Source: Negativicutes bacterium (GTDB lineage: Bacteria > Bacillota > Negativicutes > JAGPMH01). From it: a stretch of 59,304 nucleotides of DNA. Below the pieces are notes generated by a model. It saw nothing but the letters and a program-made list of their open reading frames with translations. It ran no database searches and had not been told where the DNA came from. The translations under genes and the position numbers were made by a program. This document shows positions 1 to 59,304 of this stretch, piece by piece (position 1 is the stretch's first letter; every line of letters begins with the position of its first letter). The stretch spans positions 1 to 59,304 of the forward strand of contig JAGPMH010000003.1 in the NCBI GenBank assembly GCA_018052945.1. Direction: 5' to 3'.

Positions 1-47
1 TCAAAGGTTCCGCCCATTATCCCTATTCTTCTTTGCTGTGCTGACAT
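1..47 (-). CDS. nadD: Nicotinate-nucleotide adenylyltransferase, first 15 codons only (continues past the left edge)
   Basis: Minus-strand ATG at 45-47 with GGAG about 8 nt upstream. Hand translation MSAQQRRIGIMGGTF(D/E) matches the IGIxGGTFDP nucleotidyltransferase N-terminus of NadD. The yhbY/proBA neighbourhood fits. Confidence 0.5.
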   Translation of the reverse strand, partial: MSAQQRRIGIMGGTF

Positions 48-57
48 CTGTTTTCTC

Positions 58-225
58 CTAGTTAAATTTACTTAGTATCTTTAGCATAATGTTAACTATA
101 ACCAAGACTGTAGCAATAGTTAACATTATAATGACACTGGCTTTAAAATAATCCCAAAAATCGTGATTTCCCTTAGGACTATTATAATATTTATAAAGAT
201 TATTGAAAAATTTTATTAATTTCAT
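58..225 (-). CDS. Hypothetical small membrane protein (55 aa), below the ORF-track cutoff
   Basis: Hand translation MKLIKFFNNLYKYYNSPKGNHDFWDYFKASVIIMLTIATVLVIVNIMLKILSKFN shows one hydrophobic helix. It fills the proA-nadD gap and its stop overlaps the nadD RBS. No clear SD precedes its ATG. Confidence 0.3.
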   Translation of the reverse strand: MKLIKFFNNLYKYYNSPKGNHDFWDYFKASVIIMLTIATVLVIVNIMLKILSKFN

Positions 226-268
226 ATTTAACGATAAATGCCCATACCAAGTATGAGCATTTACACCT

Positions 269-1525
269 TTATCTTATTTGACCGGAGCCTAAAATAACAT
301 ATTTTGTGCTTGTTAATTCCGTTAAGCCCATTGGCCCTCTGGCATGAAGTTTTTGAGTACTAATGCCAATTTCCGCACCATAGCCGAATTCAAAACCATC
401 AGTAAACCGTGTTGAAGCATTTACATACACCGCCGCGGCATCAACTTCATTTTGAAATTTTCGAGAATTATTATAGTCATTAGTGATAATTGCTTCAGAA
501 TGTCTCGTACTATATTGTCCGATATGAGCAATTGCTTCATTAATGTCAGTCAAAATCTTAATATTTAAGATTAAATCACCATATTCTTTAGCCCAATCTT
601 CCGGACTGGCCATTTTAATATTAGAATCTAGAGCACAAGTTTTTTCACAACCACGAACTTCCACTTTATGTTCTGCTAAACTTTTTAACACTGCTGGCAT
701 AAAAGTTTTTGCAACAGCTTCATGTATCAATAAAGTTTCCATTGAGTTGCAAACTGCCGGTCTTGAAACTTTTGCATTAATCGCAATGGCCAATGCCATA
801 TTTAAATCAGCACTCTCATCAATAAAAGTATGACATACCCCAGTTCCGGTTTCAATAACTGGCACTGTACTATTTTCTACTACAGTTTTAATCAATCCAG
901 CACCGCCACGAGGAATTATAACATCTAAATATTGATTCAGTTTCAACATCTCGTTAACAACTTGACGATCAGTATTTTCAATAAAGGCAATCGCCCCCGC
1001 TGGAATTCCAGCTTTCTCTGCAGCAGTCGTTAAAACTTTGATAATTGCAATATTGGAATTAATAGCTTCAGACCCACCACGCAAAATTACAGCGTTGCCG
1101 GATTTTAAGCACAATCCTACAGCATCAGCTGTTACATTTGGTCTTGCTTCATAAATAATACCAATAACACCCAACGGCACTCTTACTTTGCGGATTTCTA
1201 AGCCGTTTGGTCTAACGGTAGCACCAAGACCTTCCCCTACCGGATCAGGTAATGATACCGTTTGTCGTAAGCCTTCTGCCATCGCTGTGATACGTTCTTT
1301 GGTTAATAACAATCGATCTAGCAACGATGCCCGCAAACCTTTTTGTGTGCCATTTTCAATGTCCTTATGGTTTTCTGTTAAAATAAACTCAGCTTCAAAT
1401 TCCAACGCATCAGCCATTTTTAATAAAGCTTCATTTTTTATATTAGTTGGCAAAACAGCCAAGCTAGTAGCCGCTTGCTTTGCTTGTTGAGCTTTTTTCT
1501 CAAGTTCTATATTATTACTTAGCAT
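269..1525 (-). CDS. proA: Gamma-glutamyl phosphate reductase
   Basis: 418 aa full-length aldehyde-dehydrogenase-type ProA sequence (..VRVPLGVIGIIYEARPNVT.., ..CNSMETLLIH..). GGGGAG RBS. Adjacent to proB. Confidence 0.95.
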   Translation of the reverse strand: MLSNNIELEKKAQQAKQAATSLAVLPTNIKNEALLKMADALEFEAEFILTENHKDIENGTQKGLRASLLDRLLLTKERITAMAEGLRQTVSLPDPVGEGLGATVRPNGLEIRKVRVPLGVIGIIYEARPNVTADAVGLCLKSGNAVILRGGSEAINSNIAIIKVLTTAAEKAGIPAGAIAFIENTDRQVVNEMLKLNQYLDVIIPRGGAGLIKTVVENSTVPVIETGTGVCHTFIDESADLNMALAIAINAKVSRPAVCNSMETLLIHEAVAKTFMPAVLKSLAEHKVEVRGCEKTCALDSNIKMASPEDWAKEYGDLILNIKILTDINEAIAHIGQYSTRHSEAIITNDYNNSRKFQNEVDAAAVYVNASTRFTDGFEFGYGAEIGISTQKLHARGPMGLTELTSTKYVILGSGQIR

Positions 1526-1546
1526 TTTAACTCCCCCTATTAGAAT

Positions 1547-2674
1547 TTATACCATTATTACCATATTATCACGGTGAATAACTTCATCATATAGTTTTGA
1601 GCCTAAAATTTTCGAGATATTATTAGTATTTTTACCACAGATTTTTTTTATTTCTTCGGAGTTGTAATTTGCTAAGCCGCGTGCAATTTCACGACCTTGC
1701 TTTGATAAAATCCTCACACTATTACCTTGATCAAAAGTTCCTTTGACCTCTACAATGCCAACTGATAATAGACTTGACCCTTCAGTAATAAGTGCTTTTT
1801 CACACCCCTCATCAACAACCAATTCACCTTTAATCATTGCCCCAAATGCCAACCAGCTTTTTCGAACTTGCAGATGTTGCTCTTTCGCTGGGAAAATAGT
1901 GCCGATTTTTTCACCACTTAAAATATTTCTTACCACACCTTCAAGGGCACCAGAAGCAATGACCATCGTAACACCAGCATTAACAGCAATTTTGGCAGCT
2001 TGAATTTTAGTGTACATACCACCTGTACCAAGTTTAGACCCTGCACCACCAGCTAATTCTTCAATTTCCGGGGTAATATCAGTGATTTCCTCAATCAACT
2101 GTGCGGTAGGATCATTTTGCGGGTTAGCAGTAAATACACCTTCAATATCAGATAAGATAATTAGTAAATCAGCATCAACAATTGTCGCAACAGTCGCCGA
2201 CAAAGTATCATTATCACCAATTTTAAGTTCGTCAATCGCAATCGCATCATTTTCATTGATTACCGGAATAACACCCATCTTTAACAATGTTAATAAGGTA
2301 TTGCGTGAATTTATATATAGTTTATGTTTTACTGAATTTTCTCTGGTTAATAATACTTGAGCAACGATTTGTCCATATTCAGCAAACAATTTTTCATACA
2401 TATGCATTAAAATTCCTTGACCGATGGCTGCTACTGCTTGCTTTTCTGGAATTGTTTTAGGTCGTTCGGTACTACCTAACCGATCTAAGCCAGCTCCCAC
2501 CGCGCCACTGGTAACAAGAATTATCTCTTTACCCTGATTAGCTAAGTCAGCTAGCTCACGAACTAATTTTTCAATACGAAATAAATTAAGTTTTCCATTA
2601 TTATAAGTCAAGGTACTTGTACCAATTTTTACAACTACTCTTACTGCATTTTTTATTTCATTTCGCTTAAACAT
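1547..2674 (-). CDS. proB: Glutamate 5-kinase with C-terminal PUA domain
   Basis: 375 aa with an amino-acid kinase fold N-terminus (VVKIGTSTLT, ..VTSGAVGAG..) and a PUA-like C-terminus. Paired with proA. Confidence 0.95.
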   Translation of the reverse strand: MFKRNEIKNAVRVVVKIGTSTLTYNNGKLNLFRIEKLVRELADLANQGKEIILVTSGAVGAGLDRLGSTERPKTIPEKQAVAAIGQGILMHMYEKLFAEYGQIVAQVLLTRENSVKHKLYINSRNTLLTLLKMGVIPVINENDAIAIDELKIGDNDTLSATVATIVDADLLIILSDIEGVFTANPQNDPTAQLIEEITDITPEIEELAGGAGSKLGTGGMYTKIQAAKIAVNAGVTMVIASGALEGVVRNILSGEKIGTIFPAKEQHLQVRKSWLAFGAMIKGELVVDEGCEKALITEGSSLLSVGIVEVKGTFDQGNSVRILSKQGREIARGLANYNSEEIKKICGKNTNNISKILGSKLYDEVIHRDNMVIMV

Positions 2675-2695
2675 ATTTTCACTCCCTAGTTTATT

Positions 2696-2995
2696 TTACG
2701 GAAGCTCAATTTTAGGTTCATCAGGGTTTTCTTTATAAAGCAACCCATTTCTACCAATAACCTGTACCAGGTGAGAGTTAGATTTTTCCGCTAACTCTGC
2801 AATAACATCTTTAGGATGTTCTAAGCAATTTTGCAATACTTTAATTTTAATTAATTCTCGACTTTTAATAGCTTGTTCCAAGCTTTCTACTAAGGTCTCG
2901 CTTACGCCACCTTTACCTACTTGCACTATCGGATCCATAGTTGACCCCATCGCCCTTAAAAATCTTTTTTGTTTACCAGTTAAACTTTCTAACAA
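2696..2995 (-). CDS. yhbY: YhbY/CRS1-type RNA-binding protein
   Basis: 99 aa. LTGKQKRFLRAMG..DPIVQVGKGGV..IKVK is the classic CRM-domain pattern. TTG start with AGAGG RBS. Confidence 0.85.
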   Translation of the reverse strand: MLESLTGKQKRFLRAMGSTMDPIVQVGKGGVSETLVESLEQAIKSRELIKIKVLQNCLEHPKDVIAELAEKSNSHLVQVIGRNGLLYKENPDEPKIELP

Positions 2996-3006
2996 ATATC
3001 TCGCCT

Positions 3007-4278
3007 CTATTCTTTGAATTCAAATTCCATTTCACCGACATGCACTGTGTCGCCTTCTTTTATTCCTCTAGCTTTAAGAGCTTCATCCACACCTTTTAAG
3101 CGCCAAATATTTTGGAACCTTCTTAAAGCTTCATCATTTTCAAATTTAGTCATTGCCACTAATTTTTCTAGTGATTTACTTACAACAACAAAATCTCCGA
3201 CTTCATCACGTTTAATGACAAAATCTGCTTCAGCTGAATCTTCATATACCTTAACTTCAGCAACAGCTTCCGGTTCTTCCACATAATCATCTAAGGCTTT
3301 AGAAACTCTAATCATTAATTCTTTTAAGCCTTCATTAGTAGCTGCAGAGATTGGGAAAATTTCTTTGCCTTCACTCTCAATAAACTCCTTGAAGCGTTGA
3401 TAATTTTCTTGTGCTTCTGGTAAATCCATTTTATTAGCCGCCACAATTTGCGGTCGATTAGCTAAACGCTCATTGTAAAGTTTCAACTCTTTATTAATTC
3501 TTTGATAATCTTCAATTGGATCACGACCTTCAATGCCCGATACATCTACTACATGTACAATGATTTTTGTTCTTTCTACATGACGTAAGAAATCATGGCC
3601 AAGTCCAACCCCTTCGTGAGCACCTTCAATTAACCCTGGTATATCAGCAATAACAAAACTATGTTCCGGTCCTAAACTTACTACTCCCAATACTGGTACT
3701 AATGTTGTAAAGTGATATTCGGCAATTTCCGGTCTTGCTGCTGAAACCATTGAAACCAAGCTTGATTTACCAACACTTGGATAACCAACTAAGCCAACAT
3801 CAGCCAGTAATTTAAGTTCCAAAACCAAACTTCTGCCCTCGCCCGGCTCACCTTTTTCCGAAAAAGTAGGCGAACGATTTATACTACTAACAAATCTCGC
3901 ATTGCCTCTGCCACCGCGACCACCTCTAACAATAACTGTTTCTTGGCCTACTTCTGTAAGATCTGCTAAAACTTCGCCACTTTCTTCATCTTTAATAATT
4001 GTTCCTGGTGGAACCTTAATATATAATGGTTCAGCTTTTTGTCCATAACAATTTTTAGTCTGACCATTATCACCATTTTTAGCAACGAATTTTCTTTTAT
4101 AACGAAAATCTAGTAAAGTATTAACATTATTATCAACAATAAATACTACATCTCCACCGCGGCCACCATCACCGCCACTTGGTCCACCTTTAGGTACAAA
4201 TTTTTCGCGACGAAAACTGGACATACCATCTCCACCATCACCGGCTTTTACTTGTATCCTTGCTCTATCTATAAACAT
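3007..4278 (-). CDS. obg: GTPase Obg/CgtA
   Basis: 423 aa. Gly-rich Obg fold (MFIDRARIQVKAGDGGDG..), G1 GYPSVGKSS, and a C-terminal OCT domain. Conserved rpmA-spo0B-obg position. Confidence 0.95.
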   Translation of the reverse strand: MFIDRARIQVKAGDGGDGMSSFRREKFVPKGGPSGGDGGRGGDVVFIVDNNVNTLLDFRYKRKFVAKNGDNGQTKNCYGQKAEPLYIKVPPGTIIKDEESGEVLADLTEVGQETVIVRGGRGGRGNARFVSSINRSPTFSEKGEPGEGRSLVLELKLLADVGLVGYPSVGKSSLVSMVSAARPEIAEYHFTTLVPVLGVVSLGPEHSFVIADIPGLIEGAHEGVGLGHDFLRHVERTKIIVHVVDVSGIEGRDPIEDYQRINKELKLYNERLANRPQIVAANKMDLPEAQENYQRFKEFIESEGKEIFPISAATNEGLKELMIRVSKALDDYVEEPEAVAEVKVYEDSAEADFVIKRDEVGDFVVVSKSLEKLVAMTKFENDEALRRFQNIWRLKGVDEALKARGIKEGDTVHVGEMEFEFKE

Positions 4279-4292
4279 TTTTTTCTCCTTAT

Positions 4293-4505
4293 TTATAAGT
4301 CTTTTGCTTTAGCTAACAGCTTTTCAATATCCCTAACATCTTCTATAATATCTTCCATATAACGAAAAGCCCTATCTGTTTTACCCAACTGTAAAAAACC
4401 CTGAATCACTTGAAGATGATTTAAAAAATCATGTCGTTGTAACTTGAGTAAGGTTTTACATTCTTCTGAGATATTGTTTAGCGCAAAATTATCACCATTA
4501 GACAT
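4293..4505 (-). CDS. Spo0B-like helical-hairpin mini-protein (His-containing dimerisation helix only)
   Basis: 70 aa. LQRHDFLNHLQVIQGFLQLGKTDRAFRYMEDI aligns by eye to B. subtilis Spo0B around phospho-His30 (QRHEWLNKLQLIKGNLSL.KYDRVF). It sits at the syntenic spo0B slot between rpmA and obg. The alpha/beta C-domain is absent. Confidence 0.7.
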   Translation of the reverse strand: MSNGDNFALNNISEECKTLLKLQRHDFLNHLQVIQGFLQLGKTDRAFRYMEDIIEDVRDIEKLLAKAKDL

Positions 4506-4577
4506 AAGCTCATCACCCTTCTATCCATTTATTAATAGAAGGTTCGGGATTTTTTGTTAAAATCCTGTTACATTTTT

Positions 4578-4633
4578 AAAAAGCTAGTATTAGATTTCTA
4601 AAATTTCTAGTAAAAATCTAATACTAGCTTTTT
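4578..4633. terminator. Bidirectional intrinsic-terminator-like hairpin (20-bp perfect inverted repeat)
   Basis: AAAAAGCTAGTATTAGATTT (4578-4597) pairs perfectly with AAATCTAATACTAGCTTTTT (4614-4633). A-run and T-run flanks are built into the arms. Confidence 0.6.
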
Positions 4634-4651
4634 ATTAATAATACTGCCATA

Positions 4652-4684
4652 TAAAAACAATACCTGCGGTTAGATACCGCAGGT
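4652..4684 (-). terminator. Rho-independent terminator of the rplU-prp-rpmA operon
   Basis: On the minus strand, just after the rpmA stop: ACCTGCGGT-atcta-ACCGCAGGT followed by ATTGTTTTT. Confidence 0.7.
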
Positions 4685-4692
4685 AATTAGTT

Positions 4693-4986
4693 TTAGATAG
4701 CTTCTTCAGTGTATACGCTAACTTGTCTGTTAACACGGCCTTTACGTTCAAAAGCTACGCGTCCTGCAACTTTAGCATATAAGGTATCATCTTTACCAAT
4801 ACCTACATTGTTTCCTGGATGGAAGTGAGTACCTCTTTGGCGAACTAATATACTGCCAGCAGTAACAACTTCACCTGCATGACGTTTTACGCCTAGACGT
4901 TTTGATTCGCTATCACGTCCATTACGAGTACTACCAACACCCTTTTTATGTGCGAACAATTGTAAATTAAAATTAAACATACTCAT
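4693..4986 (-). CDS. rpmA: 50S ribosomal protein L27 with cleavable N-terminal extension
   Basis: ..[24 protein letters not shown].. is canonical L27. The likely true start is the ATG at 4980 ([14 protein letters not shown]) because GGAGGTG lies 8 nt upstream of it. Confidence 0.95.
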
Positions 4987-4987
4987 T

Positions 4988-5308
4988 TCACCTCCCGTGC
5001 TCTGAGATTTTTATGTTTTTAGAATTTATTTTTTCGATTTCAACCAAGCCTAATAGCATGGTTTCAAAAATAGCATCTGTTAATTCATCAGGTTCACTCA
5101 ATAAATTTAGTATTAAATTACCACTCTTTACAACATACTCTACTTCTCGTCGCAAATGCTTTGCTACGCCCAGTATCGCCGTCTGCGTTAACGCTGAAAC
5201 TCCAGCACAAACGATATCTTGTCCGTGCGGTGCCATGTCAGCATGACCGGTAACCTTAAAGCCATTGATTTTTCCTGTTGAATTACGAAAAATTTTAACC
5301 TTAATCAT
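4988..5308 (-). CDS. prp: Ribosomal-processing cysteine protease Prp (YsxB family)
   Basis: 106 aa. GF.VTGHA....[11 protein letters not shown] motif carrying the His/Cys dyad. Lies between rplU and rpmA as in Bacillus and Staphylococcus. Confidence 0.9.
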
Positions 5309-5310
5309 TA

Positions 5311-5625
5311 TTAAGCTTCAATTTTTTCGATTACTACTTTAGTAAATGGTTGACGATGACCTTGACGTTTACGATAGTTTGATTTAGCTTTGTATTTGAA
5401 AACTAAAATCTTTTTCGCTTTGCCTTGAGCCTCAACTTTTGCAGTTACTTTTGCACCTGCAACAAGTGGTTTACCAAAAACAGCATTGCCTTCTTTTACA
5501 ACACTAAGAACTTTGTCAAATTCAACAGTGTCACCTTCGTTAGCATTAAGTTTTTCGATAACTACTACATCGCCTTCGCTTACACGGTATTGTTTACCGC
5601 CTGTTTCGATAATTGCGTACATCAT
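5311..5625 (-). CDS. rplU: 50S ribosomal protein L21
   Basis: [18 protein letters not shown].. is canonical L21. Start is probably the second ATG at 5622. Confidence 0.95.
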
Positions 5626-5727
5626 TACACCTCCCTATTAATTCCTCGCCAAATACGGTACAGCTAGGCTGTTTTAAAAAACCTCTTCGTGCGGTGGGGA
5701 AAGCAACTTAGTTGCTTACATCGTAAA
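5626..5727 (-). promoter_or_regulatory. 5' leader of the rplU operon (possible L21-leader type autoregulatory RNA)
   Basis: About 100-nt untranslated leader between the promoter and rplU. It contains the hairpin AAGCAACTAAGTTGCTT and a C-rich CCCCACC tract that could pair with the GGGAGGTG SD. No covariance-model check was possible. Confidence 0.35.
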
Positions 5728-5756
5728 ATTTTATCATACTTATTTTTTTTTGTCAA
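5728..5756 (-). promoter_or_regulatory. Sigma-70 type promoter of the rplU operon
   Basis: Minus strand TTGACA (5751-5756), 17-nt spacer, TAAAAT (5728-5733). Confidence 0.6.
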
Positions 5757-5765
5757 TTAACTGTT

Positions 5766-7205
5766 TTATCCTTGTAATAAATAATAAGATTGCGGATTTA
5801 AACCCTTAATGATTTCAATAACAAACTTACCTTTAAGCTCCGCCCCTAAAGTATTTAGTAACTCATCACCCTTTAAAATAGCAGCAACCTCAGCACTGAC
5901 TTGAATGATAATTTTATCAGCCACAAATCCTTTTTTTAAAATTTTTCCGATATCCCTCAAAATATTAATACAAATTGATTCTGCTGATAAAATTCTACCA
6001 CTACCACTACAATGTTGGCACTCTGTATATAAAACACTTTCAATACTTTTGCGCGATTTTTTTCGGGTTATTTCAACCAGACCTAATCCTGTAATACCAA
6101 CAATATTAGTTTTAACTTTATCTTGTTTAAACTTTTCTTCCAGTAACTTTAATAAATACTCTTTTTCCGCAGTGCTTTCCATATCAATAAAGTCAATAAT
6201 AATAATGCCACTTATATCTCGTAGTCTAATCTGTTTTACAATTTCAGCAGCAGCTTCTTTATTGGTATAAAACACCGTATCGGCAAGATTAGTTTTGCCG
6301 ACAAACTTACCAGTATTTACATCAATCACAGTCAAAGCTTCTGCTTTATCAATAACAATATGTCCCCCCGATTTTAACTCAACCTTACGCTTACAGAGTT
6401 TTTCAATTTCCCCTTCAATCTTATAAAAACTAAAGATCGGTTCATGACCTCGATAGTATTCAACTTCAGTCTTAATATCAGGCATATATTTTAGTAATTC
6501 TACTACTCTATTATAAGCATCATAATCATCAATAATCAATTTATCAATAGTACCATCCAAATAGTCCCTTACTATTCTAATAACTAAATCGGCATCACGA
6601 TATAATAGCGTTGGTGGCTTTGAGACCTTAGCTCTTGCATTGACAGCATTCCAAGTATTTAGTAAATATTTTATATCCTTTTTTAATAAATCTTCACTTT
6701 TACCTTCAGCGACAGTTCTAATAATAAGCCCCATATTACCTGGACAAACATTTTGTGCAATATTTTTCAAACGCTCTCGTTCGGTCTCATCTTCAATTCT
6801 TCGCGAGATGCCAATATATTCAGCATTAGGCATTAAAACCACATATCGTCCCGGTATTGTCAAGTTAGTAGTAGCCCTTGGACCTTTGGTATCAGTAGTA
6901 TCTTTAACAATTTGCGTCAATACTTGTTGCCCCACAAAAAACCCCTGATGCGCTGAAATATATTGAGCAATATTATTTTGAAAAACATCACCAATATATA
7001 AAAATGCATTTTTCTTATAGCCAATATCAACAAAGGCCGCTTGCATTCCCGGTAAAACATTTTTAACTTGTCCTTGATAAATATTACCCACTATTGTTGT
7101 CGCTTTATTTCGTTCAATTGCTAACTCCATTAATTCGTTTTCTTCAAGTATTGCCATTCTTGTTTCTGCTGAAATAACATTAACCACAATTGTTTTCACA
7201 AACAT
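5766..7205 (-). CDS. rng: Ribonuclease G/E family endoribonuclease
   Basis: 479 aa. S1 domain (GNIYQGQVKNVLPGMQAAFVDIG), then the DNase-I-like/5'-sensor region (..VIDVNTGKFVG..) and a Zn-link CxxC. Confidence 0.9.
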   Translation of the reverse strand: MFVKTIVVNVISAETRMAILEENELMELAIERNKATTIVGNIYQGQVKNVLPGMQAAFVDIGYKKNAFLYIGDVFQNNIAQYISAHQGFFVGQQVLTQIVKDTTDTKGPRATTNLTIPGRYVVLMPNAEYIGISRRIEDETERERLKNIAQNVCPGNMGLIIRTVAEGKSEDLLKKDIKYLLNTWNAVNARAKVSKPPTLLYRDADLVIRIVRDYLDGTIDKLIIDDYDAYNRVVELLKYMPDIKTEVEYYRGHEPIFSFYKIEGEIEKLCKRKVELKSGGHIVIDKAEALTVIDVNTGKFVGKTNLADTVFYTNKEAAAEIVKQIRLRDISGIIIIDFIDMESTAEKEYLLKLLEEKFKQDKVKTNIVGITGLGLVEITRKKSRKSIESVLYTECQHCSGSGRILSAESICINILRDIGKILKKGFVADKIIIQVSAEVAAILKGDELLNTLGAELKGKFVIEIIKGLNPQSYYLLQG

Positions 7206-7215
7206 CTCTCCAAAA

Positions 7216-7905
7216 TTAAATTAAATCAATTGGGCTTTTACCATTAGCATATAACCCCGTTCGATGGATCAAGGCATCGTCAGATTTAATGTTTAATGCA
7301 AAATTTTCAGTAATAGCAGTTAAAACATCCGTCGGTTTAACACTGCCTCCCGGTGTTATAATAATTGCCATTGTAATCTTCATAATACTGTTATGAAACT
7401 CAGCTTTAATCGATTCTTTAAGATATTGCTTAATTTCAATTTCCTTACTTTGTTTTGGTGTAATCTTTAAATATTTAAGCTCTGCTACTTTATTAAAGTT
7501 TTCAAGAGCCTCGATAGCAGCTTCAACACTGCCCAATAACGGCACTTCAATGCAATATGTTGCTAAATCAACAATAGCCATTAAAGCTTTTTCTTTCTTC
7601 ATTAAATATTTAGCTTGAAGAACCTTAATTCCTCTTGGCAGCTGTTTTTCAAACTTGGCAATAAATTCTTTTATATCAATTTGCTCTTTTAATTCTAGTT
7701 CCATATATTCAGTAGCACTTGTTAACCCCACTGCTAATGCTGAAGCAAAAGCAAGTTTCATGTGCGGATTAAAACCTTCAGAATATGCCACTGGTATTTC
7801 GGCACGCTTTAAAGCTTTTTCAATTGCCCCTGCATAGTCTAAATGTGATATATAACGAATTTCTTCATCTTTACTTATTTCAACACGCAATTTAATCACG
7901 GGCAT
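7216..7905 (-). CDS. Radical-SAM-associated protein (DUF2344/TIGR03936-like)
   Basis: 229 aa. N-terminus ..RYISHLD....ALRRA..P..YS.GFNPH.K... is the family signature. Overlaps the upstream radical SAM gene by 14 nt. Confidence 0.8.
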   Translation of the reverse strand: MPVIKLRVEISKDEEIRYISHLDYAGAIEKALKRAEIPVAYSEGFNPHMKLAFASALAVGLTSATEYMELELKEQIDIKEFIAKFEKQLPRGIKVLQAKYLMKKEKALMAIVDLATYCIEVPLLGSVEAAIEALENFNKVAELKYLKITPKQSKEIEIKQYLKESIKAEFHNSIMKITMAIIITPGGSVKPTDVLTAITENFALNIKSDDALIHRTGLYANGKSPIDLI

Positions 7906-9748
7906 TTCTCCAATCTATAACTTTAACATCAAGGTTCTGACAAACACCACAAATGCTACAAGTATCTCTCCGGCAATCTACCGTATATTGTTCATTAACA
8001 GCCTGTTCATATTCTGTTATTAAAAACTTTTTAGTTGCCCCTGTCCCGATATGATCCCACGGTAAAACTTCAGTCATATTTCGTTCTCTAGTAACATAGA
8101 AATCAGGCTCAAGATTACATTTAGCTAATGCTTCTAGCCAATTGTCATAATTGAAAAAGTCTGACCATCCATCAAATTTAGCACCTTGTTTCCAAGCTTC
8201 CATTATAACTTTTGATAAGCGACGATCACCTCTAGCAAAAACGCCTTCCATATAGCTTGTTCTGGCATCATGGTATTTAAAGGAAATAGACTTGTCTTTT
8301 ATGTTTTCTTTTAACAGTTGTTGCTTACGATTAATTTCTGCCGTTGTATTTTGAGCATACCACTGAAATGGAGTATGTGGCTTTGGCACAAAGGAAGAAA
8401 CACTAACTGTAACTCTTGCTCCTCTTTTACCAGTAACTTCTTTATAACAATTAACAACTTTTTGTGCTAATGTGGCAATACCAATAATATCTTCATCACT
8501 CTCAGTCGGCAACCCAATCATAAAGTAAAGTTTCACACCACTCCAACCTTTAGCAAAGGCTGCACTAACCGCAGTTATTAAATGTTCTTCCGTTACACCT
8601 TTATTTATCACATCGCGTAGTCGTTGCGTCCCTGCTTCTGGAGCAAAAGTTAAGCCACTTTTTCTTACTTCTTGTACTTTTTGTGCTAAGTCAACCGAAA
8701 AGCTATCAATTCGCAATGATGGCAAAGAAATACTGACCTTGTCTTTTTTGAATTTATCCATTAAACAATCTACTAATTCACTAAGTTTAGAATAATCAGC
8801 TGAACTTAGTGATGTTAACGAAATCTCATCATAACCCGTATTTTTTATCAAATCTTCCGCCAATTTAATTAAGGTTTCCATTTTTCTCTCACGAACCGGT
8901 CGATAAATCACTCCGGCTTGACAAAAACGGCAACCTCTAGTGCAACCTCTAAATAATTCTAACATAATACGATCGTGCACAATGTCAATAAATGGAATGA
9001 CCGGTTTCGTTGGAAACTTAGCATTATCAAGATCGGCAACGATTCTTTTATTAATAATACTTGGAGCTGTTTGTTCTAAAGCAATTATTTCTTTAATGGT
9101 ATTATCAGAATTGTAGTTTACAGCGTAAAAGCTCGGAACATAAATACCTTGAATTTGTGCTACTCTTCTTAATAAACCCTTTCGTCCGTCTGTTTTGTTA
9201 CTATGTTTCCATGAAATAATAACATCCATTACTTCTAATATTATTTCTTCACCTTCACCAATAATGAAAAAATCAAAAAAATCGGCAACCGGTTCCGGAT
9301 TAAACGCACAGGGACCACCGCCAATAACAAATGGGTCTTCCAGATTCCGTTCACTTGATAGCAACGGAATATTAGATAAATGAAGCATATTAATAACATT
9401 GCTATAAATAAGCTCATATTGTAATGAAAAACCTAAAACATCAAAGTTTTTAAGAGGGGTATATGTTTCTAATGAATATAGACTAATTTTATTGCAAGAA
9501 AGCTCATTTTCCATATCAACCCATGGTGCATAAACACGCTCTGCCGCAAGGTCAGCTCTATCATTTAAAACTTCATATAAAATCTTTAATCCTAAGTTGG
9601 ACATTCCAACTTCATAAACATCAGGTAATGCTAAGGCAATAGTAGCTTCAACTTTATTATGATCCTTTATAACACTATTAAGTTCTCCACCGGTATATCT
9701 GGCCGGTTTTAGAACTGAATTAAGTATCGATGGGGAAATTTTAATCAT
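7892..9748 (-). CDS. Radical SAM protein, TIGR03960-like, with B12-binding-like N-domain
   Basis: 618 aa. CTRGCRFCQAG is a CxxxCxxC cluster motif. Conserved partner of the DUF2344 gene upstream of rng in Clostridia-type gene order. Confidence 0.85.
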   Translation of the reverse strand: MIKISPSILNSVLKPARYTGGELNSVIKDHNKVEATIALALPDVYEVGMSNLGLKILYEVLNDRADLAAERVYAPWVDMENELSCNKISLYSLETYTPLKNFDVLGFSLQYELIYSNVINMLHLSNIPLLSSERNLEDPFVIGGGPCAFNPEPVADFFDFFIIGEGEEIILEVMDVIISWKHSNKTDGRKGLLRRVAQIQGIYVPSFYAVNYNSDNTIKEIIALEQTAPSIINKRIVADLDNAKFPTKPVIPFIDIVHDRIMLELFRGCTRGCRFCQAGVIYRPVRERKMETLIKLAEDLIKNTGYDEISLTSLSSADYSKLSELVDCLMDKFKKDKVSISLPSLRIDSFSVDLAQKVQEVRKSGLTFAPEAGTQRLRDVINKGVTEEHLITAVSAAFAKGWSGVKLYFMIGLPTESDEDIIGIATLAQKVVNCYKEVTGKRGARVTVSVSSFVPKPHTPFQWYAQNTTAEINRKQQLLKENIKDKSISFKYHDARTSYMEGVFARGDRRLSKVIMEAWKQGAKFDGWSDFFNYDNWLEALAKCNLEPDFYVTRERNMTEVLPWDHIGTGATKKFLITEYEQAVNEQYTVDCRRDTCSICGVCQNLDVKVIDWRNARD

Positions 9749-9791
9749 GATAATCCTCCAAAAACTAAACTTTCTCTACTGACTATTTAAT

Positions 9792-9821
9792 AAAAGTCTA
9801 CACCAGATTGTGTAGACTTTT
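9792..9821 (-). terminator. Rho-independent terminator after rodA
   Basis: Minus strand AAAAGTCTACAC-aatctg-GTGTAGACTTTT followed by ATT. Confidence 0.65.
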
Positions 9822-9822
9822 A

Positions 9823-10977
9823 TTAAAATAATATCTTTTGTCTGCGCATATGAATATTAAGTAAAATACCAATTGCTAATAAATTAGTGGTTAATGCACT
9901 AACCCCATAACTCATAAATGGTAGTGGTATGCCTGTTACCGGCATAATGCCAGCAGTCATTCCAACATTAACTAAAACATGAAAAGTTAACATTGAAGTT
10001 ATTCCTGCGGCTAATAATGTCCCAAAATCATCCTTGGAATCATTAGCTATTTTCGCTCCGCGATATAAAATCACTAAATATAGTAATAAAATTACCAAGG
10101 CTCCAATAAATCCTGTTTCTTCACCAATAACTGCAAAAATAAAATCAGTATGATTTTCCGGTAAAAAATTCAATTGGCTTTGCGTTCCACCAAACAACCC
10201 TTTGCCAAATAGCATCCCTGAGCCAATAGCAATTTTAGATTGTATTATATGATAGCCTGAACCTAAGGGATCTACATTCGGATTTATAAAAACTGTAATT
10301 CTCATTTTTTGATAATCTTTTAAGAAATGCCAAAAGATTGGCAATAAAGCCAGTCCTGCACCAAATAAAATCATTAATATCCTTAAACTAATTCCGGCAA
10401 CAAAAGTCATGCCTAACAAAATTGCCAAAAATACTAGCGACGTTCCTAAGTCAGGTTGCTTCATTACTAAGAGGAACGGGAAACCAACATATAAAAATAC
10501 AGGTAAAATATCTTTAAAAGTATTAAGTTTACCAATTCTTTTTTCTAGCAACGCTGCTAACGATATAATCATAATTATTTTCGAAAATTCTGACGGCTGT
10601 AAAGTAATCGGTCCAATTTGAATCCAACGTTGTGCTCCTAACGCACTATGTCCAAACACCATTACAGCAATTAACATAATAATATTAAAAGCGTATAAAT
10701 GATTACCATATTTTTGTAGGCTTTTATAATCAAAAGTCAGCATAAAATAAACTAAGCAACAGTTCAACACCGCAAAAATACCTTGCCGTTGTACATACCA
10801 ATAGCGATCGTCAGAAGGAGTATTAATATGCGTTGCACTGCCGATAATTATCAAACTAATTCCAATTAAACCCAAAACAACAGTAATCAAAGTAAAATCA
10901 AGTTTTTTTAACATTCTGTTATTTAACATTTTTTTACCTTTCTTACATAACCAGAAATTCCTTAACACTAAGGACAA
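9823..10977 (-). CDS. rodA: Peptidoglycan glycosyltransferase RodA (SEDS family)
   Basis: Polytopic FtsW/RodA/SpoVE-type sequence (..PSEFSKI.., ..GSGMLFGKGL.., ..PENHTDFIFAVIGEE..). The likely true start is the ATG at 10929 (MLNNRM..) with a GAAAGG RBS. A TATAAT at 10993-10998 leaves no room for the upstream ATG. Confidence 0.9.
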   Translation of the reverse strand: MSLVLRNFWLCKKGKKMLNNRMLKKLDFTLITVVLGLIGISLIIIGSATHINTPSDDRYWYVQRQGIFAVLNCCLVYFMLTFDYKSLQKYGNHLYAFNIIMLIAVMVFGHSALGAQRWIQIGPITLQPSEFSKIIMIISLAALLEKRIGKLNTFKDILPVFLYVGFPFLLVMKQPDLGTSLVFLAILLGMTFVAGISLRILMILFGAGLALLPIFWHFLKDYQKMRITVFINPNVDPLGSGYHIIQSKIAIGSGMLFGKGLFGGTQSQLNFLPENHTDFIFAVIGEETGFIGALVILLLYLVILYRGAKIANDSKDDFGTLLAAGITSMLTFHVLVNVGMTAGIMPVTGIPLPFMSYGVSALTTNLLAIGILLNIHMRRQKILF

Positions 10978-11008
10978 CCCTAGGTATTTTTAATTATACC
11001 CTAGAAGA

Positions 11009-11034
11009 TAAAGAAAAGCACACTTTCGTGTGCT
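11009..11034 (-). terminator. Terminator after minE
   Basis: Minus strand AGCACAC-gaaa-GTGTGCT followed by TTTTCTTT. Confidence 0.6.
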
Positions 11035-11076
11035 AACTTATTTATTATACTACATTAGCTAACTTATTTGTAAAGA

Positions 11077-11355
11077 TTATTCCTCAAACCCAGTTCCACG
11101 TTTCATCCTATGGACTGGTATATTGGCAACCAACGCCACTGATGAATTATTACTGGTAAGGGTAACTTCCATCTCACGTTCATTTATTTCCATATAGTTA
11201 GAGATAACTCTGAACATATCATCCTTTAAAATTTCCATGAATTGTGGAGAGACATTGGCACGATCGTGTACTAACACCAAACGTAATCGTTCTCTTGCTA
11301 TATCTTTAGATGCTGTAGTCTCTTTTCCAAACATCTTCATTATCATACCTAGCAT
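11077..11355 (-). CDS. minE: Cell division topological specificity factor MinE
   Basis: 92 aa. ..SKDIARERLRLVLVHDR.. is the MinE signature. Follows minD. Confidence 0.9.
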   Translation of the reverse strand: MLGMIMKMFGKETTASKDIARERLRLVLVHDRANVSPQFMEILKDDMFRVISNYMEINEREMEVTLTSNNSSVALVANIPVHRMKRGTGFEE

Positions 11356-11369
11356 AACTTACTCTCCTC

Positions 11370-12164
11370 CTAAATTTTTAGTAGCTTTTTAATTTTCCCA
11401 AAAAAGCCTTGATTTATTTCAATTTTCATTAACGGCACATCTTCGCCCATCAAACGTTTAATAATATTGCGATAAGCCGTACTTGCTAAGGACAAATTAT
11501 TAGTTATTGCCGGCTCACCTCTATTGGTAGAAATTACAATATACTCATCTTCTGGAATAATTCCTAATAATTTAATTGATAAAATCTCAATAATATCATC
11601 AATATCCATCATATCGCCTTTTTTAACCATATGTGGTCTAATACGATTTATGACAAGCTGCGGATTATTCTTACCTTCAGCTTCAAGTAAACCAATAATT
11701 CGATCCGCATCTCGCACCGCTGATACTTCAGGAGTTGTAACAATTATCGCTTTGTCTGCTCCTGCAATAGCATTTTTAAAACCTTGCTCAATGCCGGCCG
11801 GACAATCAATAATAACATAATCAAAATCTTTTACAAGTTCAGCACAAACTTCTTTCATTTGCTCAGGATTTACGGCATTTTTATCTCTAGTCTGAGCTGC
11901 TGGCAACAGGTATAAATTTTCATATCTTTTATCTCTGATTAAAGCTTGCTTTAATCGACAAACCCCTTCAGTCACATCAACTAAATCATAAACGATACGA
12001 TTTTCTAACCCCATTACTACATCTAGATTTCTCAATCCTATATCGGCATCAATTAAAACAACCTTTTTGCCTTCTAATGCAAATCCCGTCCCTAAATTAG
12101 CACTTGTTGTAGTTTTACCTACGCCACCTTTTCCGGATGTTACAACTATAACCTCACCCATCAA
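11370..12164 (-). CDS. minD: Septum site-determining ATPase MinD
   Basis: 264 aa. Deviant Walker A SGKGGVGKTT and a C-terminal amphipathic helix. Confidence 0.95.
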   Translation of the reverse strand: MMGEVIVVTSGKGGVGKTTTSANLGTGFALEGKKVVLIDADIGLRNLDVVMGLENRIVYDLVDVTEGVCRLKQALIRDKRYENLYLLPAAQTRDKNAVNPEQMKEVCAELVKDFDYVIIDCPAGIEQGFKNAIAGADKAIIVTTPEVSAVRDADRIIGLLEAEGKNNPQLVINRIRPHMVKKGDMMDIDDIIEILSIKLLGIIPEDEYIVISTNRGEPAITNNLSLASTAYRNIIKRLMGEDVPLMKIEINQGFFGKIKKLLKI

Positions 12165-12171
12165 AGTCCTC

Positions 12172-12792
12172 CTAACTATTAATTACATTAATAACGATAT
12201 TTCCATCTTTTATGCTTGCCATTTCCGCACCCTGTACTTGTTCTAAAACATCCGGTGCTCGTGCAATAAGATCCGATATTCTAATTTGACTAGCTAACAG
12301 TTTTTCTGCAATTATTGTTGCTGAACTGTCACCAAAAGCTCCCGCATGAACAATACCTCGGCAAGCTCCTTTTATTTCAATATTACCACCGGCAATTATT
12401 TTTGCACCAGGGTTAACATCACCATTTATTAAAATTGAACCAAAATTAACAATTTCCTGACCACCACGCACTGTTTTATCAACAACTAATAACTCATGCT
12501 GAACTGTCGCATCTTCAATATCATCATTCAGTATGTGGTTTTCGGGAATTTGTTCTTCTTCAACAATTTTTAAACTTAAACCATGATTATCAAAAATATT
12601 GTTCAGTTCCATCAGTTGTTCATTGGTAATACCTTTAGGTAAAAAATTAACCACTGTTCCTTTACCAAAAAACTCAATGGAAGCATCCAATTTTGCAATA
12701 AGTTTATCAGTTAAACTTTTGAAATCATTATCTTCATTTAAAAATAATTGCAAGCCAATTTTGCTACCTTTAAATACAACATCTTCTCGCAT
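12172..12792 (-). CDS. minC: Septum site-determining protein MinC
   Basis: 206 aa. C-terminal beta-helix repeats (..NGDVNPGAKIIAGGNIEIKG..). Upstream of minDE. Confidence 0.85.
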   Translation of the reverse strand: MREDVVFKGSKIGLQLFLNEDNDFKSLTDKLIAKLDASIEFFGKGTVVNFLPKGITNEQLMELNNIFDNHGLSLKIVEEEQIPENHILNDDIEDATVQHELLVVDKTVRGGQEIVNFGSILINGDVNPGAKIIAGGNIEIKGACRGIVHAGAFGDSSATIIAEKLLASQIRISDLIARAPDVLEQVQGAEMASIKDGNIVINVINS

Positions 12793-12872
12793 AATTTCTC
12801 CTAAACCTTGCTTTCATTGTATCATTAGTTACAATTCGCGATATTTTATAATAATCCTGCTTTAAAATATAG

Positions 12873-14705
12873 TTAATTTGTCTTAACTATATTATTTACA
12901 GGTTTAGTAGTCGCTGGTGGATTGGTGTTGATATTAAAAACAGCTTCTAATATTTTTTTACCAATTGGGACTGCTGAACTGGCACCAAAACCACCCTGCT
13001 CAACAATTACAACAACTACAACTTCCGGCTTTTCATAAGGAGCATAAGCAACAAACCATCCATGGTCACTACCATGCGGATTTTCTGAGGTTCCAGTTTT
13101 TCCGGCAATATTTACTGGAAAATCTTTAAATAACAATCCAGCCGTTCCACCTTCTAGTGCTACATTACGTAGCGACTCCCTAATAATATCCATCGTCTTT
13201 TTTGATATTGGCAGTTCGCCCAGCTTTTCAGGTTTAAAATCCTGAACCAAACTTCCATTACTATCAACAATTTTATTCACTAAATATGGTCGATAAGAAA
13301 TACCACCATTAGCAACCTGACTTAAAACCATCGCCATTTGTAGTGGCGTAGTCAATTGAAATCCTTGTCCAATCGCTGCATCAAAAGTTTCCGATAAATA
13401 CCAGTCATCATCATAAACTTTCTTTTTATATTGTTTGTTTGCAACTAACCCTTCCATTTCATAAGGTAAGTTAATCCCAGTAGTTTTACCCAAGCCAAAT
13501 AACCGTGCATACTTCTCCAGTAAATCGATCCCTAAACGATTTCCCATTTCATAAAAATATACGTTGTCAGATTTTGCTAACGCTTCTCGAAAATCAAGCC
13601 AACCTAAAGCTTCTCCCATTGCATTACCTTTAGGAATAATCCAATGTTTACCTGTATCAAGAATTTTTTCCTCCGGTGTAACTTTTTTTTCTTCTAAGGC
13701 TGCGGCACCGGTAATAATTTTAAAAGTAGAGCCCGGTGGATATTCTCCAGAAATAGCTTTATTATCTAACGGGTGATTAGGGTTATCATTTATTTCTTTC
13801 CAATCTTTTGAAGAAATCCCTCCCGCAAATAAATTCGGATTAAAAGCCGGTCTACTAGCCATCGCTAAAACTTGTCCTGTTTGCGGATTGACCGCTACTG
13901 CAGCTGCAGCTTTGGCATTAGGATAACCACCTTTACTTTGCAAATATTGTAATTGTTCATCAACAGCTTGTTCTAATGCTTTTTGAACTTTATCGTCGAT
14001 TGTCAGGTATAAGTTATGTCCAGGAATCGGTTCTTTTTTTCCAAGAATTTGCACTGGCTTACCAGTAACGTCAACCTCAACTTGACCGCCACCATCAACA
14101 CCGCGTAATTCTTTATCATAAACCTTCTCTAAGCCAAATTTTCCGACTATATCACCAGATTTATACCCTTCAGCTTTTTTCTTTTCTAATTCTGCATCAT
14201 TTATTTCACTAACATAGCCAAAGATATGCGAAGCCAAATTATTATTAACATAATTTCTAATAGGCTGAGTTTCTACCACTACTCCAGGAAAATCATCTTT
14301 ACGCTCTTCCAATATCGTTATAATATCAGGACCAACATCATTTTTTAAATGAATAGGATCAAATCCCGTATGTTTCTTTATTTTTTCATATATTTCATCT
14401 TTATTCATCTTTAACACATCAGCTAACCTGACAATTACACTGTCATCAATCGGTCCACTTAATGTTAATAAAGATACTGTAAACCCGGGCCGATTAGATA
14501 CCATAATAACGCCATTACGATCATAAAAAATGCCCCGCGGAGCCATCGCCGGAATTAACCTTATTCTATTACCATCAGCTAATTTACTATAATAATCACC
14601 ATCAATAATTTGCAAGTATACTAATCTTGTAATTAAAGCTAAGATAACTAAAAAAGCGATTAGAATTAAAACTTCAATTCTTTTTTTATAAGGTTTATCA
14701 TTCAC
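12873..14705 (-). CDS. mrdA: Penicillin-binding protein 2 (elongasome transpeptidase)
   Basis: 610 aa. N-terminal TM anchor, STFK active-site motif (PGSTFKIITG), SDN (KSDN) and KTGT (GKTGTSE). Lies between mreD and minC. Confidence 0.9.
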   Translation of the reverse strand: MNDKPYKKRIEVLILIAFLVILALITRLVYLQIIDGDYYSKLADGNRIRLIPAMAPRGIFYDRNGVIMVSNRPGFTVSLLTLSGPIDDSVIVRLADVLKMNKDEIYEKIKKHTGFDPIHLKNDVGPDIITILEERKDDFPGVVVETQPIRNYVNNNLASHIFGYVSEINDAELEKKKAEGYKSGDIVGKFGLEKVYDKELRGVDGGGQVEVDVTGKPVQILGKKEPIPGHNLYLTIDDKVQKALEQAVDEQLQYLQSKGGYPNAKAAAAVAVNPQTGQVLAMASRPAFNPNLFAGGISSKDWKEINDNPNHPLDNKAISGEYPPGSTFKIITGAAALEEKKVTPEEKILDTGKHWIIPKGNAMGEALGWLDFREALAKSDNVYFYEMGNRLGIDLLEKYARLFGLGKTTGINLPYEMEGLVANKQYKKKVYDDDWYLSETFDAAIGQGFQLTTPLQMAMVLSQVANGGISYRPYLVNKIVDSNGSLVQDFKPEKLGELPISKKTMDIIRESLRNVALEGGTAGLLFKDFPVNIAGKTGTSENPHGSDHGWFVAYAPYEKPEVVVVVIVEQGGFGASSAVPIGKKILEAVFNINTNPPATTKPVNNIVKTN

Positions 14706-14814
14706 AACATTATCTCCTTAAAAGACTTTAAGGCATCTTAACAGATGCCTAATTTTACAAATATCAGTTAATACACACATAAAATATAACAAAAAAATCA
14801 AACTGACTCAAGTA

Positions 14815-15306
14815 CTATTTCTTTTTTAAATTCAAACTTAATTTGTATAATAACTTATGCACAAAGAGGGCAATAACGACATTGTAAGCTAATACCAACA
14901 ATAAATTATAAAGCATGGCAATATTAACATTAATGTTTACACCTAATAACAACAAAAACAACAAGCTCAAAATATAATTAAGGACTGTCGCTATCGACAT
15001 TGCAATCAATGGCAACAATTTATGTTCCTTAAAAACCTGCTGCTCAATGCTCCCAAAGATAAAACCAATAAACATTTTGACCAAGGTATTTAGTCCAAAA
15101 AATGTTCCTGATAATAAGTCTTCCAATAACCCTGAAAAAAAACCAATGGTTACACCATGATGCTTGCCTAAAATAATACTAGTTAAAACTACAATAATCA
15201 ATAATAAATCTGGCTTTAAGCCATTAACAAAAAAATCAACTAAAATTGTAGTTTGAATTATTATCGCACTAATAACTAGGGCAGACCAAACAAAGATTGG
15301 ATTCAT
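14815..15306 (-). CDS. mreD: Rod shape-determining protein MreD
   Basis: 163 aa polytopic membrane protein directly following mreC, overlapping it by 1 nt. Confidence 0.8.
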   Translation of the reverse strand: MNPIFVWSALVISAIIIQTTILVDFFVNGLKPDLLLIIVVLTSIILGKHHGVTIGFFSGLLEDLLSGTFFGLNTLVKMFIGFIFGSIEQQVFKEHKLLPLIAMSIATVLNYILSLLFLLLLGVNINVNIAMLYNLLLVLAYNVVIALFVHKLLYKLSLNLKKK

Positions 15307-16211
15307 TATTTAGCTACTCCTTTGTTAGCACTCGGTGGTATTACTGCATTAAGTGGAGCCGGTGCGGTCTCCCTTGAGTTAACAATAACTAGGACTTCTT
15401 CAATGCGATAAAAATCAACGGCCGTTTTTACGGTTGCATATTTCAACAATCCACCAGCCTCATTAGTTACTTCAACAACCTCCCCAATAACAATCCCTTT
15501 CGGATATAAACCACCATATCCCGAAGTTAAGACATTGTCGCCCACAACAACATCAGCATCACGAGGAATATTAAGCATTTTTGCTAGCGTTTGTACACCG
15601 ACACTACCTTGCATAATACCAATAACTCTCGATTCAGGGCGTTGAATAATTGCGCCAACCGCCGAACGGGGATCTAATATTAATTGAACCTTGGCAGAAT
15701 GCTCATAAACAGCAACAATAGTCCCTACTAACCCTTGTGGAGTAATTACCGGCATATTTTTTTGCATACCATCTTTAGCACCCAAATTAATAGTAATACT
15801 ATTAGTTAAGTTACTAGAATCATAGCTGATAATTTTAGCCACCGCAGTATCAAACTGTTTCACTGCATTTTTATAATTTAAGATGTTAGTAAGTCGGGTA
15901 TTTTCCGCCATAATTTCATTAACATTTACATCACGCTGCCGTAATTGTTCAACTTCTGACCTTAACATTTTATTTTGTTCATATACCGTAACCATTTCCC
16001 AAGAAATAACGCCAATCTTTTTAGTTACATTGCTAATACTAGTTATTGCCGATTGAAAAGGCGATAATATCGTATTAACTACATTTTCACTTATTTTTAA
16101 ATCATATTTTCCTTTGACTGTAGTAAACGCCAATAATCCAACAATAAAAACCGCCACCCAGAGTATTATTGTTCTTCTATTGGAGGCATCAACTCTTACT
16201 CTTCGTCTCAT
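15306..16211 (-). CDS. mreC: Rod shape-determining protein MreC
   Basis: 301 aa. TM anchor, coiled coil, and beta-barrel motifs (..[12 protein letters not shown].., ..[16 protein letters not shown]..). Confidence 0.9.
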
Positions 16212-17233
16212 GTTCTTCTAGATGACATCGCTATTTTTTTCAAAAATTCAATACTTTCGAGTGACTTTCCGGTGCCTTCTCCAACACAACTTAATGCATC
16301 TTCGGCAATATAAACCGGCATACCTGTTTCTTTGCTGATTAAGGTATCAAGATCACGTAATAATGATCCACCACCAGCCATAACAATTCCTCGGTCCATA
16401 ATATCAGCCGCTAATTCCGGCGGTGTTTTCTCTAACGTAATTTTTACAGCCTCAATAATGCTGGAAATAGGTTCGCTCAACGCAACTTGGACTTCACTTG
16501 CTTTTAATGAAAGTGTTTTTGGTAAACCTGACACCAAATCGCGCCCTCTAATATCCATCGTTTCATTATAAGTTGGCTCAATCGCAGTCCCAATTGTCAT
16601 TTTAATTTCTTCGGCTGTTCTCTCACCAATCATTAAATTATAGGTTTTTTTAACATATTGAATAATTGCTTCATCCATTTCGTCACCACCAACTCTAATG
16701 GAGCGACTTGTTACAATACCGCCAAGCGATATTACCGCAACTTCCGTTGTCCCACCACCAATATCAACAATCATATTGCCAGTTGGCTCATGAACCGGTA
16801 ACCCAGCACCAATAGCCGCCGCCATCGGCTCTTCAATTAAATAAGCTTCTCTGGCTCCAGCTTGAATAGCAGCATCAATTACTGCTCTTTTTTCAACTTC
16901 TGTTACACCTGATGGAACACCAATAACAACTCTTGGTCTAATAAACGATTTTTTATCTAAAGCTTTACTGATAAAATGTTTTAACATCGCTTGCGTAACA
17001 TCATAATCAGCAATAACACCATCTTTTAATGGTCTTATTGCAATAACATTTCCTGGTGTCCGGCCGATCATTTGCTTCGCTTCTTCACCTACTGCTAAAA
17101 CTTCATTAGTATCTCTTTGAATTGCAACAACAGAGGGCTCACTTAAAACTATTCCTCTACCCTTTACATGCACTAATGTATTTGCAGTACCTAAATCGAT
17201 ACCCATATCTCTATTCCCAAAAAAATTAAACAT
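16208..17233 (-). CDS. mreB: Rod shape-determining actin homologue MreB
   Basis: 341 aa. DLGTANTLV.., [10 protein letters not shown].., [11 protein letters not shown] are actin-fold phosphate motifs. Confidence 0.97.
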
Positions 17234-17259
17234 TATTTTCCCCTCTCAATTTCCCTAAG

Positions 17260-17961
17260 TCAAAAAAATCCTTGTTCCTTTAAACTTATATATTTATCAT
17301 TGCCAATAATTAGATGATCTAAAACTTTAATATCAAGAATATTACCAGCTTCAGCAATTTTATTGGTTACATTTATATCTTCTGTACTAGGCGTTGGATC
17401 ACCACTAGGATGATTATGCACCATAATCAATGCTGCCGCTGAATAATTTATTGCTACTTTGAAAATTTCTCTAGCATCAACAATAGCAGAATTTAAGCTC
17501 CCTACTGATATTACCGGATTAGCAATAATATGATTTTTCATATTAAGTAATACTACCATAAACTGCTCTTTTTGCTCAAAGCGTAATCTTGGCATTAAAA
17601 ATTCTGCTAATGTTGCTGGCGAATTTATAATTTTTTCATTTTCTACAGTTTGTTGAAGCATTCTTTTGCCTAATTCCAAGGCTGCACAAATCGTTACTGC
17701 TTTAACAATACCAATCCCTTTAACTTTACTCATTTCCTGAGGGCTAAGATTAACCAACGAACAGACCCCATTATACATCTTCTGTTGAGTCAAAAGTTTT
17801 TCTGCCACTCTTAACACTGAATCTTCTTTCGTGCCGGTTCGCAATAAAATAGCTAACAATTCAGCATTGCTCAAATTATTAGCTCCAGCACTCAGTAATT
17901 TTTCTCGAGGACGCTCACCCGTTGGTAAATCTCTAACCATTAAAGGTTTATCTTTGTTCAT
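17260..17961 (-). CDS. radC: RadC-like JAB-domain protein
   Basis: 233 aa. HhH N-terminus (ERPREKL..LSNAELLAILLRTG) and JAMM motif HNHPSGDPTPS. Confidence 0.9.
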   Translation of the reverse strand: MNKDKPLMVRDLPTGERPREKLLSAGANNLSNAELLAILLRTGTKEDSVLRVAEKLLTQQKMYNGVCSLVNLSPQEMSKVKGIGIVKAVTICAALELGKRMLQQTVENEKIINSPATLAEFLMPRLRFEQKEQFMVVLLNMKNHIIANPVISVGSLNSAIVDAREIFKVAINYSAAALIMVHNHPSGDPTPSTEDINVTNKIAEAGNILDIKVLDHLIIGNDKYISLKEQGFF

Positions 17962-18527
17962 AGCAATTTAATCCCTGCCTCATGACAAATTTTATACAAC
18001 TTGCTTAATGGCAATCCTACTACATTACTATAACAACCACATATTTTTTCTACAAAAATCGCACCAATTCCTTGTATCCCATAAGCTCCAGCTTTGTCAA
18101 GCGGTTCTTCTGTTTCAACATATTTTATAATTTCATCTTCTGTCAATGTTCTAAATGTAACAATAGTTTCTTCATAATCAACAATACATTCATCCGCTGT
18201 GATAATGGCTATTCCTGTTATCACTTTATGTTCTTTACCTGATAAAATTTTTAAAAATTCTATTGCTTCAAGTTTGTTTTTCGGTTTTCCATAAATATTA
18301 TCTGATACTACCACTACGGTATCAGCACCAATAATAGTACTTTCAACTTCATTTTCAGTTGAGGCAATTTCCTTTGCCTTTAGTGAAGCGTTAAGCATTG
18401 CAATTTCATAAGGATTTAAATCTGCAGAAATTACTTCTGCCGTCGAACTTACTTTAACAATAAACTCACAACCGATTTGTTGTAATAATTCACTTCTCCG
18501 AGGCGAAGCCGAAGCTAAAATAATCAT
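17958..18527 (-). CDS. maf: Maf-family nucleoside triphosphate pyrophosphatase
   Basis: 189 aa. ILASASPRR.ELL.., ..GADTVV.., ..DKAGAYGIQG.. are Maf signatures. Confidence 0.92.
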   Translation of the reverse strand: MIILASASPRRSELLQQIGCEFIVKVSSTAEVISADLNPYEIAMLNASLKAKEIASTENEVESTIIGADTVVVVSDNIYGKPKNKLEAIEFLKILSGKEHKVITGIAIITADECIVDYEETIVTFRTLTEDEIIKYVETEEPLDKAGAYGIQGIGAIFVEKICGCYSNVVGLPLSKLYKICHEAGIKLL

Positions 18528-18540
18528 AAAAACACCTCAA

Positions 18541-18813
18541 TTAAAACCTTTTAAATAAAAATATTGCAAGTATTATTCCAAAAATACTTATTAAATTAGG
18601 TTGCAGTGTAAATCCTAATGCTATCTTTATAACATATAAATTTATACTAACCGGAGCTAAATCAATTATTGGATAAGTTTGCACTAAATAATGTGCTATT
18701 CCGGAAAACGCAGCTGTGCTAGATATTATTTCACCTAAAATACCACCTAATATCGCTCCAGTAATAACAAATAAAGCTAAAATACCATAACCTCTACCAG
18801 TATTTCCCCGCAA
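18541..18813 (-). CDS. Small membrane protein, DUF4321-like
   Basis: 90 aa with two hydrophobic segments. Conserved position upstream of maf-radC-mreB in Clostridia-type genomes. Confidence 0.6.
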   Translation of the reverse strand: MRGNTGRGYGILALFVITGAILGGILGEIISSTAAFSGIAHYLVQTYPIIDLAPVSINLYVIKIALGFTLQPNLISIFGIILAIFLFKRF

Positions 18814-18892
18814 AATAACACCTCCACTACTAAGTTAAATAATACACATTACTTTTGCTATTATATCACATTTTATATCTTACTAGAAGAGT

Positions 18893-18934
18893 AAAAAAAG
18901 ATAAGAATTATTTTAAAATAATTCTTATCTTTTT
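18893..18934 (-). terminator. Terminator after the ArsB/NhaD-family permease gene (bidirectional shape)
   Basis: AAAAAGATAAGAATTATT-ttaa-AATAATTCTTATCTTTTT, with A and T runs on both sides. Confidence 0.7.
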
Positions 18935-18939
18935 GAAGT

Positions 18940-20235
18940 TTAATTTAAAAATCTAAGATAAACATAGCTTGTTGATATTAAAATTGTTAATAACATTACA
19001 GGAAACCCAACTTTTAAGTATTTTACAAAAGAAATATTATGTCCTTTTTCTGCCGCCATTGCCGCTACAATTAAATTAGCACTAGCACCAATAATTGTAC
19101 CATTACCACCTAAGCAGGCTCCTAAGGCTAAACTCCACCAGATTGGCTCTAAATTAACAATTCCCATATTCCCCATATCAAAAATTAACGGAATCATTGT
19201 TGCTACAAATGGTATATTATCAAGAAAGGCAGAAATTATTGCACTCAGCCACAATACTAATAATGAGGTTTCTAAAACTTCACCTTTTGTTATTTCAAAA
19301 CAATATAAAGCAATTTGCTTAATAATACCTGTTTCAATCAAAGCACCCACTGCAATAAATAAACCGATGAAAAAAAAGATCGTTCCCCACTCAATTTTTT
19401 CTAAAACACTTTCAATAAAATTATGTTTTTTTCCGACAGTAGCTAATAATAAAAAACCACCAGTTAAAGCAATAGTCGAAGACTCTAAGTTCAAGCTTTG
19501 ATGCATAAAAAATCCTAATAATGTTAACATTAAGATTCCTAGTGATTTTTTTAATAATCTTCGATCTTTTATTTCTGCTTCAGGCTCTAACTTCATTATT
19601 TCAGCTTTCAAAGAATCTTGTGCCATTAATTTTTTACGATAAAGAAAACTTAAAATACCCACCACCACAATTAAATTAATGACCGCAATTGGTGCTAAGT
19701 TTTGGATAAATGCCAAAAATGTCAACTCTTTAACTGCACTACCGATCATAATATTGGGCGGATCACCAATTAAAGTGGCGGTTCCCCCAATATTAGAAGC
19801 AATAATTTGAGTTATCAAGAAAGGAATCGGATCTACTTTCAGTTTTTTAGTAATACTAATAGTTACAGGTACAATCAACAAAACTGTTGTTACATTATCA
19901 AGAAAAGCTGAACAAACTGCAGTTATCAAGGCTAATATAATTAAAATTCTTTTAGGCTCACCTTTTGCTACCTTGGCAGCATAAATTGCAATATAATTAA
20001 AAACTCCGGTTTGTCCTGTTATTGCAACAATAATCATCATACCAATCAATAATCCTAAAGTATTAAAATCAATATGGTGGATAGCTTTTTCTTGTGTTAT
20101 TATACCTGTTAAAACCATTAAGAGTGACCCTAACATTGCCACTACAGTTCTATTAATTTTTTCACTAGCAATAAAAACATACATTATAATAAAAATTATA
20201 CCTGCTAATAAACCAGAATTAATCAAATTTTTCAC
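18940..20235 (-). CDS. ArsB/NhaD-superfamily (CitMHS-like) ion or anion permease
   Basis: 431 aa polytopic protein. ..FLDNVTTVLL..P.. occurs twice and ..GGTATLIGDPPN.. is typical of the family. GTG at 20235 abuts GAGG, so TTG at 20226 is the more plausible start. Confidence 0.8.
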   Translation of the reverse strand: MKNLINSGLLAGIIFIIMYVFIASEKINRTVVAMLGSLLMVLTGIITQEKAIHHIDFNTLGLLIGMMIIVAITGQTGVFNYIAIYAAKVAKGEPKRILIILALITAVCSAFLDNVTTVLLIVPVTISITKKLKVDPIPFLITQIIASNIGGTATLIGDPPNIMIGSAVKELTFLAFIQNLAPIAVINLIVVVGILSFLYRKKLMAQDSLKAEIMKLEPEAEIKDRRLLKKSLGILMLTLLGFFMHQSLNLESSTIALTGGFLLLATVGKKHNFIESVLEKIEWGTIFFFIGLFIAVGALIETGIIKQIALYCFEITKGEVLETSLLVLWLSAIISAFLDNIPFVATMIPLIFDMGNMGIVNLEPIWWSLALGACLGGNGTIIGASANLIVAAMAAEKGHNISFVKYLKVGFPVMLLTILISTSYVYLRFLN

Positions 20236-20238
20236 CTC

Positions 20239-20274
20239 AAAAAAAAATAGAAGAAGCCTGTGTGAACAGACTCC
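20239..20274 (-). terminator. Terminator of the propionate (mmd) operon
   Basis: Minus strand GGAGTCTG-ttcaca-CAGGCTTC followed by TTCTATTTTTTTTT. Confidence 0.6.
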
Positions 20275-20308
20275 TCCTATTTTGATATCACTATCATCAA
20301 ATATTTTA

Positions 20309-20704
20309 TTAACCGATAACTGCTAACACGTCACCAGGTTTAACACTTTGACCAGCTGCAACATTAACTGATTTTAATTTACCATCAGCAGGTGCAGTGA
20401 TTTCATTTTGCATTTTCATAGCTTCAAGAATTAATACAACATCACCTTTTTTAACTGCTTTACCAGCTTCAGCTACGATTTTAACGATTTTACCAGGCAT
20501 TGGTGCATTAACAGGAGTATCACCATCAGCAACAACTGCTGGAGCAGGTGCAGCAGCCGGTGCCGGTGCAGCAGCTGGTTTCGCAGCCGGTGCCGGTGCA
20601 GCAGCAGCTTTAACAACCGGAGCAGCTTTTACTTCTTCAACTTCAACTTCAAATGCAGTACCATTTACTTTAATGTTAAATTTTTTCACGTTAGATTCCT
20701 CCAT
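20309..20704 (-). CDS. mmdC: Biotin carboxyl carrier subunit of methylmalonyl-CoA decarboxylase or transcarboxylase
   Basis: 131 aa. Ala/Pro linker (AAAPAPAAKPAAAPAPAAAPAPA) and biotinyl-lysine motif EAMKM in a lipoyl-like fold. Confidence 0.9.
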   Translation of the reverse strand: MEESNVKKFNIKVNGTAFEVEVEEVKAAPVVKAAAAPAPAAKPAAAPAPAAAPAPAVVADGDTPVNAPMPGKIVKIVAEAGKAVKKGDVVLILEAMKMQNEITAPADGKLKSVNVAAGQSVKPGDVLAVIG

Positions 20705-20719
20705 AAAATTAAATTATTT

Positions 20720-20875
20720 TTAGTGTGAGTTCATTAATTTTTGACGACCAGCAGCAGCCCAAACTTCGCTTGTTTTAATGCGAATTGCCACAATTTTATT
20801 ACCAGTCATTTCAGCTACCGCAGCAGCTATTGCAGCCACAATTTCAGGGCTAACATTTTTTGCATCTATTTTCAT
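20720..20875 (-). CDS. Small soluble OadG-C-terminal-like subunit (MmdE-like), 51 aa, below the ORF-track cutoff
   Basis: Hand translation MKIDAKNVSPEIVAAIAAAVAEMTGNKIVAIRIKTSEVWAAAGRQKLMNSH. GGAAAGGTG RBS 6 nt upstream. Fits exactly between mmdA and the BCCP gene. PEIVAAIAAAV...W..AGR resembles the C-terminal part of OadG/MmdD-type subunits but lacks a TM helix. Confidence 0.6.
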   Translation of the reverse strand: MKIDAKNVSPEIVAAIAAAVAEMTGNKIVAIRIKTSEVWAAAGRQKLMNSH

Positions 20876-20892
20876 AATAATCACCTTTCCTC

Positions 20893-22422
20893 TTATAATG
20901 GTATATTACCATGTTTTTTAGCCGGACGAGCTTCGCGTTTGCTCGCTAGCATATTCAAGGCAGTGATAATACGAGGTCTTGTTTCTCTTGGTTCAATAAC
21001 CATGTCTACAACACCGCGTTCAGCAGCTTTGTAAGGAGTTGCAAATTCTTCGATATATTTATCAGTTTTTTCTGCAACGTTAGGATCTTTACGGAAAATA
21101 ATATTAGCCGCACCAGCAGGTCCCATAACCGCAATCTCAGCCGTTGGCCAAGCCATAACTTGGTCAGCACCTAAATCTTGTGAACACATTGCTAAATAAG
21201 ATCCACCGTATGCTTTACGAGTAATAACTGTAATTTTTGGTACAGTTGCTTCCGAATATGCATAAAGCATTTTAGCACCATGACGAATAATACCGCCATA
21301 TTCTTGATCTGTTCCAGGTAAGAAACCAGGCACGTCAACAAGATTTACAATTGGAATATTGAAAGCATCACAGAAACGAATAAATCTTGATGATTTATCA
21401 GAAGCATTTACATCTAAGCAACCTGCCATAACTGAAGGTTGGTTAGCAATAATACCAACAGATCTACCATCAAAACGAGCAAAGCAAGTGATGATGTTTT
21501 TTGCATAATGTTCATGAACTTCATAGAATTCACCGTTATCAACGATAGTTGTAATAACATCTTTCATGTCATAAGGCATGTTAGGGTTATCCGGTAATAA
21601 TGTATTTAAGCTTTCATCAGCACGGCTAGGATCATCTCCGGTTTCAACAACTGGAGCTTCTTCTAAGTTATTGCTTGGTAAATAGCTTAATAAATAACGG
21701 ATTTGTTCAATACAATCCACTTCGTTTTCAGCTGCAAAATGTGCTACACCGGAAACGCTATTATGAGTCATTGCTCCACCAAGTTCTTCTGCTGTAACTT
21801 CTTCTGCTGTAACAGATTTAATAACGGCAGGACCAGTGATAAACATTTGACTTGTATTTTTAACCATGTAAATAAAATCAGTTATTGCTGGGGAGTACAC
21901 TGCACCACCGGCACAAGGACCCATTATTACTGAAATTTGTGGTACCACGCCAGAAGCTAATGTATTGCGGAAGAATATTTTACCATATCCACCTAATGCA
22001 TCAATTGCTTCTTGAATACGAGCTCCACCTGAATCATTAATACCAATTACAGGCGCACCCATTTTAATTGATAAGTCTAAAACTTTGCAAATTTTGGCAG
22101 CATGCATTTCACCAAGAGAACCACCTTCAACAGTGAAATCTTGTGCAAAAGCATACACTAAACGACCATTAACTGTACCATAACCGGTTACAACACCTTC
22201 TGCCGGTAAAGTTTTCTTTTCCATGCCGAAGTTTGTGCAACGATGTGTAACAAACTGGTCAAGTTCTACAAACGTTCCTTCGTCAAAGAATAACTCGATA
22301 CGCTCGCGCGCAGTCATTTTACCTTGGGCGTGTTGCTTTGCAATTCTAGCTTCGCCGCCACCAAGCATAATTTTTTCGCGCTTAGCTTTCATAATTTCAA
22401 TTCTTTCTTGAACAGTAGCCAT
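20893..22422 (-). CDS. mmdA: Methylmalonyl-CoA carboxyltransferase (decarboxylase alpha / transcarboxylase 12S type)
   Basis: 509 aa crotonase-fold carboxyltransferase (..[22 protein letters not shown].., ..DSGGARIQE.., ..[23 protein letters not shown]..). Confidence 0.92.
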
Positions 22423-22454
22423 TTTCTACCTCCTACCAGATTCATCTACAGATA

Positions 22455-22862
22455 TTATTGACGTTCTGAAATTTCTAATAAAATACCACCAGTTGATTTT
22501 GGATGTACGAAAGCAATTTTCGCTCCGCCGGCACCGTAACGTGGTTTTTCATCAATCATACGAACGCCTTTTGCCATTAAATCAGCAATAGCTGCTTCAA
22601 TGTTATCCACTCTTAATGCAATGTGTTGAATTCCTTCGCCTTTTTTCTCGATGTGTTTAGCAATTGGACCATCTGGAGAAGTTGACTCCAATAATTCAAT
22701 TTCACTATCGCCACAAGGTATGAAACAAACTTTTACTTTTTGTTCTTCAACAACTTCTTCACCTAAAGCTTTCATCCCTAAAAACTCAGTATAAAACTTT
22801 TTAGCTTGTTCTATATCTTTTACCGCAATACCGATATGATCAACTCTACCTACATTAAACAT
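22455..22862 (-). CDS. mce: Methylmalonyl-CoA epimerase
   Basis: 135 aa VOC/glyoxalase fold. ..VDHIGIAV.D...A..FY.., ..GIQHIALRVDNI.., ..IAFVHPKSTGGILLE. Confidence 0.9.
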   Translation of the reverse strand: MFNVGRVDHIGIAVKDIEQAKKFYTEFLGMKALGEEVVEEQKVKVCFIPCGDSEIELLESTSPDGPIAKHIEKKGEGIQHIALRVDNIEAAIADLMAKGVRMIDEKPRYGAGGAKIAFVHPKSTGGILLEISERQ

Positions 22863-22912
22863 ATCTATACCCCCTTAAAATTTTTAAATTTTGTAGAGAA
22901 GTTCTCTACATT

Positions 22913-23851
22913 TCATTTTAACATACTTTGTAATGTTTTTTCTACTATTGTATAAGGATCGTTACGACGAGCTTGTATATCAGCTACAAATTTGTCTAAC
23001 TCACCATTTTCGTCAATTTTACGCAAAACATAATTTCCAAGTTCAGTTTTTAATATCGATAATAACTCATTTCTCGTTCTTTCATTACGACGAGTAACAA
23101 GTTTCCCAGATTCTTTTAAATAATTAAAATGTTCTTCTAAAGCCTCAAAAAGTTCTTTTACCCCTTTATCTTGGCTAGCAATTGTTTGTTTTATTGTTGG
23201 TCGCCAATCCATCTTTTCAGTATTGAGATCCAACATCATATTCAATTCAATATTGAGTTTATCTGCGCCATCGCGATCAGCTTTATTAATGGCAAAAACA
23301 TCACCGATTTCTAAAATACCGGCTTTGATAGCTTGAATATCATCACCCAAGCCCGGAACCAATACTACCAAAGTAGTATCCGCCGCACTAACAATATCAA
23401 CCTCTGATTGGCCTACGCCAACTGTTTCAACTAAGATAACATCTTTTCCTGAGGCGTCCATTATCTTAACTGCTTCTGCAGTTTTTCTTGATAATCCACC
23501 TAAGCGACCTCTAGTACCCATACTACGAATAAACACGCCTTCATCTAAGGTTAACTCATTCATTCTAATACGGTCACCTAAAATTGCCCCACCAGAAAAA
23601 GGACTAGTTGGATCTACAGCAATAATTCCAACAGTTTTACCTTGACGGCGACATTCTTTGGCAAGTTTATCAGTCAAAGTACTTTTACCTGCTCCAGGAG
23701 GACCAGTTATGCCAATTACAAGAGCTCTACCGGTATGCGGATACAAATCACGCATAATGCTAATAGCTTCATCATATTCGTTTTCAACAGCTGTAATAGC
23801 TCTTGAAAGTGCCAGCCTATTTCCTTCTAATACTTTTTTTGCTATATCCAT
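22913..23851 (-). CDS. meaB: Methylmalonyl-CoA mutase-associated G-protein chaperone MeaB/ArgK
   Basis: 312 aa. P-loop GPPGAGKST, ..VETVGVGQSE.., NKAD. Confidence 0.92.
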   Translation of the reverse strand: MDIAKKVLEGNRLALSRAITAVENEYDEAISIMRDLYPHTGRALVIGITGPPGAGKSTLTDKLAKECRRQGKTVGIIAVDPTSPFSGGAILGDRIRMNELTLDEGVFIRSMGTRGRLGGLSRKTAEAVKIMDASGKDVILVETVGVGQSEVDIVSAADTTLVVLVPGLGDDIQAIKAGILEIGDVFAINKADRDGADKLNIELNMMLDLNTEKMDWRPTIKQTIASQDKGVKELFEALEEHFNYLKESGKLVTRRNERTRNELLSILKTELGNYVLRKIDENGELDKFVADIQARRNDPYTIVEKTLQSMLK

Positions 23852-23873
23852 CTAGTCACACCACCTTATTAAA

Positions 23874-23909
23874 CGTGTTGCTCTCTGCTATAAGTTAGAG
23901 AGCAACACG
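23874..23909 (-). other. Strong intra-operon RNA hairpin between the mutase small subunit gene and meaB
   Basis: A 13-bp perfect stem CGTGTTGCTCTCT/AGAGAGCAACACG with a 10-nt loop. On the minus strand it is followed only by TTTAATAA, a weak U tract. Confidence 0.6.
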
Positions 23910-23921
23910 CAAATCAATCAA

Positions 23922-24329
23922 TTATTTTACGTTAGTATTTATAAAATCAACGATTGCACTTGTAGGTGTACCTGGTGTAAATACTTCTGCTACACCAGCT
24001 TCTTTTAATGCAGGAATGTCAGCATCAGGAATAACTCCACCACCAACAACTAATACATCTTCCATGCCTTTTTCTTTAAGTAACCCTACAACTTTAGGGA
24101 ATAAATGGCCATGAGCACCAGATAAAATACTCATTGCAACTACATTAACGTCTTCTTGAAGTGCAGCCTCAGCAATTTGCTCAGGTGTTTGACGAAGACC
24201 TGTATATACTACTTCAAAACCAGCATCACGAAGAGCACGTGCTACAACTTTAGCACCACGGTCATGACCATCAAGACCTGGTTTTGCTACTAATACTCTA
24301 ATACGTTTTTCCATATGTCGTCCCTCCAA
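23922..24329 (-). CDS. Methylmalonyl-CoA mutase, B12-binding small subunit
   Basis: ..[15 protein letters not shown].. is the DxHxxG cobalamin-binding motif. The likely true start is the ATG at 24314 (MEKRIRV..) with a GGAGGG RBS; the track start is an upstream TTG. Confidence 0.92.
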
Positions 24330-24338
24330 CTCTTGCTA

Positions 24339-25985
24339 TTATAGATTTACATGCGATTCGTATTCACCGAATACTTTACGCATAACTCCACAAATTTCAC
24401 CTAATGTAGCATATGTTTTTACTGCATTTAAAATTAGTGGCATTAAGTTTACAGACTCATCGTTACAGCCTGCTTCAAGTGCTGTAAGACTAGCAGTAAC
24501 TGCTGCATTGTCACGTTCAGCTCTTAATTTAGCAAGTTTTTGTTTTTGAAGTTCGCCAACGGAAGCATCTACACGTAATAAACCTTCAACCGGTTTTTCT
24601 TCAACTTGGAATTTATTAACCCCAACAATAACTTTATTGCCTTTTTCAACATCCATTTGCCATTTATAAGCACTGTCTTGAATTTCTTTTTGGATGTAAC
24701 CTTTTTCAATTGCAGTAACAGCGCCACCAATTTCATCAATTTTCTTGATGTATTCCCAAGCTTCTGCTTCGATTTGATTAGTAAGTGCTTCTACATAGTA
24801 AGAACCTGCTAATGGATCGATTACATCAGCTAAACCACTTTCATACGCAACGATTTGTTGTGTACGAAGTGCAATCATTACTGACTCTTCAGTTGGTAAT
24901 GCTAATGCTTCATCTTTGGAATTAGTGTGAAGTGATTGTGTACCACCCATAACAGCAGCTGCAGTTTGAAGCGCAACACGGATGATATTGTTGTTAGGTT
25001 GTTGAGCTGTAAGCATTGAACCAGCAGTTTGAGTATGAACACGAAGCATCCATGATTTAGGATTTTTCGCACCAAAACGCTCTTTCATTACTTTTGCCCA
25101 TACACGACGTGATGCACGGAATTTAGCAACCTCTTCTAATACATTGTTATGTGCATTCCAGAAGAATGATAAACGACCTGCAAACGCGTCAACGTCTAAA
25201 CCAGCTTTAATCGCTGCTTCTGCATAAGCAATACCATCAGCAATTGTAAATGCGATTTCTTGTGATGCAGTTGAACCAGCTTCACGAATATGGTAACCGG
25301 AAATAGAAATTGTATTCCAGTTAGGCACATTTTTTGAGCAATATTCAAAGATATTAGTAATTAAACGCATTGAAGGTTTTGGAGGGAAAATATAAGTTCC
25401 ACGAGCCGCATATTCCTTCAAAATATCATTTTGAATAGTTCCTTTTAATAAATCAGCTGAAACACCTTGTTTTTCAGCAACTGCAATATACATTGCAAGT
25501 AATACTGATGCCGGTGCATTAATTGTCATGGAAGTTGAAACTTTTCCTAAATCGATTTGATCGAAAAGAATTTCCATATCAGATAAAGAGTCAATCGCAA
25601 CCCCTACTTTACCAACCTCACCAGTTGAGATTTCATCATCTGAATCATAACCAATTTGTGTTGGTAAGTCGAATGCACAAGATAATCCTGTAGCACCGGA
25701 CTCAATTAAGTAACGATAACGTTTATTGGACTCCTCCGCAGTTGAGAACCCTGCATACATACGCATAGTCCAGAAACGACCACGGTACATTGTTGGTTGA
25801 ACACCACGGGTGAATGGAAACTCACCTGGGAAACCAATTTCACTCAAGTAGTCAGTACCCTCAACATCAAGTGGAGTATAAATACGTTTTTCGGAAAGAT
25901 TATTACGTTCTGGGAATTTCGCTATAGCTTTTTGAACTTTGGCATCATATTCCGCCAATTTAGCTTTTAAATTTTCATTGCTCAT
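24339..25985 (-). CDS. Methylmalonyl-CoA mutase, catalytic large subunit
   Basis: 548 aa TIM-barrel mutase. [23 protein letters not shown] keeps the substrate-specifying Tyr, and [13 protein letters not shown] keeps the Arg. Both argue for MCM rather than isobutyryl-CoA mutase. Confidence 0.92.
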
Positions 25986-25998
25986 TAAATATGCCTCC

Positions 25999-27510
25999 TT
26001 ACTTTTGTTTTTTCATTGTGCCTGTTTCCATAAATCTATTATGCCATGACAAAGCTTCACTCATTAAATGTGGAGTGTGTGCTTTTTTTGTAGCTTTTTC
26101 AGCTCTCTCTAAATAATCAAGCAACATAGGTCTATAGTCAGGATGAGCACAATTATTAATAATAACACGAGCACGCTCTTTTGGACTTAAGCCACGAACG
26201 TCTGCTAGCCCAATTTCTGTTACAAAAACGTCAGTGTCATGCTCAGTGTGATCAACGTGTGATACCATTGGAACGATTGACGAAATACTGCCGTTTTTCG
26301 CAGTGGATGGTGTGAAGAAACATGTTAAAGATGCATTACGTGCAAAATCACCTGCACCACCAATACCATTCATCATTTTCGAACCCATAATATGAGTTGA
26401 ATTAACATTGCCATATATATCAAATTCAATCGCTGTATTCATCGCAATAACACCAAGGCGACGAACAACTTCAGGATTGTTGGAAATTTCTTGAGGACGA
26501 AGGAACATTTTAGTGCGATAGTCACTTATATTTTGATAAAAACGCACTAATCCATCCGGTGATGGTGAGAAGGACGCTCCTGATGCGCATTTAAGTTTGC
26601 CGGCATCAGCAAGGTCAAACATCCCGTCTTGGATTACTTCCGTATAAACTTCTAGACCAGTAAAGTCTGAATTTACAAAGCCACTAATTACAGCATTAGC
26701 AACCGAACCAACGCCGGATTGTAATGGTAATAAATTTTTAGGCATACGGCCAGCTTTAATTTCGTTTTTAAAGAATTCAATTGTCAATTCTGACATTCGT
26801 CTTGAATCATCATCAATATCGCCAAATGGACGAACATCATCTTTAATATCGCAAGGAACGATATATTTGATTTTGTCCATACCACAAGGAATATAAGTTG
26901 TACCAATTCTATCCCCTACACTTACAATTGGAATTGGCAAACGATGTGGTGGATCCATTGGAATATATACATCATGCATACCTTCTAATTCTAGTGGTTG
27001 CGATGTATTAACTTCAACAATAACAACATCTGCGCTTTGTACATATGAAGCAGTGTTACCCATCGAAGTTGTTGGGATAATGTGTCCCTCTTCAGTAATT
27101 GCACATGCTTCAACAATAGCGATGTCGATATTGCCGCCCATGTAACCATAACGTGCAAATTGTGCTGATTCGCTTAAATGAAGATCACAATAATCAACTG
27201 TTCCATCATTTACTTGTTTGCGTAAAGCACCATTAGTTTGGTATGGCATACGTTTTTTGATACCATTTACTCTCGCTAGTGAACCATCTAGTTCATCACC
27301 AACAGATGCTCCACTCCAAATATTAACTTGGAAAGGTGTTTGTTCCATTCTCTTTGCTAAAGCCATTGGCACAGCTTTTGGATAGCCCGCAGGGGTAAAT
27401 CCGCTTACGCCAATATTCATGCCAGGTTTTATGAACGCAGCTGCTTCTTCTGCTGAAACAATTTTCGCATGAAGCTCGGTATTACGCACGCGATCACGAA
27501 TGTCAATCAT
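25999..27510 (-). CDS. Succinate/propionyl-CoA:succinate CoA transferase (Cat1/ScpC acetyl-CoA hydrolase-transferase family)
   Basis: 503 aa. Family motifs ..[15 protein letters not shown].., ..[12 protein letters not shown].., ..[15 protein letters not shown]... First gene of the mutase operon. Confidence 0.88.
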
Positions 27511-27727
27511 TTAAAACTTCCTCCTTGGTAGGTCAACGAAAAAAATTGGCCATTTCTTACTTAATTTTATAGTTAATTAAAAACACACTTGATAACTTTA
27601 TACTATCTTAGCATATATTTTAATTATCCCACTGATTAGCATACCACTACACAGCAATACCGTCAAGTAGACATTACTGACCATTGACGGTATTTTTACT
27701 CATATTTTTTCTATAAGTAATAGCATT

Positions 27728-27747
27728 TTGTGAAATTTTGTTCAAAC
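27728..27747. promoter_or_regulatory. Candidate Rex operator
   Basis: TTGTGAA-ATTTTG-TTCAAAC versus consensus TTGTGAA-N6-TTCACAA. The left half matches perfectly and the right half matches 5 of 7. It lies 3 nt downstream (minus sense) of a TATAAT at 27750-27755, immediately downstream of rex and about 220 nt upstream of the CoA-transferase start. Confidence 0.5.
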
Positions 27748-27802
27748 TTATTATAATTAAATATATTTCGCTCTTTTGTCAAAAAATCCTGCCATTTAAC
27801 AA

Positions 27803-28444
27803 TTATTTTTTCCTCGATAAATGAAATGATAAACTACTAAGGCCCACTGACAAATCTTCATTAACAATACAGATATGTTCTGGAACTCTAATTTTAATTG
27901 GGGCAAAATTCCAAATTCCAATTACGCCCGCTTTTACAAGCCTATCAGCTACCTCTTGGGCAAATTGTGACGGCACTGAAATCACACCAATATGAACTTC
28001 TCGTTCTTTTATTACCTTTTCCAAGTTATCAAACGAAGAAATTTCAATTCCATTTATATTATGACCGATAACCAATTCGTCTTTATCTAGTAACGCTACC
28101 AAGTTAAAACCTAGCGAAAAGAAGTTTTGATAATTGGCTAACGCTGTCCCTAAATGACCAATCCCTACCACCGCTATATTCCAATTGTTATTTAAGCCTA
28201 AGATTTCACCAATATTACGCATTAACTCTTGCACGTAATAACCGACACCTTTTTTACCAAACTGCCCAAAAGAAGTTAAGTCTTTTCTAATCTGTTCAGG
28301 CGTTATCCCCAATCTAAACCCCAGCTCTTCTGAAGATATAATTTCAATGCCTTCTTCTTTTGCTAATCTTAGCGTTCTAAAATATAACGGCAACCGATCA
28401 ATCGTTGCCTTTGAAATAACAACTTGTTCTTTCAATTGCCACAC
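27803..28444 (-). CDS. rex: Redox-sensing transcriptional repressor Rex
   Basis: 213 aa. Winged-helix N-terminus (..RLPLYFRTL..SS.ELG..) and Rossmann motif VVGIGHLGTALANY. Confidence 0.93.
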   Translation of the reverse strand: MWQLKEQVVISKATIDRLPLYFRTLRLAKEEGIEIISSEELGFRLGITPEQIRKDLTSFGQFGKKGVGYYVQELMRNIGEILGLNNNWNIAVVGIGHLGTALANYQNFFSLGFNLVALLDKDELVIGHNINGIEISSFDNLEKVIKEREVHIGVISVPSQFAQEVADRLVKAGVIGIWNFAPIKIRVPEHICIVNEDLSVGLSSLSFHLSRKK

Positions 28445-28447
28445 TCC

Positions 28448-29668
28448 TTATCTCATTTTCTGTAATATCATCGTCAATGCACTAAATAACCAAAAAAACA
28501 TGCTTAGTTCTATATTAAATAAGACATAATCGGTAAAGCCATTTAATAAGGTAATTACCAAAATAAAAACTAGTCCTAAATTTAATCCTTGCAAAAAATC
28601 ATCGCTATGCTTATTATTGGTAATTCCTATTTTTAAGTGACTAAAGCTAAAGCCTAAAAAACTTAACAAACCAAAAATCCCAATTTCCGCGGCAAAATTC
28701 AAATACATATTGTGGGCATGAACTACTTTTACACTACTATCTTGAATAAAGTAATCATATTGTGGATAAACCAGCCAATATGTCCCCCAACCAATTCCGG
28801 TAAAGATATTATCTCTAATCATATATAACGTACTTTCCCACAACGCTAACCGCATCATCGAAGAAGTATCGTTAGCATTAAAAACCGACAATAATCTAGC
28901 TGTAAAATCTACATTAAAAAATAAAAATAAAGCAATAACAGTTATTCCCGCAACTAAAATTTTCTTATTTTGCTTACCACAATAAAGTAGCAATACTATT
29001 CCCAAGCTCAACCATGCTCCTCGGCAGTATGTAAATAATAAGCAAATAGTTGAGAATAAAAAGATAAAACCAAACAACCCTTTCCAAAAAAGTTCTTTAA
29101 TTTTCCACAACAGCCCAAAACATAGTGCAGAAACCATTAATAAATAGCCCGCCAGAATGTTCGGATTTTGTAATGTTGAAAAAACCCTTGTTTTAAGTTC
29201 CGGAAATTGTTGATCATCAACCCAACGAAATTGCGTAACATCAATCCCATGAAAATATTGATAAAAGCCATAAGAAATAACACCTACTGCCGATAATAAA
29301 ATTGCTGCAATGACTTTTTTTACTTGATGAATATTTTCAATATTTTGAACTAATAAATAATACGTAAGAACATACCGTCCCAATAAATTATAACAATTGT
29401 AAAAACTAAAAAATTTATCAACCGATACTAGAATTGATATTGCTGAAAAAACAACTAATAATGCTATCGGAAGATCAACAATACTATATTTAAACTTCAC
29501 ATCTTTAAAGCAACTTAACTTTATAAGATAAGCTAATGTTCCTGTTAATAAAAAACCACTAGCAATATCTTGATTTAATGCTAAGAAAAAAGCTAACCCC
29601 AAAATGCTATATTCAATAATATAGTTTAATAATGAAAAGTATTTATTATTTTTAAAATATTTATTCAC
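28448..29668 (-). CDS. O-antigen ligase (Wzy_C/WaaL)-family polytopic membrane protein
   Basis: 406 aa with about 10-12 TM segments. HAHNMYLNFAAEIGIFG is the family loop motif. Confidence 0.7.
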   Translation of the reverse strand: MNKYFKNNKYFSLLNYIIEYSILGLAFFLALNQDIASGFLLTGTLAYLIKLSCFKDVKFKYSIVDLPIALLVVFSAISILVSVDKFFSFYNCYNLLGRYVLTYYLLVQNIENIHQVKKVIAAILLSAVGVISYGFYQYFHGIDVTQFRWVDDQQFPELKTRVFSTLQNPNILAGYLLMVSALCFGLLWKIKELFWKGLFGFIFLFSTICLLFTYCRGAWLSLGIVLLLYCGKQNKKILVAGITVIALFLFFNVDFTARLLSVFNANDTSSMMRLALWESTLYMIRDNIFTGIGWGTYWLVYPQYDYFIQDSSVKVVHAHNMYLNFAAEIGIFGLLSFLGFSFSHLKIGITNNKHSDDFLQGLNLGLVFILVITLLNGFTDYVLFNIELSMFFWLFSALTMILQKMR

Positions 29669-29704
29669 AAATTCACCTTATATTTTCTTAATAAATTTAT
29701 TAAT

Positions 29705-30988
29705 TCATGAATTAGCTTTCAACAGACTTCTGATTTTTCCAATTAAATATAATGAACCGGCCACACATAGAATACTGTTTTCTTGCTTTAAGGCTAAGGC
29801 TGTTTTTAAAGCCAATTCACTATCGCTAATCGCCGTAACAAATTTTGCCGATACTTTTTCCGCTACAATCTCAGCACTCGCAGCACGCTCTGAATCAGGC
29901 TCTGTTACCACAACCAGATCATCCGGCAAAACCAAGGTTTGGATAATCCCCTCAACATCTTTATCTTTTAATATCCCCAACAACAATACTCTTTGTTTGT
30001 TCGGGAAATATCGCTTAAGATTTTCCGCCAAAGCTTTCGCACCAGCTAAATTATGTGCTCCATCAATAACAACCAGCGGATTATTACTGATAATCTCAAA
30101 TCGTCCCGGCCACACTGCCTTTGATAAACCACTACTGATCTTATCAATATTAATTGCCGGATTTGTTTCACTCAACAATAATGCCACTTGACAAGCTAGC
30201 GCACTGTTTTTAATCTGATGTTCACCCAATAAGTTTATATTATAATAAAACTCTTTGGCTCCATTACTGAATCTTAAAACTTGTTGCTCTGCCACTATTT
30301 TTTCGAAAGAGCTGTTAAAATCCTTTTGCAATCTATAAACCGGTGCTTTTTTTCTTGAAGCAATTTTTTCAACAATCTCAATAGTATCATTTTCTATCCC
30401 TACTACCAACGGTATGTTGTCTTTGATAATACCAGCCTTATTCTCTGCAATTGATTCAATGCTACCACCACAACGATCAGCATGATCCATTTCTATATTA
30501 GTGATTACTGAAACTTCCGGCATAATAATATTAGTTGAATCTAATAATCCACCCAGCCCAACCTCAATCACCGCATATTCTACTTTTTGCTGTGCAAAAT
30601 AATAAAAAGCTGCTGCCGTCAAAACTTCAAATTGCGTCGGGCTTTCATCTCCACCTTCAAGCATCTTTGTTACAGCTTTTGAAACCACAGTGATAGTTTC
30701 AGCAAAATCAGTAGTACTAATTTCGGTATCACCGATTTTCATTCGTTCAGTATATGATATCAAATGCGGAGAGCTATACATCCCCGCTTTAATACCGCTT
30801 TCCATCAAAATTTTAGCAAGCATCGCTGTCGTTGAACCTTTACCATTAGTACCGGTAATATGAATAGTTTTATATTGGTCTTGTGGATTACCTAATAATT
30901 GCACTAAATTTTTTATTCGTTCTAACCCCAATTTAATGCCGAAAGAATTTAAGTTTTCTAAATATAACAAAGCTTCTTCGTAATTCAT
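29705..30988 (-). CDS. folC: Bifunctional folylpolyglutamate synthase/dihydrofolate synthase
   Basis: 427 aa Mur-ligase fold. HITGTNGKGST P-loop. Directly downstream of valS as in Bacillus. Confidence 0.93.
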   Translation of the reverse strand: MNYEEALLYLENLNSFGIKLGLERIKNLVQLLGNPQDQYKTIHITGTNGKGSTTAMLAKILMESGIKAGMYSSPHLISYTERMKIGDTEISTTDFAETITVVSKAVTKMLEGGDESPTQFEVLTAAAFYYFAQQKVEYAVIEVGLGGLLDSTNIIMPEVSVITNIEMDHADRCGGSIESIAENKAGIIKDNIPLVVGIENDTIEIVEKIASRKKAPVYRLQKDFNSSFEKIVAEQQVLRFSNGAKEFYYNINLLGEHQIKNSALACQVALLLSETNPAINIDKISSGLSKAVWPGRFEIISNNPLVVIDGAHNLAGAKALAENLKRYFPNKQRVLLLGILKDKDVEGIIQTLVLPDDLVVVTEPDSERAASAEIVAEKVSAKFVTAISDSELALKTALALKQENSILCVAGSLYLIGKIRSLLKANS

Positions 30989-30993
30989 CTTGG

Positions 30994-33651
30994 TCAGTCC
31001 TTTAAACTAGCTAAGTAACTTAATCTTTCATTAATAGCTTTTACTTTTTCCTCAAACTCTTGTTGCTTTGCTTTTTCTTTTTCAATAACATCAGGCGGTG
31101 CTTTTGCCACAAAGCCCTCATTCGATAACTTTCCGCTAACTCGTGCTAACTCTTTATCTAAAGTTAGCAACTCTTTATTTAAACGTGCTGTTTCTTTGTC
31201 TACATCAATTAACCCCTTTAACGGCATATATATTTCCACACCGCTAACCACTGCTGCCATAGCATTTTCTGGTTTTTCCGGTGTTGTTAATGAAACATTT
31301 AATGGTTCTACCGCCGCTAAAGTTTTAACATAACTTGCATTAAGCTCAAAGAGCTCTACTAATTCGGCACTGGCTAATTGTAAGATTGCTTCACTTTTAC
31401 GACCGGGTGCTACATTAACTTCCGCTCTCATATTACGAATTGCCTTAATTGTTTCCATAACTATTTCCATGTTTAGTTCAGCTTTTTTATCAGTTAATGT
31501 AGTTTGTTCTACCGGCCAACTTGCCACAATAATACTATCGCCCTCATGCGGAATATGTTGCCATATTTCTTCAGTAATAAATGGCATGAACGGGTGCAAT
31601 AATTTTAAAGTATTTTCTAAAACATAGCACAACACGGATTGTGCAGTTTGACGAGCTCTACTATCTTCTTTGTTATATAAACGGGCTTTGCTAAGCTCAA
31701 TATACCAATCACAAAATTCATTCCAAATAAATTCATAAATCGCTCTACCAGCTTCCCCTAACTCAAATCGCTCTAAGTTGCGCGTTACATCGCTCACTGT
31801 TTGATTATAACGGCTCAAAATCCACTTATCAGCTAAAGTATAGTCGCTTGCTTGTGGATCAAAGTTTTCATCATAGTCAGTTAAATTCATCAACACAAAT
31901 CGTGAAGCATTCCATAACTTATTAGCAAAATTACGCGTCGACTCTACTCTTTCCCAATAAAATCTCATATCATTTCCCGGCGTATTACCAGTAATCAGCA
32001 TAAAGCGCAAGGTATCGGCACCGTATTTCTCAACAACTTCCAACGGATCAATACCATTGCCTAAAGATTTACTCATCTTGCGTCCTTGAGAGTCACGAAC
32101 TAAACCATGAATAAAGACATGCTTAAATGGTATTTCTTGCTGAAACTCTAAGCCCATCATAATCATTCTAGCAACCCAAAAGAAAATAATATCATAACCG
32201 GTAACCAACACACTAGTAGGGTAAAACTGCTTTAACTCTGGTGTTTGTTCCGGCCAACCCATTGTCGAAAACGGCCATAACGCCGAACTAAACCAAGTGT
32301 CAAGAACATCTTCATCCTGCTTTACATTAGCACTACCACATTTTGGACAACTATTCACACTATCTCTAGCAACAATAGTTTCACCACATTCACAATACCA
32401 CGCTGGAATACGATGTCCCCACCAAATTTGTCGTGAAATACACCAATCCCTAATACCATCCAACCAATTTAAATAAATTTTAGTAAAGCGTTCTGGAACA
32501 AATTTAATTTTTTCTGTTTCAACCGCCGCGATAGCAGGTTGTGCTAACGACTCCATTTTAACAAACCATTGTTTTGACACCATTGGCTCAACAATAGTGC
32601 TACAACGTTGGCATTGTCCCACCGCATGATTATGTTCTTCTATTTTTACTAAAGCGCCAATTGCTTCTAAATCCTGCAATAAAGCTTTGCGACAAGCATA
32701 ACGATCCAAACCTTGATATTTACCGGTATTTTCCGCCATCGTTGCATTGGAATTTAAAATAACAATTTGCTCTAAATTATGACGCTGTCCCATTTCAAAA
32801 TCATTAGGGTCATGAGCCGGAGTAACTTTTACCGCTCCAGTTCCAAACGAAGGATCAACATAATCATCGGCAAATATTGGAATTTTCCGTTCCACTATCG
32901 GCAAAATTAAATTTTTACCAATTAAATGACAATAGCGTTCATCTTCCGGATGCACTGCCACACCACTATCACCCAACATTGTTTCCGGTCTGGTGGTCGC
33001 TACAATTATATATTCATCGCTATTTTCCACTTGGTAACGTAAGTGATATAAATTCCCCGGTTTATCTTCATGTTCTACCTCAATATCACTCAGCGCCGTA
33101 TTACAACGCGGACACCAATTAGTAATGCGATACCCTTGATAAATAAGACCCTTTTCATATAAACTAACAAAAACTTCTCGCACGGCTTTAGAGCAACCCT
33201 CATCCATCGTAAAGCGCTCTCGCTCCCAATCACACGAAGCCCCTAAACTTTTTAATTGGGTTATAATTCTATCACCATATTGTTCTTTCCATTCCCATAC
33301 TTTTTCAATGAATTTATCACGGCCTAAATCATAGCGTGAAATATTATCTTGTGCCAACATTTCTTCAACTTTTATTTGGGTTGCAATCCCCGCATGATCT
33401 GCTCCCGGCATCCATAAAGTATTATACCCTTGCATTCTGCGCCATCTAATTTGAATATCTTGTAGTGTATTATCAAGAGCATGTCCCATATGCAATTGAC
33501 CCGTAACATTTGGTGGCGGAATAACAATGCTAAAAGGCTGTTTATCCATCTTTACTTCAGCATGAAATAACTTATTATCTTCCCAATACTTATACCATTT
33601 TTTCTCAAAACTTTGCGGATCATAAACCGTCGGAATATTTTTTTCTTCCAT
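30994..33651 (-). CDS. valS: Valine--tRNA ligase
   Basis: 885 aa. [13 protein letters not shown] (HIGH), KMSKS, and a C-terminal coiled coil. Confidence 0.98.
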
Positions 33652-33664
33652 GTTAAACCTCCTG

Positions 33665-33928
33665 ATTTCTACTCAAAAAAATATAAAAGCCCTTCATCCC
33701 AAAGGACGAAAGGGCTTACTTTCGTGGTACCACCTTAATTTTCCATAGCACTTTTACTATGAACTCAACGCCAATAACGAGGCGAACCGATTACACCTAC
33801 TATAAATTTCAGCATAACAGCTCCAAAGCTACCTTCCATTATGTTTTATGAAAGACCTCTCAGCCTAGGGTCTTCTCTCTTGCCATAAAATTATAATGTA
33901 CTCTCTTCTTCATTGCCTTTTTTATATA
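33665..33928 (-). promoter_or_regulatory. T-box leader controlling valS
   Basis: Minus strand carries AGAGAG/GA motifs and the T-box sequence AAATTAAGGTGGTACCACGAAAG (33719-33740). This overlaps the terminator AAGCCCTTTCGTCC..GGATGAAGGGCTTTT plus a T run (about 33675-33718). The specifier was not confidently placed by eye. Confidence 0.85.
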
Positions 33929-33934
33929 ATATCA

Positions 33935-33963
33935 ATAATAACTTTTTCGTTTTTTATTGTCAA
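33935..33963 (-). promoter_or_regulatory. Sigma-70 type promoter of the valS T-box leader
   Basis: TTGACA (33958-33963), 17-nt spacer, TATTAT (33935-33940). It starts 1 nt after the DUF523 stop codon. Confidence 0.6.
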
Positions 33964-33964
33964 G

Positions 33965-34417
33965 TTAGTCTTCTTGTATTAATCTAACCAGCAACTCTTC
34001 GGTCAATTCTTCTTCCGAATATACAGCAACCCCTGCTAAAGTTAACATCTGCGCCGTCAATCCTTGCCCCTTAACCTTTTTGTTTTGAAAAGTACCATCA
34101 TAAACTAGCTTATTTCCGCACGAAGGACTATTAGCTTTTAAAATTGCAGTCTTTATGCCCTGTTTTTTAGCTAATTTCATGGTTAGATAAGCACCATTGA
34201 TAAAGTAATTTGTAACATCTTCACCCTTATTAGTCAAAACTTTATTAGCGGTAATCTCCGCTGGATTTCTTGGAATGCTTAGTCCTGCTAAAACCTCTGG
34301 GCAGACCACCTGAAATTTAGCTAAATGTTTATATTTATTTAATATTTCATTATTATAACCACTGCCATCATATCTAACCTTCTCGCCTAATAAACACGCA
34401 CTTACTAATATCATCAT
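33965..34417 (-). CDS. DUF523/TudS-like [4Fe-4S] protein
   Basis: 150 aa. ILVSACLLGEKVRYDG.., ..CPEV.GGL.. and ..SPSCG provide the three conserved Cys of the family. Confidence 0.75.
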   Translation of the reverse strand: MMILVSACLLGEKVRYDGSGYNNEILNKYKHLAKFQVVCPEVLAGLSIPRNPAEITANKVLTNKGEDVTNYFINGAYLTMKLAKKQGIKTAILKANSPSCGNKLVYDGTFQNKKVKGQGLTAQMLTLAGVAVYSEEELTEELLVRLIQED

Positions 34418-34424
34418 CTGCTCC

Positions 34425-34976
34425 TTAAAATTTATTATCTTTTAAATTTAACTTCGTTATTAATTGAGCAAAATTCTTACTGTTTAATTTTCTGGTTGCT
34501 AAAACAGCCACCATTGCACAAACTTTAGAATCATGCAATGCATTATGGTGTTTAAAGTTAATATTAAAATAACTCGCCAAAGTATTTAATTTATGATTTT
34601 CTAGCTCCGGCCATACTTTTTTCGCTAAGCTTACTGTACAGTAGTATTTAAAATTAGGCTTTTCTAAATTATAAGTATTAAGTATACTTTTTAATACGCT
34701 CATATCAAAACTGGCATTATGCGCTAACACAATGTTGTTATTTAAGTAGCCTTTTAGTTCAGCCCAAATGCTAGGAAAGGTCGGCATATTTTTTACGTCA
34801 GTTGCTGTAATGCCATGAATTTGTGTATTATAATAACTAAAATCCATCACTGGCGGTTGCACTAAAGAATAAAACATTTCATACATCTTATTATCCTTAA
34901 CGCCAACTACCGCCACACTGCAAACACTGTCTCTACTACTATTAGCTGTTTCAAAATCAATTGCCACAAATTCCAT
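34425..34976 (-). CDS. DEDDh 3'-5' exonuclease (DnaQ/epsilon-like, stand-alone)
   Basis: 183 aa. ExoI AIDFETAN, ExoII LAHNASFDMSVL, ExoIII HHNALHDSK. Confidence 0.85.
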   Translation of the reverse strand: MEFVAIDFETANSSRDSVCSVAVVGVKDNKMYEMFYSLVQPPVMDFSYYNTQIHGITATDVKNMPTFPSIWAELKGYLNNNIVLAHNASFDMSVLKSILNTYNLEKPNFKYYCTVSLAKKVWPELENHKLNTLASYFNINFKHHNALHDSKVCAMVAVLATRKLNSKNFAQLITKLNLKDNKF

Positions 34977-35077
34977 TTTACTACCTCTCTAACTTTAAAA
35001 CTGCTTTCATTATACTGTAAATAATCTTAAATAAAAAGCAGCCCTAAGCAAAGCAATTATAAAATCGGTAGCTAATT

Positions 35078-36967
35078 TCACTCTATATTTTTCAGCCATA
35101 AATTCTGAAACAACTCAGCTTGTGCTGTAATCGCTTTAATAACATCTTTTAAAAAGTCGAAATTACTGGCCAAAACAGCATTAATATACTCATTTTTAAT
35201 GATAATAATATTGGCCTTTTTGGAAATAACCTTGGCACTAATAGAACTTTCTTTAGCTTCAAATAAATTATTATATGAAATAATATTACCGAAACTCAAA
35301 TCTCCAAGCTTACGATTCCACCCATCATTACTACTTCTAATAACCTCTACTAAGCCCTCGTAAATAAGATAGATATTATCTTGCAATTCACCTTCCGCTA
35401 AAATAATATCACCTTTAATATATTTTTTTACCATGATATTTTTTGTTAATGTTTGCCATTCCTTATCAGTTAAATTACCAAACAATTCTTTTTTTCTAAG
35501 CTCTGCTAAGCCCAACTTGAAAATACGCTCTTCCTCAGCGGTATCAACAATATCTTCAGGTTCTTCGATTAGCTTTAGCTCTGAAATTTTAGCATTAGGT
35601 TTTGTTACCATCTGCGTTAACACGCCAAGAAAATTAATTAATAAGTTTTCAATATTGTTTTTGCTAAATACTATTTTATTGTAAACAAATTCAATCTGAA
35701 TTATTTCGTCAATTTTTCGAAAATAAATTATGAGGTCATTTTCATTATCATCATAAGAATTAATCGCTACAATTTTTACCCCCAACGAAAAATCAACTTC
35801 AGTAAATCTTTTGCTATTATAAAAATCATAAAAGTTTAAAACATGATTAAAGAGATTCTTGCAGTTCGGCCAAAGGAGTTCTAATTCTTTTTGACTACAA
35901 CCACTATAGCTTTTTGCAATAAATAAATGAACTTGTTGGCGTTTAAACGCATAGCCAATTCTATCTTCCTGATTTTCTCTTAATCGCACCGGTAAAATAT
36001 TAATCACATTTGAAAAATCGGCATTATCAATATCATCATTGTGGTTAGATAAGACTATCCCAAAAGTAGCATCATTTTCTTTACTATATTTTTGTAACAT
36101 CAATCCCCAAGCTGTTTCAAATAAAGCTATTAATCGACCATTAGTATTAGCAAATTCAGTAGTAAGATTTGTCAAATTTTCATCTAGTTCTGTCACAAAC
36201 GAATCTCGTTCATATAACCCTAAATCATTTTGACTCATCGGTAATTCCGGAGCCTTTGCATCAAATAGTATTTTCTTCCAATATGCAAAGGTTTTAATAA
36301 TATCTTCCTTACTGCGATTTTCTAAATACTGCGTAAAAGAATATTGCCGCGAACTCGGCATTTGCGCAATTAAGTCTAATCCTTCTTGATCCTGAAAAAT
36401 ACCATTGAAAATATTTTTCATATCCCAATTATCTTCAATTAATTGTGGGAAAACAATCAACATCGCATAGGTATCGGCTGCAAATCTTATCACTCTAACC
36501 CGCAGTAGCCGATCTTTTTTTAAATCAAACCCTCGCCGTTGTCCCACCAACAATAATTCATCCAAAAAATAATCAATATTGTCTACTTTCATTTTTATAT
36601 AATCTAAAAAAATTATTTCCGGTGCTCGCTCCGGTAAAATTACTTGTAAGCTTCTCTCATTATTAATAAAAAAAGCTGTCCGCAAAATTGGATTATTCTT
36701 TGCCATTTTTACCAAATTATCTTTTATTATTTTTATATCAATAATGCCTTTTAATTTAAACAATACTTGATTGCAACAATTAGGTGAAAGAAACGACTTA
36801 TTATCTAGCACCCACTGTTGACTTTTGTTGAGCGGCTTAACATCTTCAATACTGTAAAAATAATAACTTCTGATTTCTTTTAACTCTTCTTCTGTTAATT
36901 GAGCAATAGAAAAATCAGTTTCAACATACTTTTGGTTTTTTTCTGTTACTATTGGCATAAAATTCAC
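35078..36967 (-). CDS. Condensation-domain-like / cyclic-nucleotide-binding-like fusion protein, paralogue B
   Basis: 629 aa. C1-like EDVKPLNKSQQWVL, C2-like NNPILRTAF, C3 position FPQLIEDNWD (HHxxxDG degenerate), C5-like VINILPVRL. C-terminal CAP-like barrel: YIKGDIILAEGELQDNIYLIYEGLVEV. AGAGGG RBS; 25 nt from paralogue A. Confidence 0.75.
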   Translation of the reverse strand: MNFMPIVTEKNQKYVETDFSIAQLTEEELKEIRSYYFYSIEDVKPLNKSQQWVLDNKSFLSPNCCNQVLFKLKGIIDIKIIKDNLVKMAKNNPILRTAFFINNERSLQVILPERAPEIIFLDYIKMKVDNIDYFLDELLLVGQRRGFDLKKDRLLRVRVIRFAADTYAMLIVFPQLIEDNWDMKNIFNGIFQDQEGLDLIAQMPSSRQYSFTQYLENRSKEDIIKTFAYWKKILFDAKAPELPMSQNDLGLYERDSFVTELDENLTNLTTEFANTNGRLIALFETAWGLMLQKYSKENDATFGIVLSNHNDDIDNADFSNVINILPVRLRENQEDRIGYAFKRQQVHLFIAKSYSGCSQKELELLWPNCKNLFNHVLNFYDFYNSKRFTEVDFSLGVKIVAINSYDDNENDLIIYFRKIDEIIQIEFVYNKIVFSKNNIENLLINFLGVLTQMVTKPNAKISELKLIEEPEDIVDTAEEERIFKLGLAELRKKELFGNLTDKEWQTLTKNIMVKKYIKGDIILAEGELQDNIYLIYEGLVEVIRSSNDGWNRKLGDLSFGNIISYNNLFEAKESSISAKVISKKANIIIIKNEYINAVLASNFDFLKDVIKAITAQAELFQNLWLKNIE

Positions 36968-36992
36968 GCCCTCTTTAAGTATTTACAATATC

Positions 36993-38879
36993 TCAGTTTT
37001 TATTATCAACCCATAATTGTTGAAATTTATCAACTTGTGCTGTAATAGATTGAATTACTGCCTTAGCAAAGTCATAATTATTTTTTATAATTTCAGTAGC
37101 AGTTTCGTTACGCACTGCAATAATAGTAGCTTCTTGCGATACAACTCGTGCCCTTAAGCTACTTTCTTTATTGTCAAAAATACCGTCATAAGAAATAAAT
37201 TCACCTTTTTCGATTGTTGCAATTTTCATCGTCCAACCACTTTCTATCGTTCTGCGCAATTCCACCGCACCATCGTAAATAAGATATAGATATTCTTGTT
37301 TTTCACCTTCCGCTAAAATAATATCACCATAAATATAGTTCTTGACCACAATTCCTCTTATTAGCAAGCCTAATTCAACATCAGATAATGCCCTAAATAT
37401 TTCTTTACTACGTAATAATTGAGTAATATTTAACTTTAAGTTTTCTTCATGCTTCACCGGATTTAAAACATCTTGTGGCAAATTAATTTCACCAAGGGGC
37501 AGCCCTTGATCTTTTAAGATTTGATTAATAATATAAAAATAATCTTCCTTGATTTTTTTTATATGAACTTCACTAAAAGCTTCGCGATTATAAATAAACT
37601 CAATTTGAATCTTCTTAGTTAACCGAAAAACAACTACTAAATCTAAATTATAACAATCATAAGATGATAATTTAACTACATTAACACCTAACGCCACCTC
37701 TGCTTGGGTGTATTTTTCTTGCTTATAAAAACTATGAAAATTAAGCATGTGATTAAAGAGAGTTTTCCCACTGAATAAATTCTCCAGTTCTCTTATATTA
37801 CAGCCACTATAAGCCCGTGCTAAAATTAAGTTTGCTTGCTGCCGTTTAACCACATCACTAACCTTTGCAGTTTCACTTTCATTTATACGTACCGGCACCA
37901 AATTTATAATATTAACAAAATCAAGATTATCTTCTTTTCCATCGCGATAATTCGATAACAATAGCGGAAAGACCGCATCATTTACTTTGTTATATTTTTG
38001 GAGCATTATCCCCCATGCAGTTTGTAATAAAACAATCGCATTGGTATTATTTTCTAAATGCTTTTTTATATAAGAAAACATTTTATCATCAATTTCAAAT
38101 AATAATGAATTCATAACATAAGTGTTGCAAGCTTTATGCCCCGGCAACTTTGTTTCAGTAAAGTTATATAGTTTCTTTTGCCAATATTCTAAAGTTTTAC
38201 TAATATCAATGTCCTTGCGTCGCTCTAAATGCTGCGCAAAAGAATATCGTTTAGGAGCAATCATTTTTGCCAAAACATCATCGGTTTCTTGTTCACTAAA
38301 AATTCCATCAAATAAATGTCTAACATCCCAGCCATCAGCTATTATTTGCGGTTGTTGGATGGTAATAGCATAATCCGCATACCCAAAACGCAGTACTCTT
38401 ATTCTAAGCAATCTGTCTTTTTTTAAATCAAAAAAGCGTCGCCGATCTGCAGCCAAAATATTTTCAACAATTTCATCAATTTCAAATTCCGTCAGTTTAT
38501 CTTTCGTAAAATCTATAAAGGTCATTTCCGGACTTCGATCTTGAAGGATGATTTGTAAGGCACGCTCTTGTTGCTTTAAGATGAACGCACTGCGTAATAA
38601 TTCATTGTTTTTTACTAATCCATTAATATTATTTTTGATTTTATTAATGTCAATTAAACCCCTAATTTTAAATAGAATTTGAATACAAAAATTAGGTGAA
38701 ATAATCCCTTGATTATCTAGCACCCACGCCTGACTTTTTGATATCAATTTAACATCTTCGACACTAGCAGAATATTCTTTATTGATAAATTCTTCTTCAG
38801 TACTTGTTAATAGTCCTACACTATATTCTTTCGGCGGATAATATTGTTTTATTTTTTCTTCAAAAGTCATTGTATCCAC
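36993..38879 (-). CDS. Condensation-domain-like / cyclic-nucleotide-binding-like fusion protein, paralogue A
   Basis: 628 aa. C1-like EDVKLISKSQAWVL, C2-like NNELLRSAF, C3 position QPQIIADGWD, C5-like FVNIINLVPVRI. C-terminal YIYGDIILAEGEKQEYLYLIYDGAVEL. Collinear with paralogue B. Confidence 0.75.
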   Translation of the reverse strand: MDTMTFEEKIKQYYPPKEYSVGLLTSTEEEFINKEYSASVEDVKLISKSQAWVLDNQGIISPNFCIQILFKIRGLIDINKIKNNINGLVKNNELLRSAFILKQQERALQIILQDRSPEMTFIDFTKDKLTEFEIDEIVENILAADRRRFFDLKKDRLLRIRVLRFGYADYAITIQQPQIIADGWDVRHLFDGIFSEQETDDVLAKMIAPKRYSFAQHLERRKDIDISKTLEYWQKKLYNFTETKLPGHKACNTYVMNSLLFEIDDKMFSYIKKHLENNTNAIVLLQTAWGIMLQKYNKVNDAVFPLLLSNYRDGKEDNLDFVNIINLVPVRINESETAKVSDVVKRQQANLILARAYSGCNIRELENLFSGKTLFNHMLNFHSFYKQEKYTQAEVALGVNVVKLSSYDCYNLDLVVVFRLTKKIQIEFIYNREAFSEVHIKKIKEDYFYIINQILKDQGLPLGEINLPQDVLNPVKHEENLKLNITQLLRSKEIFRALSDVELGLLIRGIVVKNYIYGDIILAEGEKQEYLYLIYDGAVELRRTIESGWTMKIATIEKGEFISYDGIFDNKESSLRARVVSQEATIIAVRNETATEIIKNNYDFAKAVIQSITAQVDKFQQLWVDNKN

Positions 38880-38904
38880 ACTCCATTTAAGATAACTTAG
38901 TTAA

Positions 38905-38933
38905 ATTATACCATTATGATTTTTTACAAACAA
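38905..38933 (-). promoter_or_regulatory. Extended -10 promoter of the paralogue pair
   Basis: Minus strand TTGTTT (38928-38933), 17-nt spacer ending in TGg, TATAAT (38905-38910). GGAG RBS about 10 nt before the ATG at 38879. Confidence 0.55.
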
Positions 38934-38980
38934 TAAATTCCATTCTTACAATCTTGTTTTTTCTTCGCCTTTTTATAACA

Positions 38981-39026
38981 AAAAGCAACAAAATAGCTCT
39001 TATGTAAGAGGCTATCTTGTTGCTTT
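38981..39026 (-). terminator. Rho-independent terminator of the DEAD-box helicase gene
   Basis: Minus strand AAAAGCAACAAGATAGCCTCTTA-cat-AAGAGCTATTTTGTTGCTTTTT (one mismatch and one bulge), ending in a T run. Confidence 0.75.
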
Positions 39027-39036
39027 TTGCTTCTTT

Positions 39037-40323
39037 TTATTTATTTTGTGGTTTCGCCTTACGACGGCTACGATTATTAGTACCACTATGTTTTTTCTTT
39101 TTATTGTCAGCCAAACTATTTTTTTTAATAAATGGTTTAGGTTTAGCAGTATTTTTTTTGCTTTCTTCAATAATTTTTGCTTCTTTAACTTTATGTTGCT
39201 CAATTATTGCTTTTTTTTGCGAAGCTTTTTCGCGAGCAATTTTAGCTTTAATACCTCTTTCAATTAATGCTAAATAGTCGTGCTGCCGTGGATTTACAAA
39301 AGTAACCGCAACACCGGTTTGACCAGCTCGCCCCGTTCTACCAATTCGGTGAATATAGCTTTCTACATCATGTGGAATATCATAATTAAAAACATGGGTT
39401 ACCCCTTCAACATCAAGCCCTCTGGCTGCAATATCAGTTGCTACTAAAATTTGCAATTTAGCGGTGCTAAACTTTCTCATAACTTGATTGCGTTTTGCTT
39501 GTGATAAATCTCCATGTAATTCATCAACCAAATACCCGCGTTGTGCCAATTCTGCCACTAAATTACTGACCCGTTGTTTTGTATGACAAAAAATCATCGC
39601 CAAATAGGGCTGATATTGGTTAATCAGACCACAAAGCTTATCAAGTTTGAATTCTTCTTTAGTTTCAACAATAATTTGATTAATTTCATCTAATGTTACA
39701 CTATTACTCATAACCTTTAAATCTTTTGGCTTTTTCATGTAATTAACCGATAACGCTTTTATTTTTGCCGGAATAGTCGCCGAAAAAAACATCGTTTGGC
39801 GCTCCGGAGCAGTATTAACGATTAATTCTTCAACTTCATCTAAAAATCCCATGTGTAAAAGTTGATCGGCTTCATCTAATACTAATTTATTAACATGATT
39901 TATTGTCAAAGTTTTGCGACGCAAATGATCTAAAATTCTTCCCGGTGTCCCAATAACAATGTGCGGAGCAGCATTTAATTTCTTAAGTTGACGATCAATA
40001 TCTTGACCGCCATAAATCGTAAGAACTCTAACACCATTAACCTTTCCGATTTTTTCAGCAACCTTTGTTATTTGTAATGCTAATTCGCGCGTTGGCGTAA
40101 TTATTAAACCTTGCACTGCCGGTGAGCTTATTTTAATATTTTGTAGCATCGGTAATAAAAATGCTAAAGTTTTTCCGGTACCGGTTTGTGCTTGCACTAA
40201 TACATCACGACCAGTTAAAATAACCGGAATAGCCAGTTCTTGAACCGGTGTCGGCTCATTAATCCCATTTTGTTTCATTAAATTATCTATATCTTGTTTT
40301 ATTCCTAACGATAAAAAACTCAT
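39037..40323 (-). CDS. DEAD-box ATP-dependent RNA helicase with Lys-rich C-terminal tail
   Basis: 428 aa. Q motif, AQTGTGKT, DEAD, SAT, HRIGRTGRAG. Basic tail ..KKNSLADNKKKKHSGTNNRSRRKAKPQNK. Confidence 0.93.
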   Translation of the reverse strand: MSFLSLGIKQDIDNLMKQNGINEPTPVQELAIPVILTGRDVLVQAQTGTGKTLAFLLPMLQNIKISSPAVQGLIITPTRELALQITKVAEKIGKVNGVRVLTIYGGQDIDRQLKKLNAAPHIVIGTPGRILDHLRRKTLTINHVNKLVLDEADQLLHMGFLDEVEELIVNTAPERQTMFFSATIPAKIKALSVNYMKKPKDLKVMSNSVTLDEINQIIVETKEEFKLDKLCGLINQYQPYLAMIFCHTKQRVSNLVAELAQRGYLVDELHGDLSQAKRNQVMRKFSTAKLQILVATDIAARGLDVEGVTHVFNYDIPHDVESYIHRIGRTGRAGQTGVAVTFVNPRQHDYLALIERGIKAKIAREKASQKKAIIEQHKVKEAKIIEESKKNTAKPKPFIKKNSLADNKKKKHSGTNNRSRRKAKPQNK

Positions 40324-40402
40324 CTTACACCTCTTTATACGATTTTATAACCTTACTAATATAGCATAGTACTTTCTGAAAAGCCAGTAAATATTATTAA
40401 TT

Positions 40403-40441
40403 AAAACACCAAGTCTCTCTTAACGAAAAACTTGGTGTTTT
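40403..40441 (-). terminator. Terminator after htpG
   Basis: AAAACACCAAGT-15 nt-ACTTGGTGTTTT immediately after the htpG stop. Confidence 0.65.
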
Positions 40442-40443
40442 AA

Positions 40444-42378
40444 TTATTTTGACATTAATTTTGCTATTTTATTGGCAAATTCAATTGGATCCTCTGGCAT
40501 AATACCTTCAATTAACAACGCTTGATCATATAACATATTACAATAATCTTTAAAATCAGATGATTTAAGATCTTGTTGATGTAAATTCTTTAATTTAGAA
40601 AATAATTCATGATGAGGATTTATTTCTAAAATCCTTTTCGCTTTAAACATCATATTATTAGCATCAGCTAACACTTGCTCCATCGCTAAGCTTATACCAT
40701 TATTATCACTTACTAAACAAACAGCACTTGATTTTAAACGAGTACTAATTTTTACATCAGCAATTTTATCGCTTAATTTTTCTTTAATATCTTTAATTAA
40801 AGCTTCATTATCTTTAGTAATAGTCTCAGTTTCTTTTTTAACTTGCTCCGCTTCCACATCATCAAGTTCTAAATCACCACGACTAATTGATTGGAATTTT
40901 TTATCATTATATTCTCTTAACGCTTCAATAGCAAACTCATCGACATTATCAAATAAGCATAATACTTCTAGCCCTTTTTCTTTAATCGCTTCCATTTGCG
41001 GTAATTTTTCAATAGTTGCTAAATCCTTACCGGTTGCATAATAAATGACCTTCTGTTTTTCCGGCATTCTTTCAACATATTCTTTTAAACTCACTAAACC
41101 TTTTTCTGCTTTAGAAGAATTAAATAATAGTAAATCTTTTAATTTATCATGTGTCTGTGGATCAGTATAAATACCGATTTTTAATGCTCTACCAAATTCA
41201 CTCCAGAAATTTTCATACTTTGTTCGATCTTTAGCCATAATTTTTTCTAGTGATTTTAAAACATTTTTTTCTAAGTTTTTACCAATTAATTTTAACTCCC
41301 GACTTTGTTGTAACAACTCACGGGAAATATTAAGCGAAAAATCAGGTGAATCAACTAAACCGCGGACAAATCTTAAATAGTCCGGCAATAAATCTGCACA
41401 TTTATCCATGATAAAGACATTACGGCAATATAACTGGATACCGGCATTAAATTCGGGATGATATAAGTTGAATGGAGCTTTCTTCGGAATATACAATAAT
41501 GTTGTATATTCCACTGTCCCTTCAGCTTTAGTGTGAATTATTTCTAGCGGATCTTCCCAATCATGGAATAATTCTTTATAAAAATCATTATACTCTTCCG
41601 CTGTTATCTCACTTTTATTTTTTGTCCATAATGGTTTCATGCTGTTTAATGTTCTAATTTCTTCTTTTTTAATCAGTTCAGCCTCTGGTATTTCTTTGCC
41701 TTCAGCATCAACCGGCTTTTCCTCTATTTCAAACTTCATTTTAATAGGGAAGCGAACATAATCCGAATATTTTTTTATTAAGCTTTCAATAACATAATTG
41801 CTGGTAAAATTTTCTTCCGGGTTTATTCCGCAGAATTCATCATTTAACTCTAAAATAATTGTAGTCCCACGTTTTTCTTTATCAACTTTTTCAATGCTAT
41901 AAGTACCATCACCGGTTGACTCCCATTTCACTGCTTCAGTTGAGCCCGCCTTTCTGGTTATCAAAGTAACTTTTTTAGCAACCATAAACGCAGAATAAAA
42001 GCCTACACCAAATTGACCAATTAACTCTTTATCACCGCTTTGTTCTTTTTCTTTTAATTTTTCTAAAAAAGCTTTTGTTCCCGATTTCGCAATAGTACCA
42101 ACATTCTCAATAACCTCATCAAAAGTCATCCCAATACCATTATCAGAAATCGTTAAGGTTTTTGTTGCTTCATCCGGAATTAAAAATATTTCATAATCGC
42201 TATCATTTTCTAATAGCGCCTTATCACTAATTGCTTCAAAACGAATTTTATCAATAGCATCAGAAGCATTTGAGACTAATTCACGCAAAAATATCTCACG
42301 ATTAGTATAAATTGAATGAATCATTAAATCTAATAATTGTTTTGTTTCCGCCTGGAACTCTCTCATTTCTTTTGCCAT
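40444..42378 (-). CDS. htpG: Molecular chaperone HtpG (Hsp90)
   Basis: 644 aa. ..IFLRELVSNASDA.DK.R.. GHKL ATPase N-domain, ..GQFGVGFYSAFMVA... Confidence 0.97.
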   Translation of the reverse strand: MAKEMREFQAETKQLLDLMIHSIYTNREIFLRELVSNASDAIDKIRFEAISDKALLENDSDYEIFLIPDEATKTLTISDNGIGMTFDEVIENVGTIAKSGTKAFLEKLKEKEQSGDKELIGQFGVGFYSAFMVAKKVTLITRKAGSTEAVKWESTGDGTYSIEKVDKEKRGTTIILELNDEFCGINPEENFTSNYVIESLIKKYSDYVRFPIKMKFEIEEKPVDAEGKEIPEAELIKKEEIRTLNSMKPLWTKNKSEITAEEYNDFYKELFHDWEDPLEIIHTKAEGTVEYTTLLYIPKKAPFNLYHPEFNAGIQLYCRNVFIMDKCADLLPDYLRFVRGLVDSPDFSLNISRELLQQSRELKLIGKNLEKNVLKSLEKIMAKDRTKYENFWSEFGRALKIGIYTDPQTHDKLKDLLLFNSSKAEKGLVSLKEYVERMPEKQKVIYYATGKDLATIEKLPQMEAIKEKGLEVLCLFDNVDEFAIEALREYNDKKFQSISRGDLELDDVEAEQVKKETETITKDNEALIKDIKEKLSDKIADVKISTRLKSSAVCLVSDNNGISLAMEQVLADANNMMFKAKRILEINPHHELFSKLKNLHQQDLKSSDFKDYCNMLYDQALLIEGIMPEDPIEFANKIAKLMSK

Positions 42379-42402
42379 ATTTAAACCCCTTTTCCTTTTT
42401 TG

Positions 42403-42429
42403 TTAGCACTCTAATAAGTCGAGTGCTAA
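42403..42429. promoter_or_regulatory. CIRCE element (HrcA operator), perfect consensus
   Basis: TTAGCACTC-TAATAAGTC-GAGTGCTAA matches TTAGCACTC-N9-GAGTGCTAA exactly. It lies 25-51 nt upstream of the htpG ATG, with a TATAAT (42440-42445, minus) just upstream. Confidence 0.85.
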
Positions 42430-42491
42430 GTACATTAATTATAATAACGCTATTTTGTAATAAAATCAATATTTTATATAAATATTTCAGT

Positions 42492-42535
42492 AAAAAAAAT
42501 ACACATTGACTATGAAATAGTCAATGTGTATTTTT
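42492..42535 (-). terminator. Terminator after acrB (bidirectional shape)
   Basis: AATACACATTGACTA-tgaaa-TAGTCAATGTGTATT flanked by A8 and T5. On the minus strand it is followed by T8. Confidence 0.8.
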
Positions 42536-42542
42536 ATAATTT

Positions 42543-45500
42543 TTAAGATTTTTTCTTAAACATATTATTAATTCTTGCGGTTATTTTTTCAATGATAATG
42601 AATAGTACCGGTATCAAAAATACTCCCATTACCGTTGCAACAAGCATTCCGCCAACTACCGCATTACCCATTGCCGTTCTAGCTCCAGCTCCAGCTCCGG
42701 AAGCAATTGCTAATGGTACACAACCAATAATAAAGGCTAATGAAGTCATAATAATCGGTCTAAGTCTAAGTTTAGAAGCCTCAATAGCTGCTTTCACCGG
42801 ATCCATGCCATCATCAACCCTGACTTTAGCAAATTCCACAATTAAAATTGCATTTTTTGCCGCCAAGCCCACTAGCATGATTAAACCAATCTGCATATAA
42901 ATACTATTTTGGAAATCTCTCAGATATTGCGCTAGTAATGCTCCAAATATCCCCGTCGGTACACATAACAAGACCGCATAAGGAATACTCCAGCTTTCAT
43001 ATAACGCTGCCAAGCACAAGAATACAAAGACTAAGGCCAAGGCAAAAACCACTAAGGTTCTATTGCCAGCTTTTTGCTCTTCACGACTTTGCCCCGACCA
43101 TTCATATTTAAACCCAGTAGGCATCACTTCATTAGCAACCTCTTGCATTGCCGCCAACGCTTGCCCTGAACTATAACCAGGCGCAGGGGAACCATTAACT
43201 TGAATACTACGGGCAGCATTAAAGCGATTAATAATTGCCGGTGCAGTATTTTTCTTCGGTTTAATTAAAGTATCAAGTGGAACCATCGTACCAGTTTCAC
43301 TTTTTACAAATAAAAATCTAGTTAAATCAGCTTCATTACGATAATGACTATCAGCTTGCATTACGACTTTATAAGTTCTACCAAAACGATTAAAATCATT
43401 TACTTGTAAGCCCCCAAAGTTTACTTGTAATGCATTAAACACGTCATTTAGATTAACCCCTAAGTTTTTAACTTTTTCTCTGTCAACTTCAAATTCATAA
43501 CCAGGTGAGTTAATTTTAAAAGTTGAATACGCTCTTGATATTTCAGGTCGTTTATTAGCAGCTGCCACAATTTTCTTTGTAACTTCATCTAATTCTTGGT
43601 CAGTATGACCTGTCATATCTTGAACCATCATCGTAAAGCCACCAACCATCCCTAACCCCGGTAACGCCGGTAAGTTAAAGGCCATAACATTAGCTTCGGT
43701 AACTTTAGCAGAGTTCATCATTGTTTGCATTACTAAGGATTGAATTTGTGTTTCCTTAGTCTTTCTTGCACTCCATGGCTCAAGCCCAACGAAAATACTA
43801 CCGGCACTTGATTTAGTGCTACCGGATAATATATCGTACCCGGAAATAGCAAGAGTTCTGGCCACTCCCGGTTGTTCGCCAATTTGTGCTGCAATTTTAT
43901 CCACTGTTTCTTCGGTTCTATTTAAACTAGTTCCTTCCGGTAAAGACACTGAAGTAACATAGTACCCTTGATCTTCTTCCGGGACAAAAGTTGTCGGAAC
44001 CATTTTATATAGCGCCCCGGTTAAAATTATTAAAATTATTAAAAACAATACCCCAAGTTTAGCCTTGCCAATTAAATTAGCCACAGTTTCACCATAAGAT
44101 TCTGTTTTCGCTTCAAACCAAGTATTGAATTTATCAAAAAATCTCCCAAGGAAACCTTGATGAGCATTAGGATCATGTGGTTTTAACATCATTGCACATA
44201 ATGCTGGAGTCAAAGACAATGCCACAAAGGCCGATAAGCCCATTGATACAGCAATAGTTAATGCAAATTGTTTGTACAAAATCCCCATCATTCCGCCGAA
44301 AAAGGCTACTGGAATAAATACCGATGCCAAAACAAAGGCAATCGCCACAACCGGACCGGCAACTTCTTCCATTGCCTTCGCCGTAGCAGCTTTAGGGCTT
44401 AAACCATTGTAGCGCATATGATGTTCAACTGCTTCAATAACAACAATCGCATCATCAACAACCAAACCAATCGCTAATACCATGGCAAATAAAGTCAAAG
44501 TATTAATCGAAAAGCCCATTATAATAAATGCACCAAAGGTACCAATTAGTGATACCGGAATTGCTAACATTGGAATTAAAGTCGCTCGCCAACTTTGTAA
44601 GAATAAAAATACTACTAATAATACCAATAGCAATGCTTCAAATAAAGTCTTGATAACTTCGGCTACTGATTCTCTGATATATTCAGTGTTATCAACAATT
44701 TCTTTATATTCCATACCGCTTGGGAAACTTTTCGCTGCTTCTTCTACAACTTTTCGTGCTTCCGTTACAGTGTCAAGCGCATTAGCATCACTAGTTAATT
44801 GAATCCCAAAACCAATTGAAGGCTTACCATTCATTTTACTGATAAAATCAATTGATTTTGCACCGGTTTCAATTCTCGCTACATCTTTTAAGTAAACAAA
44901 CGAACCATTCGGTTTGGCCTTTACAATAACATTTTCAAAGTCTTGCACTGTCGCCAATCGACCTTGAATTTTACCGGTATACTGAAATTCCTGCCCGGTT
45001 GGTGCCGGTAATTGCCCAATCGTGCCCGCCGGCGCTTGAACGTTTTGTTCTTTTAAAGCTTTAGAAACATCCGCAACCGTTAAGTTTAATTCTGCCAATT
45101 TATCAGGATTAAGCCAAACCCTCATTGAAAAATCAGCACCAAATACCATAATATCGCCAACGCCTTTAACTCGTTTTAACGAGTCAAACAAATATACATC
45201 GGCATAATTTTTTAAAAATACATCATCAAAGGTATTGTCCGGTGAATATAACGCTACCATATACGCCATATCTGCTGAAGCTTTTTTGGTTGTTATTCCA
45301 ACTTGTTGAACTTCACTTGGTAAGCTGGCATTAGCTTGCGCCACTCTATTTTGTGTTTGCACCGAGGCAATATCACCATTAACCCCAGACTCAAACTGAA
45401 TTGTCAAACTGTAGCGCCCACTATCAGCACTACTTGAACTCATATAGTTCATACCTTCAATGCCATTAATTTGTTGTTCAATAACTTGTGCTACTGTTTT

Positions 45501-45674
45501 GTTAACAACATCAGAGTTCGCACCAACATAAGTAGTTCCAACAGTTACTGTCGGTGGTTGTATTTGTGGATATTGTGCAATCGGTAAATTCAAACCGGCG
45601 ATTGTTCCCGCTAGAACAATCATAATCGATAGAACTATTGCAAATATCGGCCTTTCAATAAAAAACTTAGCCAC
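42543..45674 (-). CDS. acrB: RND multidrug efflux transporter, HAE1/AcrB family
   Basis: 1043 aa. MAKFFIERPIFA.. N-terminus, 12-TM architecture with two large periplasmic loops, conserved ..VVDDAIVVIE... Confidence 0.95.
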   Translation of the reverse strand: MAKFFIERPIFAIVLSIMIVLAGTIAGLNLPIAQYPQIQPPTVTVGTTYVGANSDVVNKTVAQVIEQQINGIEGMNYMSSSSADSGRYSLTIQFESGVNGDIASVQTQNRVAQANASLPSEVQQVGITTKKASADMAYMVALYSPDNTFDDVFLKNYADVYLFDSLKRVKGVGDIMVFGADFSMRVWLNPDKLAELNLTVADVSKALKEQNVQAPAGTIGQLPAPTGQEFQYTGKIQGRLATVQDFENVIVKAKPNGSFVYLKDVARIETGAKSIDFISKMNGKPSIGFGIQLTSDANALDTVTEARKVVEEAAKSFPSGMEYKEIVDNTEYIRESVAEVIKTLFEALLLVLLVVFLFLQSWRATLIPMLAIPVSLIGTFGAFIIMGFSINTLTLFAMVLAIGLVVDDAIVVIEAVEHHMRYNGLSPKAATAKAMEEVAGPVVAIAFVLASVFIPVAFFGGMMGILYKQFALTIAVSMGLSAFVALSLTPALCAMMLKPHDPNAHQGFLGRFFDKFNTWFEAKTESYGETVANLIGKAKLGVLFLIILIILTGALYKMVPTTFVPEEDQGYYVTSVSLPEGTSLNRTEETVDKIAAQIGEQPGVARTLAISGYDILSGSTKSSAGSIFVGLEPWSARKTKETQIQSLVMQTMMNSAKVTEANVMAFNLPALPGLGMVGGFTMMVQDMTGHTDQELDEVTKKIVAAANKRPEISRAYSTFKINSPGYEFEVDREKVKNLGVNLNDVFNALQVNFGGLQVNDFNRFGRTYKVVMQADSHYRNEADLTRFLFVKSETGTMVPLDTLIKPKKNTAPAIINRFNAARSIQVNGSPAPGYSSGQALAAMQEVANEVMPTGFKYEWSGQSREEQKAGNRTLVVFALALVFVFLCLAALYESWSIPYAVLLCVPTGIFGALLAQYLRDFQNSIYMQIGLIMLVGLAAKNAILIVEFAKVRVDDGMDPVKAAIEASKLRLRPIIMTSLAFIIGCVPLAIASGAGAGARTAMGNAVVGGMLVATVMGVFLIPVLFIIIEKITARINNMFKKKS

Positions 45675-45687
45675 TAATAACGCCCCC

Positions 45688-46845
45688 TTAAATGTTGGTT
45701 GACAGTTGTAGTTGTTCTGCTGTCACCATTTCCACGGCCAAAGGAGCTCCATTTTGAACCTTATTTAAGCCTTCAACAACAATCACATCATTTGCTGTTA
45801 TACCGGACTCCACAATAAAGAAGCTTCCAACTCTACTACCAATTTTAACTTCTTTCATTTCCGCTTTATTTTCCGCTCCTACAATTACGACAAAAGTTTT
45901 TTCTAAAACTTGTTGAACTGCGCGTTGCGGAATCAACAATGCCCCTTGTTTCATTTCACCGGTCATCTTAATTCTCGCAAACATCCCCGGAATTAAAATT
46001 TTATTAGGATTGCCAAACAACGCTTTTAATGTTAATGTACCTGAATTATTTGCTAGAGTACTGTCAACTTGTTCTACAGCCCCTTTTAACGGATATTCAG
46101 TACCATCACTTAGAGTAATAGTGACATTATTGCCCCATTTTTCGGTAAAACCATTTTGGTGGTTTTTCGCCAATGATAAATATTCATTTTCACTCATGCT
46201 AAATTGTATAAAAACAGGATCCGTAGAGGAAATTGTAGCTAAAGTAGTAGTGCCACTTTGCACGTAATTTCCAACGCTCAATTCATTAACATCCAGTCTT
46301 CCGTCAACTGGCGCTACTATTAGCGTATCATTTAAGTCATCTGTTGCTTTTTGCACATTTGCTCTATTATATTCCACAACTGCCGCATGTTGACTTTCCA
46401 CCGACTGTTGCGTGTCAAGTTTTTGCTTATCAATAGCTTCTTGTGCTGCTAACGCAAGGTATCTTTGAGTATCTAACCTTGAATTGCTAAGATTAGCCTC
46501 CGCTTGTGCTAATTGAGCTTTAGCTGATAATACAACACTTTCATATTGACGCGAATCGATTCTAAATAAAGGTTGTCCTTTACGAACCATTTCACCACCG
46601 GAAACATATTTTTCTACAATATTTCCTGATACTCTAGCTTGTACCTTTACTTCATTCTTTGCTTTAACCTGACCAGCATATTCATATACCAGTGGAGTAT
46701 CTTTTTGCATGACATTCATAGCCTTAACAGGAACTGCTTGTCCTGGTTTAGCACCTTGTTGGTTTCCGCAGCCAAAAAAAGCCGCTGTTGCTAACACTAC
46801 TATCAATGCTAAACTAATCACTTTTACCTTCTTGTTTACAATCAC
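45688..46845 (-). CDS. acrA: RND efflux periplasmic adaptor (membrane fusion protein) lipoprotein
   Basis: 385 aa. Signal peptide with ..AAFFGC lipobox-like Cys, then biotinyl/lipoyl-like and beta-barrel MFP motifs (..RVSGNIVEKYV..G..V.KGQPLFRID..). Confidence 0.9.
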   Translation of the reverse strand: MIVNKKVKVISLALIVVLATAAFFGCGNQQGAKPGQAVPVKAMNVMQKDTPLVYEYAGQVKAKNEVKVQARVSGNIVEKYVSGGEMVRKGQPLFRIDSRQYESVVLSAKAQLAQAEANLSNSRLDTQRYLALAAQEAIDKQKLDTQQSVESQHAAVVEYNRANVQKATDDLNDTLIVAPVDGRLDVNELSVGNYVQSGTTTLATISSTDPVFIQFSMSENEYLSLAKNHQNGFTEKWGNNVTITLSDGTEYPLKGAVEQVDSTLANNSGTLTLKALFGNPNKILIPGMFARIKMTGEMKQGALLIPQRAVQQVLEKTFVVIVGAENKAEMKEVKIGSRVGSFFIVESGITANDVIVVEGLNKVQNGAPLAVEMVTAEQLQLSTNI

Positions 46846-46965
46846 TATTTACCCTCCTTGTGTCTAAATAAAAAAATTATTCGACTTCAAACTAATTCAA
46901 TTTTACACCAATAATTTTATTTTGAATAGGTTTATTTTTGGTAGAAATACATATTTAGCATCTAT

Positions 46966-48021
46966 TTACTGCAATTGGTTGCTACGTAACTGTCCGCAAG
47001 CAGCTTCAATATCACTACCATATTCCAAGCGAATACTAACATTAATACAGTTTTTCTTAAGCTCGTCATAAAATTTTAAAACCGTTTCTTTGAGGCTACG
47101 CTGATATTGTGAAAATTCATCAACTTCATTATATGGTATTAAATTTACACTGATCTTTTTGGTTCTAGAGCCAATTAGTTTTGCTAATTCTCGCGCACAT
47201 TCTAAATTATCATTAATATTTTTAAATAAAATATATTCAAAGGTAATTCTTTTATTACTTCTTTCTAGATAATAATCTACAGCACCCATTAAATTTTTTA
47301 TGTCATACACCTTATTTACTTTCATAATTTTGCTACGCATTTCATCATTGGGTGAATGTAGTGATATCGCTAAATTTATATTAATATTATCATTGGCAAA
47401 GTTTATTATTTGGGGGCTTAAGCCACTTGTCGATACTGTAATTTTGCGACTAGCAATAGCTAACCCGTTTTCTTCCTTTAAAATAGTTACCGCTTTTTTA
47501 AAATTTTCATAGTTATCAAACGGTTCACCAATCCCCATTATGACAACATTTGTAACAACTTTAGCACTAGCTATATTTTTTTTAATATATTGATTAGCCA
47601 CCATAATTTGACTGATAAATTCACCGACCATTAAATCACGTTTTTTCCCTAGCAAACCACTAGCACAAAAACTACACCCCATATTACAACCAACCTGTGA
47701 AGTTATACAAAGTGACATTCCGTACTTGTTGTGCATTAGTACGCTTTCTATTAAATTACCATCTGACAATTCTAATAAAAACTTAACTGTTTTATCAGTT
47801 GCAATTCTTTTTATCTTAACTTGTGGTAATTGTAAAGAGTACTGCTTTTTAATAGCCGTTAGATATTTTTCATTGACATTAACGCATTCTGCCCAGCTTT
47901 CAACTTTATTACGGTAAAGATTTTTCCAAAGTGCTAGTGCATTCCCCTTGGTATAGCCCTCTTTTTCTGAAAATATGATTAAGTCAGGTAAAGTTAAATT
48001 GTAAATATATTCTTGTTTCAT
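46966..48021 (-). CDS. rlmN: Radical SAM 23S rRNA/tRNA adenine-C2 methyltransferase RlmN
   Basis: 351 aa. ..SQVGCNMGCSFCASG.., ..MGIGEPFDNYEN.., ..ITVSTSGL.., ..DIEAACGQLRS. By eye it is much closer to Bacillus RlmN (YloN) than to Cfr. Confidence 0.85.
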   Translation of the reverse strand: MKQEYIYNLTLPDLIIFSEKEGYTKGNALALWKNLYRNKVESWAECVNVNEKYLTAIKKQYSLQLPQVKIKRIATDKTVKFLLELSDGNLIESVLMHNKYGMSLCITSQVGCNMGCSFCASGLLGKKRDLMVGEFISQIMVANQYIKKNIASAKVVTNVVIMGIGEPFDNYENFKKAVTILKEENGLAIASRKITVSTSGLSPQIINFANDNININLAISLHSPNDEMRSKIMKVNKVYDIKNLMGAVDYYLERSNKRITFEYILFKNINDNLECARELAKLIGSRTKKISVNLIPYNEVDEFSQYQRSLKETVLKFYDELKKNCINVSIRLEYGSDIEAACGQLRSNQLQ

Positions 48022-48204
48022 AACACACCTCTTATTTTGTCCTTAAATTATATTTTATAATAAATTTGTGAAAAATATAATAATCTCTAAAAATTAACAT
48101 AGAAGATTATTGACAATGATGTTAAAATGGTAATGGAGTTTTTATATCAATATGTAACTATGCTTTACATAGATTATTTTATAGTGAGAGAGGGATATAT
48201 TTTT

Positions 48205-49560
48205 ATGACAATTAAAGCTTTAACTTCGCTTGATGGACGTTATGGTGCCATAACACAACCATTAGGTGATTATTTTTCTGAATGGGCCTTGTTAAAATAC
48301 CGCACTCATGTTGAGGTTGAATGGTTAATTACCATGGCACAAAATCCACAAATTAAAGAGGTGCGTTCTTTTAGCGCCGAAGAAATCACATTCTTAAGAA
48401 ATATCGTTATAAATTTCGATTTAACTTCTGCGGAAAAGATTAAAGATATCGAAAAAACTACTAATCATGACGTTAAAGCTGTTGAATATTTCTTACGCAA
48501 TACTTTATCAGAAACATCATTAGTTGATGTTATTGAATTTTTACATTTTGCTTGTACTTCCGAAGATATTAATAATTTATCTTATGCTTTAATGATTAAA
48601 GAAGGTGTGCAAAAAGTATGGGTACCAGCAGCAGAAAAATTAGTAGCTGATGTTGCCACTAGAGCCGAAAGTTTAAAAGATGTTGCAATGTTAGCTCATA
48701 CTCACGGCCAACCGGCATCACCAACAACTTTAGGTAAAGAATTAGCAGTATTTGTTTATCGCTGGAATAGACAATTAAAACAAATTGCCAACCTAGAATT
48801 TTTAGGAAAATTCAACGGCGCTGTTGGTAACTTTAATGCTCATAGCATCTCTTATCCAGAAATTAACTGGCAAGAATTATCCTGTAATTTTGTTCAAGGT
48901 TTAGGCTTACAATATAATCCTCTAACAACACAAATTGAGTCACATGATTATATGGCTGAATGTTTCCACGCTATCAGTCGTTTCAATAACATCTTATTAG
49001 ATTTTAACCGCGATATGTGGCTATATATTTCACTAAACTACTTTAAACAAAAAGCAATCAAAGGTGAAGTTGGTTCTTCAACAATGCCACATAAGGTTAA
49101 CCCTATTGACTTTGAAAACTCAGAAGCTAACTTAGGATTAAGCAACGCCTTACTTGACCATTTAGCTAATAAATTGCCAATCTCTCGGTTACAACGTGAT
49201 TTAAGTGATTCTTCAGCACAACGCAATATTGGTGCCGGTATTGGTCATTCATATTTAGCACTAGTTTATGCAACTAAAGGTTTTGCTAAAACTTTAGAAA
49301 ATCAAGCAGCACTAGATGCTCACTTAACAAATGCTTGGGAAGTTATTTCTGAAGCTGTGCAAACAGTTATGAGAAAACACGGTCATACTAATCCTTATGA
49401 TAAGTTAAAAGAAATTACTCGCGGTAAAACAATCGGCGAGGTTGAAATTAAAGAATTTATTAATAGTATTGAATTACCACAAGCTGATAAAGACAGATTA
49501 TTAGCATTAACACCAAGCACTTATGTTGGTATCGCTGGTAGCTTGCTAAAAAATATTTAA
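48205..49560 (+). CDS. purB: Adenylosuccinate lyase
   Basis: MTIKALTSLDGRYG.. N-terminus, fumarate-lyase signature GSSTMPHKVNP. I chose the ATG at 48205 (GAGAGAGGGA RBS) over the track start at 48127. Confidence 0.93.
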   Translation: MTIKALTSLDGRYGAITQPLGDYFSEWALLKYRTHVEVEWLITMAQNPQIKEVRSFSAEEITFLRNIVINFDLTSAEKIKDIEKTTNHDVKAVEYFLRNTLSETSLVDVIEFLHFACTSEDINNLSYALMIKEGVQKVWVPAAEKLVADVATRAESLKDVAMLAHTHGQPASPTTLGKELAVFVYRWNRQLKQIANLEFLGKFNGAVGNFNAHSISYPEINWQELSCNFVQGLGLQYNPLTTQIESHDYMAECFHAISRFNNILLDFNRDMWLYISLNYFKQKAIKGEVGSSTMPHKVNPIDFENSEANLGLSNALLDHLANKLPISRLQRDLSDSSAQRNIGAGIGHSYLALVYATKGFAKTLENQAALDAHLTNAWEVISEAVQTVMRKHGHTNPYDKLKEITRGKTIGEVEIKEFINSIELPQADKDRLLALTPSTYVGIAGSLLKNI

Positions 49561-49571
49561 TATTATATTTT

Positions 49572-49604
49572 AAAGGAATTAACCAAAAGTTAATTCCTTT
49601 TTTT
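49572..49604 (+). terminator. Rho-independent terminator of purB
   Basis: AAAGGAATTAAC-caaaa-GTTAATTCCTTT followed by TTTT. Confidence 0.85.
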
Positions 49605-49627
49605 ATTAGCACTTTTTTAAATGAAAT

Positions 49628-49653
49628 ATAAAAAAGGACTATCGCTAGTCCTT
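49628..49653 (-). terminator. Terminator of the tRNA operon
   Basis: Minus strand AGGACTA-gcga-TAGTCCT followed by TTTTTT, 10 nt after tRNA-Val. Confidence 0.7.
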
Positions 49654-49662
49654 AATTTCATA

Positions 49663-49738
<76 letters not shown>

Positions 49739-49748
49739 ATATTAAATT

Positions 49749-49823
49749 TGGTGACCCGTAGGGGAATCGAACCCCTGATACCGCCGTGAAAGGGCGGTGT
49801 CTTAACCGCTTGACCAACGGGCC
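49749..49823 (-). tRNA. tRNA-Glu (anticodon TTC), CCA-encoded
   Basis: 75 nt. GGCCCGTTGGTCAAGCGGTTAAGAC..CCGCC-CTTTCAC-GGCGG..GGTTCGATTCC..CCA. Confidence 0.9.
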
Positions 49824-49842
49824 ATATTAATAACTATTTAAA

Positions 49843-49917
49843 TGGTGGGCCCACCTGGGTTCGAACCAGGGACCAACCGGTTATGAGCCGGTTGCTCTAC
49901 CACTGAGCTATAGGCCC
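49843..49917 (-). tRNA. tRNA with CAT anticodon (Met by anticodon; features suggest the lysidine-modified Ile2 type)
   Basis: 75 nt. GGGCCTATAGCTCAGTGGTAGAGC-AACCGG-CTCATAA-CCGGTT-GGTC..GGTTCGAACC..CCA. C4-G69 and C5-G68 pairs and the overall resemblance to E. coli ileX are discussed in the findings. Confidence 0.85.
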
Positions 49918-49924
49918 AAATAAA

Positions 49925-50000
49925 TGGCTCCTTGAGTAGGACTCGAACCTACGACCGATCGGTTAACAGCCGATTGCTCTACCAACTGAGCTATCAAGGA
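49925..50000 (-). tRNA. tRNA-Asn (anticodon GTT), CCA-encoded
   Basis: 76 nt. TCCTTGATAGCTCAGTTGGTAGAGC-AATCGG-CTGTTAA-CCGATC..GGTTCGAGTCC..CCA. Confidence 0.9.
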
Positions 50001-50018
50001 ACGTTATCAACGATTAAT

Positions 50019-50047
50019 ATTATATAGTATTATTATCGTTTCGTCAA
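50019..50047 (-). promoter_or_regulatory. Near-consensus sigma-70 promoter of the tRNA operon
   Basis: TTGACG (50042-50047), exactly 17 nt, TATAAT (50019-50024). The predicted start lies about 12 nt before tRNA-Asn. Confidence 0.75.
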
Positions 50048-50061
50048 TACATTTATCTGAA

Positions 50062-51183
50062 TTATTCTAAGAAATCTTTGAGTTTTTTACTACGACTTGG
50101 ATGACGTAATTTTCTTAAAGCTTTTGCTTCAATTTGTCTAATACGTTCTCTGGTAACACCAAAACTTTGACCAACCTCTTCTAAAGTTCTAGCTCTACCA
50201 TCATCTAAGCCAAATCGCAATCTTAAAACTTTCTCTTCTCGTGGTGTTAATGTCTCTAAAACTTCTTCTAATTGTTCTTTTAACAACATAAATGAAGCCG
50301 CTTCTGCTGGTGCCGGAGCATCTTGGTCTTCAATAAAATCGCCTAAATGGGAATCTTCTTCCTCACCAATCGGAGTTTCCAGTGACACTGGTTCTTGCGC
50401 TATTTTCATGATCTCGCGAACCCGTTCAACTGTTATCTCCATTTCTTTCGCTATTTCTTCCGGTGCCGGTTCTCTACCAAGTTCTTGTAATAATTGACGT
50501 GAAACTCTAATTAATTTATTGATAGTTTCAACCATATGTACGGGAATTCTGATAGTTCGAGCCTGATCAGCAATTGCTCTAGTAATAGCTTGTCTAATCC
50601 ACCAAGTTGCATAAGTACTAAACTTGTAACCTTTATTATAGTCAAATTTTTCTACCGCTTTTATCAGTCCTAAATTACCTTCTTGTATTAAATCTAAAAA
50701 TAACATTCCACGACCAACATAACGCTTCGCAATACTTACAACAAGACGCAAATTAGCTTCTGCCAAACGACGTTTAGCTTCCTCATCGCCTTCTTCCATT
50801 CTTTTTGCCAAACAAATTTCCTCATCAGCCGTTAATAGAGGCACTCTGCCAATCTCTTTAAGATACATTCGCACCGGGTCATCAATGCTGATACCTTCAG
50901 GGATTGATAAATCTATATCAATTTCTTCAGAATTATTTTCATCAATTTCACTGTCTTCTAACGGATCATTTTCATTTATTTCATCAACTAGCTCAATACC
51001 TTTGCTAGTAAAAACTTCATATATATCATCAATTTCATCAGGTGATAACTCTTCACTTTGTAATACATCCATTATTTCAGCATAAGTTAATACGCCACCA
51101 CGTTTTTTACCTTTTTTGATTAACTTTTCAATTATCTCCATTGTATTGGAATTGGGAGTAACTTTTTTCTCTGACATGTGCAC
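50062..51183 (-). CDS. rpoD: RNA polymerase primary sigma factor (SigA/RpoD)
   Basis: Regions 1.2-4.2 present (..[24 protein letters not shown].., ..[30 protein letters not shown]). The likely start is the ATG at 51177 (MSEKK..) given AAGGAGGGG spacing. Confidence 0.97.
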
Positions 51184-51220
51184 CCCTCCTTTCTACATTT
51201 AACCTTGTTTAAATATTATT

Positions 51221-53014
51221 TCATTCATTATATATTTTTTTAATCTCATTCTTTATTCGCTGACTTTCTGCTAATTCCTGCAAAAAAGAGCTTTCCCCCA
51301 TACGTTCTAATTCATCAGCTTTTAACCGATGTTGTTCATACTGATAATTCAAATAGGCTAAGTGAATAGTTTTGAGACAATCATCAATAAATTTCATATC
51401 ATCAGCTACTTGAAGTTCCGTCATTAAACTACAAGATAGTTCTGCATTAGCTTTTTCCGACAACTGCTGACCAATATTAATTTCATTGAAAGCAAGTTTT
51501 TCGGTGGCATAATGGAAAATTATTTTTAAAATTTCTTGATGCTGTTCATTATTTAATTCCGACAAATTTAATTTATCTTTAACATAATCTATTTTGGAAT
51601 TGTCGTTCCAAAGCACTTGGATTAAGTTGCGTCCTGCCATAATAACAGCATTATCAACAGTTACCATTGAGCGCGTTATAGTGCTAACCCTATTGCCTAA
51701 ATTCTTATTATTTTTTTGTAAATATTTCTGCAATTCGCTACGGATAGACGCTTCATCAATTCCTAGTTTTTGCGAAATTGCAGCAATGTGCAAATTAACT
51801 TCTACTGCATTATCAGTTTCCGCTAAGATTGGCACTAATTTTACTACAACCGCCACTTTTCCTTCTAGTCCAGTAAAATCTATTTCAGACAACGTTTTAT
51901 CAACTTGATATTCCAATAGCGGTTTAGCACTGTCGATTAATCCTTGAAAAGCTTCAGTACCATATTTTTTTATATAATCATCAGGATCTTTACCATCAGG
52001 AATACTTAAAACCTTAACCTTAGCACCAATTTTTTTTACAATAGCAAGCGCTCGTAAGGTAGCATTTTGTCCGGCATTATCACTATCATAAGCAAAAATA
52101 AAATTATCAGTATACTTCAGTAATTTCTTGCCGTGTTCTACTGTAAAAGATGTTCCTAACGATGCGATAACATTCTTTATCCCCGCATTATAAGCTGAGA
52201 TAACATCCATATAGCCTTCAACAATTAACGCCTGATTCTTTTCTTTGATATATTTACCAGCTTTAGCTAAACCAAATAAAGTTTGTCGTTTATTAAAAAC
52301 GACAGTTTCCGGTGAATTTAAATACTTCGGTAAACTGTCATCCAGAACCCTTCCCCCAAAACCGATTACTCTATTTTTTTCATCTGTAATCGGGAAAATA
52401 ACTCTATTACGAAAACGGTCATAAATACCGCCTTGTTTTCGCTCCAACACCAATCCAGCCTGCAATAAATCAGTTTCGGTAAAGCCTCTTTTAACAAAAG
52501 CTTGCGATAACTTATCCCAATAGTTCGGAGCAAAGCCCAGCTGGAATTCATTAATCACTTCATCTGACAGTCCACGTTTTTTTAAATATGCTGTAGCACT
52601 TTTTCCATAATTAGTTTTCGTTAAACACGCAAAGAAAAAGTCCTTGGCAGTCGCATTTATTTTATACAATAAAGATATTTGCTTATCTCTTAATAGCTCT
52701 TCTTTGGTTTTCTCTTTTTGCGGTAACGGAAGATTTATTTTTTGCGCCAACATTCTTGTCGCTTCAAAGAAAGTAATATTTTCAATTTTCATTATAAAAT
52801 TAAAAACATTCCCTCCGGCTTGACAACCAAAACAGTAAAAAAAGCCTTTGTCCGGCGTAACTGAAAAAGATGCCGTCTTTTCACTGTGAAACGGACAGCA
52901 ACCCCAATAATTTTTACCATTTTTTTTCAATGAAACATATTCAGAAATTATTGCAACAATATCACTTTCTTCGCGCAAACGTTCTATAAACTCTTCGTAC
53001 GCTATATCTTTCAT
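51221..53014 (-). CDS. dnaG: DNA primase
   Basis: 597 aa. Zn ribbon CPFHSEKTASFSV....F.CFGC, TOPRIM (..IVEGYMDVIS.., ..DSDNAGQ..). Confidence 0.96.
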   Translation of the reverse strand: MKDIAYEEFIERLREESDIVAIISEYVSLKKNGKNYWGCCPFHSEKTASFSVTPDKGFFYCFGCQAGGNVFNFIMKIENITFFEATRMLAQKINLPLPQKEKTKEELLRDKQISLLYKINATAKDFFFACLTKTNYGKSATAYLKKRGLSDEVINEFQLGFAPNYWDKLSQAFVKRGFTETDLLQAGLVLERKQGGIYDRFRNRVIFPITDEKNRVIGFGGRVLDDSLPKYLNSPETVVFNKRQTLFGLAKAGKYIKEKNQALIVEGYMDVISAYNAGIKNVIASLGTSFTVEHGKKLLKYTDNFIFAYDSDNAGQNATLRALAIVKKIGAKVKVLSIPDGKDPDDYIKKYGTEAFQGLIDSAKPLLEYQVDKTLSEIDFTGLEGKVAVVVKLVPILAETDNAVEVNLHIAAISQKLGIDEASIRSELQKYLQKNNKNLGNRVSTITRSMVTVDNAVIMAGRNLIQVLWNDNSKIDYVKDKLNLSELNNEQHQEILKIIFHYATEKLAFNEINIGQQLSEKANAELSCSLMTELQVADDMKFIDDCLKTIHLAYLNYQYEQHRLKADELERMGESSFLQELAESQRIKNEIKKIYNE

Positions 53015-53215
53015 GTTTTCATCCTTTGTGAACCATTAGAAAACTACCTATCATACTTCTTTTCGATAAAGTTTTACATTTTCCTTCTTTTTTCTCCATT
53101 AATATTTTGTTATTTTTTCTTATATTATGAGTATTCAATACAAATTCAAAATATCCTTTTTCAGTATTGACATTATTAACATTTTTTGTTTATACTAGTT
53201 ATTTTTCTTATGACC

Positions 53216-54211
53216 TTATTTTGCAACACCTTTTGCCGGAATAAAAATATTTTCAAATAAATTTATGGCATACAAATCAGTTAGTCCCGCAATATAATCT
53301 ACCACAGTTGTCTTTAAACCATAGCGTTCTTCTCGCTCCAAAAATTCTGCCGGTAACTTTTCTGGTCTTTTCATAAAATAATGATATAAAGTTTCTACTA
53401 TAAATTGTGCTTTCATTCGGTCTTCTTCTAAATTGATAGAATGATAAATTTTTTCAAACATAAACTGTCTAAATTCAGCCATTGCTAAGGTTATTTCTTC
53501 AGACATGGTGATATAGCTTTTATTGGCAGATTGATTAATCATATCTGCTACCATGATTGTAATCATCTGTGAGGTTGTTTTGCCAAATATTTTTCGCACG
53601 GTTCTCGGCAACATGGCTTCAGTGATAAGTCCCGCCCGACAGCCATCATCATAATCATGACATAAATAAGCAATTCGGTCCGCCGTCTTAACAATATTAC
53701 CTTCCAAACAAACCGCATTATCAGCGCCAGTATGATTTAAAATACCCTCCAACACTGCTTTTGTTAAATTAAGTCCTTTACCATTACGTTCCAAACACTC
53801 AACAACTCTGATACTTTGTTCATTGTGTTTAAAATGTCCAAGCACTTGTTGCAACGCTTCTTCACCGGAATGTCCAAAGGGTGTATGTCCAACATCATGA
53901 CCGAGCGAAATCGCCTCTGTTAAATCTTCATTCAATAATAACGCTCTCGCAATCGTCCGCGAAATTTGTGAAACCTCTAAGCTATGTGTCATTCTCGTAC
54001 GATAATGATCACCGGGAGCAATATAAACTTGAGTCTTATGCTTTAAACGTCGAAAAGCCTTACTATGAATAATCCGGTCTCGATCTCGTTGATACGCCGT
54101 TCGATAACAACAATTTTCTTCCGGTATATTTCTTACGGCAGCACTACTTTTCGCGGCATATGCTGATAAAATGTTATGTTCACGTTCTTCTAAAAACTCT
54201 CTGACAGTCAT
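53216..54211 (-). CDS. dGTPase-like HD-domain triphosphohydrolase
   Basis: 331 aa. ..[15 protein letters not shown].., ..[15 protein letters not shown].., ..[12 protein letters not shown]... Confidence 0.88.
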
Positions 54212-54296
54212 AGCACCAACCTCCTTTTTTTAATATTACACATAAAATAAAAAAAGCCTGCCCACAAATAACTTTAATTACTTTTATAAATTATTT

Positions 54297-54305
54297 TGTT
54301 ATAAT
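54297..54305 (+). promoter_or_regulatory. Extended -10 element upstream of the LptA-like gene
   Basis: TGtTATAAT at 54297-54305, about 25 nt upstream of the TTG start. AAAGGA RBS at 54315-54320. Confidence 0.45.
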
Positions 54306-54329
54306 GAGCGTAGAAAGGACTGATGAATT

Positions 54330-54809
54330 TTGAAAAAAAATATTTTTTTATTATTAACCTTCCTAATTATATTGACAGTAAGCACTTCCTGCTTTGCCGC
54401 AAAACCGAAAATAACTGCCGACAATACTTATTTTGACATTAACAATGCCGCCTATATCTTAACCGGTAATGTTTATATTGAAACCGGTGATCGAATAATT
54501 ACTGCTGATAAAGCCAAAGTTAGTATGTTATCAATGGAAGTTTGGGCTGATGGATCTATCAAGTTAACGCAAAATGATGTTACTTTAACCGGCGACAGCG
54601 TCTATGCTAATAACGCTGAAAAAAGCGCCACAATAAGCGGAAATGTTTGTTTAGAACGTAGCAACCTAAAGATAACAGCTGAAACCGCGATATATAATTG
54701 GCAAACTAAAATTGCTGTTTTTAAAAACAATGTTGTTGTCGAAAAAGATGGGGCAAGCTCAAGTAGCAATGAACTAAATTATAACTTTACGACAAATAGT
54801 ATTTTATAA
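54330..54809 (+). CDS. Exported OstA/LptA-like beta-jellyroll domain protein
   Basis: 159 aa with TTG start and signal peptide MKKNIFLLLTFLIILTVSTSCFA/AKP. Repeated ..A D..... N..... L.GNV......ITA D.A.. strands are typical of the LptA/LptC OstA_N fold. Confidence 0.55.
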   Translation: MKKNIFLLLTFLIILTVSTSCFAAKPKITADNTYFDINNAAYILTGNVYIETGDRIITADKAKVSMLSMEVWADGSIKLTQNDVTLTGDSVYANNAEKSATISGNVCLERSNLKITAETAIYNWQTKIAVFKNNVVVEKDGASSSSNELNYNFTTNSIL

Positions 54810-54846
54810 AGATAAGGGTATGATTTTCATCATACCCTTATCTTTA
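54809..54846 (+). terminator. Terminator of the LptA-like gene
   Basis: AAGATAAGGGTATGAT-tttc-ATCATACCCTTATCTT followed by TAT. Confidence 0.7.
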
Positions 54847-54881
54847 TATCACTAACCCCAAACATACATTTATAAGAGGTT

Positions 54882-54922
54882 AAAATATATGGTTAAGCCA
54901 TTACAGCTTAACCATATATTTT
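54882..54922 (-). terminator. Terminator after glyS
   Basis: 17-bp hairpin AAAATATATGGTTAAGC/GCTTAACCATATATTTT overlapping the glyS stop, followed by TTTTAA on the minus strand. Confidence 0.65.
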
Positions 54923-56976
54923 TATTTAATTTTACTAAAGTCAATTACTTGCATTGTCATCATTGTTATTTTATTTAATAATGCCAAGCGATTATTGCGG
55001 ATAGCTTCATTTTCATCCATTACCATTACATTAGCAAAAAACTCATCTATCGGTTGAGTTAAATTTACCATTTCATTAATCGCCGCAACATAGTCAAACT
55101 CAGCGATCAAAGTTTCAACTTTATCACTAACAACCTGATAGGCCTTGTGAAGTGTTTTTTCAGCATCATTTTGCAGTAAATCAATACTAACGTCTGCACA
55201 CTCTGCTTTTTTCGCTAAATTACCCACCCTCACAAACGCCTGGATCGCTTTTGGCATTTCATTATTGTCAATAGTTTTCACCAACGCTTGTGCCTTTAAA
55301 TATGCTAAATACACATCATCAATATTATTTAACGTTGCTTCAATAATATCATAACGAACATTTTCATCAGATAGTACATTTTTGATTCTTAACGCAAAAA
55401 ACTCTTCAAGACTGGTCAATAAAGTATTTTTTTGTACAGTATCCGTAATGTTAAGTAGTTCCATCGCTTTTTCAGCAATTACTTTAATCGATACATTAAA
55501 TTTAGCAGCTATCAGAATATTAACAATTCCCAGCGCTTGGCGTCTTAATGCATAAGGGTCTTGTGAACCCGTTGGAATAAGACCACGACTAAACGTAGCA
55601 ACAATATTATCTATTTTGTCAGCAATACTCAGCATTTTTCCAGCAACAGACTCAGGTAATTCATCCCCAGCAAAGCGTGGTAAGTAGTGTTCAAAAATAG
55701 CGTTAGCCACTTCCGGTGTTTCGCCATTAAGCAATGCATATTCTTTACCCATCAAACCTTGAAGCTCGGTAAATTCACAAACCATCCCTGTAACCAAGTC
55801 GGTTTTAGCAAGAATTGCGCCTCTTTCTACTGTAACAAGCTCAGTCATATTAGCATCAACTTCACCTAAAATAAAAGCAGCTAATTCTTTTATTCTCATA
55901 ACTTTATCATAAATAGTGCCTAAGCCTTCTTGGAACACTATCGTTTTAAGTTTATCTAATCTATCAATTAATGGAACCTTACAATCTTCTTCAAAGAAAA
56001 ATTGTGCGTCAGCCAATCTAGCTCTTAAGACTCTTTCATTACCATGTTGCACAATATTTAAATGCTCAGCCCCCCCATTGCGGACTGTAATAAACATCGG
56101 CATTAATGAACCATTAGCATCTTTAACTGGGAAATAGCGTTGATGTTCTCGCATCGGTGTAACAACAGTTTCCGGTGGCAGTTTTAAATATTTTTCTTCA
56201 AAGACACCACATAAAGCGGTAGGATATTCTACTAAATATACTACTTCTTCTAGCAAATCTTCAGTAATATCAGCTCTACCATTTTTACTAGCAGCTAGCT
56301 CTTCAATTTGCTGTAAAATCATTGAACGGCGAAGTTCTTGATTTACAATAACAAAGTTTTCTGCCATTTTTTCAACATATTCAGTGGCATTATTTATTGT
56401 TATTGCACCGGAACTTAAAAATCTATGTCCACGACTAACATTCCCACTTTTCACACCGGCAATTTCAAAGTCAATTACAACATTGTCGAGCAAGCCAATT
56501 AACCACTTAATCGGACGAACAAATTTCATTTCTAAATCAGCCCAACGCATATTTTTAGGGAAATTTAAGCTGTTTATTATTTCAACTAATAATTCTGGTA
56601 ATATTTCCTCAACGTTTTTGCCAGTTTCATTAATTTTTGCATAAACATAATCATCTTTTACAAACAGCTCTTCCACTGCTACATTTTGCCCTCTGGCAAA
56701 ACCTTGTGCCGCTTTCGTAGCTTTTCCTTCACCATCAAAGGCCACTTTTATCGATGGACCTTTACTCTCAGTCGAAATATCAGCTTGTTTCTCTGCAAGA
56801 CCTTCAACCATTAGGGCCATTCTTCTTGGCGTTCCATAAACCTTTACAACCTTAAATTGAATTCGTAGTTGCTTTAATTTATCTGTCGCTAAACTTTCTA
56901 ACTGTTTTAAAACATTCGGCATAAATCTAGCCGGTATTTCTTCCGTTCCAATTTCCAGTAATAAGTTTTTACTCAT
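54922..56976 (-). CDS. glyS: Glycine--tRNA ligase beta subunit
   Basis: 684 aa. [18 protein letters not shown].. canonical N-terminus. Overlaps glyQ by 8 nt. Confidence 0.97.
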
Positions 56977-57892
56977 CTTTTTTACCTCCTTTTAACAGCG
57001 GATATCCTAATTCTTCTCGTTGCTTAAGATAACCTTGCGCGCATAGTCTGGCCATATTCCGTACACGACCGATAAAACCCGTGCGTTCACTAACACTAAT
57101 TGCGCCTCTAGCATCTAGTAAGTTAAAAGTGTGTGAGCATTTTAATACATAATCGTAAGCTGGTAAAACAAAGCCTTGCTCAATTATTCTTACCGCTTCT
57201 TTTTCATACATATCAAATAAATTAAATAACAGTTCAGTATCAGCTAACTCAAAATTATAATGTGATTGTTCTACTTCATTTTGATGGAATACATCACCAT
57301 AAGTAACACCATTAACCCATTCTAAATCATAAACATTTTCTTTTCCTTGAATATACATTGCTAAACGTTCTAAACCATATGTTATCTCTACTGAAACAGG
57401 TTTTACGTCAACACTACCAACTTGTTGAAAATAAGTAAATTGGGTGATTTCCATCCCATCCAGCCATACTTCCCAACCTAAGCCCCAAGCCCCCAAAGTC
57501 GGTGATTCCCAGTTATCTTCAACAAAACGGATATCATGTTCTTCCGGTTTAATCCCCAATTTTTTCAAACTTTCTAAATAAAGCTCTTGAATATTATCAG
57601 GCGATGGTTTCATAATAACTTGAAATTGATGATGTTGAAATAATCTATTAGGATTTTCACCATAACGCCCATCAGCCGGACGGCGTGATGGTTCAACATA
57701 AGCTACATTCCATGGTTCCGGTCCTAACGCCCGCAAAAAAGTCGACGGATTCATGGTTCCGGCACCTTTTTCAACGTCATAAGGCTGTGATAAGATACAA
57801 TTTTGTCCTGCCCAAAAATTTTGTAAAGTCAGGATAATGTCCTGAAAAGTCATCATTATTAATTCCCCCTTATAATAAAAAACAAAAAACAC
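56969..57892 (-). CDS. glyQ: Glycine--tRNA ligase alpha subunit
   Basis: ..[15 protein letters not shown]...QPYD.E.GAGT.. is canonical. The likely true start is the ATG at 57856 (MMTFQD..) with an AAGGGGGA RBS. The track N-terminus overlaps the T-box terminator. Confidence 0.97.
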
Positions 57893-58096
57893 CTCGCCCT
57901 GTAACTAGTAATAGTTACAGGGACGAGATGTTATACCCGCGGTTCCACCCTGATTGGCTAATGCCCACCTTATTTTATCACAAGCTTTACTAACTGTTAA
58001 CAGCGTTCCTCTTGCAGTTCAAGAATGCCTTCACCTATAACTTGTCAAGCTCACACCATCCTTGACTCGCTTTATATTGTTAGGTTACTATTTTCT
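57880..58096 (-). promoter_or_regulatory. T-box leader (glycine) controlling glyQS
   Basis: Minus strand carries a GA/AGAGA motif at the 5' end and a GGC codon followed by A in ..GGTGAAGGCATT.. (specifier candidate). T-box sequence AATCAGGGTGGAACCGCGGG lies at 57937-57955. Terminator CTCGTCCCTGTAACT..AGTTACAGGGCGAG plus a T run follows. Confidence 0.88.
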
Positions 58097-58102
58097 CTCA
58101 TC

Positions 58103-58131
58103 ACCATAATGAATTTATTTTATCAAATCAA
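58103..58131 (-). promoter_or_regulatory. Promoter of the glyQS T-box leader
   Basis: TTGATT (58126-58131), 17 nt, TATGGT (58103-58108). It overlaps the stop codon of the Cys-rich mini-ORF. Confidence 0.5.
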
Positions 58132-58295
58132 CTATTTAATGTCAACGAACGTTTATTTACAATATCGCGTAAGCAAAACACAATACTATTTTTATCACGA
58201 TGCGCTTTTATGCAAGCATAACAATTGCCGTGATGTTGACATTGCAACTTCACACACGGACACTCTCCCGGTAAACATTGTGTTTGAGTTTCCAT
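58128..58295 (-). CDS. Cys/His-rich small protein (55 aa), below the ORF-track cutoff
   Basis: Hand translation METQTQCLPGECPCVKLQCQHHGNCYACIKAHRDKNSIVFCLRDIVNKRSLTLNS. Strong RBS AAGGTGGGG 6 nt upstream. It starts 21 nt after the recO stop. Confidence 0.6.
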   Translation of the reverse strand: METQTQCLPGECPCVKLQCQHHGNCYACIKAHRDKNSIVFCLRDIVNKRSLTLNS

Positions 58296-58316
58296 ATTTC
58301 CCCACCTTCAATACTC

Positions 58317-59060
58317 TTATTTGGGTAAATTTGTTAACTGATTAATAAAAGCAATTGATTTTAAAGGTTTTTCCAATACAAACGATAAATTACCAATTAA
58401 TAATTTTTCCGCATCTACCAAAGTTTTACCATTAACGGTAAAACTTTGGGGATTATACCAATCCAATGATAGCAAATGATTGATAAATTCTACTATTTTC
58501 AAATCAATGCTCATACTTTCAAACTCTCGACAATCACGACAAACAACTCCGGCTTTTTCATAAGAAAAATGAAAATCATCACCAACCAACTTTCCACAAC
58601 ATAAACAGGAATCATAAGTTGGTTGACAACCACTTTTATTTAAGATTTGATAACCTGCCGCTAAAGCAACCAACCGAGGGTTTTTCTGCGATAATAATTG
58701 AATTACCCCTAATAGCAAATCATACATTGCACTGTCTTCTTGCTTATCAGGATAAAATTCAATAATCAATTCTGCTACAAACATTCCATATGCCATCATT
58801 TCTAAATCATTACGCACTTGAACATTAGAAAGTTTAACCTCGCAATGTTTTATAACGTCAATATTGTTACCCTCAGCTAAGCTCAATTCTAATTGACTAA
58901 AAATTTGCATTGCACCAGCCAGCTTATTTTTAGGTCTACGACAACCATACGCTGCTGCTGAAATCTTTCCGTACTCTTTAGAAAACAATGTCGCAATTTT
59001 ATCAGCCTCACCAAAGTTTCGCACTGCCAACAATATTGCTTCCGTGGAATAAATCGACAT
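58317..59060 (-). CDS. recO: DNA repair protein RecO
   Basis: 247 aa. OB-fold N-terminus (..EAILLAVRNFGEADKI.TLFS...GK..) and Zn-finger CLCCG..C..C. Era-yqzL-recO-glyQS order as in Bacillus. Confidence 0.93.
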   Translation of the reverse strand: MSIYSTEAILLAVRNFGEADKIATLFSKEYGKISAAAYGCRRPKNKLAGAMQIFSQLELSLAEGNNIDVIKHCEVKLSNVQVRNDLEMMAYGMFVAELIIEFYPDKQEDSAMYDLLLGVIQLLSQKNPRLVALAAGYQILNKSGCQPTYDSCLCCGKLVGDDFHFSYEKAGVVCRDCREFESMSIDLKIVEFINHLLSLDWYNPQSFTVNGKTLVDAEKLLIGNLSFVLEKPLKSIAFINQLTNLPK

Positions 59061-59084
59061 ATAAACCCCTATTACTCTAAACTA

Positions 59085-59183
59085 TTACTGGTTTGCCACT
59101 TTTTTTAAACATTGACAATAATTCAAATAATCCTCGATACGACCAGTACTCTTAAAAATTCCCCACATAACTTCTTTCAACAT
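59085..59183 (-). CDS. YqzL-like small protein (32 aa), below the ORF-track cutoff
   Basis: Hand translation MLKEVMWGIFKSTGRIEDYLNYCQCLKKVANQ. The W.(I/V)F..TG.I(D/E).YL core resembles B. subtilis YqzL, which also sits directly upstream of recO. GGAGAG RBS 7 nt upstream. Confidence 0.55.
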   Translation of the reverse strand: MLKEVMWGIFKSTGRIEDYLNYCQCLKKVANQ

Positions 59184-59268
59184 CAGACATCTCTCCTTCT
59201 CAATCTGGATATTAAAAATATGGAATCATTTATCTATAATATAGAATAACGCATTTTCGGTAAAATAT

Positions 59269-59295
59269 AAAGAGGTAATTATAAATTACCTCTTT
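59269..59295. terminator. Hairpin, probable terminator of the upstream off-window minus-strand gene
   Basis: AAAGAGGTAAT-tataa-ATTACCTCTTT with AT-rich flanks on both sides. Orientation is ambiguous. Confidence 0.4.
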
Positions 59296-59304
59296 ATATT
59301 TTAC

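Follow-up and report, generated by a model that had tools for sequence, protein, structure and literature searches.

A tandem pair of condensation and CAP-type fusion proteins from Negativicutes, probably not part of a cyclic-nucleotide-gated peptide synthetase

The gene pair and its surroundings

Two co-directional genes, designated here A and B, lie on the minus strand of a 59,304-nucleotide stretch of DNA (the window, analysed as a whole) from a diderm, sewage-dwelling Firmicute. Gene A (36993-38870) is an open reading frame with matches to Pfam families PF00668 (Condensation) and PF00027 (cNMP-binding), and encodes 625 aa from an ATG at 38870; gene B (35078-36958) is a paralogue with the same architecture, and encodes 626 aa from an ATG at 36958. 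The original prediction described proteins of 628 and 629 aa from genes 25 nt apart, and these frames are indeed present when the alternative GTG starts at 38879 (A) and 36967 (B) are used. However, the ATG codons are likely to be the true starts, since each has a ribosome binding site 10 nt 5' of it (GGAG for A, AGAGGG for B) and since public gene calls give the same 625- and 626-residue products, with a 34-nt gap. The two proteins align end to end with 43% identity (E 2e-174), and all of the shared blocks quoted previously (FDLKKDRLLR, GDIILAEGE, ITAQ..FQ.LW, EDVK..KSQ.WVL, NN..LR(S/T)AF, and VNIIN..PVR) are found. The exact A protein occurs in 164 public assembly blocks, in every one of which B follows it. 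Co-expression of A and B is plausible, given the 34-nt gap, across which no terminator was detected, and the nearly equal sizes of their protein clusters (263 and 262 members, respectively).

Upstream of A, the gene for a DEAD-box helicase ends in an intrinsic terminator (38977-39031, minus strand), whose predicted RNA hairpin has a stability of -31.2 kcal/mol (z = -7.5, with 0/200 shuffles as stable) and is followed by a U-run, UUUUUGUU. Thus, the strong terminator that had been proposed to insulate the pair from the helicase gene is real. The proposal that the pair has its own promoter is less secure: a plausible candidate extended -10 element for the A-B unit, TGgTATAAT (38905-38913, minus strand), can be read before A, but its -35 sequence is poor, and for this reason it went unreported in a scan for consensus promoters. 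Likewise, the reported AT-richness holds only in part. The GC content of A and B (0.30-0.31) lies below the mean, which is 0.35 (z -1.2 to -1.6); in GC3 and codon usage, however, neither gene stands out in the window, the pair ranking 24th and 28th among 43 genes in codon-usage distance. There are no mobile-element genes flanking A and B. A foreign AT-rich island was considered and rejected, since the two genes have native codon usage and keep their synteny in a second species.

For most of the window, Pfam tables were taken from near-identical contigs, and the ORFs left over were scanned directly; neither source contained an AMP-binding, PP-binding, thioesterase, PPTase, or MbtH family. This confirms the earlier statement that the 59 kb carry no such genes and, hence, that no assembly line is encoded here.

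The condensation domain and the helix that precedes it

The condensation domain occupies residues 39-467 of A (37470-38756, minus strand) and 38-468 of B (35555-36847, minus strand). Both match nearly the entire 456-position PF00668 model (positions 3-449 in A, E 3.9e-43; positions 2-451 in B, E 1e-43), with scores of 148 and 150 bits against a gathering cut-off of 30.6. An AlphaFold2 (AF2) model of the full-length protein is of moderate quality (pLDDT 69.5, pTM 0.49); within this limit it has the two-lobed CAT-like fold, and all of its 50 top Foldseek matches are condensation-family domains (target TM about 0.6). The best match of the A domain is the condensation domain of SrfA-C (E 7e-29).

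As had been predicted, the core motifs are kept in the canonical order, and both the family alignment and a profile alignment to BacC extend this to all seven, C1-C7. What the earlier reading overlooked is that both histidines of C3 are missing. In place of HHxxxDG(W), the alignments give QPQIIADGW in A (38328-38354, minus strand) and FPQLIEDNW in B (36425-36451, minus strand), so that the textbook motif is absent from both; in A, the first His is replaced by Pro and the catalytic His by Gln. In addition, the Arg of the conserved SGR motif is gone from A (LSNY) and B (LSNH), and in the A/B family the E-N of the C7 region is swapped for H-S or Y-D. With a Gln for the catalytic His and the SGR Arg lost, a canonical condensation mechanism cannot, from sequence, be assumed for A and B; together, the SGR and C7 changes may mean that their active site no longer works.

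The condensation domain is preceded by a short helix. Residues 20-34 of A (38769-38813, minus strand) carry a hydrophobic x-x-I/L-x-x-x-Y pattern that is suggestive of a COM donor helix, and positions 8-50 of the family profile align to the cis-COM segment in the E-COM-C structure of bacitracin synthetase 3 (9rde). The conserved residues of the COM helix are L, I, and Y (PMC12402864). An L-x-x-I-x-x-x-Y sequence is seen in B and in most of the family, while A carries an E at the first position; in A, the AF2 model is helical over residues 26-39. By sequence, then, this segment appears to resemble the COM docking helix that precedes post-epimerization condensation domains.

The C-terminal CAP-type domain

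A flexible linker joins the condensation domain to a CAP/CNB-type domain at residues 471-625 of A (36996-37460, minus strand) and 472-626 of B (35081-35545, minus strand). PF00027 is matched above its gathering score of 27.5 bits in both proteins (36.0 bits, E 7e-9, in A; 30.8 bits, E 3e-7, in B). Modeled alone by AF2 (pLDDT 86.6, pTM 0.79), the domain is an eight-stranded β-barrel with flanking helices, which Foldseek matches to DNR, CRP, GlxR, and the CNB-B domain of PKG at TM 0.7-0.8; the CAP/Crp-type barrel that had been proposed is therefore upheld as a fold. In A, the domain closes with a 26-residue C-helix, after which there is no DNA-binding domain: a helix-turn-helix is absent, and the NCBIfam matches span only positions 8-131 of regulator models that are 214 to 251 residues long. 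The C-terminal region is thus better named a CRP/FNR-type sensor domain without its DNA-binding part.

The phosphate-binding cassette is another matter. The PfPKG cassette FGEAAL..RSAT aligns to ISYDGI..SSLR in A (within ISYDGIF..ESSLRA, 37149-37196, minus strand) and to ISYNNL..SSIS in B (within ISYNNLF..ESSISA, 35234-35281, minus strand). The cassette Gly, Glu, and Arg, which hold the ribose and phosphate, are all missing from A and B; the Arg-Ser/Thr-Ala of the cassette is found in no member of the family alignment, and sequence conservation in this segment is poor among family members. Because the Gly-Glu and the Arg are absent, canonical binding of cAMP or cGMP by the A and B domains is unlikely.

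The family, its genomic context, and its conservation

The fusion of a condensation domain to a CAP-type domain is very rare. A word-indexed search of 5.8 billion proteins gave about 10 clusters, an exhaustive search gave 8 full-length clusters among its top 150 hits, and every named family member is from Negativicutes. No paper on such a fusion was found in the literature searched, in agreement with the original remark that no characterized precedent for it was known. The A and B proteins are real and conserved, and they belong to a small family that is undescribed in the papers searched.

The tree and a table of motifs place a clade that retains the catalytic His (P0010, P0141, L015) at the base of the family. 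All members outside of it, including the most degenerate ones (L016, L017), have Gln at the catalytic position, with the exception of P0014, which has His; the branch with A and B has Pro-Gln instead of His-His. Only Gln or His occupies this position across proteins that are 20-35% identical. The PF00668 score declines within the family: the His clade has 221 bits, A and B have 148-150, and L016 has 72.

The location of the family gene differs between lineages. One His-clade neighborhood contains genes for a PP-binding protein and an Sfp-type PPTase; another is an NRPS cluster with GT2, acyl ligase, A-T-C, A-T, and methyltransferase genes. Gln-clade loci, in contrast, have housekeeping surroundings: no PP-binding, AMP-binding, ACPS, or thioesterase gene other than a housekeeping acpS is found in the window or in the contigs of the Gln-clade relatives, and there is no upstream epimerization-domain partner in the window or at Gln-clade loci. 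Since the basal, His-retaining members adjoin carrier-protein and Sfp-type PPTase genes or lie in an NRPS cluster, the data point to an origin of the family as a trans-acting NRPS condensation protein, with the A/B clade having left this context. The pair is thus an orphan within its own window, but the label does not extend to the basal members.

Other genes were seen near family members. Partner-switching genes for STAS and SpoIIE-phosphatase proteins adjoin the most degenerate clade (L017), and P0010 likewise has a STAS gene in its vicinity, together with a MatE-HATPase_c_2 gene. In a Sporomusales-like clade, a gene for an MBL-fold protein with a Pfam match to Apyc1, a cyclic-nucleotide phosphodiesterase, is located two genes upstream.

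A and B arose by a duplication specific to their lineage, and purifying selection has maintained both copies in two species. The second species retains the pair in synteny at 69% and 75% identity although synonymous divergence is saturated, dN/dS is about 0.04-0.2 in both genes and both domains (0.04-0.13 in the condensation domain), and hundreds of metagenome contigs carry intact frames.

What the pair may do

The reading that we tentatively prefer, although we would not wager heavily on it, takes A and B for a regulated condensation protein of a non-canonical Gln type that acts in trans and is probably dimeric. Its ancestor would have been a trans-acting, sensor-regulated NRPS condensation enzyme, and the condensation-domain tunnel would still be in use. 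The Gln, invariant but for one reversion to His, could position the acceptor nucleophile, by analogy with the HQxxxDM motif of ORF18, and an acyl or aminoacyl group would be transferred from a thioester donor, which would be acyl-CoA or a holo-carrier protein whose gene lies elsewhere. The CAP-type domain would bind a partner, or a ligand other than cAMP/cGMP, and pass the signal on through its N-terminal helix and C-helix; it would probably also dimerize the protein, such that A and B might form a heterodimer (pure inference) where single-copy relatives form homodimers. The fold, the DCL-type relatives, the putative COM-like helix, the size and taxonomy of the family, its tree and motif table, the NRPS context of the His clade and the housekeeping context of the Gln clade, the purifying selection, and the plausible co-expression of the pair support a Gln-type enzyme, as does, by analogy, the existence of ORF18 as an active Gln-containing condensation domain. 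What counts against it is that the 59 kb contain no gene for a carrier, an adenylation domain, or a PPTase, that the SGR Arg is lost and C7 replaced, and that the Pfam Condensation scores fall; the poorly conserved cassette segment also weakens the idea of one ligand shared by the family.

Nearly as likely as a Gln-type enzyme is a pseudoenzyme, in which a non-catalytic condensation domain serves as a binding or scaffold module and A and B work in a signaling or regulatory complex. The tunnel or surface would recognize a ligand or partner, and the CAP-type domain would give dimerization or a second input. The loss of both HHxxxDG histidines and of the SGR Arg fits such a role, as do the absence of a carrier or adenylation partner from the neighborhood in all Gln-clade genomes, the progressive decay of similarity to the canonical profile, and the partner-switching genes by L017 and near P0010; there is, moreover, a solved precedent among the Foldseek matches (4tx2) for a degenerate condensation fold as a recruitment platform. 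However, a dead site whose side chain faces the tunnel would not be expected to hold only Gln or His at 20-35% identity. All seven core motifs are retained, purifying selection on the condensation domain is strong, and an active HQxxxDM domain is known, which also count against a pseudoenzyme.

A bolder proposal, to which we give a rather low probability, is that a Negativicutes condensation domain escaped from NRPS lines and was recruited for housekeeping regulation. Its Gln-type tunnel would then receive an acyl-thioester metabolite such as acyl-CoA or acyl-ACP, or slowly turn it over, the CRP-type domain, which lacks an HTH, would dimerize the protein and couple it to downstream partners, and A and B would be a duplicated heterodimer. 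If so, this would be the first condensation-domain protein to act as a free-living sensor/signaling module outside of natural-product synthesis.

The version offered in the original prediction, an acyl or peptidyl transferase gated by a cyclic nucleotide in the manner of the cAMP-activated GNAT acetyltransferase MtPat, is very doubtful. It draws on the PF00027 match, on the CNB fold, which is shared with such structural matches as PKG, PKA, and CRP, on the precedent of MtPat Rv0998, whose fused cAMP domain allosterically controls an acyltransferase (PMC8556138), and on the Apyc1-like MBL-fold gene of the Sporomusales-like clade. Nevertheless, A and B lack the cassette residues by which cyclic-nucleotide binding is defined, the best relatives of the CAP-type domain include PrfA and DNR, no cyclase gene is present in the window, and PADLOC defence models (Pycsar, CBASS, and similar) gave no match at E 0.01 or better. 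With textbook key residues missing from both of their domains, A and B are probably not part of a cyclic-nucleotide-gated peptide synthetase. Least probable of all, and largely refuted, is a functionless remnant of a lost NRPS cluster or recent foreign island, for although the GC content is rather low, the textbook catalytic residues are gone, and the genomic place differs by lineage, the open frames in hundreds of contigs, the low dN/dS in both genes and domains, the retention of both copies in a second species despite saturated synonymous sites, the native GC3 and codon usage, and the lack of flanking mobile-element genes all speak against it.

Comparison with known systems

By family profile and Foldseek, the closest solved relatives of the condensation domain are BacC cis-E-COM-C, SrfA-C, TycB module 2, and PvdL E2-C3 (entries 9rde, at E 8e-79, 2vsq, 9bfd_B, and 8f7f), all of which follow an epimerization domain (DCL type). 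The A/B family shares with the DCL-type domains of BacC module 5, SrfA-C, TycB module 2, and PvdL C3 the C1-C7 order, and its N-terminal helix resembles the COM helix by sequence. Unlike them, its members stand alone, an A, T, or E domain being found neither in the protein nor nearby, and A and B have PQ for HH and a C-terminal CAP-type domain. As single proteins of condensation fold, A and B instead resemble VibH and CmnI (9uay, among the Foldseek matches) and, more widely, PapA5 and WS/DGAT. Enzymes of the VibH/CmnI type act in trans, their donor being bound to a carrier or to CoA; to our knowledge, free-standing condensation enzymes keep HHxxxDG, are encoded in or near their own pathways, and have no fused sensor domain.

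A degenerate active site within a condensation fold is also seen in the teicoplanin X-domain (4tx2). The X-domain of glycopeptide NRPSs is a protein-recruitment platform that brings in P450s; in contrast to A and B, it forms part of the last module of an NRPS. The C-terminal domain has its best relatives, by structure and by full-length sequence, in DNR and PrfA, and they share its long C-helix, which in the CRP/FNR family is the dimer interface. We know of no use of cyclic nucleotides by either. They differ from A and B, which end at the C-helix, in having a helix-turn-helix.

The Gln at the position of the catalytic His has a counterpart, by description, in streptothricin ORF18, whose HQxxxDM condensation domain is active and becomes less so upon a Q-to-A change (reviewed in PMC11546977). 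ORF18, however, is a C-PCP protein within a biosynthetic cluster, retains the first His, and lacks a sensor domain. As a model for how the A/B family might function, the closest analogues are the cAMP-GNAT protein acetyltransferases MtPat and MsPat, in which a CNB-type domain is likewise fused to an acyltransferase and controls it allosterically; MtPat differs in its GNAT fold, its N-terminal sensor, and its functional cAMP cassette.

Organization and control signals of the gene pair

Genes A and B, which lie in tandem on the minus strand, encode functional, constrained proteins whose condensation and CAP-type folds are intact, without the catalytic histidine or the cyclic-nucleotide cassette. 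As originally predicted, they are co-directional paralogues, collinear over their whole length (43% identity, E 2e-174), and all of the sequence blocks quoted in that prediction are found in their alignment. An ORF scan places A at 36993-38879 and B at 35078-36967 when the proposed GTG starts are used. However, these GTG codons lie only 1 nt from the ribosome-binding sites, which are GGAG, 10 nt 5' of an ATG at 38870 (A), and AGAGGG, 10 nt 5' of an ATG at 36958 (B). This spacing and the public gene calls for the identical proteins favor the ATG starts, giving products of 625 and 626 aa and a gap of 34 nt rather than 25 nt.

Upstream of A, the DEAD-box helicase gene ends in the strong terminator that had been claimed, a U-run preceded by a hairpin at 38977-39031 (-31.2 kcal/mol, z -7.5). 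A promoter belonging to the pair is plausible, since the candidate TGgTATAAT can be read from the sequence at 38905-38913, but it went unreported by a consensus promoter scan, whose matches were no commoner than in shuffled sequence. No terminator was found between A and B and none that is convincing 3' of B, so the B transcript may read through into the exonuclease gene. Downstream of the exonuclease and DUF523 genes, a separate unit of transcription starts with a T-box leader (33699-33922, minus strand; Rfam RF00230, 137 bits) that lies upstream of valS (30994-33651).

The remaining genes of the window are housekeeping genes: proBA, obg, rplU-prp-rpmA, rng, rodA, minCDE, pbp2, mreBCD, the methylmalonyl-CoA pathway, rex, folC, valS with its leader, htpG, an RND efflux pair, purB, rpoD, dnaG, glyQS, recO, and era. 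As had been stated, adenylation, carrier, thioesterase, PPTase, and MbtH families are absent from them. A tRNA array (Val-TAC, Glu-TTC, Met-CAT, Asn-GTT; 49663-50000, minus strand) lies between purB and rpoD. Across the window (1-59304) GC skew stays negative and almost all genes are on the minus strand, as would fit a single replichore in a genome of Firmicute type; a diderm Firmicute host is indicated by a Wzy_C gene (28448-29668), the RND efflux pair (42543-46845), and the order rplU-prp-rpmA-spo0B-like-obg. The impression that the pair is richer in AT than its flanks is partly borne out by the GC content of A and B (0.30-0.31, at the low end of a window with a mean of 0.35), but GC3 and synonymous codon usage are average, with distances ranking 24th and 28th among 43 genes. 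It is therefore amino-acid composition, and not foreign origin, that lowers the GC content.

The condensation domain

The predicted architecture is upheld by profile searches: both proteins match the Pfam Condensation model over its full length (E 4e-43 for A, 1e-43 for B) and cNMP_binding (E 7e-9 and 3e-7), each above curated cut-offs. NCBIfam, which has no whole-protein model for A or B, contributes only partial matches, both to CRP/FNR regulators (in their effector halves) and to an NRPS model. Structural comparison of the full-length predicted monomer, a model of moderate quality (pLDDT 69.5), had only condensation-family structures among its best 50 matches, the first being the SrfA-C condensation domain (E 7e-29).

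At the C3 position, the canonical HHxxxDGW is replaced by QPQIIADGW in A and FPQLIEDNW in B, so that proline stands for the first histidine and glutamine for the catalytic second one. Single-copy relatives have 104 near-invariant positions, of which A keeps 77 and B keeps 73. The arginine of the SGR motif, which in VibH forms a salt bridge to the aspartate of HHxxxDG, is lost, leaving LSNY in A (37947-37958) and LSNH in B (36041-36052). This loss of the SGR/SNR arginine is seen in both paralogues of both species that carry the pair; all other family members and canonical condensation domains keep it.

By profile, the nearest relatives of solved structure are BacC cis-E-COM-C (E 8e-79), SrfA-C, TycB, and PvdL E2-C3, in all of which the condensation domain takes its donor from a module ending in an epimerization domain. 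The alignment to BacC begins within its cis-COM segment, and the N-terminal helix in B and most of the family resembles the COM helix (Diecker et al.) in its hydrophobic x-x-I/L-x-x-x-Y pattern, whose first position is E in A. Together these two features suggest descent from a condensation domain excised at an E/COM-C junction.

The C-terminal sensor domain

The claim of a CAP/Crp-like C-terminal beta-barrel holds for the fold. In an AlphaFold model of the domain alone (pLDDT 86.6), the CNB beta-barrel carries one helix at the N-terminus and a C-helix of 26 residues. Structurally the domain is nearest to DNR, CRP, and GlxR proteins and the CNB-B domain of PKG; by full-length sequence, PrfA and DNR match it best. 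The residues that would hold a cyclic nucleotide are another matter: neither A nor B has the Gly-Glu or the Arg of the phosphate-binding cassette, nor, in the alignments, does any other family member (Plasmodium PKG has FGEAAL...RSAT opposite ISYDGI...SSLR of A). The domain thus probably does not bind the ligand that the label 'cNMP-binding' suggests. A and B also have no DNA-binding domain, since each protein ends where its C-helix ends.

Distribution and phylogeny of the family

A word-indexed search covering 5.8 billion proteins found 10 clusters of 625-713 aa, each carrying both of these Pfam domains, and profile re-search of that database yielded nothing beyond the proteins already found. 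When 1.8 billion representatives were searched exhaustively by profile, at least 8 full-length, single-stretch family clusters stood among the best 150 matches, the remainder being megasynthases; this count is a lower bound, because giant multi-C-domain synthetases dominate the best 150 and weaker members, such as those at loci L016 and L017, are uncounted. The taxonomic survey called for originally, a one-genome-per-species scan with two patterns, found 8 loci, 7 of them in named Negativicutes (Massilibacillus, Veillonellaceae, Selenomonadaceae, Schwartzia, Selenomonadales); the eighth, L015, has a record titled only 'bacterium isolate'. (The scan's ninth match comes from a Candidatus Aminicenantes MAG; it is not a family member but an NRPS condensation domain of the ordinary kind.) The architecture is real and rare. 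From the named relatives, and from gene content, the host is taken to be a member of Negativicutes. The exact A protein occurs in 164 assembly blocks, with B following it in every one, and the host is common in sewage metagenomes. The family is a lineage marker for sewage-abundant diderm Firmicutes.

In a neighbor-joining tree of condensation domains, rooted with canonical NRPS domains, proteins P0010 and P0141 and the L015 member are basal, and all three keep the catalytic histidine (QPHIN.D). Every non-basal member has glutamine at this position except P0014, whose histidine is a reversion or a retention. Even the most eroded members, L016 and L017, still keep the glutamine (MSQLLNEKF).

Two records deserve comment. 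The P0004 homologue (L005, GCA_017889595.1, 1937-3880) carries the name 'amino acid adenylation protein [Firmicutes bacterium]' yet lacks an adenylation domain, an annotation error able to propagate; like 'cNMP-binding', which implies a ligand probably not bound, it shows how automatic annotation misleads. At the start of the L015 contig (2-346), a translated ORF contains about 10 tandem copies of the 9-residue unit MHTGRESAG, probably a tandem DNA repeat or a contig-end assembly artefact.

Genomic contexts and duplication

The pair had been described as an orphan, which is correct within the window but not for its basal relatives, whose contexts are biosynthetic. P0010 has a PP-binding protein on one side and an Sfp-type PPTase on the other, and MatE-HATPase_c_2, STAS, and alpha/beta-hydrolase genes are close by; the L015 gene is followed by genes for a glycosyltransferase, an acyl ligase, an A-T-C protein, an A-T protein, and an FkbM methyltransferase. 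A and B are derived from relatives within carrier-dependent pathways.

Members with glutamine lie among housekeeping genes, at sites that vary by lineage. In Selenomonadaceae (L013, 6997-10445; L014, 5600-11857), the family gene directly follows radical-SAM, DUF2344, and rng, which in the window lie at 5766-9748, 30 kb away from A and B; the gene has therefore moved between housekeeping sites. In a Massilibacillus/Veillonellaceae-like clade (L002-L007, L010, L011; e.g. the L003 region 382-5579), a single family gene lies 3' of a DUF3006 gene and of an MBL-fold gene whose Pfam match is Apyc1-like (cyclic-nucleotide phosphodiesterase), and within 9-38 nt on its 3' side come an AMIN-Amidase_3 gene and a GerM-like gene. 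No functional link to these neighbors is drawn, because the whole 20 kb is syntenic within the clade and the arrangement is absent from the window, Selenomonadaceae, and elsewhere. At L017 (11732-16526) one STAS gene plus two dCache-HAMP-SpoIIE phosphatase genes lie directly downstream of the family gene, and at L008 (4519-6609) a MatE-HATPase_c_2 fusion and a STAS gene do so; these partner-switching genes, beside two separate clades, may hint at a link to signalling.

A and B form one clade, so the duplication is lineage-specific. A second species keeps both copies and the same downstream genes, with 69% (A) and 75% (B) identity, which places the duplication, as judged from these sequences, before the two species split. 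In both domains dN/dS is low (0.12-0.19 for A, 0.04-0.20 for B).

Mode of action

How condensation domains catalyse is still debated, especially as regards the second histidine. Activity can survive mutation of this residue, and in streptothricin ORF18, whose condensation domain has HQxxxDM, it depends in part on that glutamine (PMC11546977, Int J Mol Sci 2024 review). Across family proteins only 20-35% identical, the tunnel-facing position holds only glutamine or histidine, from which we infer that the tunnel is still used. The favored reading is that A and B would act in trans as a Gln-type, non-canonical transferase on a thioester donor encoded elsewhere, regulated by the CRP-type domain, which would probably also dimerize the protein, A and B forming a heterodimer.

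Almost as likely is that A and B are pseudoenzymes, as argued by the extra residue losses in both, the absence of a partner gene, and the partner-switching genes that adjoin two other clades. The cyclic-nucleotide-gated transferase of the original prediction is unlikely, given the missing cassette. A dead remnant or a foreign island is largely excluded by the selection on the genes, their synteny in the second species, and their typical GC3 and codon usage, the last two being grounds on which the island was rejected. Polyamine attachment to peptidoglycan is a Negativicutes trait; a link to it was dropped because condensation depends on a thioester donor and only 8 Negativicutes species of the scanned collection have the family.

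The passage from cluster-embedded members with histidine to orphans with glutamine under strong purifying selection is a natural series that tests the function of this residue in the active site. If functional, the fusion would be the first condensation protein under allosteric control, and it might serve as a switch in NRPS engineering.

Relation to known systems

To our knowledge, condensation domains are known almost solely as parts or satellites of natural-product assembly lines. By descent A and B belong to the DCL/COM-associated branch of the condensation-domain superfamily, but they lack both its defining active-site feature and its carrier-linked context. Their fold is that of the CNB family, but the cassette residues are absent, and lacking an HTH they are not CRP/FNR regulators. 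They match none of the PADLOC defence models; for this reason, and because there is no cyclase gene in the window, a defence system with a cNMP-sensing effector was rejected. A literature search on the condensation plus CRP-type sensor architecture found nothing relevant, in keeping with the original claim, so that as far as this search shows the architecture is undescribed. Its evolutionary trajectory is informative, but it is not a new kind of system: A and B are a variant of known domain kinds, and their closest functional analogue is MtPat, the cAMP-GNAT acetyltransferase, in which a fused CNB domain controls the acyltransferase (PMC8556138).

Follow-up and report, generated by a model that had tools for sequence, protein, structure and literature searches.

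Two paralogous condensation-fold proteins of a Negativicutes bacterium carry a family-specific Pro-Gln pair at the HHxxxDG position

The window analysed here, a stretch of 59,304 nucleotides from a Negativicutes bacterium, carries two paralogous genes, hereafter A and B, on the minus strand (-), where all features described below are located. Gene A spans positions 36993..38870 and encodes 625 residues from its ATG, the same length as in the public gene calls for the orthologous loci L010 and L012; its reading frame is open from a GTG at 38879 (36993-38879, 628 residues), and residue numbers for A refer to this 628-residue frame. Gene B (35078..36958; 626 residues from its ATG, open from a GTG at 36967) has an orthologue in L010, and its ATG follows the stop codon of A after ~35 nt (25 nt counted from the GTG). 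The two proteins share 43% identity over their full length and a common architecture, in which a stand-alone condensation (C) domain is followed by a C-terminal CAP-type effector domain. The condensation-domain fold of A comprises residues 42-470 (37470..38756), as delimited by the Pfam envelope, the AF2 model and Foldseek, whereas its CAP/CRP-type effector region (36996..37337) is composed of a β-barrel (residues 515-601; 37077-37337) and a long C-terminal helix (residues 602-627 in the AF2 model). The corresponding fold of B covers residues 41-471 (35555..36847), and its effector region (35081..35428), identified by Pfam and by alignment with A, consists of residues 514-601 (35165-35428) and a C-terminal helix.

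Both proteins match the condensation-domain profile PF00668 well above its cut-off of 30.6 bits, with 148.2 bits for A (E 4e-43) and 150.2 bits for B (E 1e-43), over profile positions 3-449 and 2-451 of 456, respectively. The AF2 model of A has a pLDDT of 72.5 overall and 62-76 around the motif, which corresponds to moderate confidence. Structural similarity search using Foldseek placed the C domains of SrfA-C, TycB and PvdL at the top of its matches (E 6e-23 to 3e-21). Against 8f7f (probability 1.00, E 6e-23), the model shows the two-lobe, CAT-like V-shaped fold, with TM scores of only 0.53-0.56 on the target, so that the orientation of the lobes and the details are uncertain.

At the position equivalent to the C3 motif HHxxxDG, A reads P177-Q178-I-I-A-D182-G183 (38331..38351), which are exactly the seven HHxxxDG-equivalent positions, within a conserved block from Q176 to D185 (38325-38354; Q176 P177 Q178 I I A D182 G183 W184 D185; codons CAA CCG CAA ATA ATA GCT GAT GGC TGG GAT) that is preceded by YAITIQ and followed by VRH. 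The counterpart in B is P174-Q175-L-I-E-D179-N180 (36428..36448), within a block from F173 to D182 (36422-36451) that follows LIV and ends in W181 and D182. The preliminary description had given the motif sequences and ranges of both copies correctly to the base. It had also placed the motif at C3, with both His lost and the Pro-Gln pair, the Asp and the Trp-Asp kept, and this placement holds in both HMMER and Foldseek. In a phmmer alignment with SrfA-C (PDB 8f7h, E 1.3e-27), the segment qqPQiiaDGW of A lies on svHHiilDGW with high or maximal posterior probability. In the AF2 model, the motif sits between a strand (residues 169-177) and a helix (residues 186-194), and canonical C domains have the same strand-motif-helix placement (PMC11546977). 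Scanning of the whole proteins found neither HH nor xHxxxD elsewhere in A or B, and the complete sequence of B includes no more than three His.

We compared this site with a control set of 861 C/E-type domains, which came from 142 large NRPSs and were all aligned with the same model. At the second position, 852 of the 861 domains have His and five have Gln, and at the first, 836 have His and five have Pro; the Pro-Gln pair occurs in none of the 861. In P0144, an NRPS of this set, four C domains read HQ. Heterocyclization (Cy) domains carry DxxxxD instead of HHxxxDG, and A and B do not fit this type either, with Pro rather than Asp at the first position.

Beyond the motif, A keeps D182, the C5 Arg R331, the C2 Arg R96, N326, W233 and D301, and two of these, the structural Asp D182 and R331, do not vary among the aligned family members; the active-site scaffold is thus largely intact. 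The clade with the Pro-Gln pair (the PQ clade) has nevertheless undergone a coordinated loss of Y44, Y197, G310, G322 and F324. The Arg of the 'SGR' segment, conserved in 99.5% of the canonical control domains, is displaced by one residue in A (S309-N-Y-R312, 37944..37955, within SNYRD) and absent from B (S307-N-H-N310, 36038..36049, within SNHNDD), as well as from the L010 orthologue of B; the usual sequence here in the rest of the family is SNR(S/T)A. Over 26 canonical core positions, canonical domains keep 22.3 on average, members of the PH clade, which has Pro-His at the motif, 20-21, and the PQ clade 14-18 (A 15, B 16), down to 11-12 in the MSQ subclade.

A and B belong to a small and previously undescribed family that is confined to Negativicutes; its ~25 non-redundant homologues were all recovered from Negativicutes MAGs or metagenomes. 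This size is a lower bound, the representative search being dominated by giant NRPSs with summed scores of multiple C domains; eight family-type proteins are among its best 150 matches. Metagenome loci were retrieved with the pattern LLQTAWGIM, which is independent of the motif. Scanning of metagenomes with the whole-family alignment gave 13 loci, that with the PH-clade alignment found no relatives, and a word-based search with a 14-sequence family profile, in which candidates were swamped by NRPS words, added no members. All homologues share the C domain, the C-terminal CAP-type effector domain and the long terminal helix, with the consensus Q-P-[Q/H]-x-x-x-D-x-W-D at the HHxxxDG position. 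Pro is present in 19/19 sequences of the main PQ and PH clades, with Ser in three MSQ-subclade sequences, and in the main clade Gln is found in 15 of 16 sequences, the exception being His in P0016, and Asp in all 16. Among the 10-residue windows of the protein, QPQIIADGWD ranks third in conservation (0.82). The homologue alignment proposed in the preliminary description therefore shows a family-wide PQxxxD with Gln or His at the second position, and the residues are not random.

In the tree, support is 99 for the PH clade, 100 for the main clade and 100 for the duplication into A and B nested in it, whereas monophyly of the whole family received only 74% SH-aLRT; the shared fusion and the shared Pro independently support it. 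Pro at the first His position is ancestral to the whole family, and the basal PH clade still has the catalytic His. The change from His to Gln arose once, at the base of the orphan clade that includes A and B, and the lineage of the window further lost or shifted the 'GR' Arg before the duplication. The Pro-Gln pair was accordingly not kept independently in the two paralogues but was inherited from a clade-wide ancestor. Moreover, P0016 (QPH) and its PQ orthologues occupy one and the same syntenic locus, and since one same-locus orthologue carries His, His and Gln seem to be interchangeable at the second position.

The dN/dS ratio of A is 0.13 against L010, with 0.13-0.15 for its separate domains (those of B are not properly scorable because dS is saturated), and against L012 it is 0.19 for A and 0.20 for B. 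Codons of the motif vary synonymously (CAA/CAG for Gln, CCG/CCA/CCC/CCT for Pro and GAT/GAC for Asp), and the motif is invariant in 14/14 population variants of A and 15/15 of B, in which 18 and 27 other positions vary, respectively. It persists among members with no more than 25-35% identity, three lineages have intact reading frames, and each gene has ~260 near-identical cluster members from many samples (full-length and fragments mixed). The motif loop is thus under strong purifying selection, and only two segments of the protein, at most, are better conserved. The claim of selection rather than decay is borne out by the family-wide motif, the dN/dS of 0.13-0.20, the synonymous codons and the invariance in populations, a firmer basis than a comparison of the two paralogues could give; the Pro-Gln pair is a trademark of the family and not a sign of decay.

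The C-terminal domain matches PF00027 with 36.0 bits in A and 30.8 bits in B (cut-off 27.5), and its best full-domain PDB matches are PrfA. It shares the β-barrel and the long helix with CRP/FNR/PrfA-type domains, but A and B have no helix-turn-helix output domain, and the effector domain is placed C-terminal to an enzyme-like domain. The phosphate-binding cassette F-G-E-...-R-[ST]-A is not found in A: in alignment with PKG, I-S-Y-D falls on F-G-E-A and S-S-L on R-S-A. The same region of B reads SSISAK, and only a Ser is near-invariant at the cassette positions across the family. Unlike cAMP and cGMP binders, A and B lack the Gly-Glu and the Arg of the cassette, and the CAP-like domain is predicted not to bind cyclic nucleotides. 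Full-text literature searches returned nothing relevant on proteins that combine condensation and cyclic-nucleotide-binding domains.

The genomic contexts follow the clades. In the PH clade, the locus L014 encodes, in this order, a PP-binding protein, the family member itself, an Sfp-type PPTase, a MatE-HATPase_c_2 protein, a STAS protein and an abhydrolase, and the neighbours in L006 are a GT2, an AMP-binding enzyme and a protein of A-T-C architecture. PQ-clade members lie among housekeeping genes, with no carrier, adenylation or PPTase gene beside them in at least eight distinct contexts, and this orphan clade without NRPS-type neighbours has also lost ~8 other canonical core residues. The MSQ subclade is found within partner-switching operons, not biosynthetic ones. 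Pfam annotation of the neighbours and phmmer against all ORFs revealed no A, T, PPTase or STAS homologue in the 59-kb window. A functional link to its DEAD-box helicase, DEDDh exonuclease and TudS genes is not supported, as the neighbours differ in every other lineage. Promoter-like matches (34) were not in excess of the shuffled expectation (32), and the promoter and terminator scans were uninformative.

Among known systems, the LCL-type C domains of NRPSs (SrfA-C, PDB 2VSQ/8F7F-H; TycB; BacC) are the best matches of A and B in both sequence and fold. They have in common the N-terminal (V/I)EDxxPLxxxQ start, the LRT of C2, FDL, D-x-W, the N..P.R of C5 with its Arg, the LF(N/D)H block of C7 and the structural Asp. 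However, A and B have PQ instead of HH, an unconserved Gly and Asp instead of Ser after the Trp, have lost Y197, G310, G322 and F324 and lost or shifted the 'GR' Arg, and are stand-alone proteins with a CAP-type fusion; neither they nor the proteins encoded nearby contain A or T domains. VibH and SgcC5, the latter also a Foldseek match of A, are likewise stand-alone C-fold proteins, which use one carrier-bound and one soluble substrate; unlike A and B, they keep HHxxxDG, reside in biosynthetic clusters and have no regulatory domain. By analogy to VibH, a role in attaching polyamines to peptidoglycan was considered and dropped, the family being rare and not a core Negativicutes gene. The X domain of glycopeptide NRPSs (Tcp12, PDB 4TX2/4TX3) and the interface (I) domains share the C fold, the lack of the catalytic His and a conserved variant motif, and act as non-catalytic recruiters. 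Their motif, HRxxxDD, differs from the PQ motif. The X domain is a Foldseek match of A (E ~1e-15), weaker than the LCL domains. X and interface domains are located inside NRPS modules beside PCPs, recruit P450s or oxygenases and have no CAP fusion, whereas A and B are stand-alone and have no NRPS, P450 or oxygenase neighbour in the window. Both serve as examples of His-less C-like domains acting as scaffolds (X domains, PMC10510592; interface domains, PMC13638107).

A precedent for the Gln is the C domain of streptothricin ORF18 (HQxxxDM), which is active and whose activity is lowered by mutation of the Gln to Ala (PMC11546977). Compared by its description in the literature rather than by its sequence, ORF18 shares with A and B only the Gln at the second-His position; it keeps the first His and is a C-PCP protein in a biosynthetic cluster with a known substrate, whereas A and B have Pro at the first position, no PCP and no cluster. 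In addition, several C domains are active after mutation of the second His, whose task is now seen as the positioning of the acceptor amine (PMC10510592, PMC11546977). Its role as general base in NRPS C domains, on which the preliminary description relied, is hence no longer the accepted view (PMC10510592, PMC11546977). That description also took the conserved motif as an argument for selection on a new function; the selection stands, but Gln alone is no evidence of a new function, because ORF18 is active, P0144 carries HQ and a same-locus orthologue carries PH.

Altogether, the best explanation, and one that we consider reasonably probable, is a maintained orphan PQ family with a polar site that is mostly non-catalytic. 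The PQ site would be a maintained polar site for binding or positioning rather than a general base. Gln178 (Gln175 in B) is expected to lie, on the same loop anchored by the Asp, in the middle of the two-lobe cleft, where its hydrogen bonds could bind or orient a ligand; as a Gln, it could not act as a general base. PQ-clade proteins most likely no longer join two carrier-bound substrates by a peptide bond. There is about an even chance that A and B are repurposed binding or regulatory modules under non-cNMP CAP-like control, probably as dimers via the C-terminal helix, and it is somewhat less probable that, assisted by the Gln, they slowly transfer acyl groups to a partner that is soluble or acts in trans. 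Strong conservation of the loop would equally be expected of an active enzyme, and the missing partners might lie elsewhere in the genome.

If A and B are still enzymes, which is possible though somewhat doubtful, Gln would replace His in orienting the nucleophile, as in the HQ-type C domains, and a thioester supplied in trans (acyl-ACP, acyl-CoA or a distant carrier) would react with a soluble acceptor, as in VibH and SgcC5, with the activity gated by the CAP-type domain. The active ORF18 and its impaired Gln-to-Ala mutant (PMC11546977), the dispensable second His of several C domains (PMC10510592), the four HQ domains of P0144 and the His/Gln interchange among orthologues at one locus all favour such an activity, as do the strong conservation of the motif loop and the retention of D182, R331, R96, N326, W233 and D301. 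Moreover, the basal PH clade resides in NRPS-like clusters, and therefore the ancestor was very probably an enzyme. By contrast, the lack of carrier, adenylation and PPTase neighbours in at least eight PQ-clade contexts, the joint loss of Y44, Y197, G310, G322 and F324, the displaced or absent 'GR' Arg and the partner-switching rather than biosynthetic operons of the most derived MSQ subclade argue against it.

It is very improbable that the alignment misleads and that the real catalytic His lies elsewhere, for example at H377 or H382 of A. H377 is invariant family-wide, and the PQ and PH clades also conserve H382; both residues belong to a C7-like block F-N-H-x-L-N-F-H. However, His is the commonest residue at the position of H377 in canonical domains with intact HH (187/624), SrfA-C included, so that H377 is an ordinary subtype feature, and B, with its three His, has Tyr in place of H382. 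Together with the maximal HMMER posterior probabilities around C3 and the lack of HH or xHxxxD in A and B, this led us to reject a relocated His. Scarcely credible is the notion that a lost NRPS pathway left A and B behind as decaying relics, in which the Pro-Gln pair was merely inherited from the duplication. The orphan context and the loss of several canonical residues would fit, but the intact frames in three lineages, the low dN/dS of both genes, the motif kept at 25-35% identity despite synonymous codon turnover, its invariance in populations, the ~260 near-identical cluster members per gene and the presence of both genes in metatranscriptomes effectively refute decay.

C-like domains without the His (Cy, X, interface and CmodAA) have repeatedly acquired new chemistry or scaffolding roles, all inside assembly lines. 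The PQ family differs in being a free-standing C fold fused to a CAP-type sensor, restricted to diderm Firmicutes and mostly without NRPS partners, and in the strict conservation of its Pro-Gln site. It offers a graded natural series, from PH members whose neighbours include carrier, PPTase and adenylation genes, through PQ orphans, to SQ members in partner-switching operons. With this series and the same-locus His/Gln swap, both the debated role of the second His and a route from enzyme to pseudoenzyme could be tested with few proteins. An unlikely but attractive reading is that these would be the first condensation-fold proteins moved from natural-product assembly lines into signalling, as dimeric C-like modules that are ligand-gated through the non-cNMP CAP-like domain, that hold a small ligand of acyl or peptidyl type in the Gln cleft and that in some lineages are the output or target of RsbW/RsbV/RsbU-type partner switching. 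If so, the His/Gln toggle would be a ready-made test of the role of the 'catalytic' His of C domains.

Wastewater harbours this organism in abundance. Contigs of activated-sludge metatranscriptomes cover A and B more deeply than their neighbours; both genes are thus transcribed there, and their function is therefore in use.

Genes A (36993-38879, minus strand) and B (35078-36967, minus strand) encode collinear paralogues with 43% identity, comprising 628 and 629 residues from GTG (the numbering used here), or 625 and 626 from the ATG of public gene calls. Between the stop codon of A and the start of B lie about 35 nt when B begins at its ATG, or 25 nt when it begins at the GTG at 36967. Each protein has a full-length match to Pfam Condensation PF00668 (148 bits for A and 150 for B; cut-off 30.6) and a C-terminal match to cNMP_binding PF00027 (36.0 and 30.8 bits; cut-off 27.5). 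The closest solved structures are LCL-type condensation (C) domains, namely those of SrfA-C (E 1.3e-27), BacC and TycB, and HMMER alignment sets qqPQiiaDGW opposite svHHiilDGW of the SrfA-C C domain. The motif block reads Q176-P-Q-I-I-A-D-G-W-D185 in A and F173-P-Q-L-I-E-D-N-W-D182 in B, both on the minus strand, and its seven HHxxxDG-equivalent codons occupy exactly 38331-38351 (P177-G183) and 36428-36448 (P174-N180), the positions assigned to them in the preliminary description. In the AlphaFold2 model built from the family alignment (pLDDT 72.5), the motif is flanked by strand 169-177 and helix 186-194, matching the HHxxxDG location given in reviews (PMC11546977). Foldseek search with this model returned C-fold proteins only, the best being 8f7f (E 6e-23). 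Scanning of the whole proteins found neither HH nor xHxxxD outside the motif site, and B contains three His residues in total. The PQ motif is genuine and its assignment to the HHxxxDG site correct, both His residues being replaced as first described.

Homologue search across 5.8 billion proteins, 1.8 billion representatives, GTDB genomes and JGI metagenomes revealed about 25 non-redundant relatives with the C-plus-CAP architecture, a small family sample. All named relatives are Negativicutes MAGs (Massilibacillus, Veillonellaceae, Selenomonadaceae, Schwartzia and Selenomonadales). The main (PQ) clade, whose 16 non-redundant sequences include A and B, shares QPQxxxD[GNASE]W[DN], with Pro, Asp and Trp in 16/16 and Gln in 15/16; P0016, a homologue within this clade, reads QPHLVADSWD. 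The basal PH clade (P0012, P0141 and locus L006) has QPHINxD[GA][VI]S, and the long-branch MSQ subclade (loci L007, L008 and L029) has MSQxxx[DE]. Because the metagenome loci were pulled out by the pattern LLQTAWGIM, which lies outside the motif, their PQ is no selection artefact. Among 10-residue windows of the main clade, QPQIIADGWD ranks third in conservation (0.82), after LQTAWGIMLQ (0.88) and EADRRRGFDL (0.84). An exhaustive search yielded 142 large NRPSs, whose 891 domain matches were aligned to an HMM of the family C domain, and among the 861 covering the motif columns the pair is HH in 829 and PQ in none. The first position is His in 836 and Pro in 5, the second His in 852 and Gln in 5, four of these in one protein.

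This protein, P0144, is a large NRPS carrying HQxxxDGWS in four C domains (at 721, 2286, 3894 and 5560), which suggests that a multimodular assembly line can run with Gln in the “catalytic” position. Variant motifs in C-like domains are a familiar theme; what this family adds is the PQ signature, a stand-alone fusion of C and CAP domains, its confinement to Negativicutes and a graded series from PH through PQ to SQ. The sole source-given name among the family members read, “amino acid adenylation protein”, is a misnomer for the family; there is no family-specific NCBIfam model, and full-text search found no paper on the architecture.

In a tree of the family and 34 canonical domains, a single branch sets the family apart (SH-aLRT 74), with support of 99 for the PH clade and 100 for the main clade. 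The A/B duplication (support 100) is nested in the main clade and older than the split from the species of homologous locus L010. By parsimony, His changed to Gln once, at the root of the main clade, and reverted in P0016. As the P0016 locus is that of its PQ orthologues (acpS-nnrD-mazEF-MBL-DUF3006, gene, amidase_3-gerM-thiC), His and Gln are interchangeable between orthologues. By the Nei-Gojobori method, A and its L010 orthologue (69% identical) give a dN/dS of 0.13; comparison with L012 gives 0.19 for A and 0.20 for B, and A compared with B gives 0.31. The domains of A scored singly give 0.13 and 0.15, both constrained, while for B against L010 saturated dS makes per-domain values unreliable. 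Motif codons show synonymous turnover (Gln CAA/CAG, Pro CCG/CCA/CCC/CCT, Asp GAT/GAC). The 90% clusters hold 263 members for A and 262 for B, and the motif is unchanged in all members read (14/14 and 15/15), with 18 and 27 other positions variable. The motif is therefore family-wide, derived and under purifying selection, which upholds the earlier proposal of selection rather than decay.

Of the 26 core positions with conservation of 80% or more among 624 full-length control domains, canonical domains retain a mean of 22.3 (sd 2.9), the PH clade 20-21, the PQ clade 14-18 (A 15, B 16) and the MSQ subclade 11-12. Changes common to the PQ clade are Y44x, Y64F, H177P, H178Q, Y197x, G310N, G322A and F324I, together with Ser to Asp after the motif Trp; R96, F150, L152, R159, D182, W233, D301, N326, R331 and Y430 are kept. 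The “SGR” Arg is 99.5% conserved in controls, and in VibH it presumably forms a pair with the Asp of the motif. It is kept in the rest of the family and lost or shifted in the window's lineage: shifted in A (SNYRD; SNYR at 37944-37955), gone in B (SNHNDD; SNHN at 36038-36049) and absent from B's orthologue. H377 is the only His conserved family-wide; being also the commonest residue there in canonical domains, it was ruled out as a relocated catalytic His.

In the C-terminal domain, alignment to PKG places I-S-Y-D on F-G-E-A and S-S-L on R-S-A, so the cNMP phosphate contacts are missing. Its best full-domain matches are PrfA, a protein that binds glutathione and not a cyclic nucleotide. The AlphaFold2 model terminates in a long helix (602-627), which would resemble the dimerisation helix of CRP-family proteins.

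PH-clade genes adjoin NRPS-type partners: locus L014 comprises a 335-aa PP-binding protein, the gene, an Sfp-type PPTase, a MatE-HATPase_c_2 fusion, STAS and an alpha/beta-hydrolase, and L006 the gene, GT2, an AMP-binding enzyme and an A-T-C protein. The MatE-HATPase_c_2 protein, an unusual fusion of an efflux transporter with a HATPase_c_2 domain, also lies immediately upstream of the gene in L032. PQ-clade contexts are housekeeping and unrelated to one another, with DEAD-box helicase, htpG and acrAB upstream and DEDDh exonuclease, TudS and valS downstream in the window, and RNase G, hydrogenase, folE/folP, YitT or GT2 elsewhere. Phmmer detected no A-T, PP-binding, PPTase, STAS, HATPase_c_2, SpoIIE or MBL homologues in the 59-kb window. 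The MSQ subclade sits in partner-switching operons (HATPase_c_2, gene, STAS, dCache-HAMP-SpoIIE). RsbW-like HATPase_c_2, RsbV-like STAS and dCache-HAMP-SpoIIE phosphatase genes recur beside non-PQ members (L029:269-5105; L008:9833-16526; L014:4519-6609; L032:2185-3927).

The preliminary description took the second His for the general base of canonical C domains, a premise superseded by the current view that it positions the acceptor and does not deprotonate (PMC10510592, PMC11546977). The Gln, unable to act as a base, would retain an H-bonding role in the cleft; this reading fits acceptor positioning and the active HQxxxDM domain of streptothricin ORF18 (PMC11546977). C-like domains without the second His can also be pure scaffolds, such as X domains (PMC10510592) and interface domains (PMC13638107). 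Three observations argue against continued canonical catalysis: partner genes have been lost, the canonical core has eroded in a coordinated way, and the most derived subclade has drifted into signalling operons. We give roughly an even chance that A and B are a repurposed binding or regulatory module. A Gln-assisted transferase working with trans partners is a real but lesser possibility. Recruitment of an alternative catalytic residue is improbable, decay is more improbable still, and what little probability remains falls to something else.

In Sporomusaceae-type loci, a metallo-beta-lactamase-fold protein precedes the gene, together with DUF3006 (L013:5721-6814; L030:4778-5870; L002:8589-9524), and weakly matches Anti-Pycsar Apyc1, a cyclic-nucleotide phosphodiesterase. 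Such a neighbour beside a cNMP-like domain is suggestive; both genes are absent from the window. After B, the DEDDh/RNase T-like exonuclease and TudS-type 2-thiouracil desulfurase (33965-34976, minus strand) are syntenic with the A/B pair in L010 and L012; in other lineages RNase G or unrelated genes take their place, which limits this linkage to the window's lineage.

Contigs from two activated-sludge metatranscriptomes cover both A and B, at word depths of 44-460 and 32-154 against 8-24 for the upstream helicase gene, contig depth being a crude measure with possible DNA carry-over. Upstream of A, depth falls sharply from 83-97 to 5-9 (38880-39036), and one contig breaks off at 38880, where Illumina adapter sequence takes over; the 5' end of a transcript could lie here, only some 10 nt upstream of the ATG of A. 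The window sequence is common in wastewater metagenomes and looks like that of a diderm Firmicute, with an AcrAB pump, about 34% G+C and a full-length T-box leader upstream of valS (33699-33922, minus strand; 137 bits). A four-tRNA gene cluster lies at 49666-50000 (minus strand).
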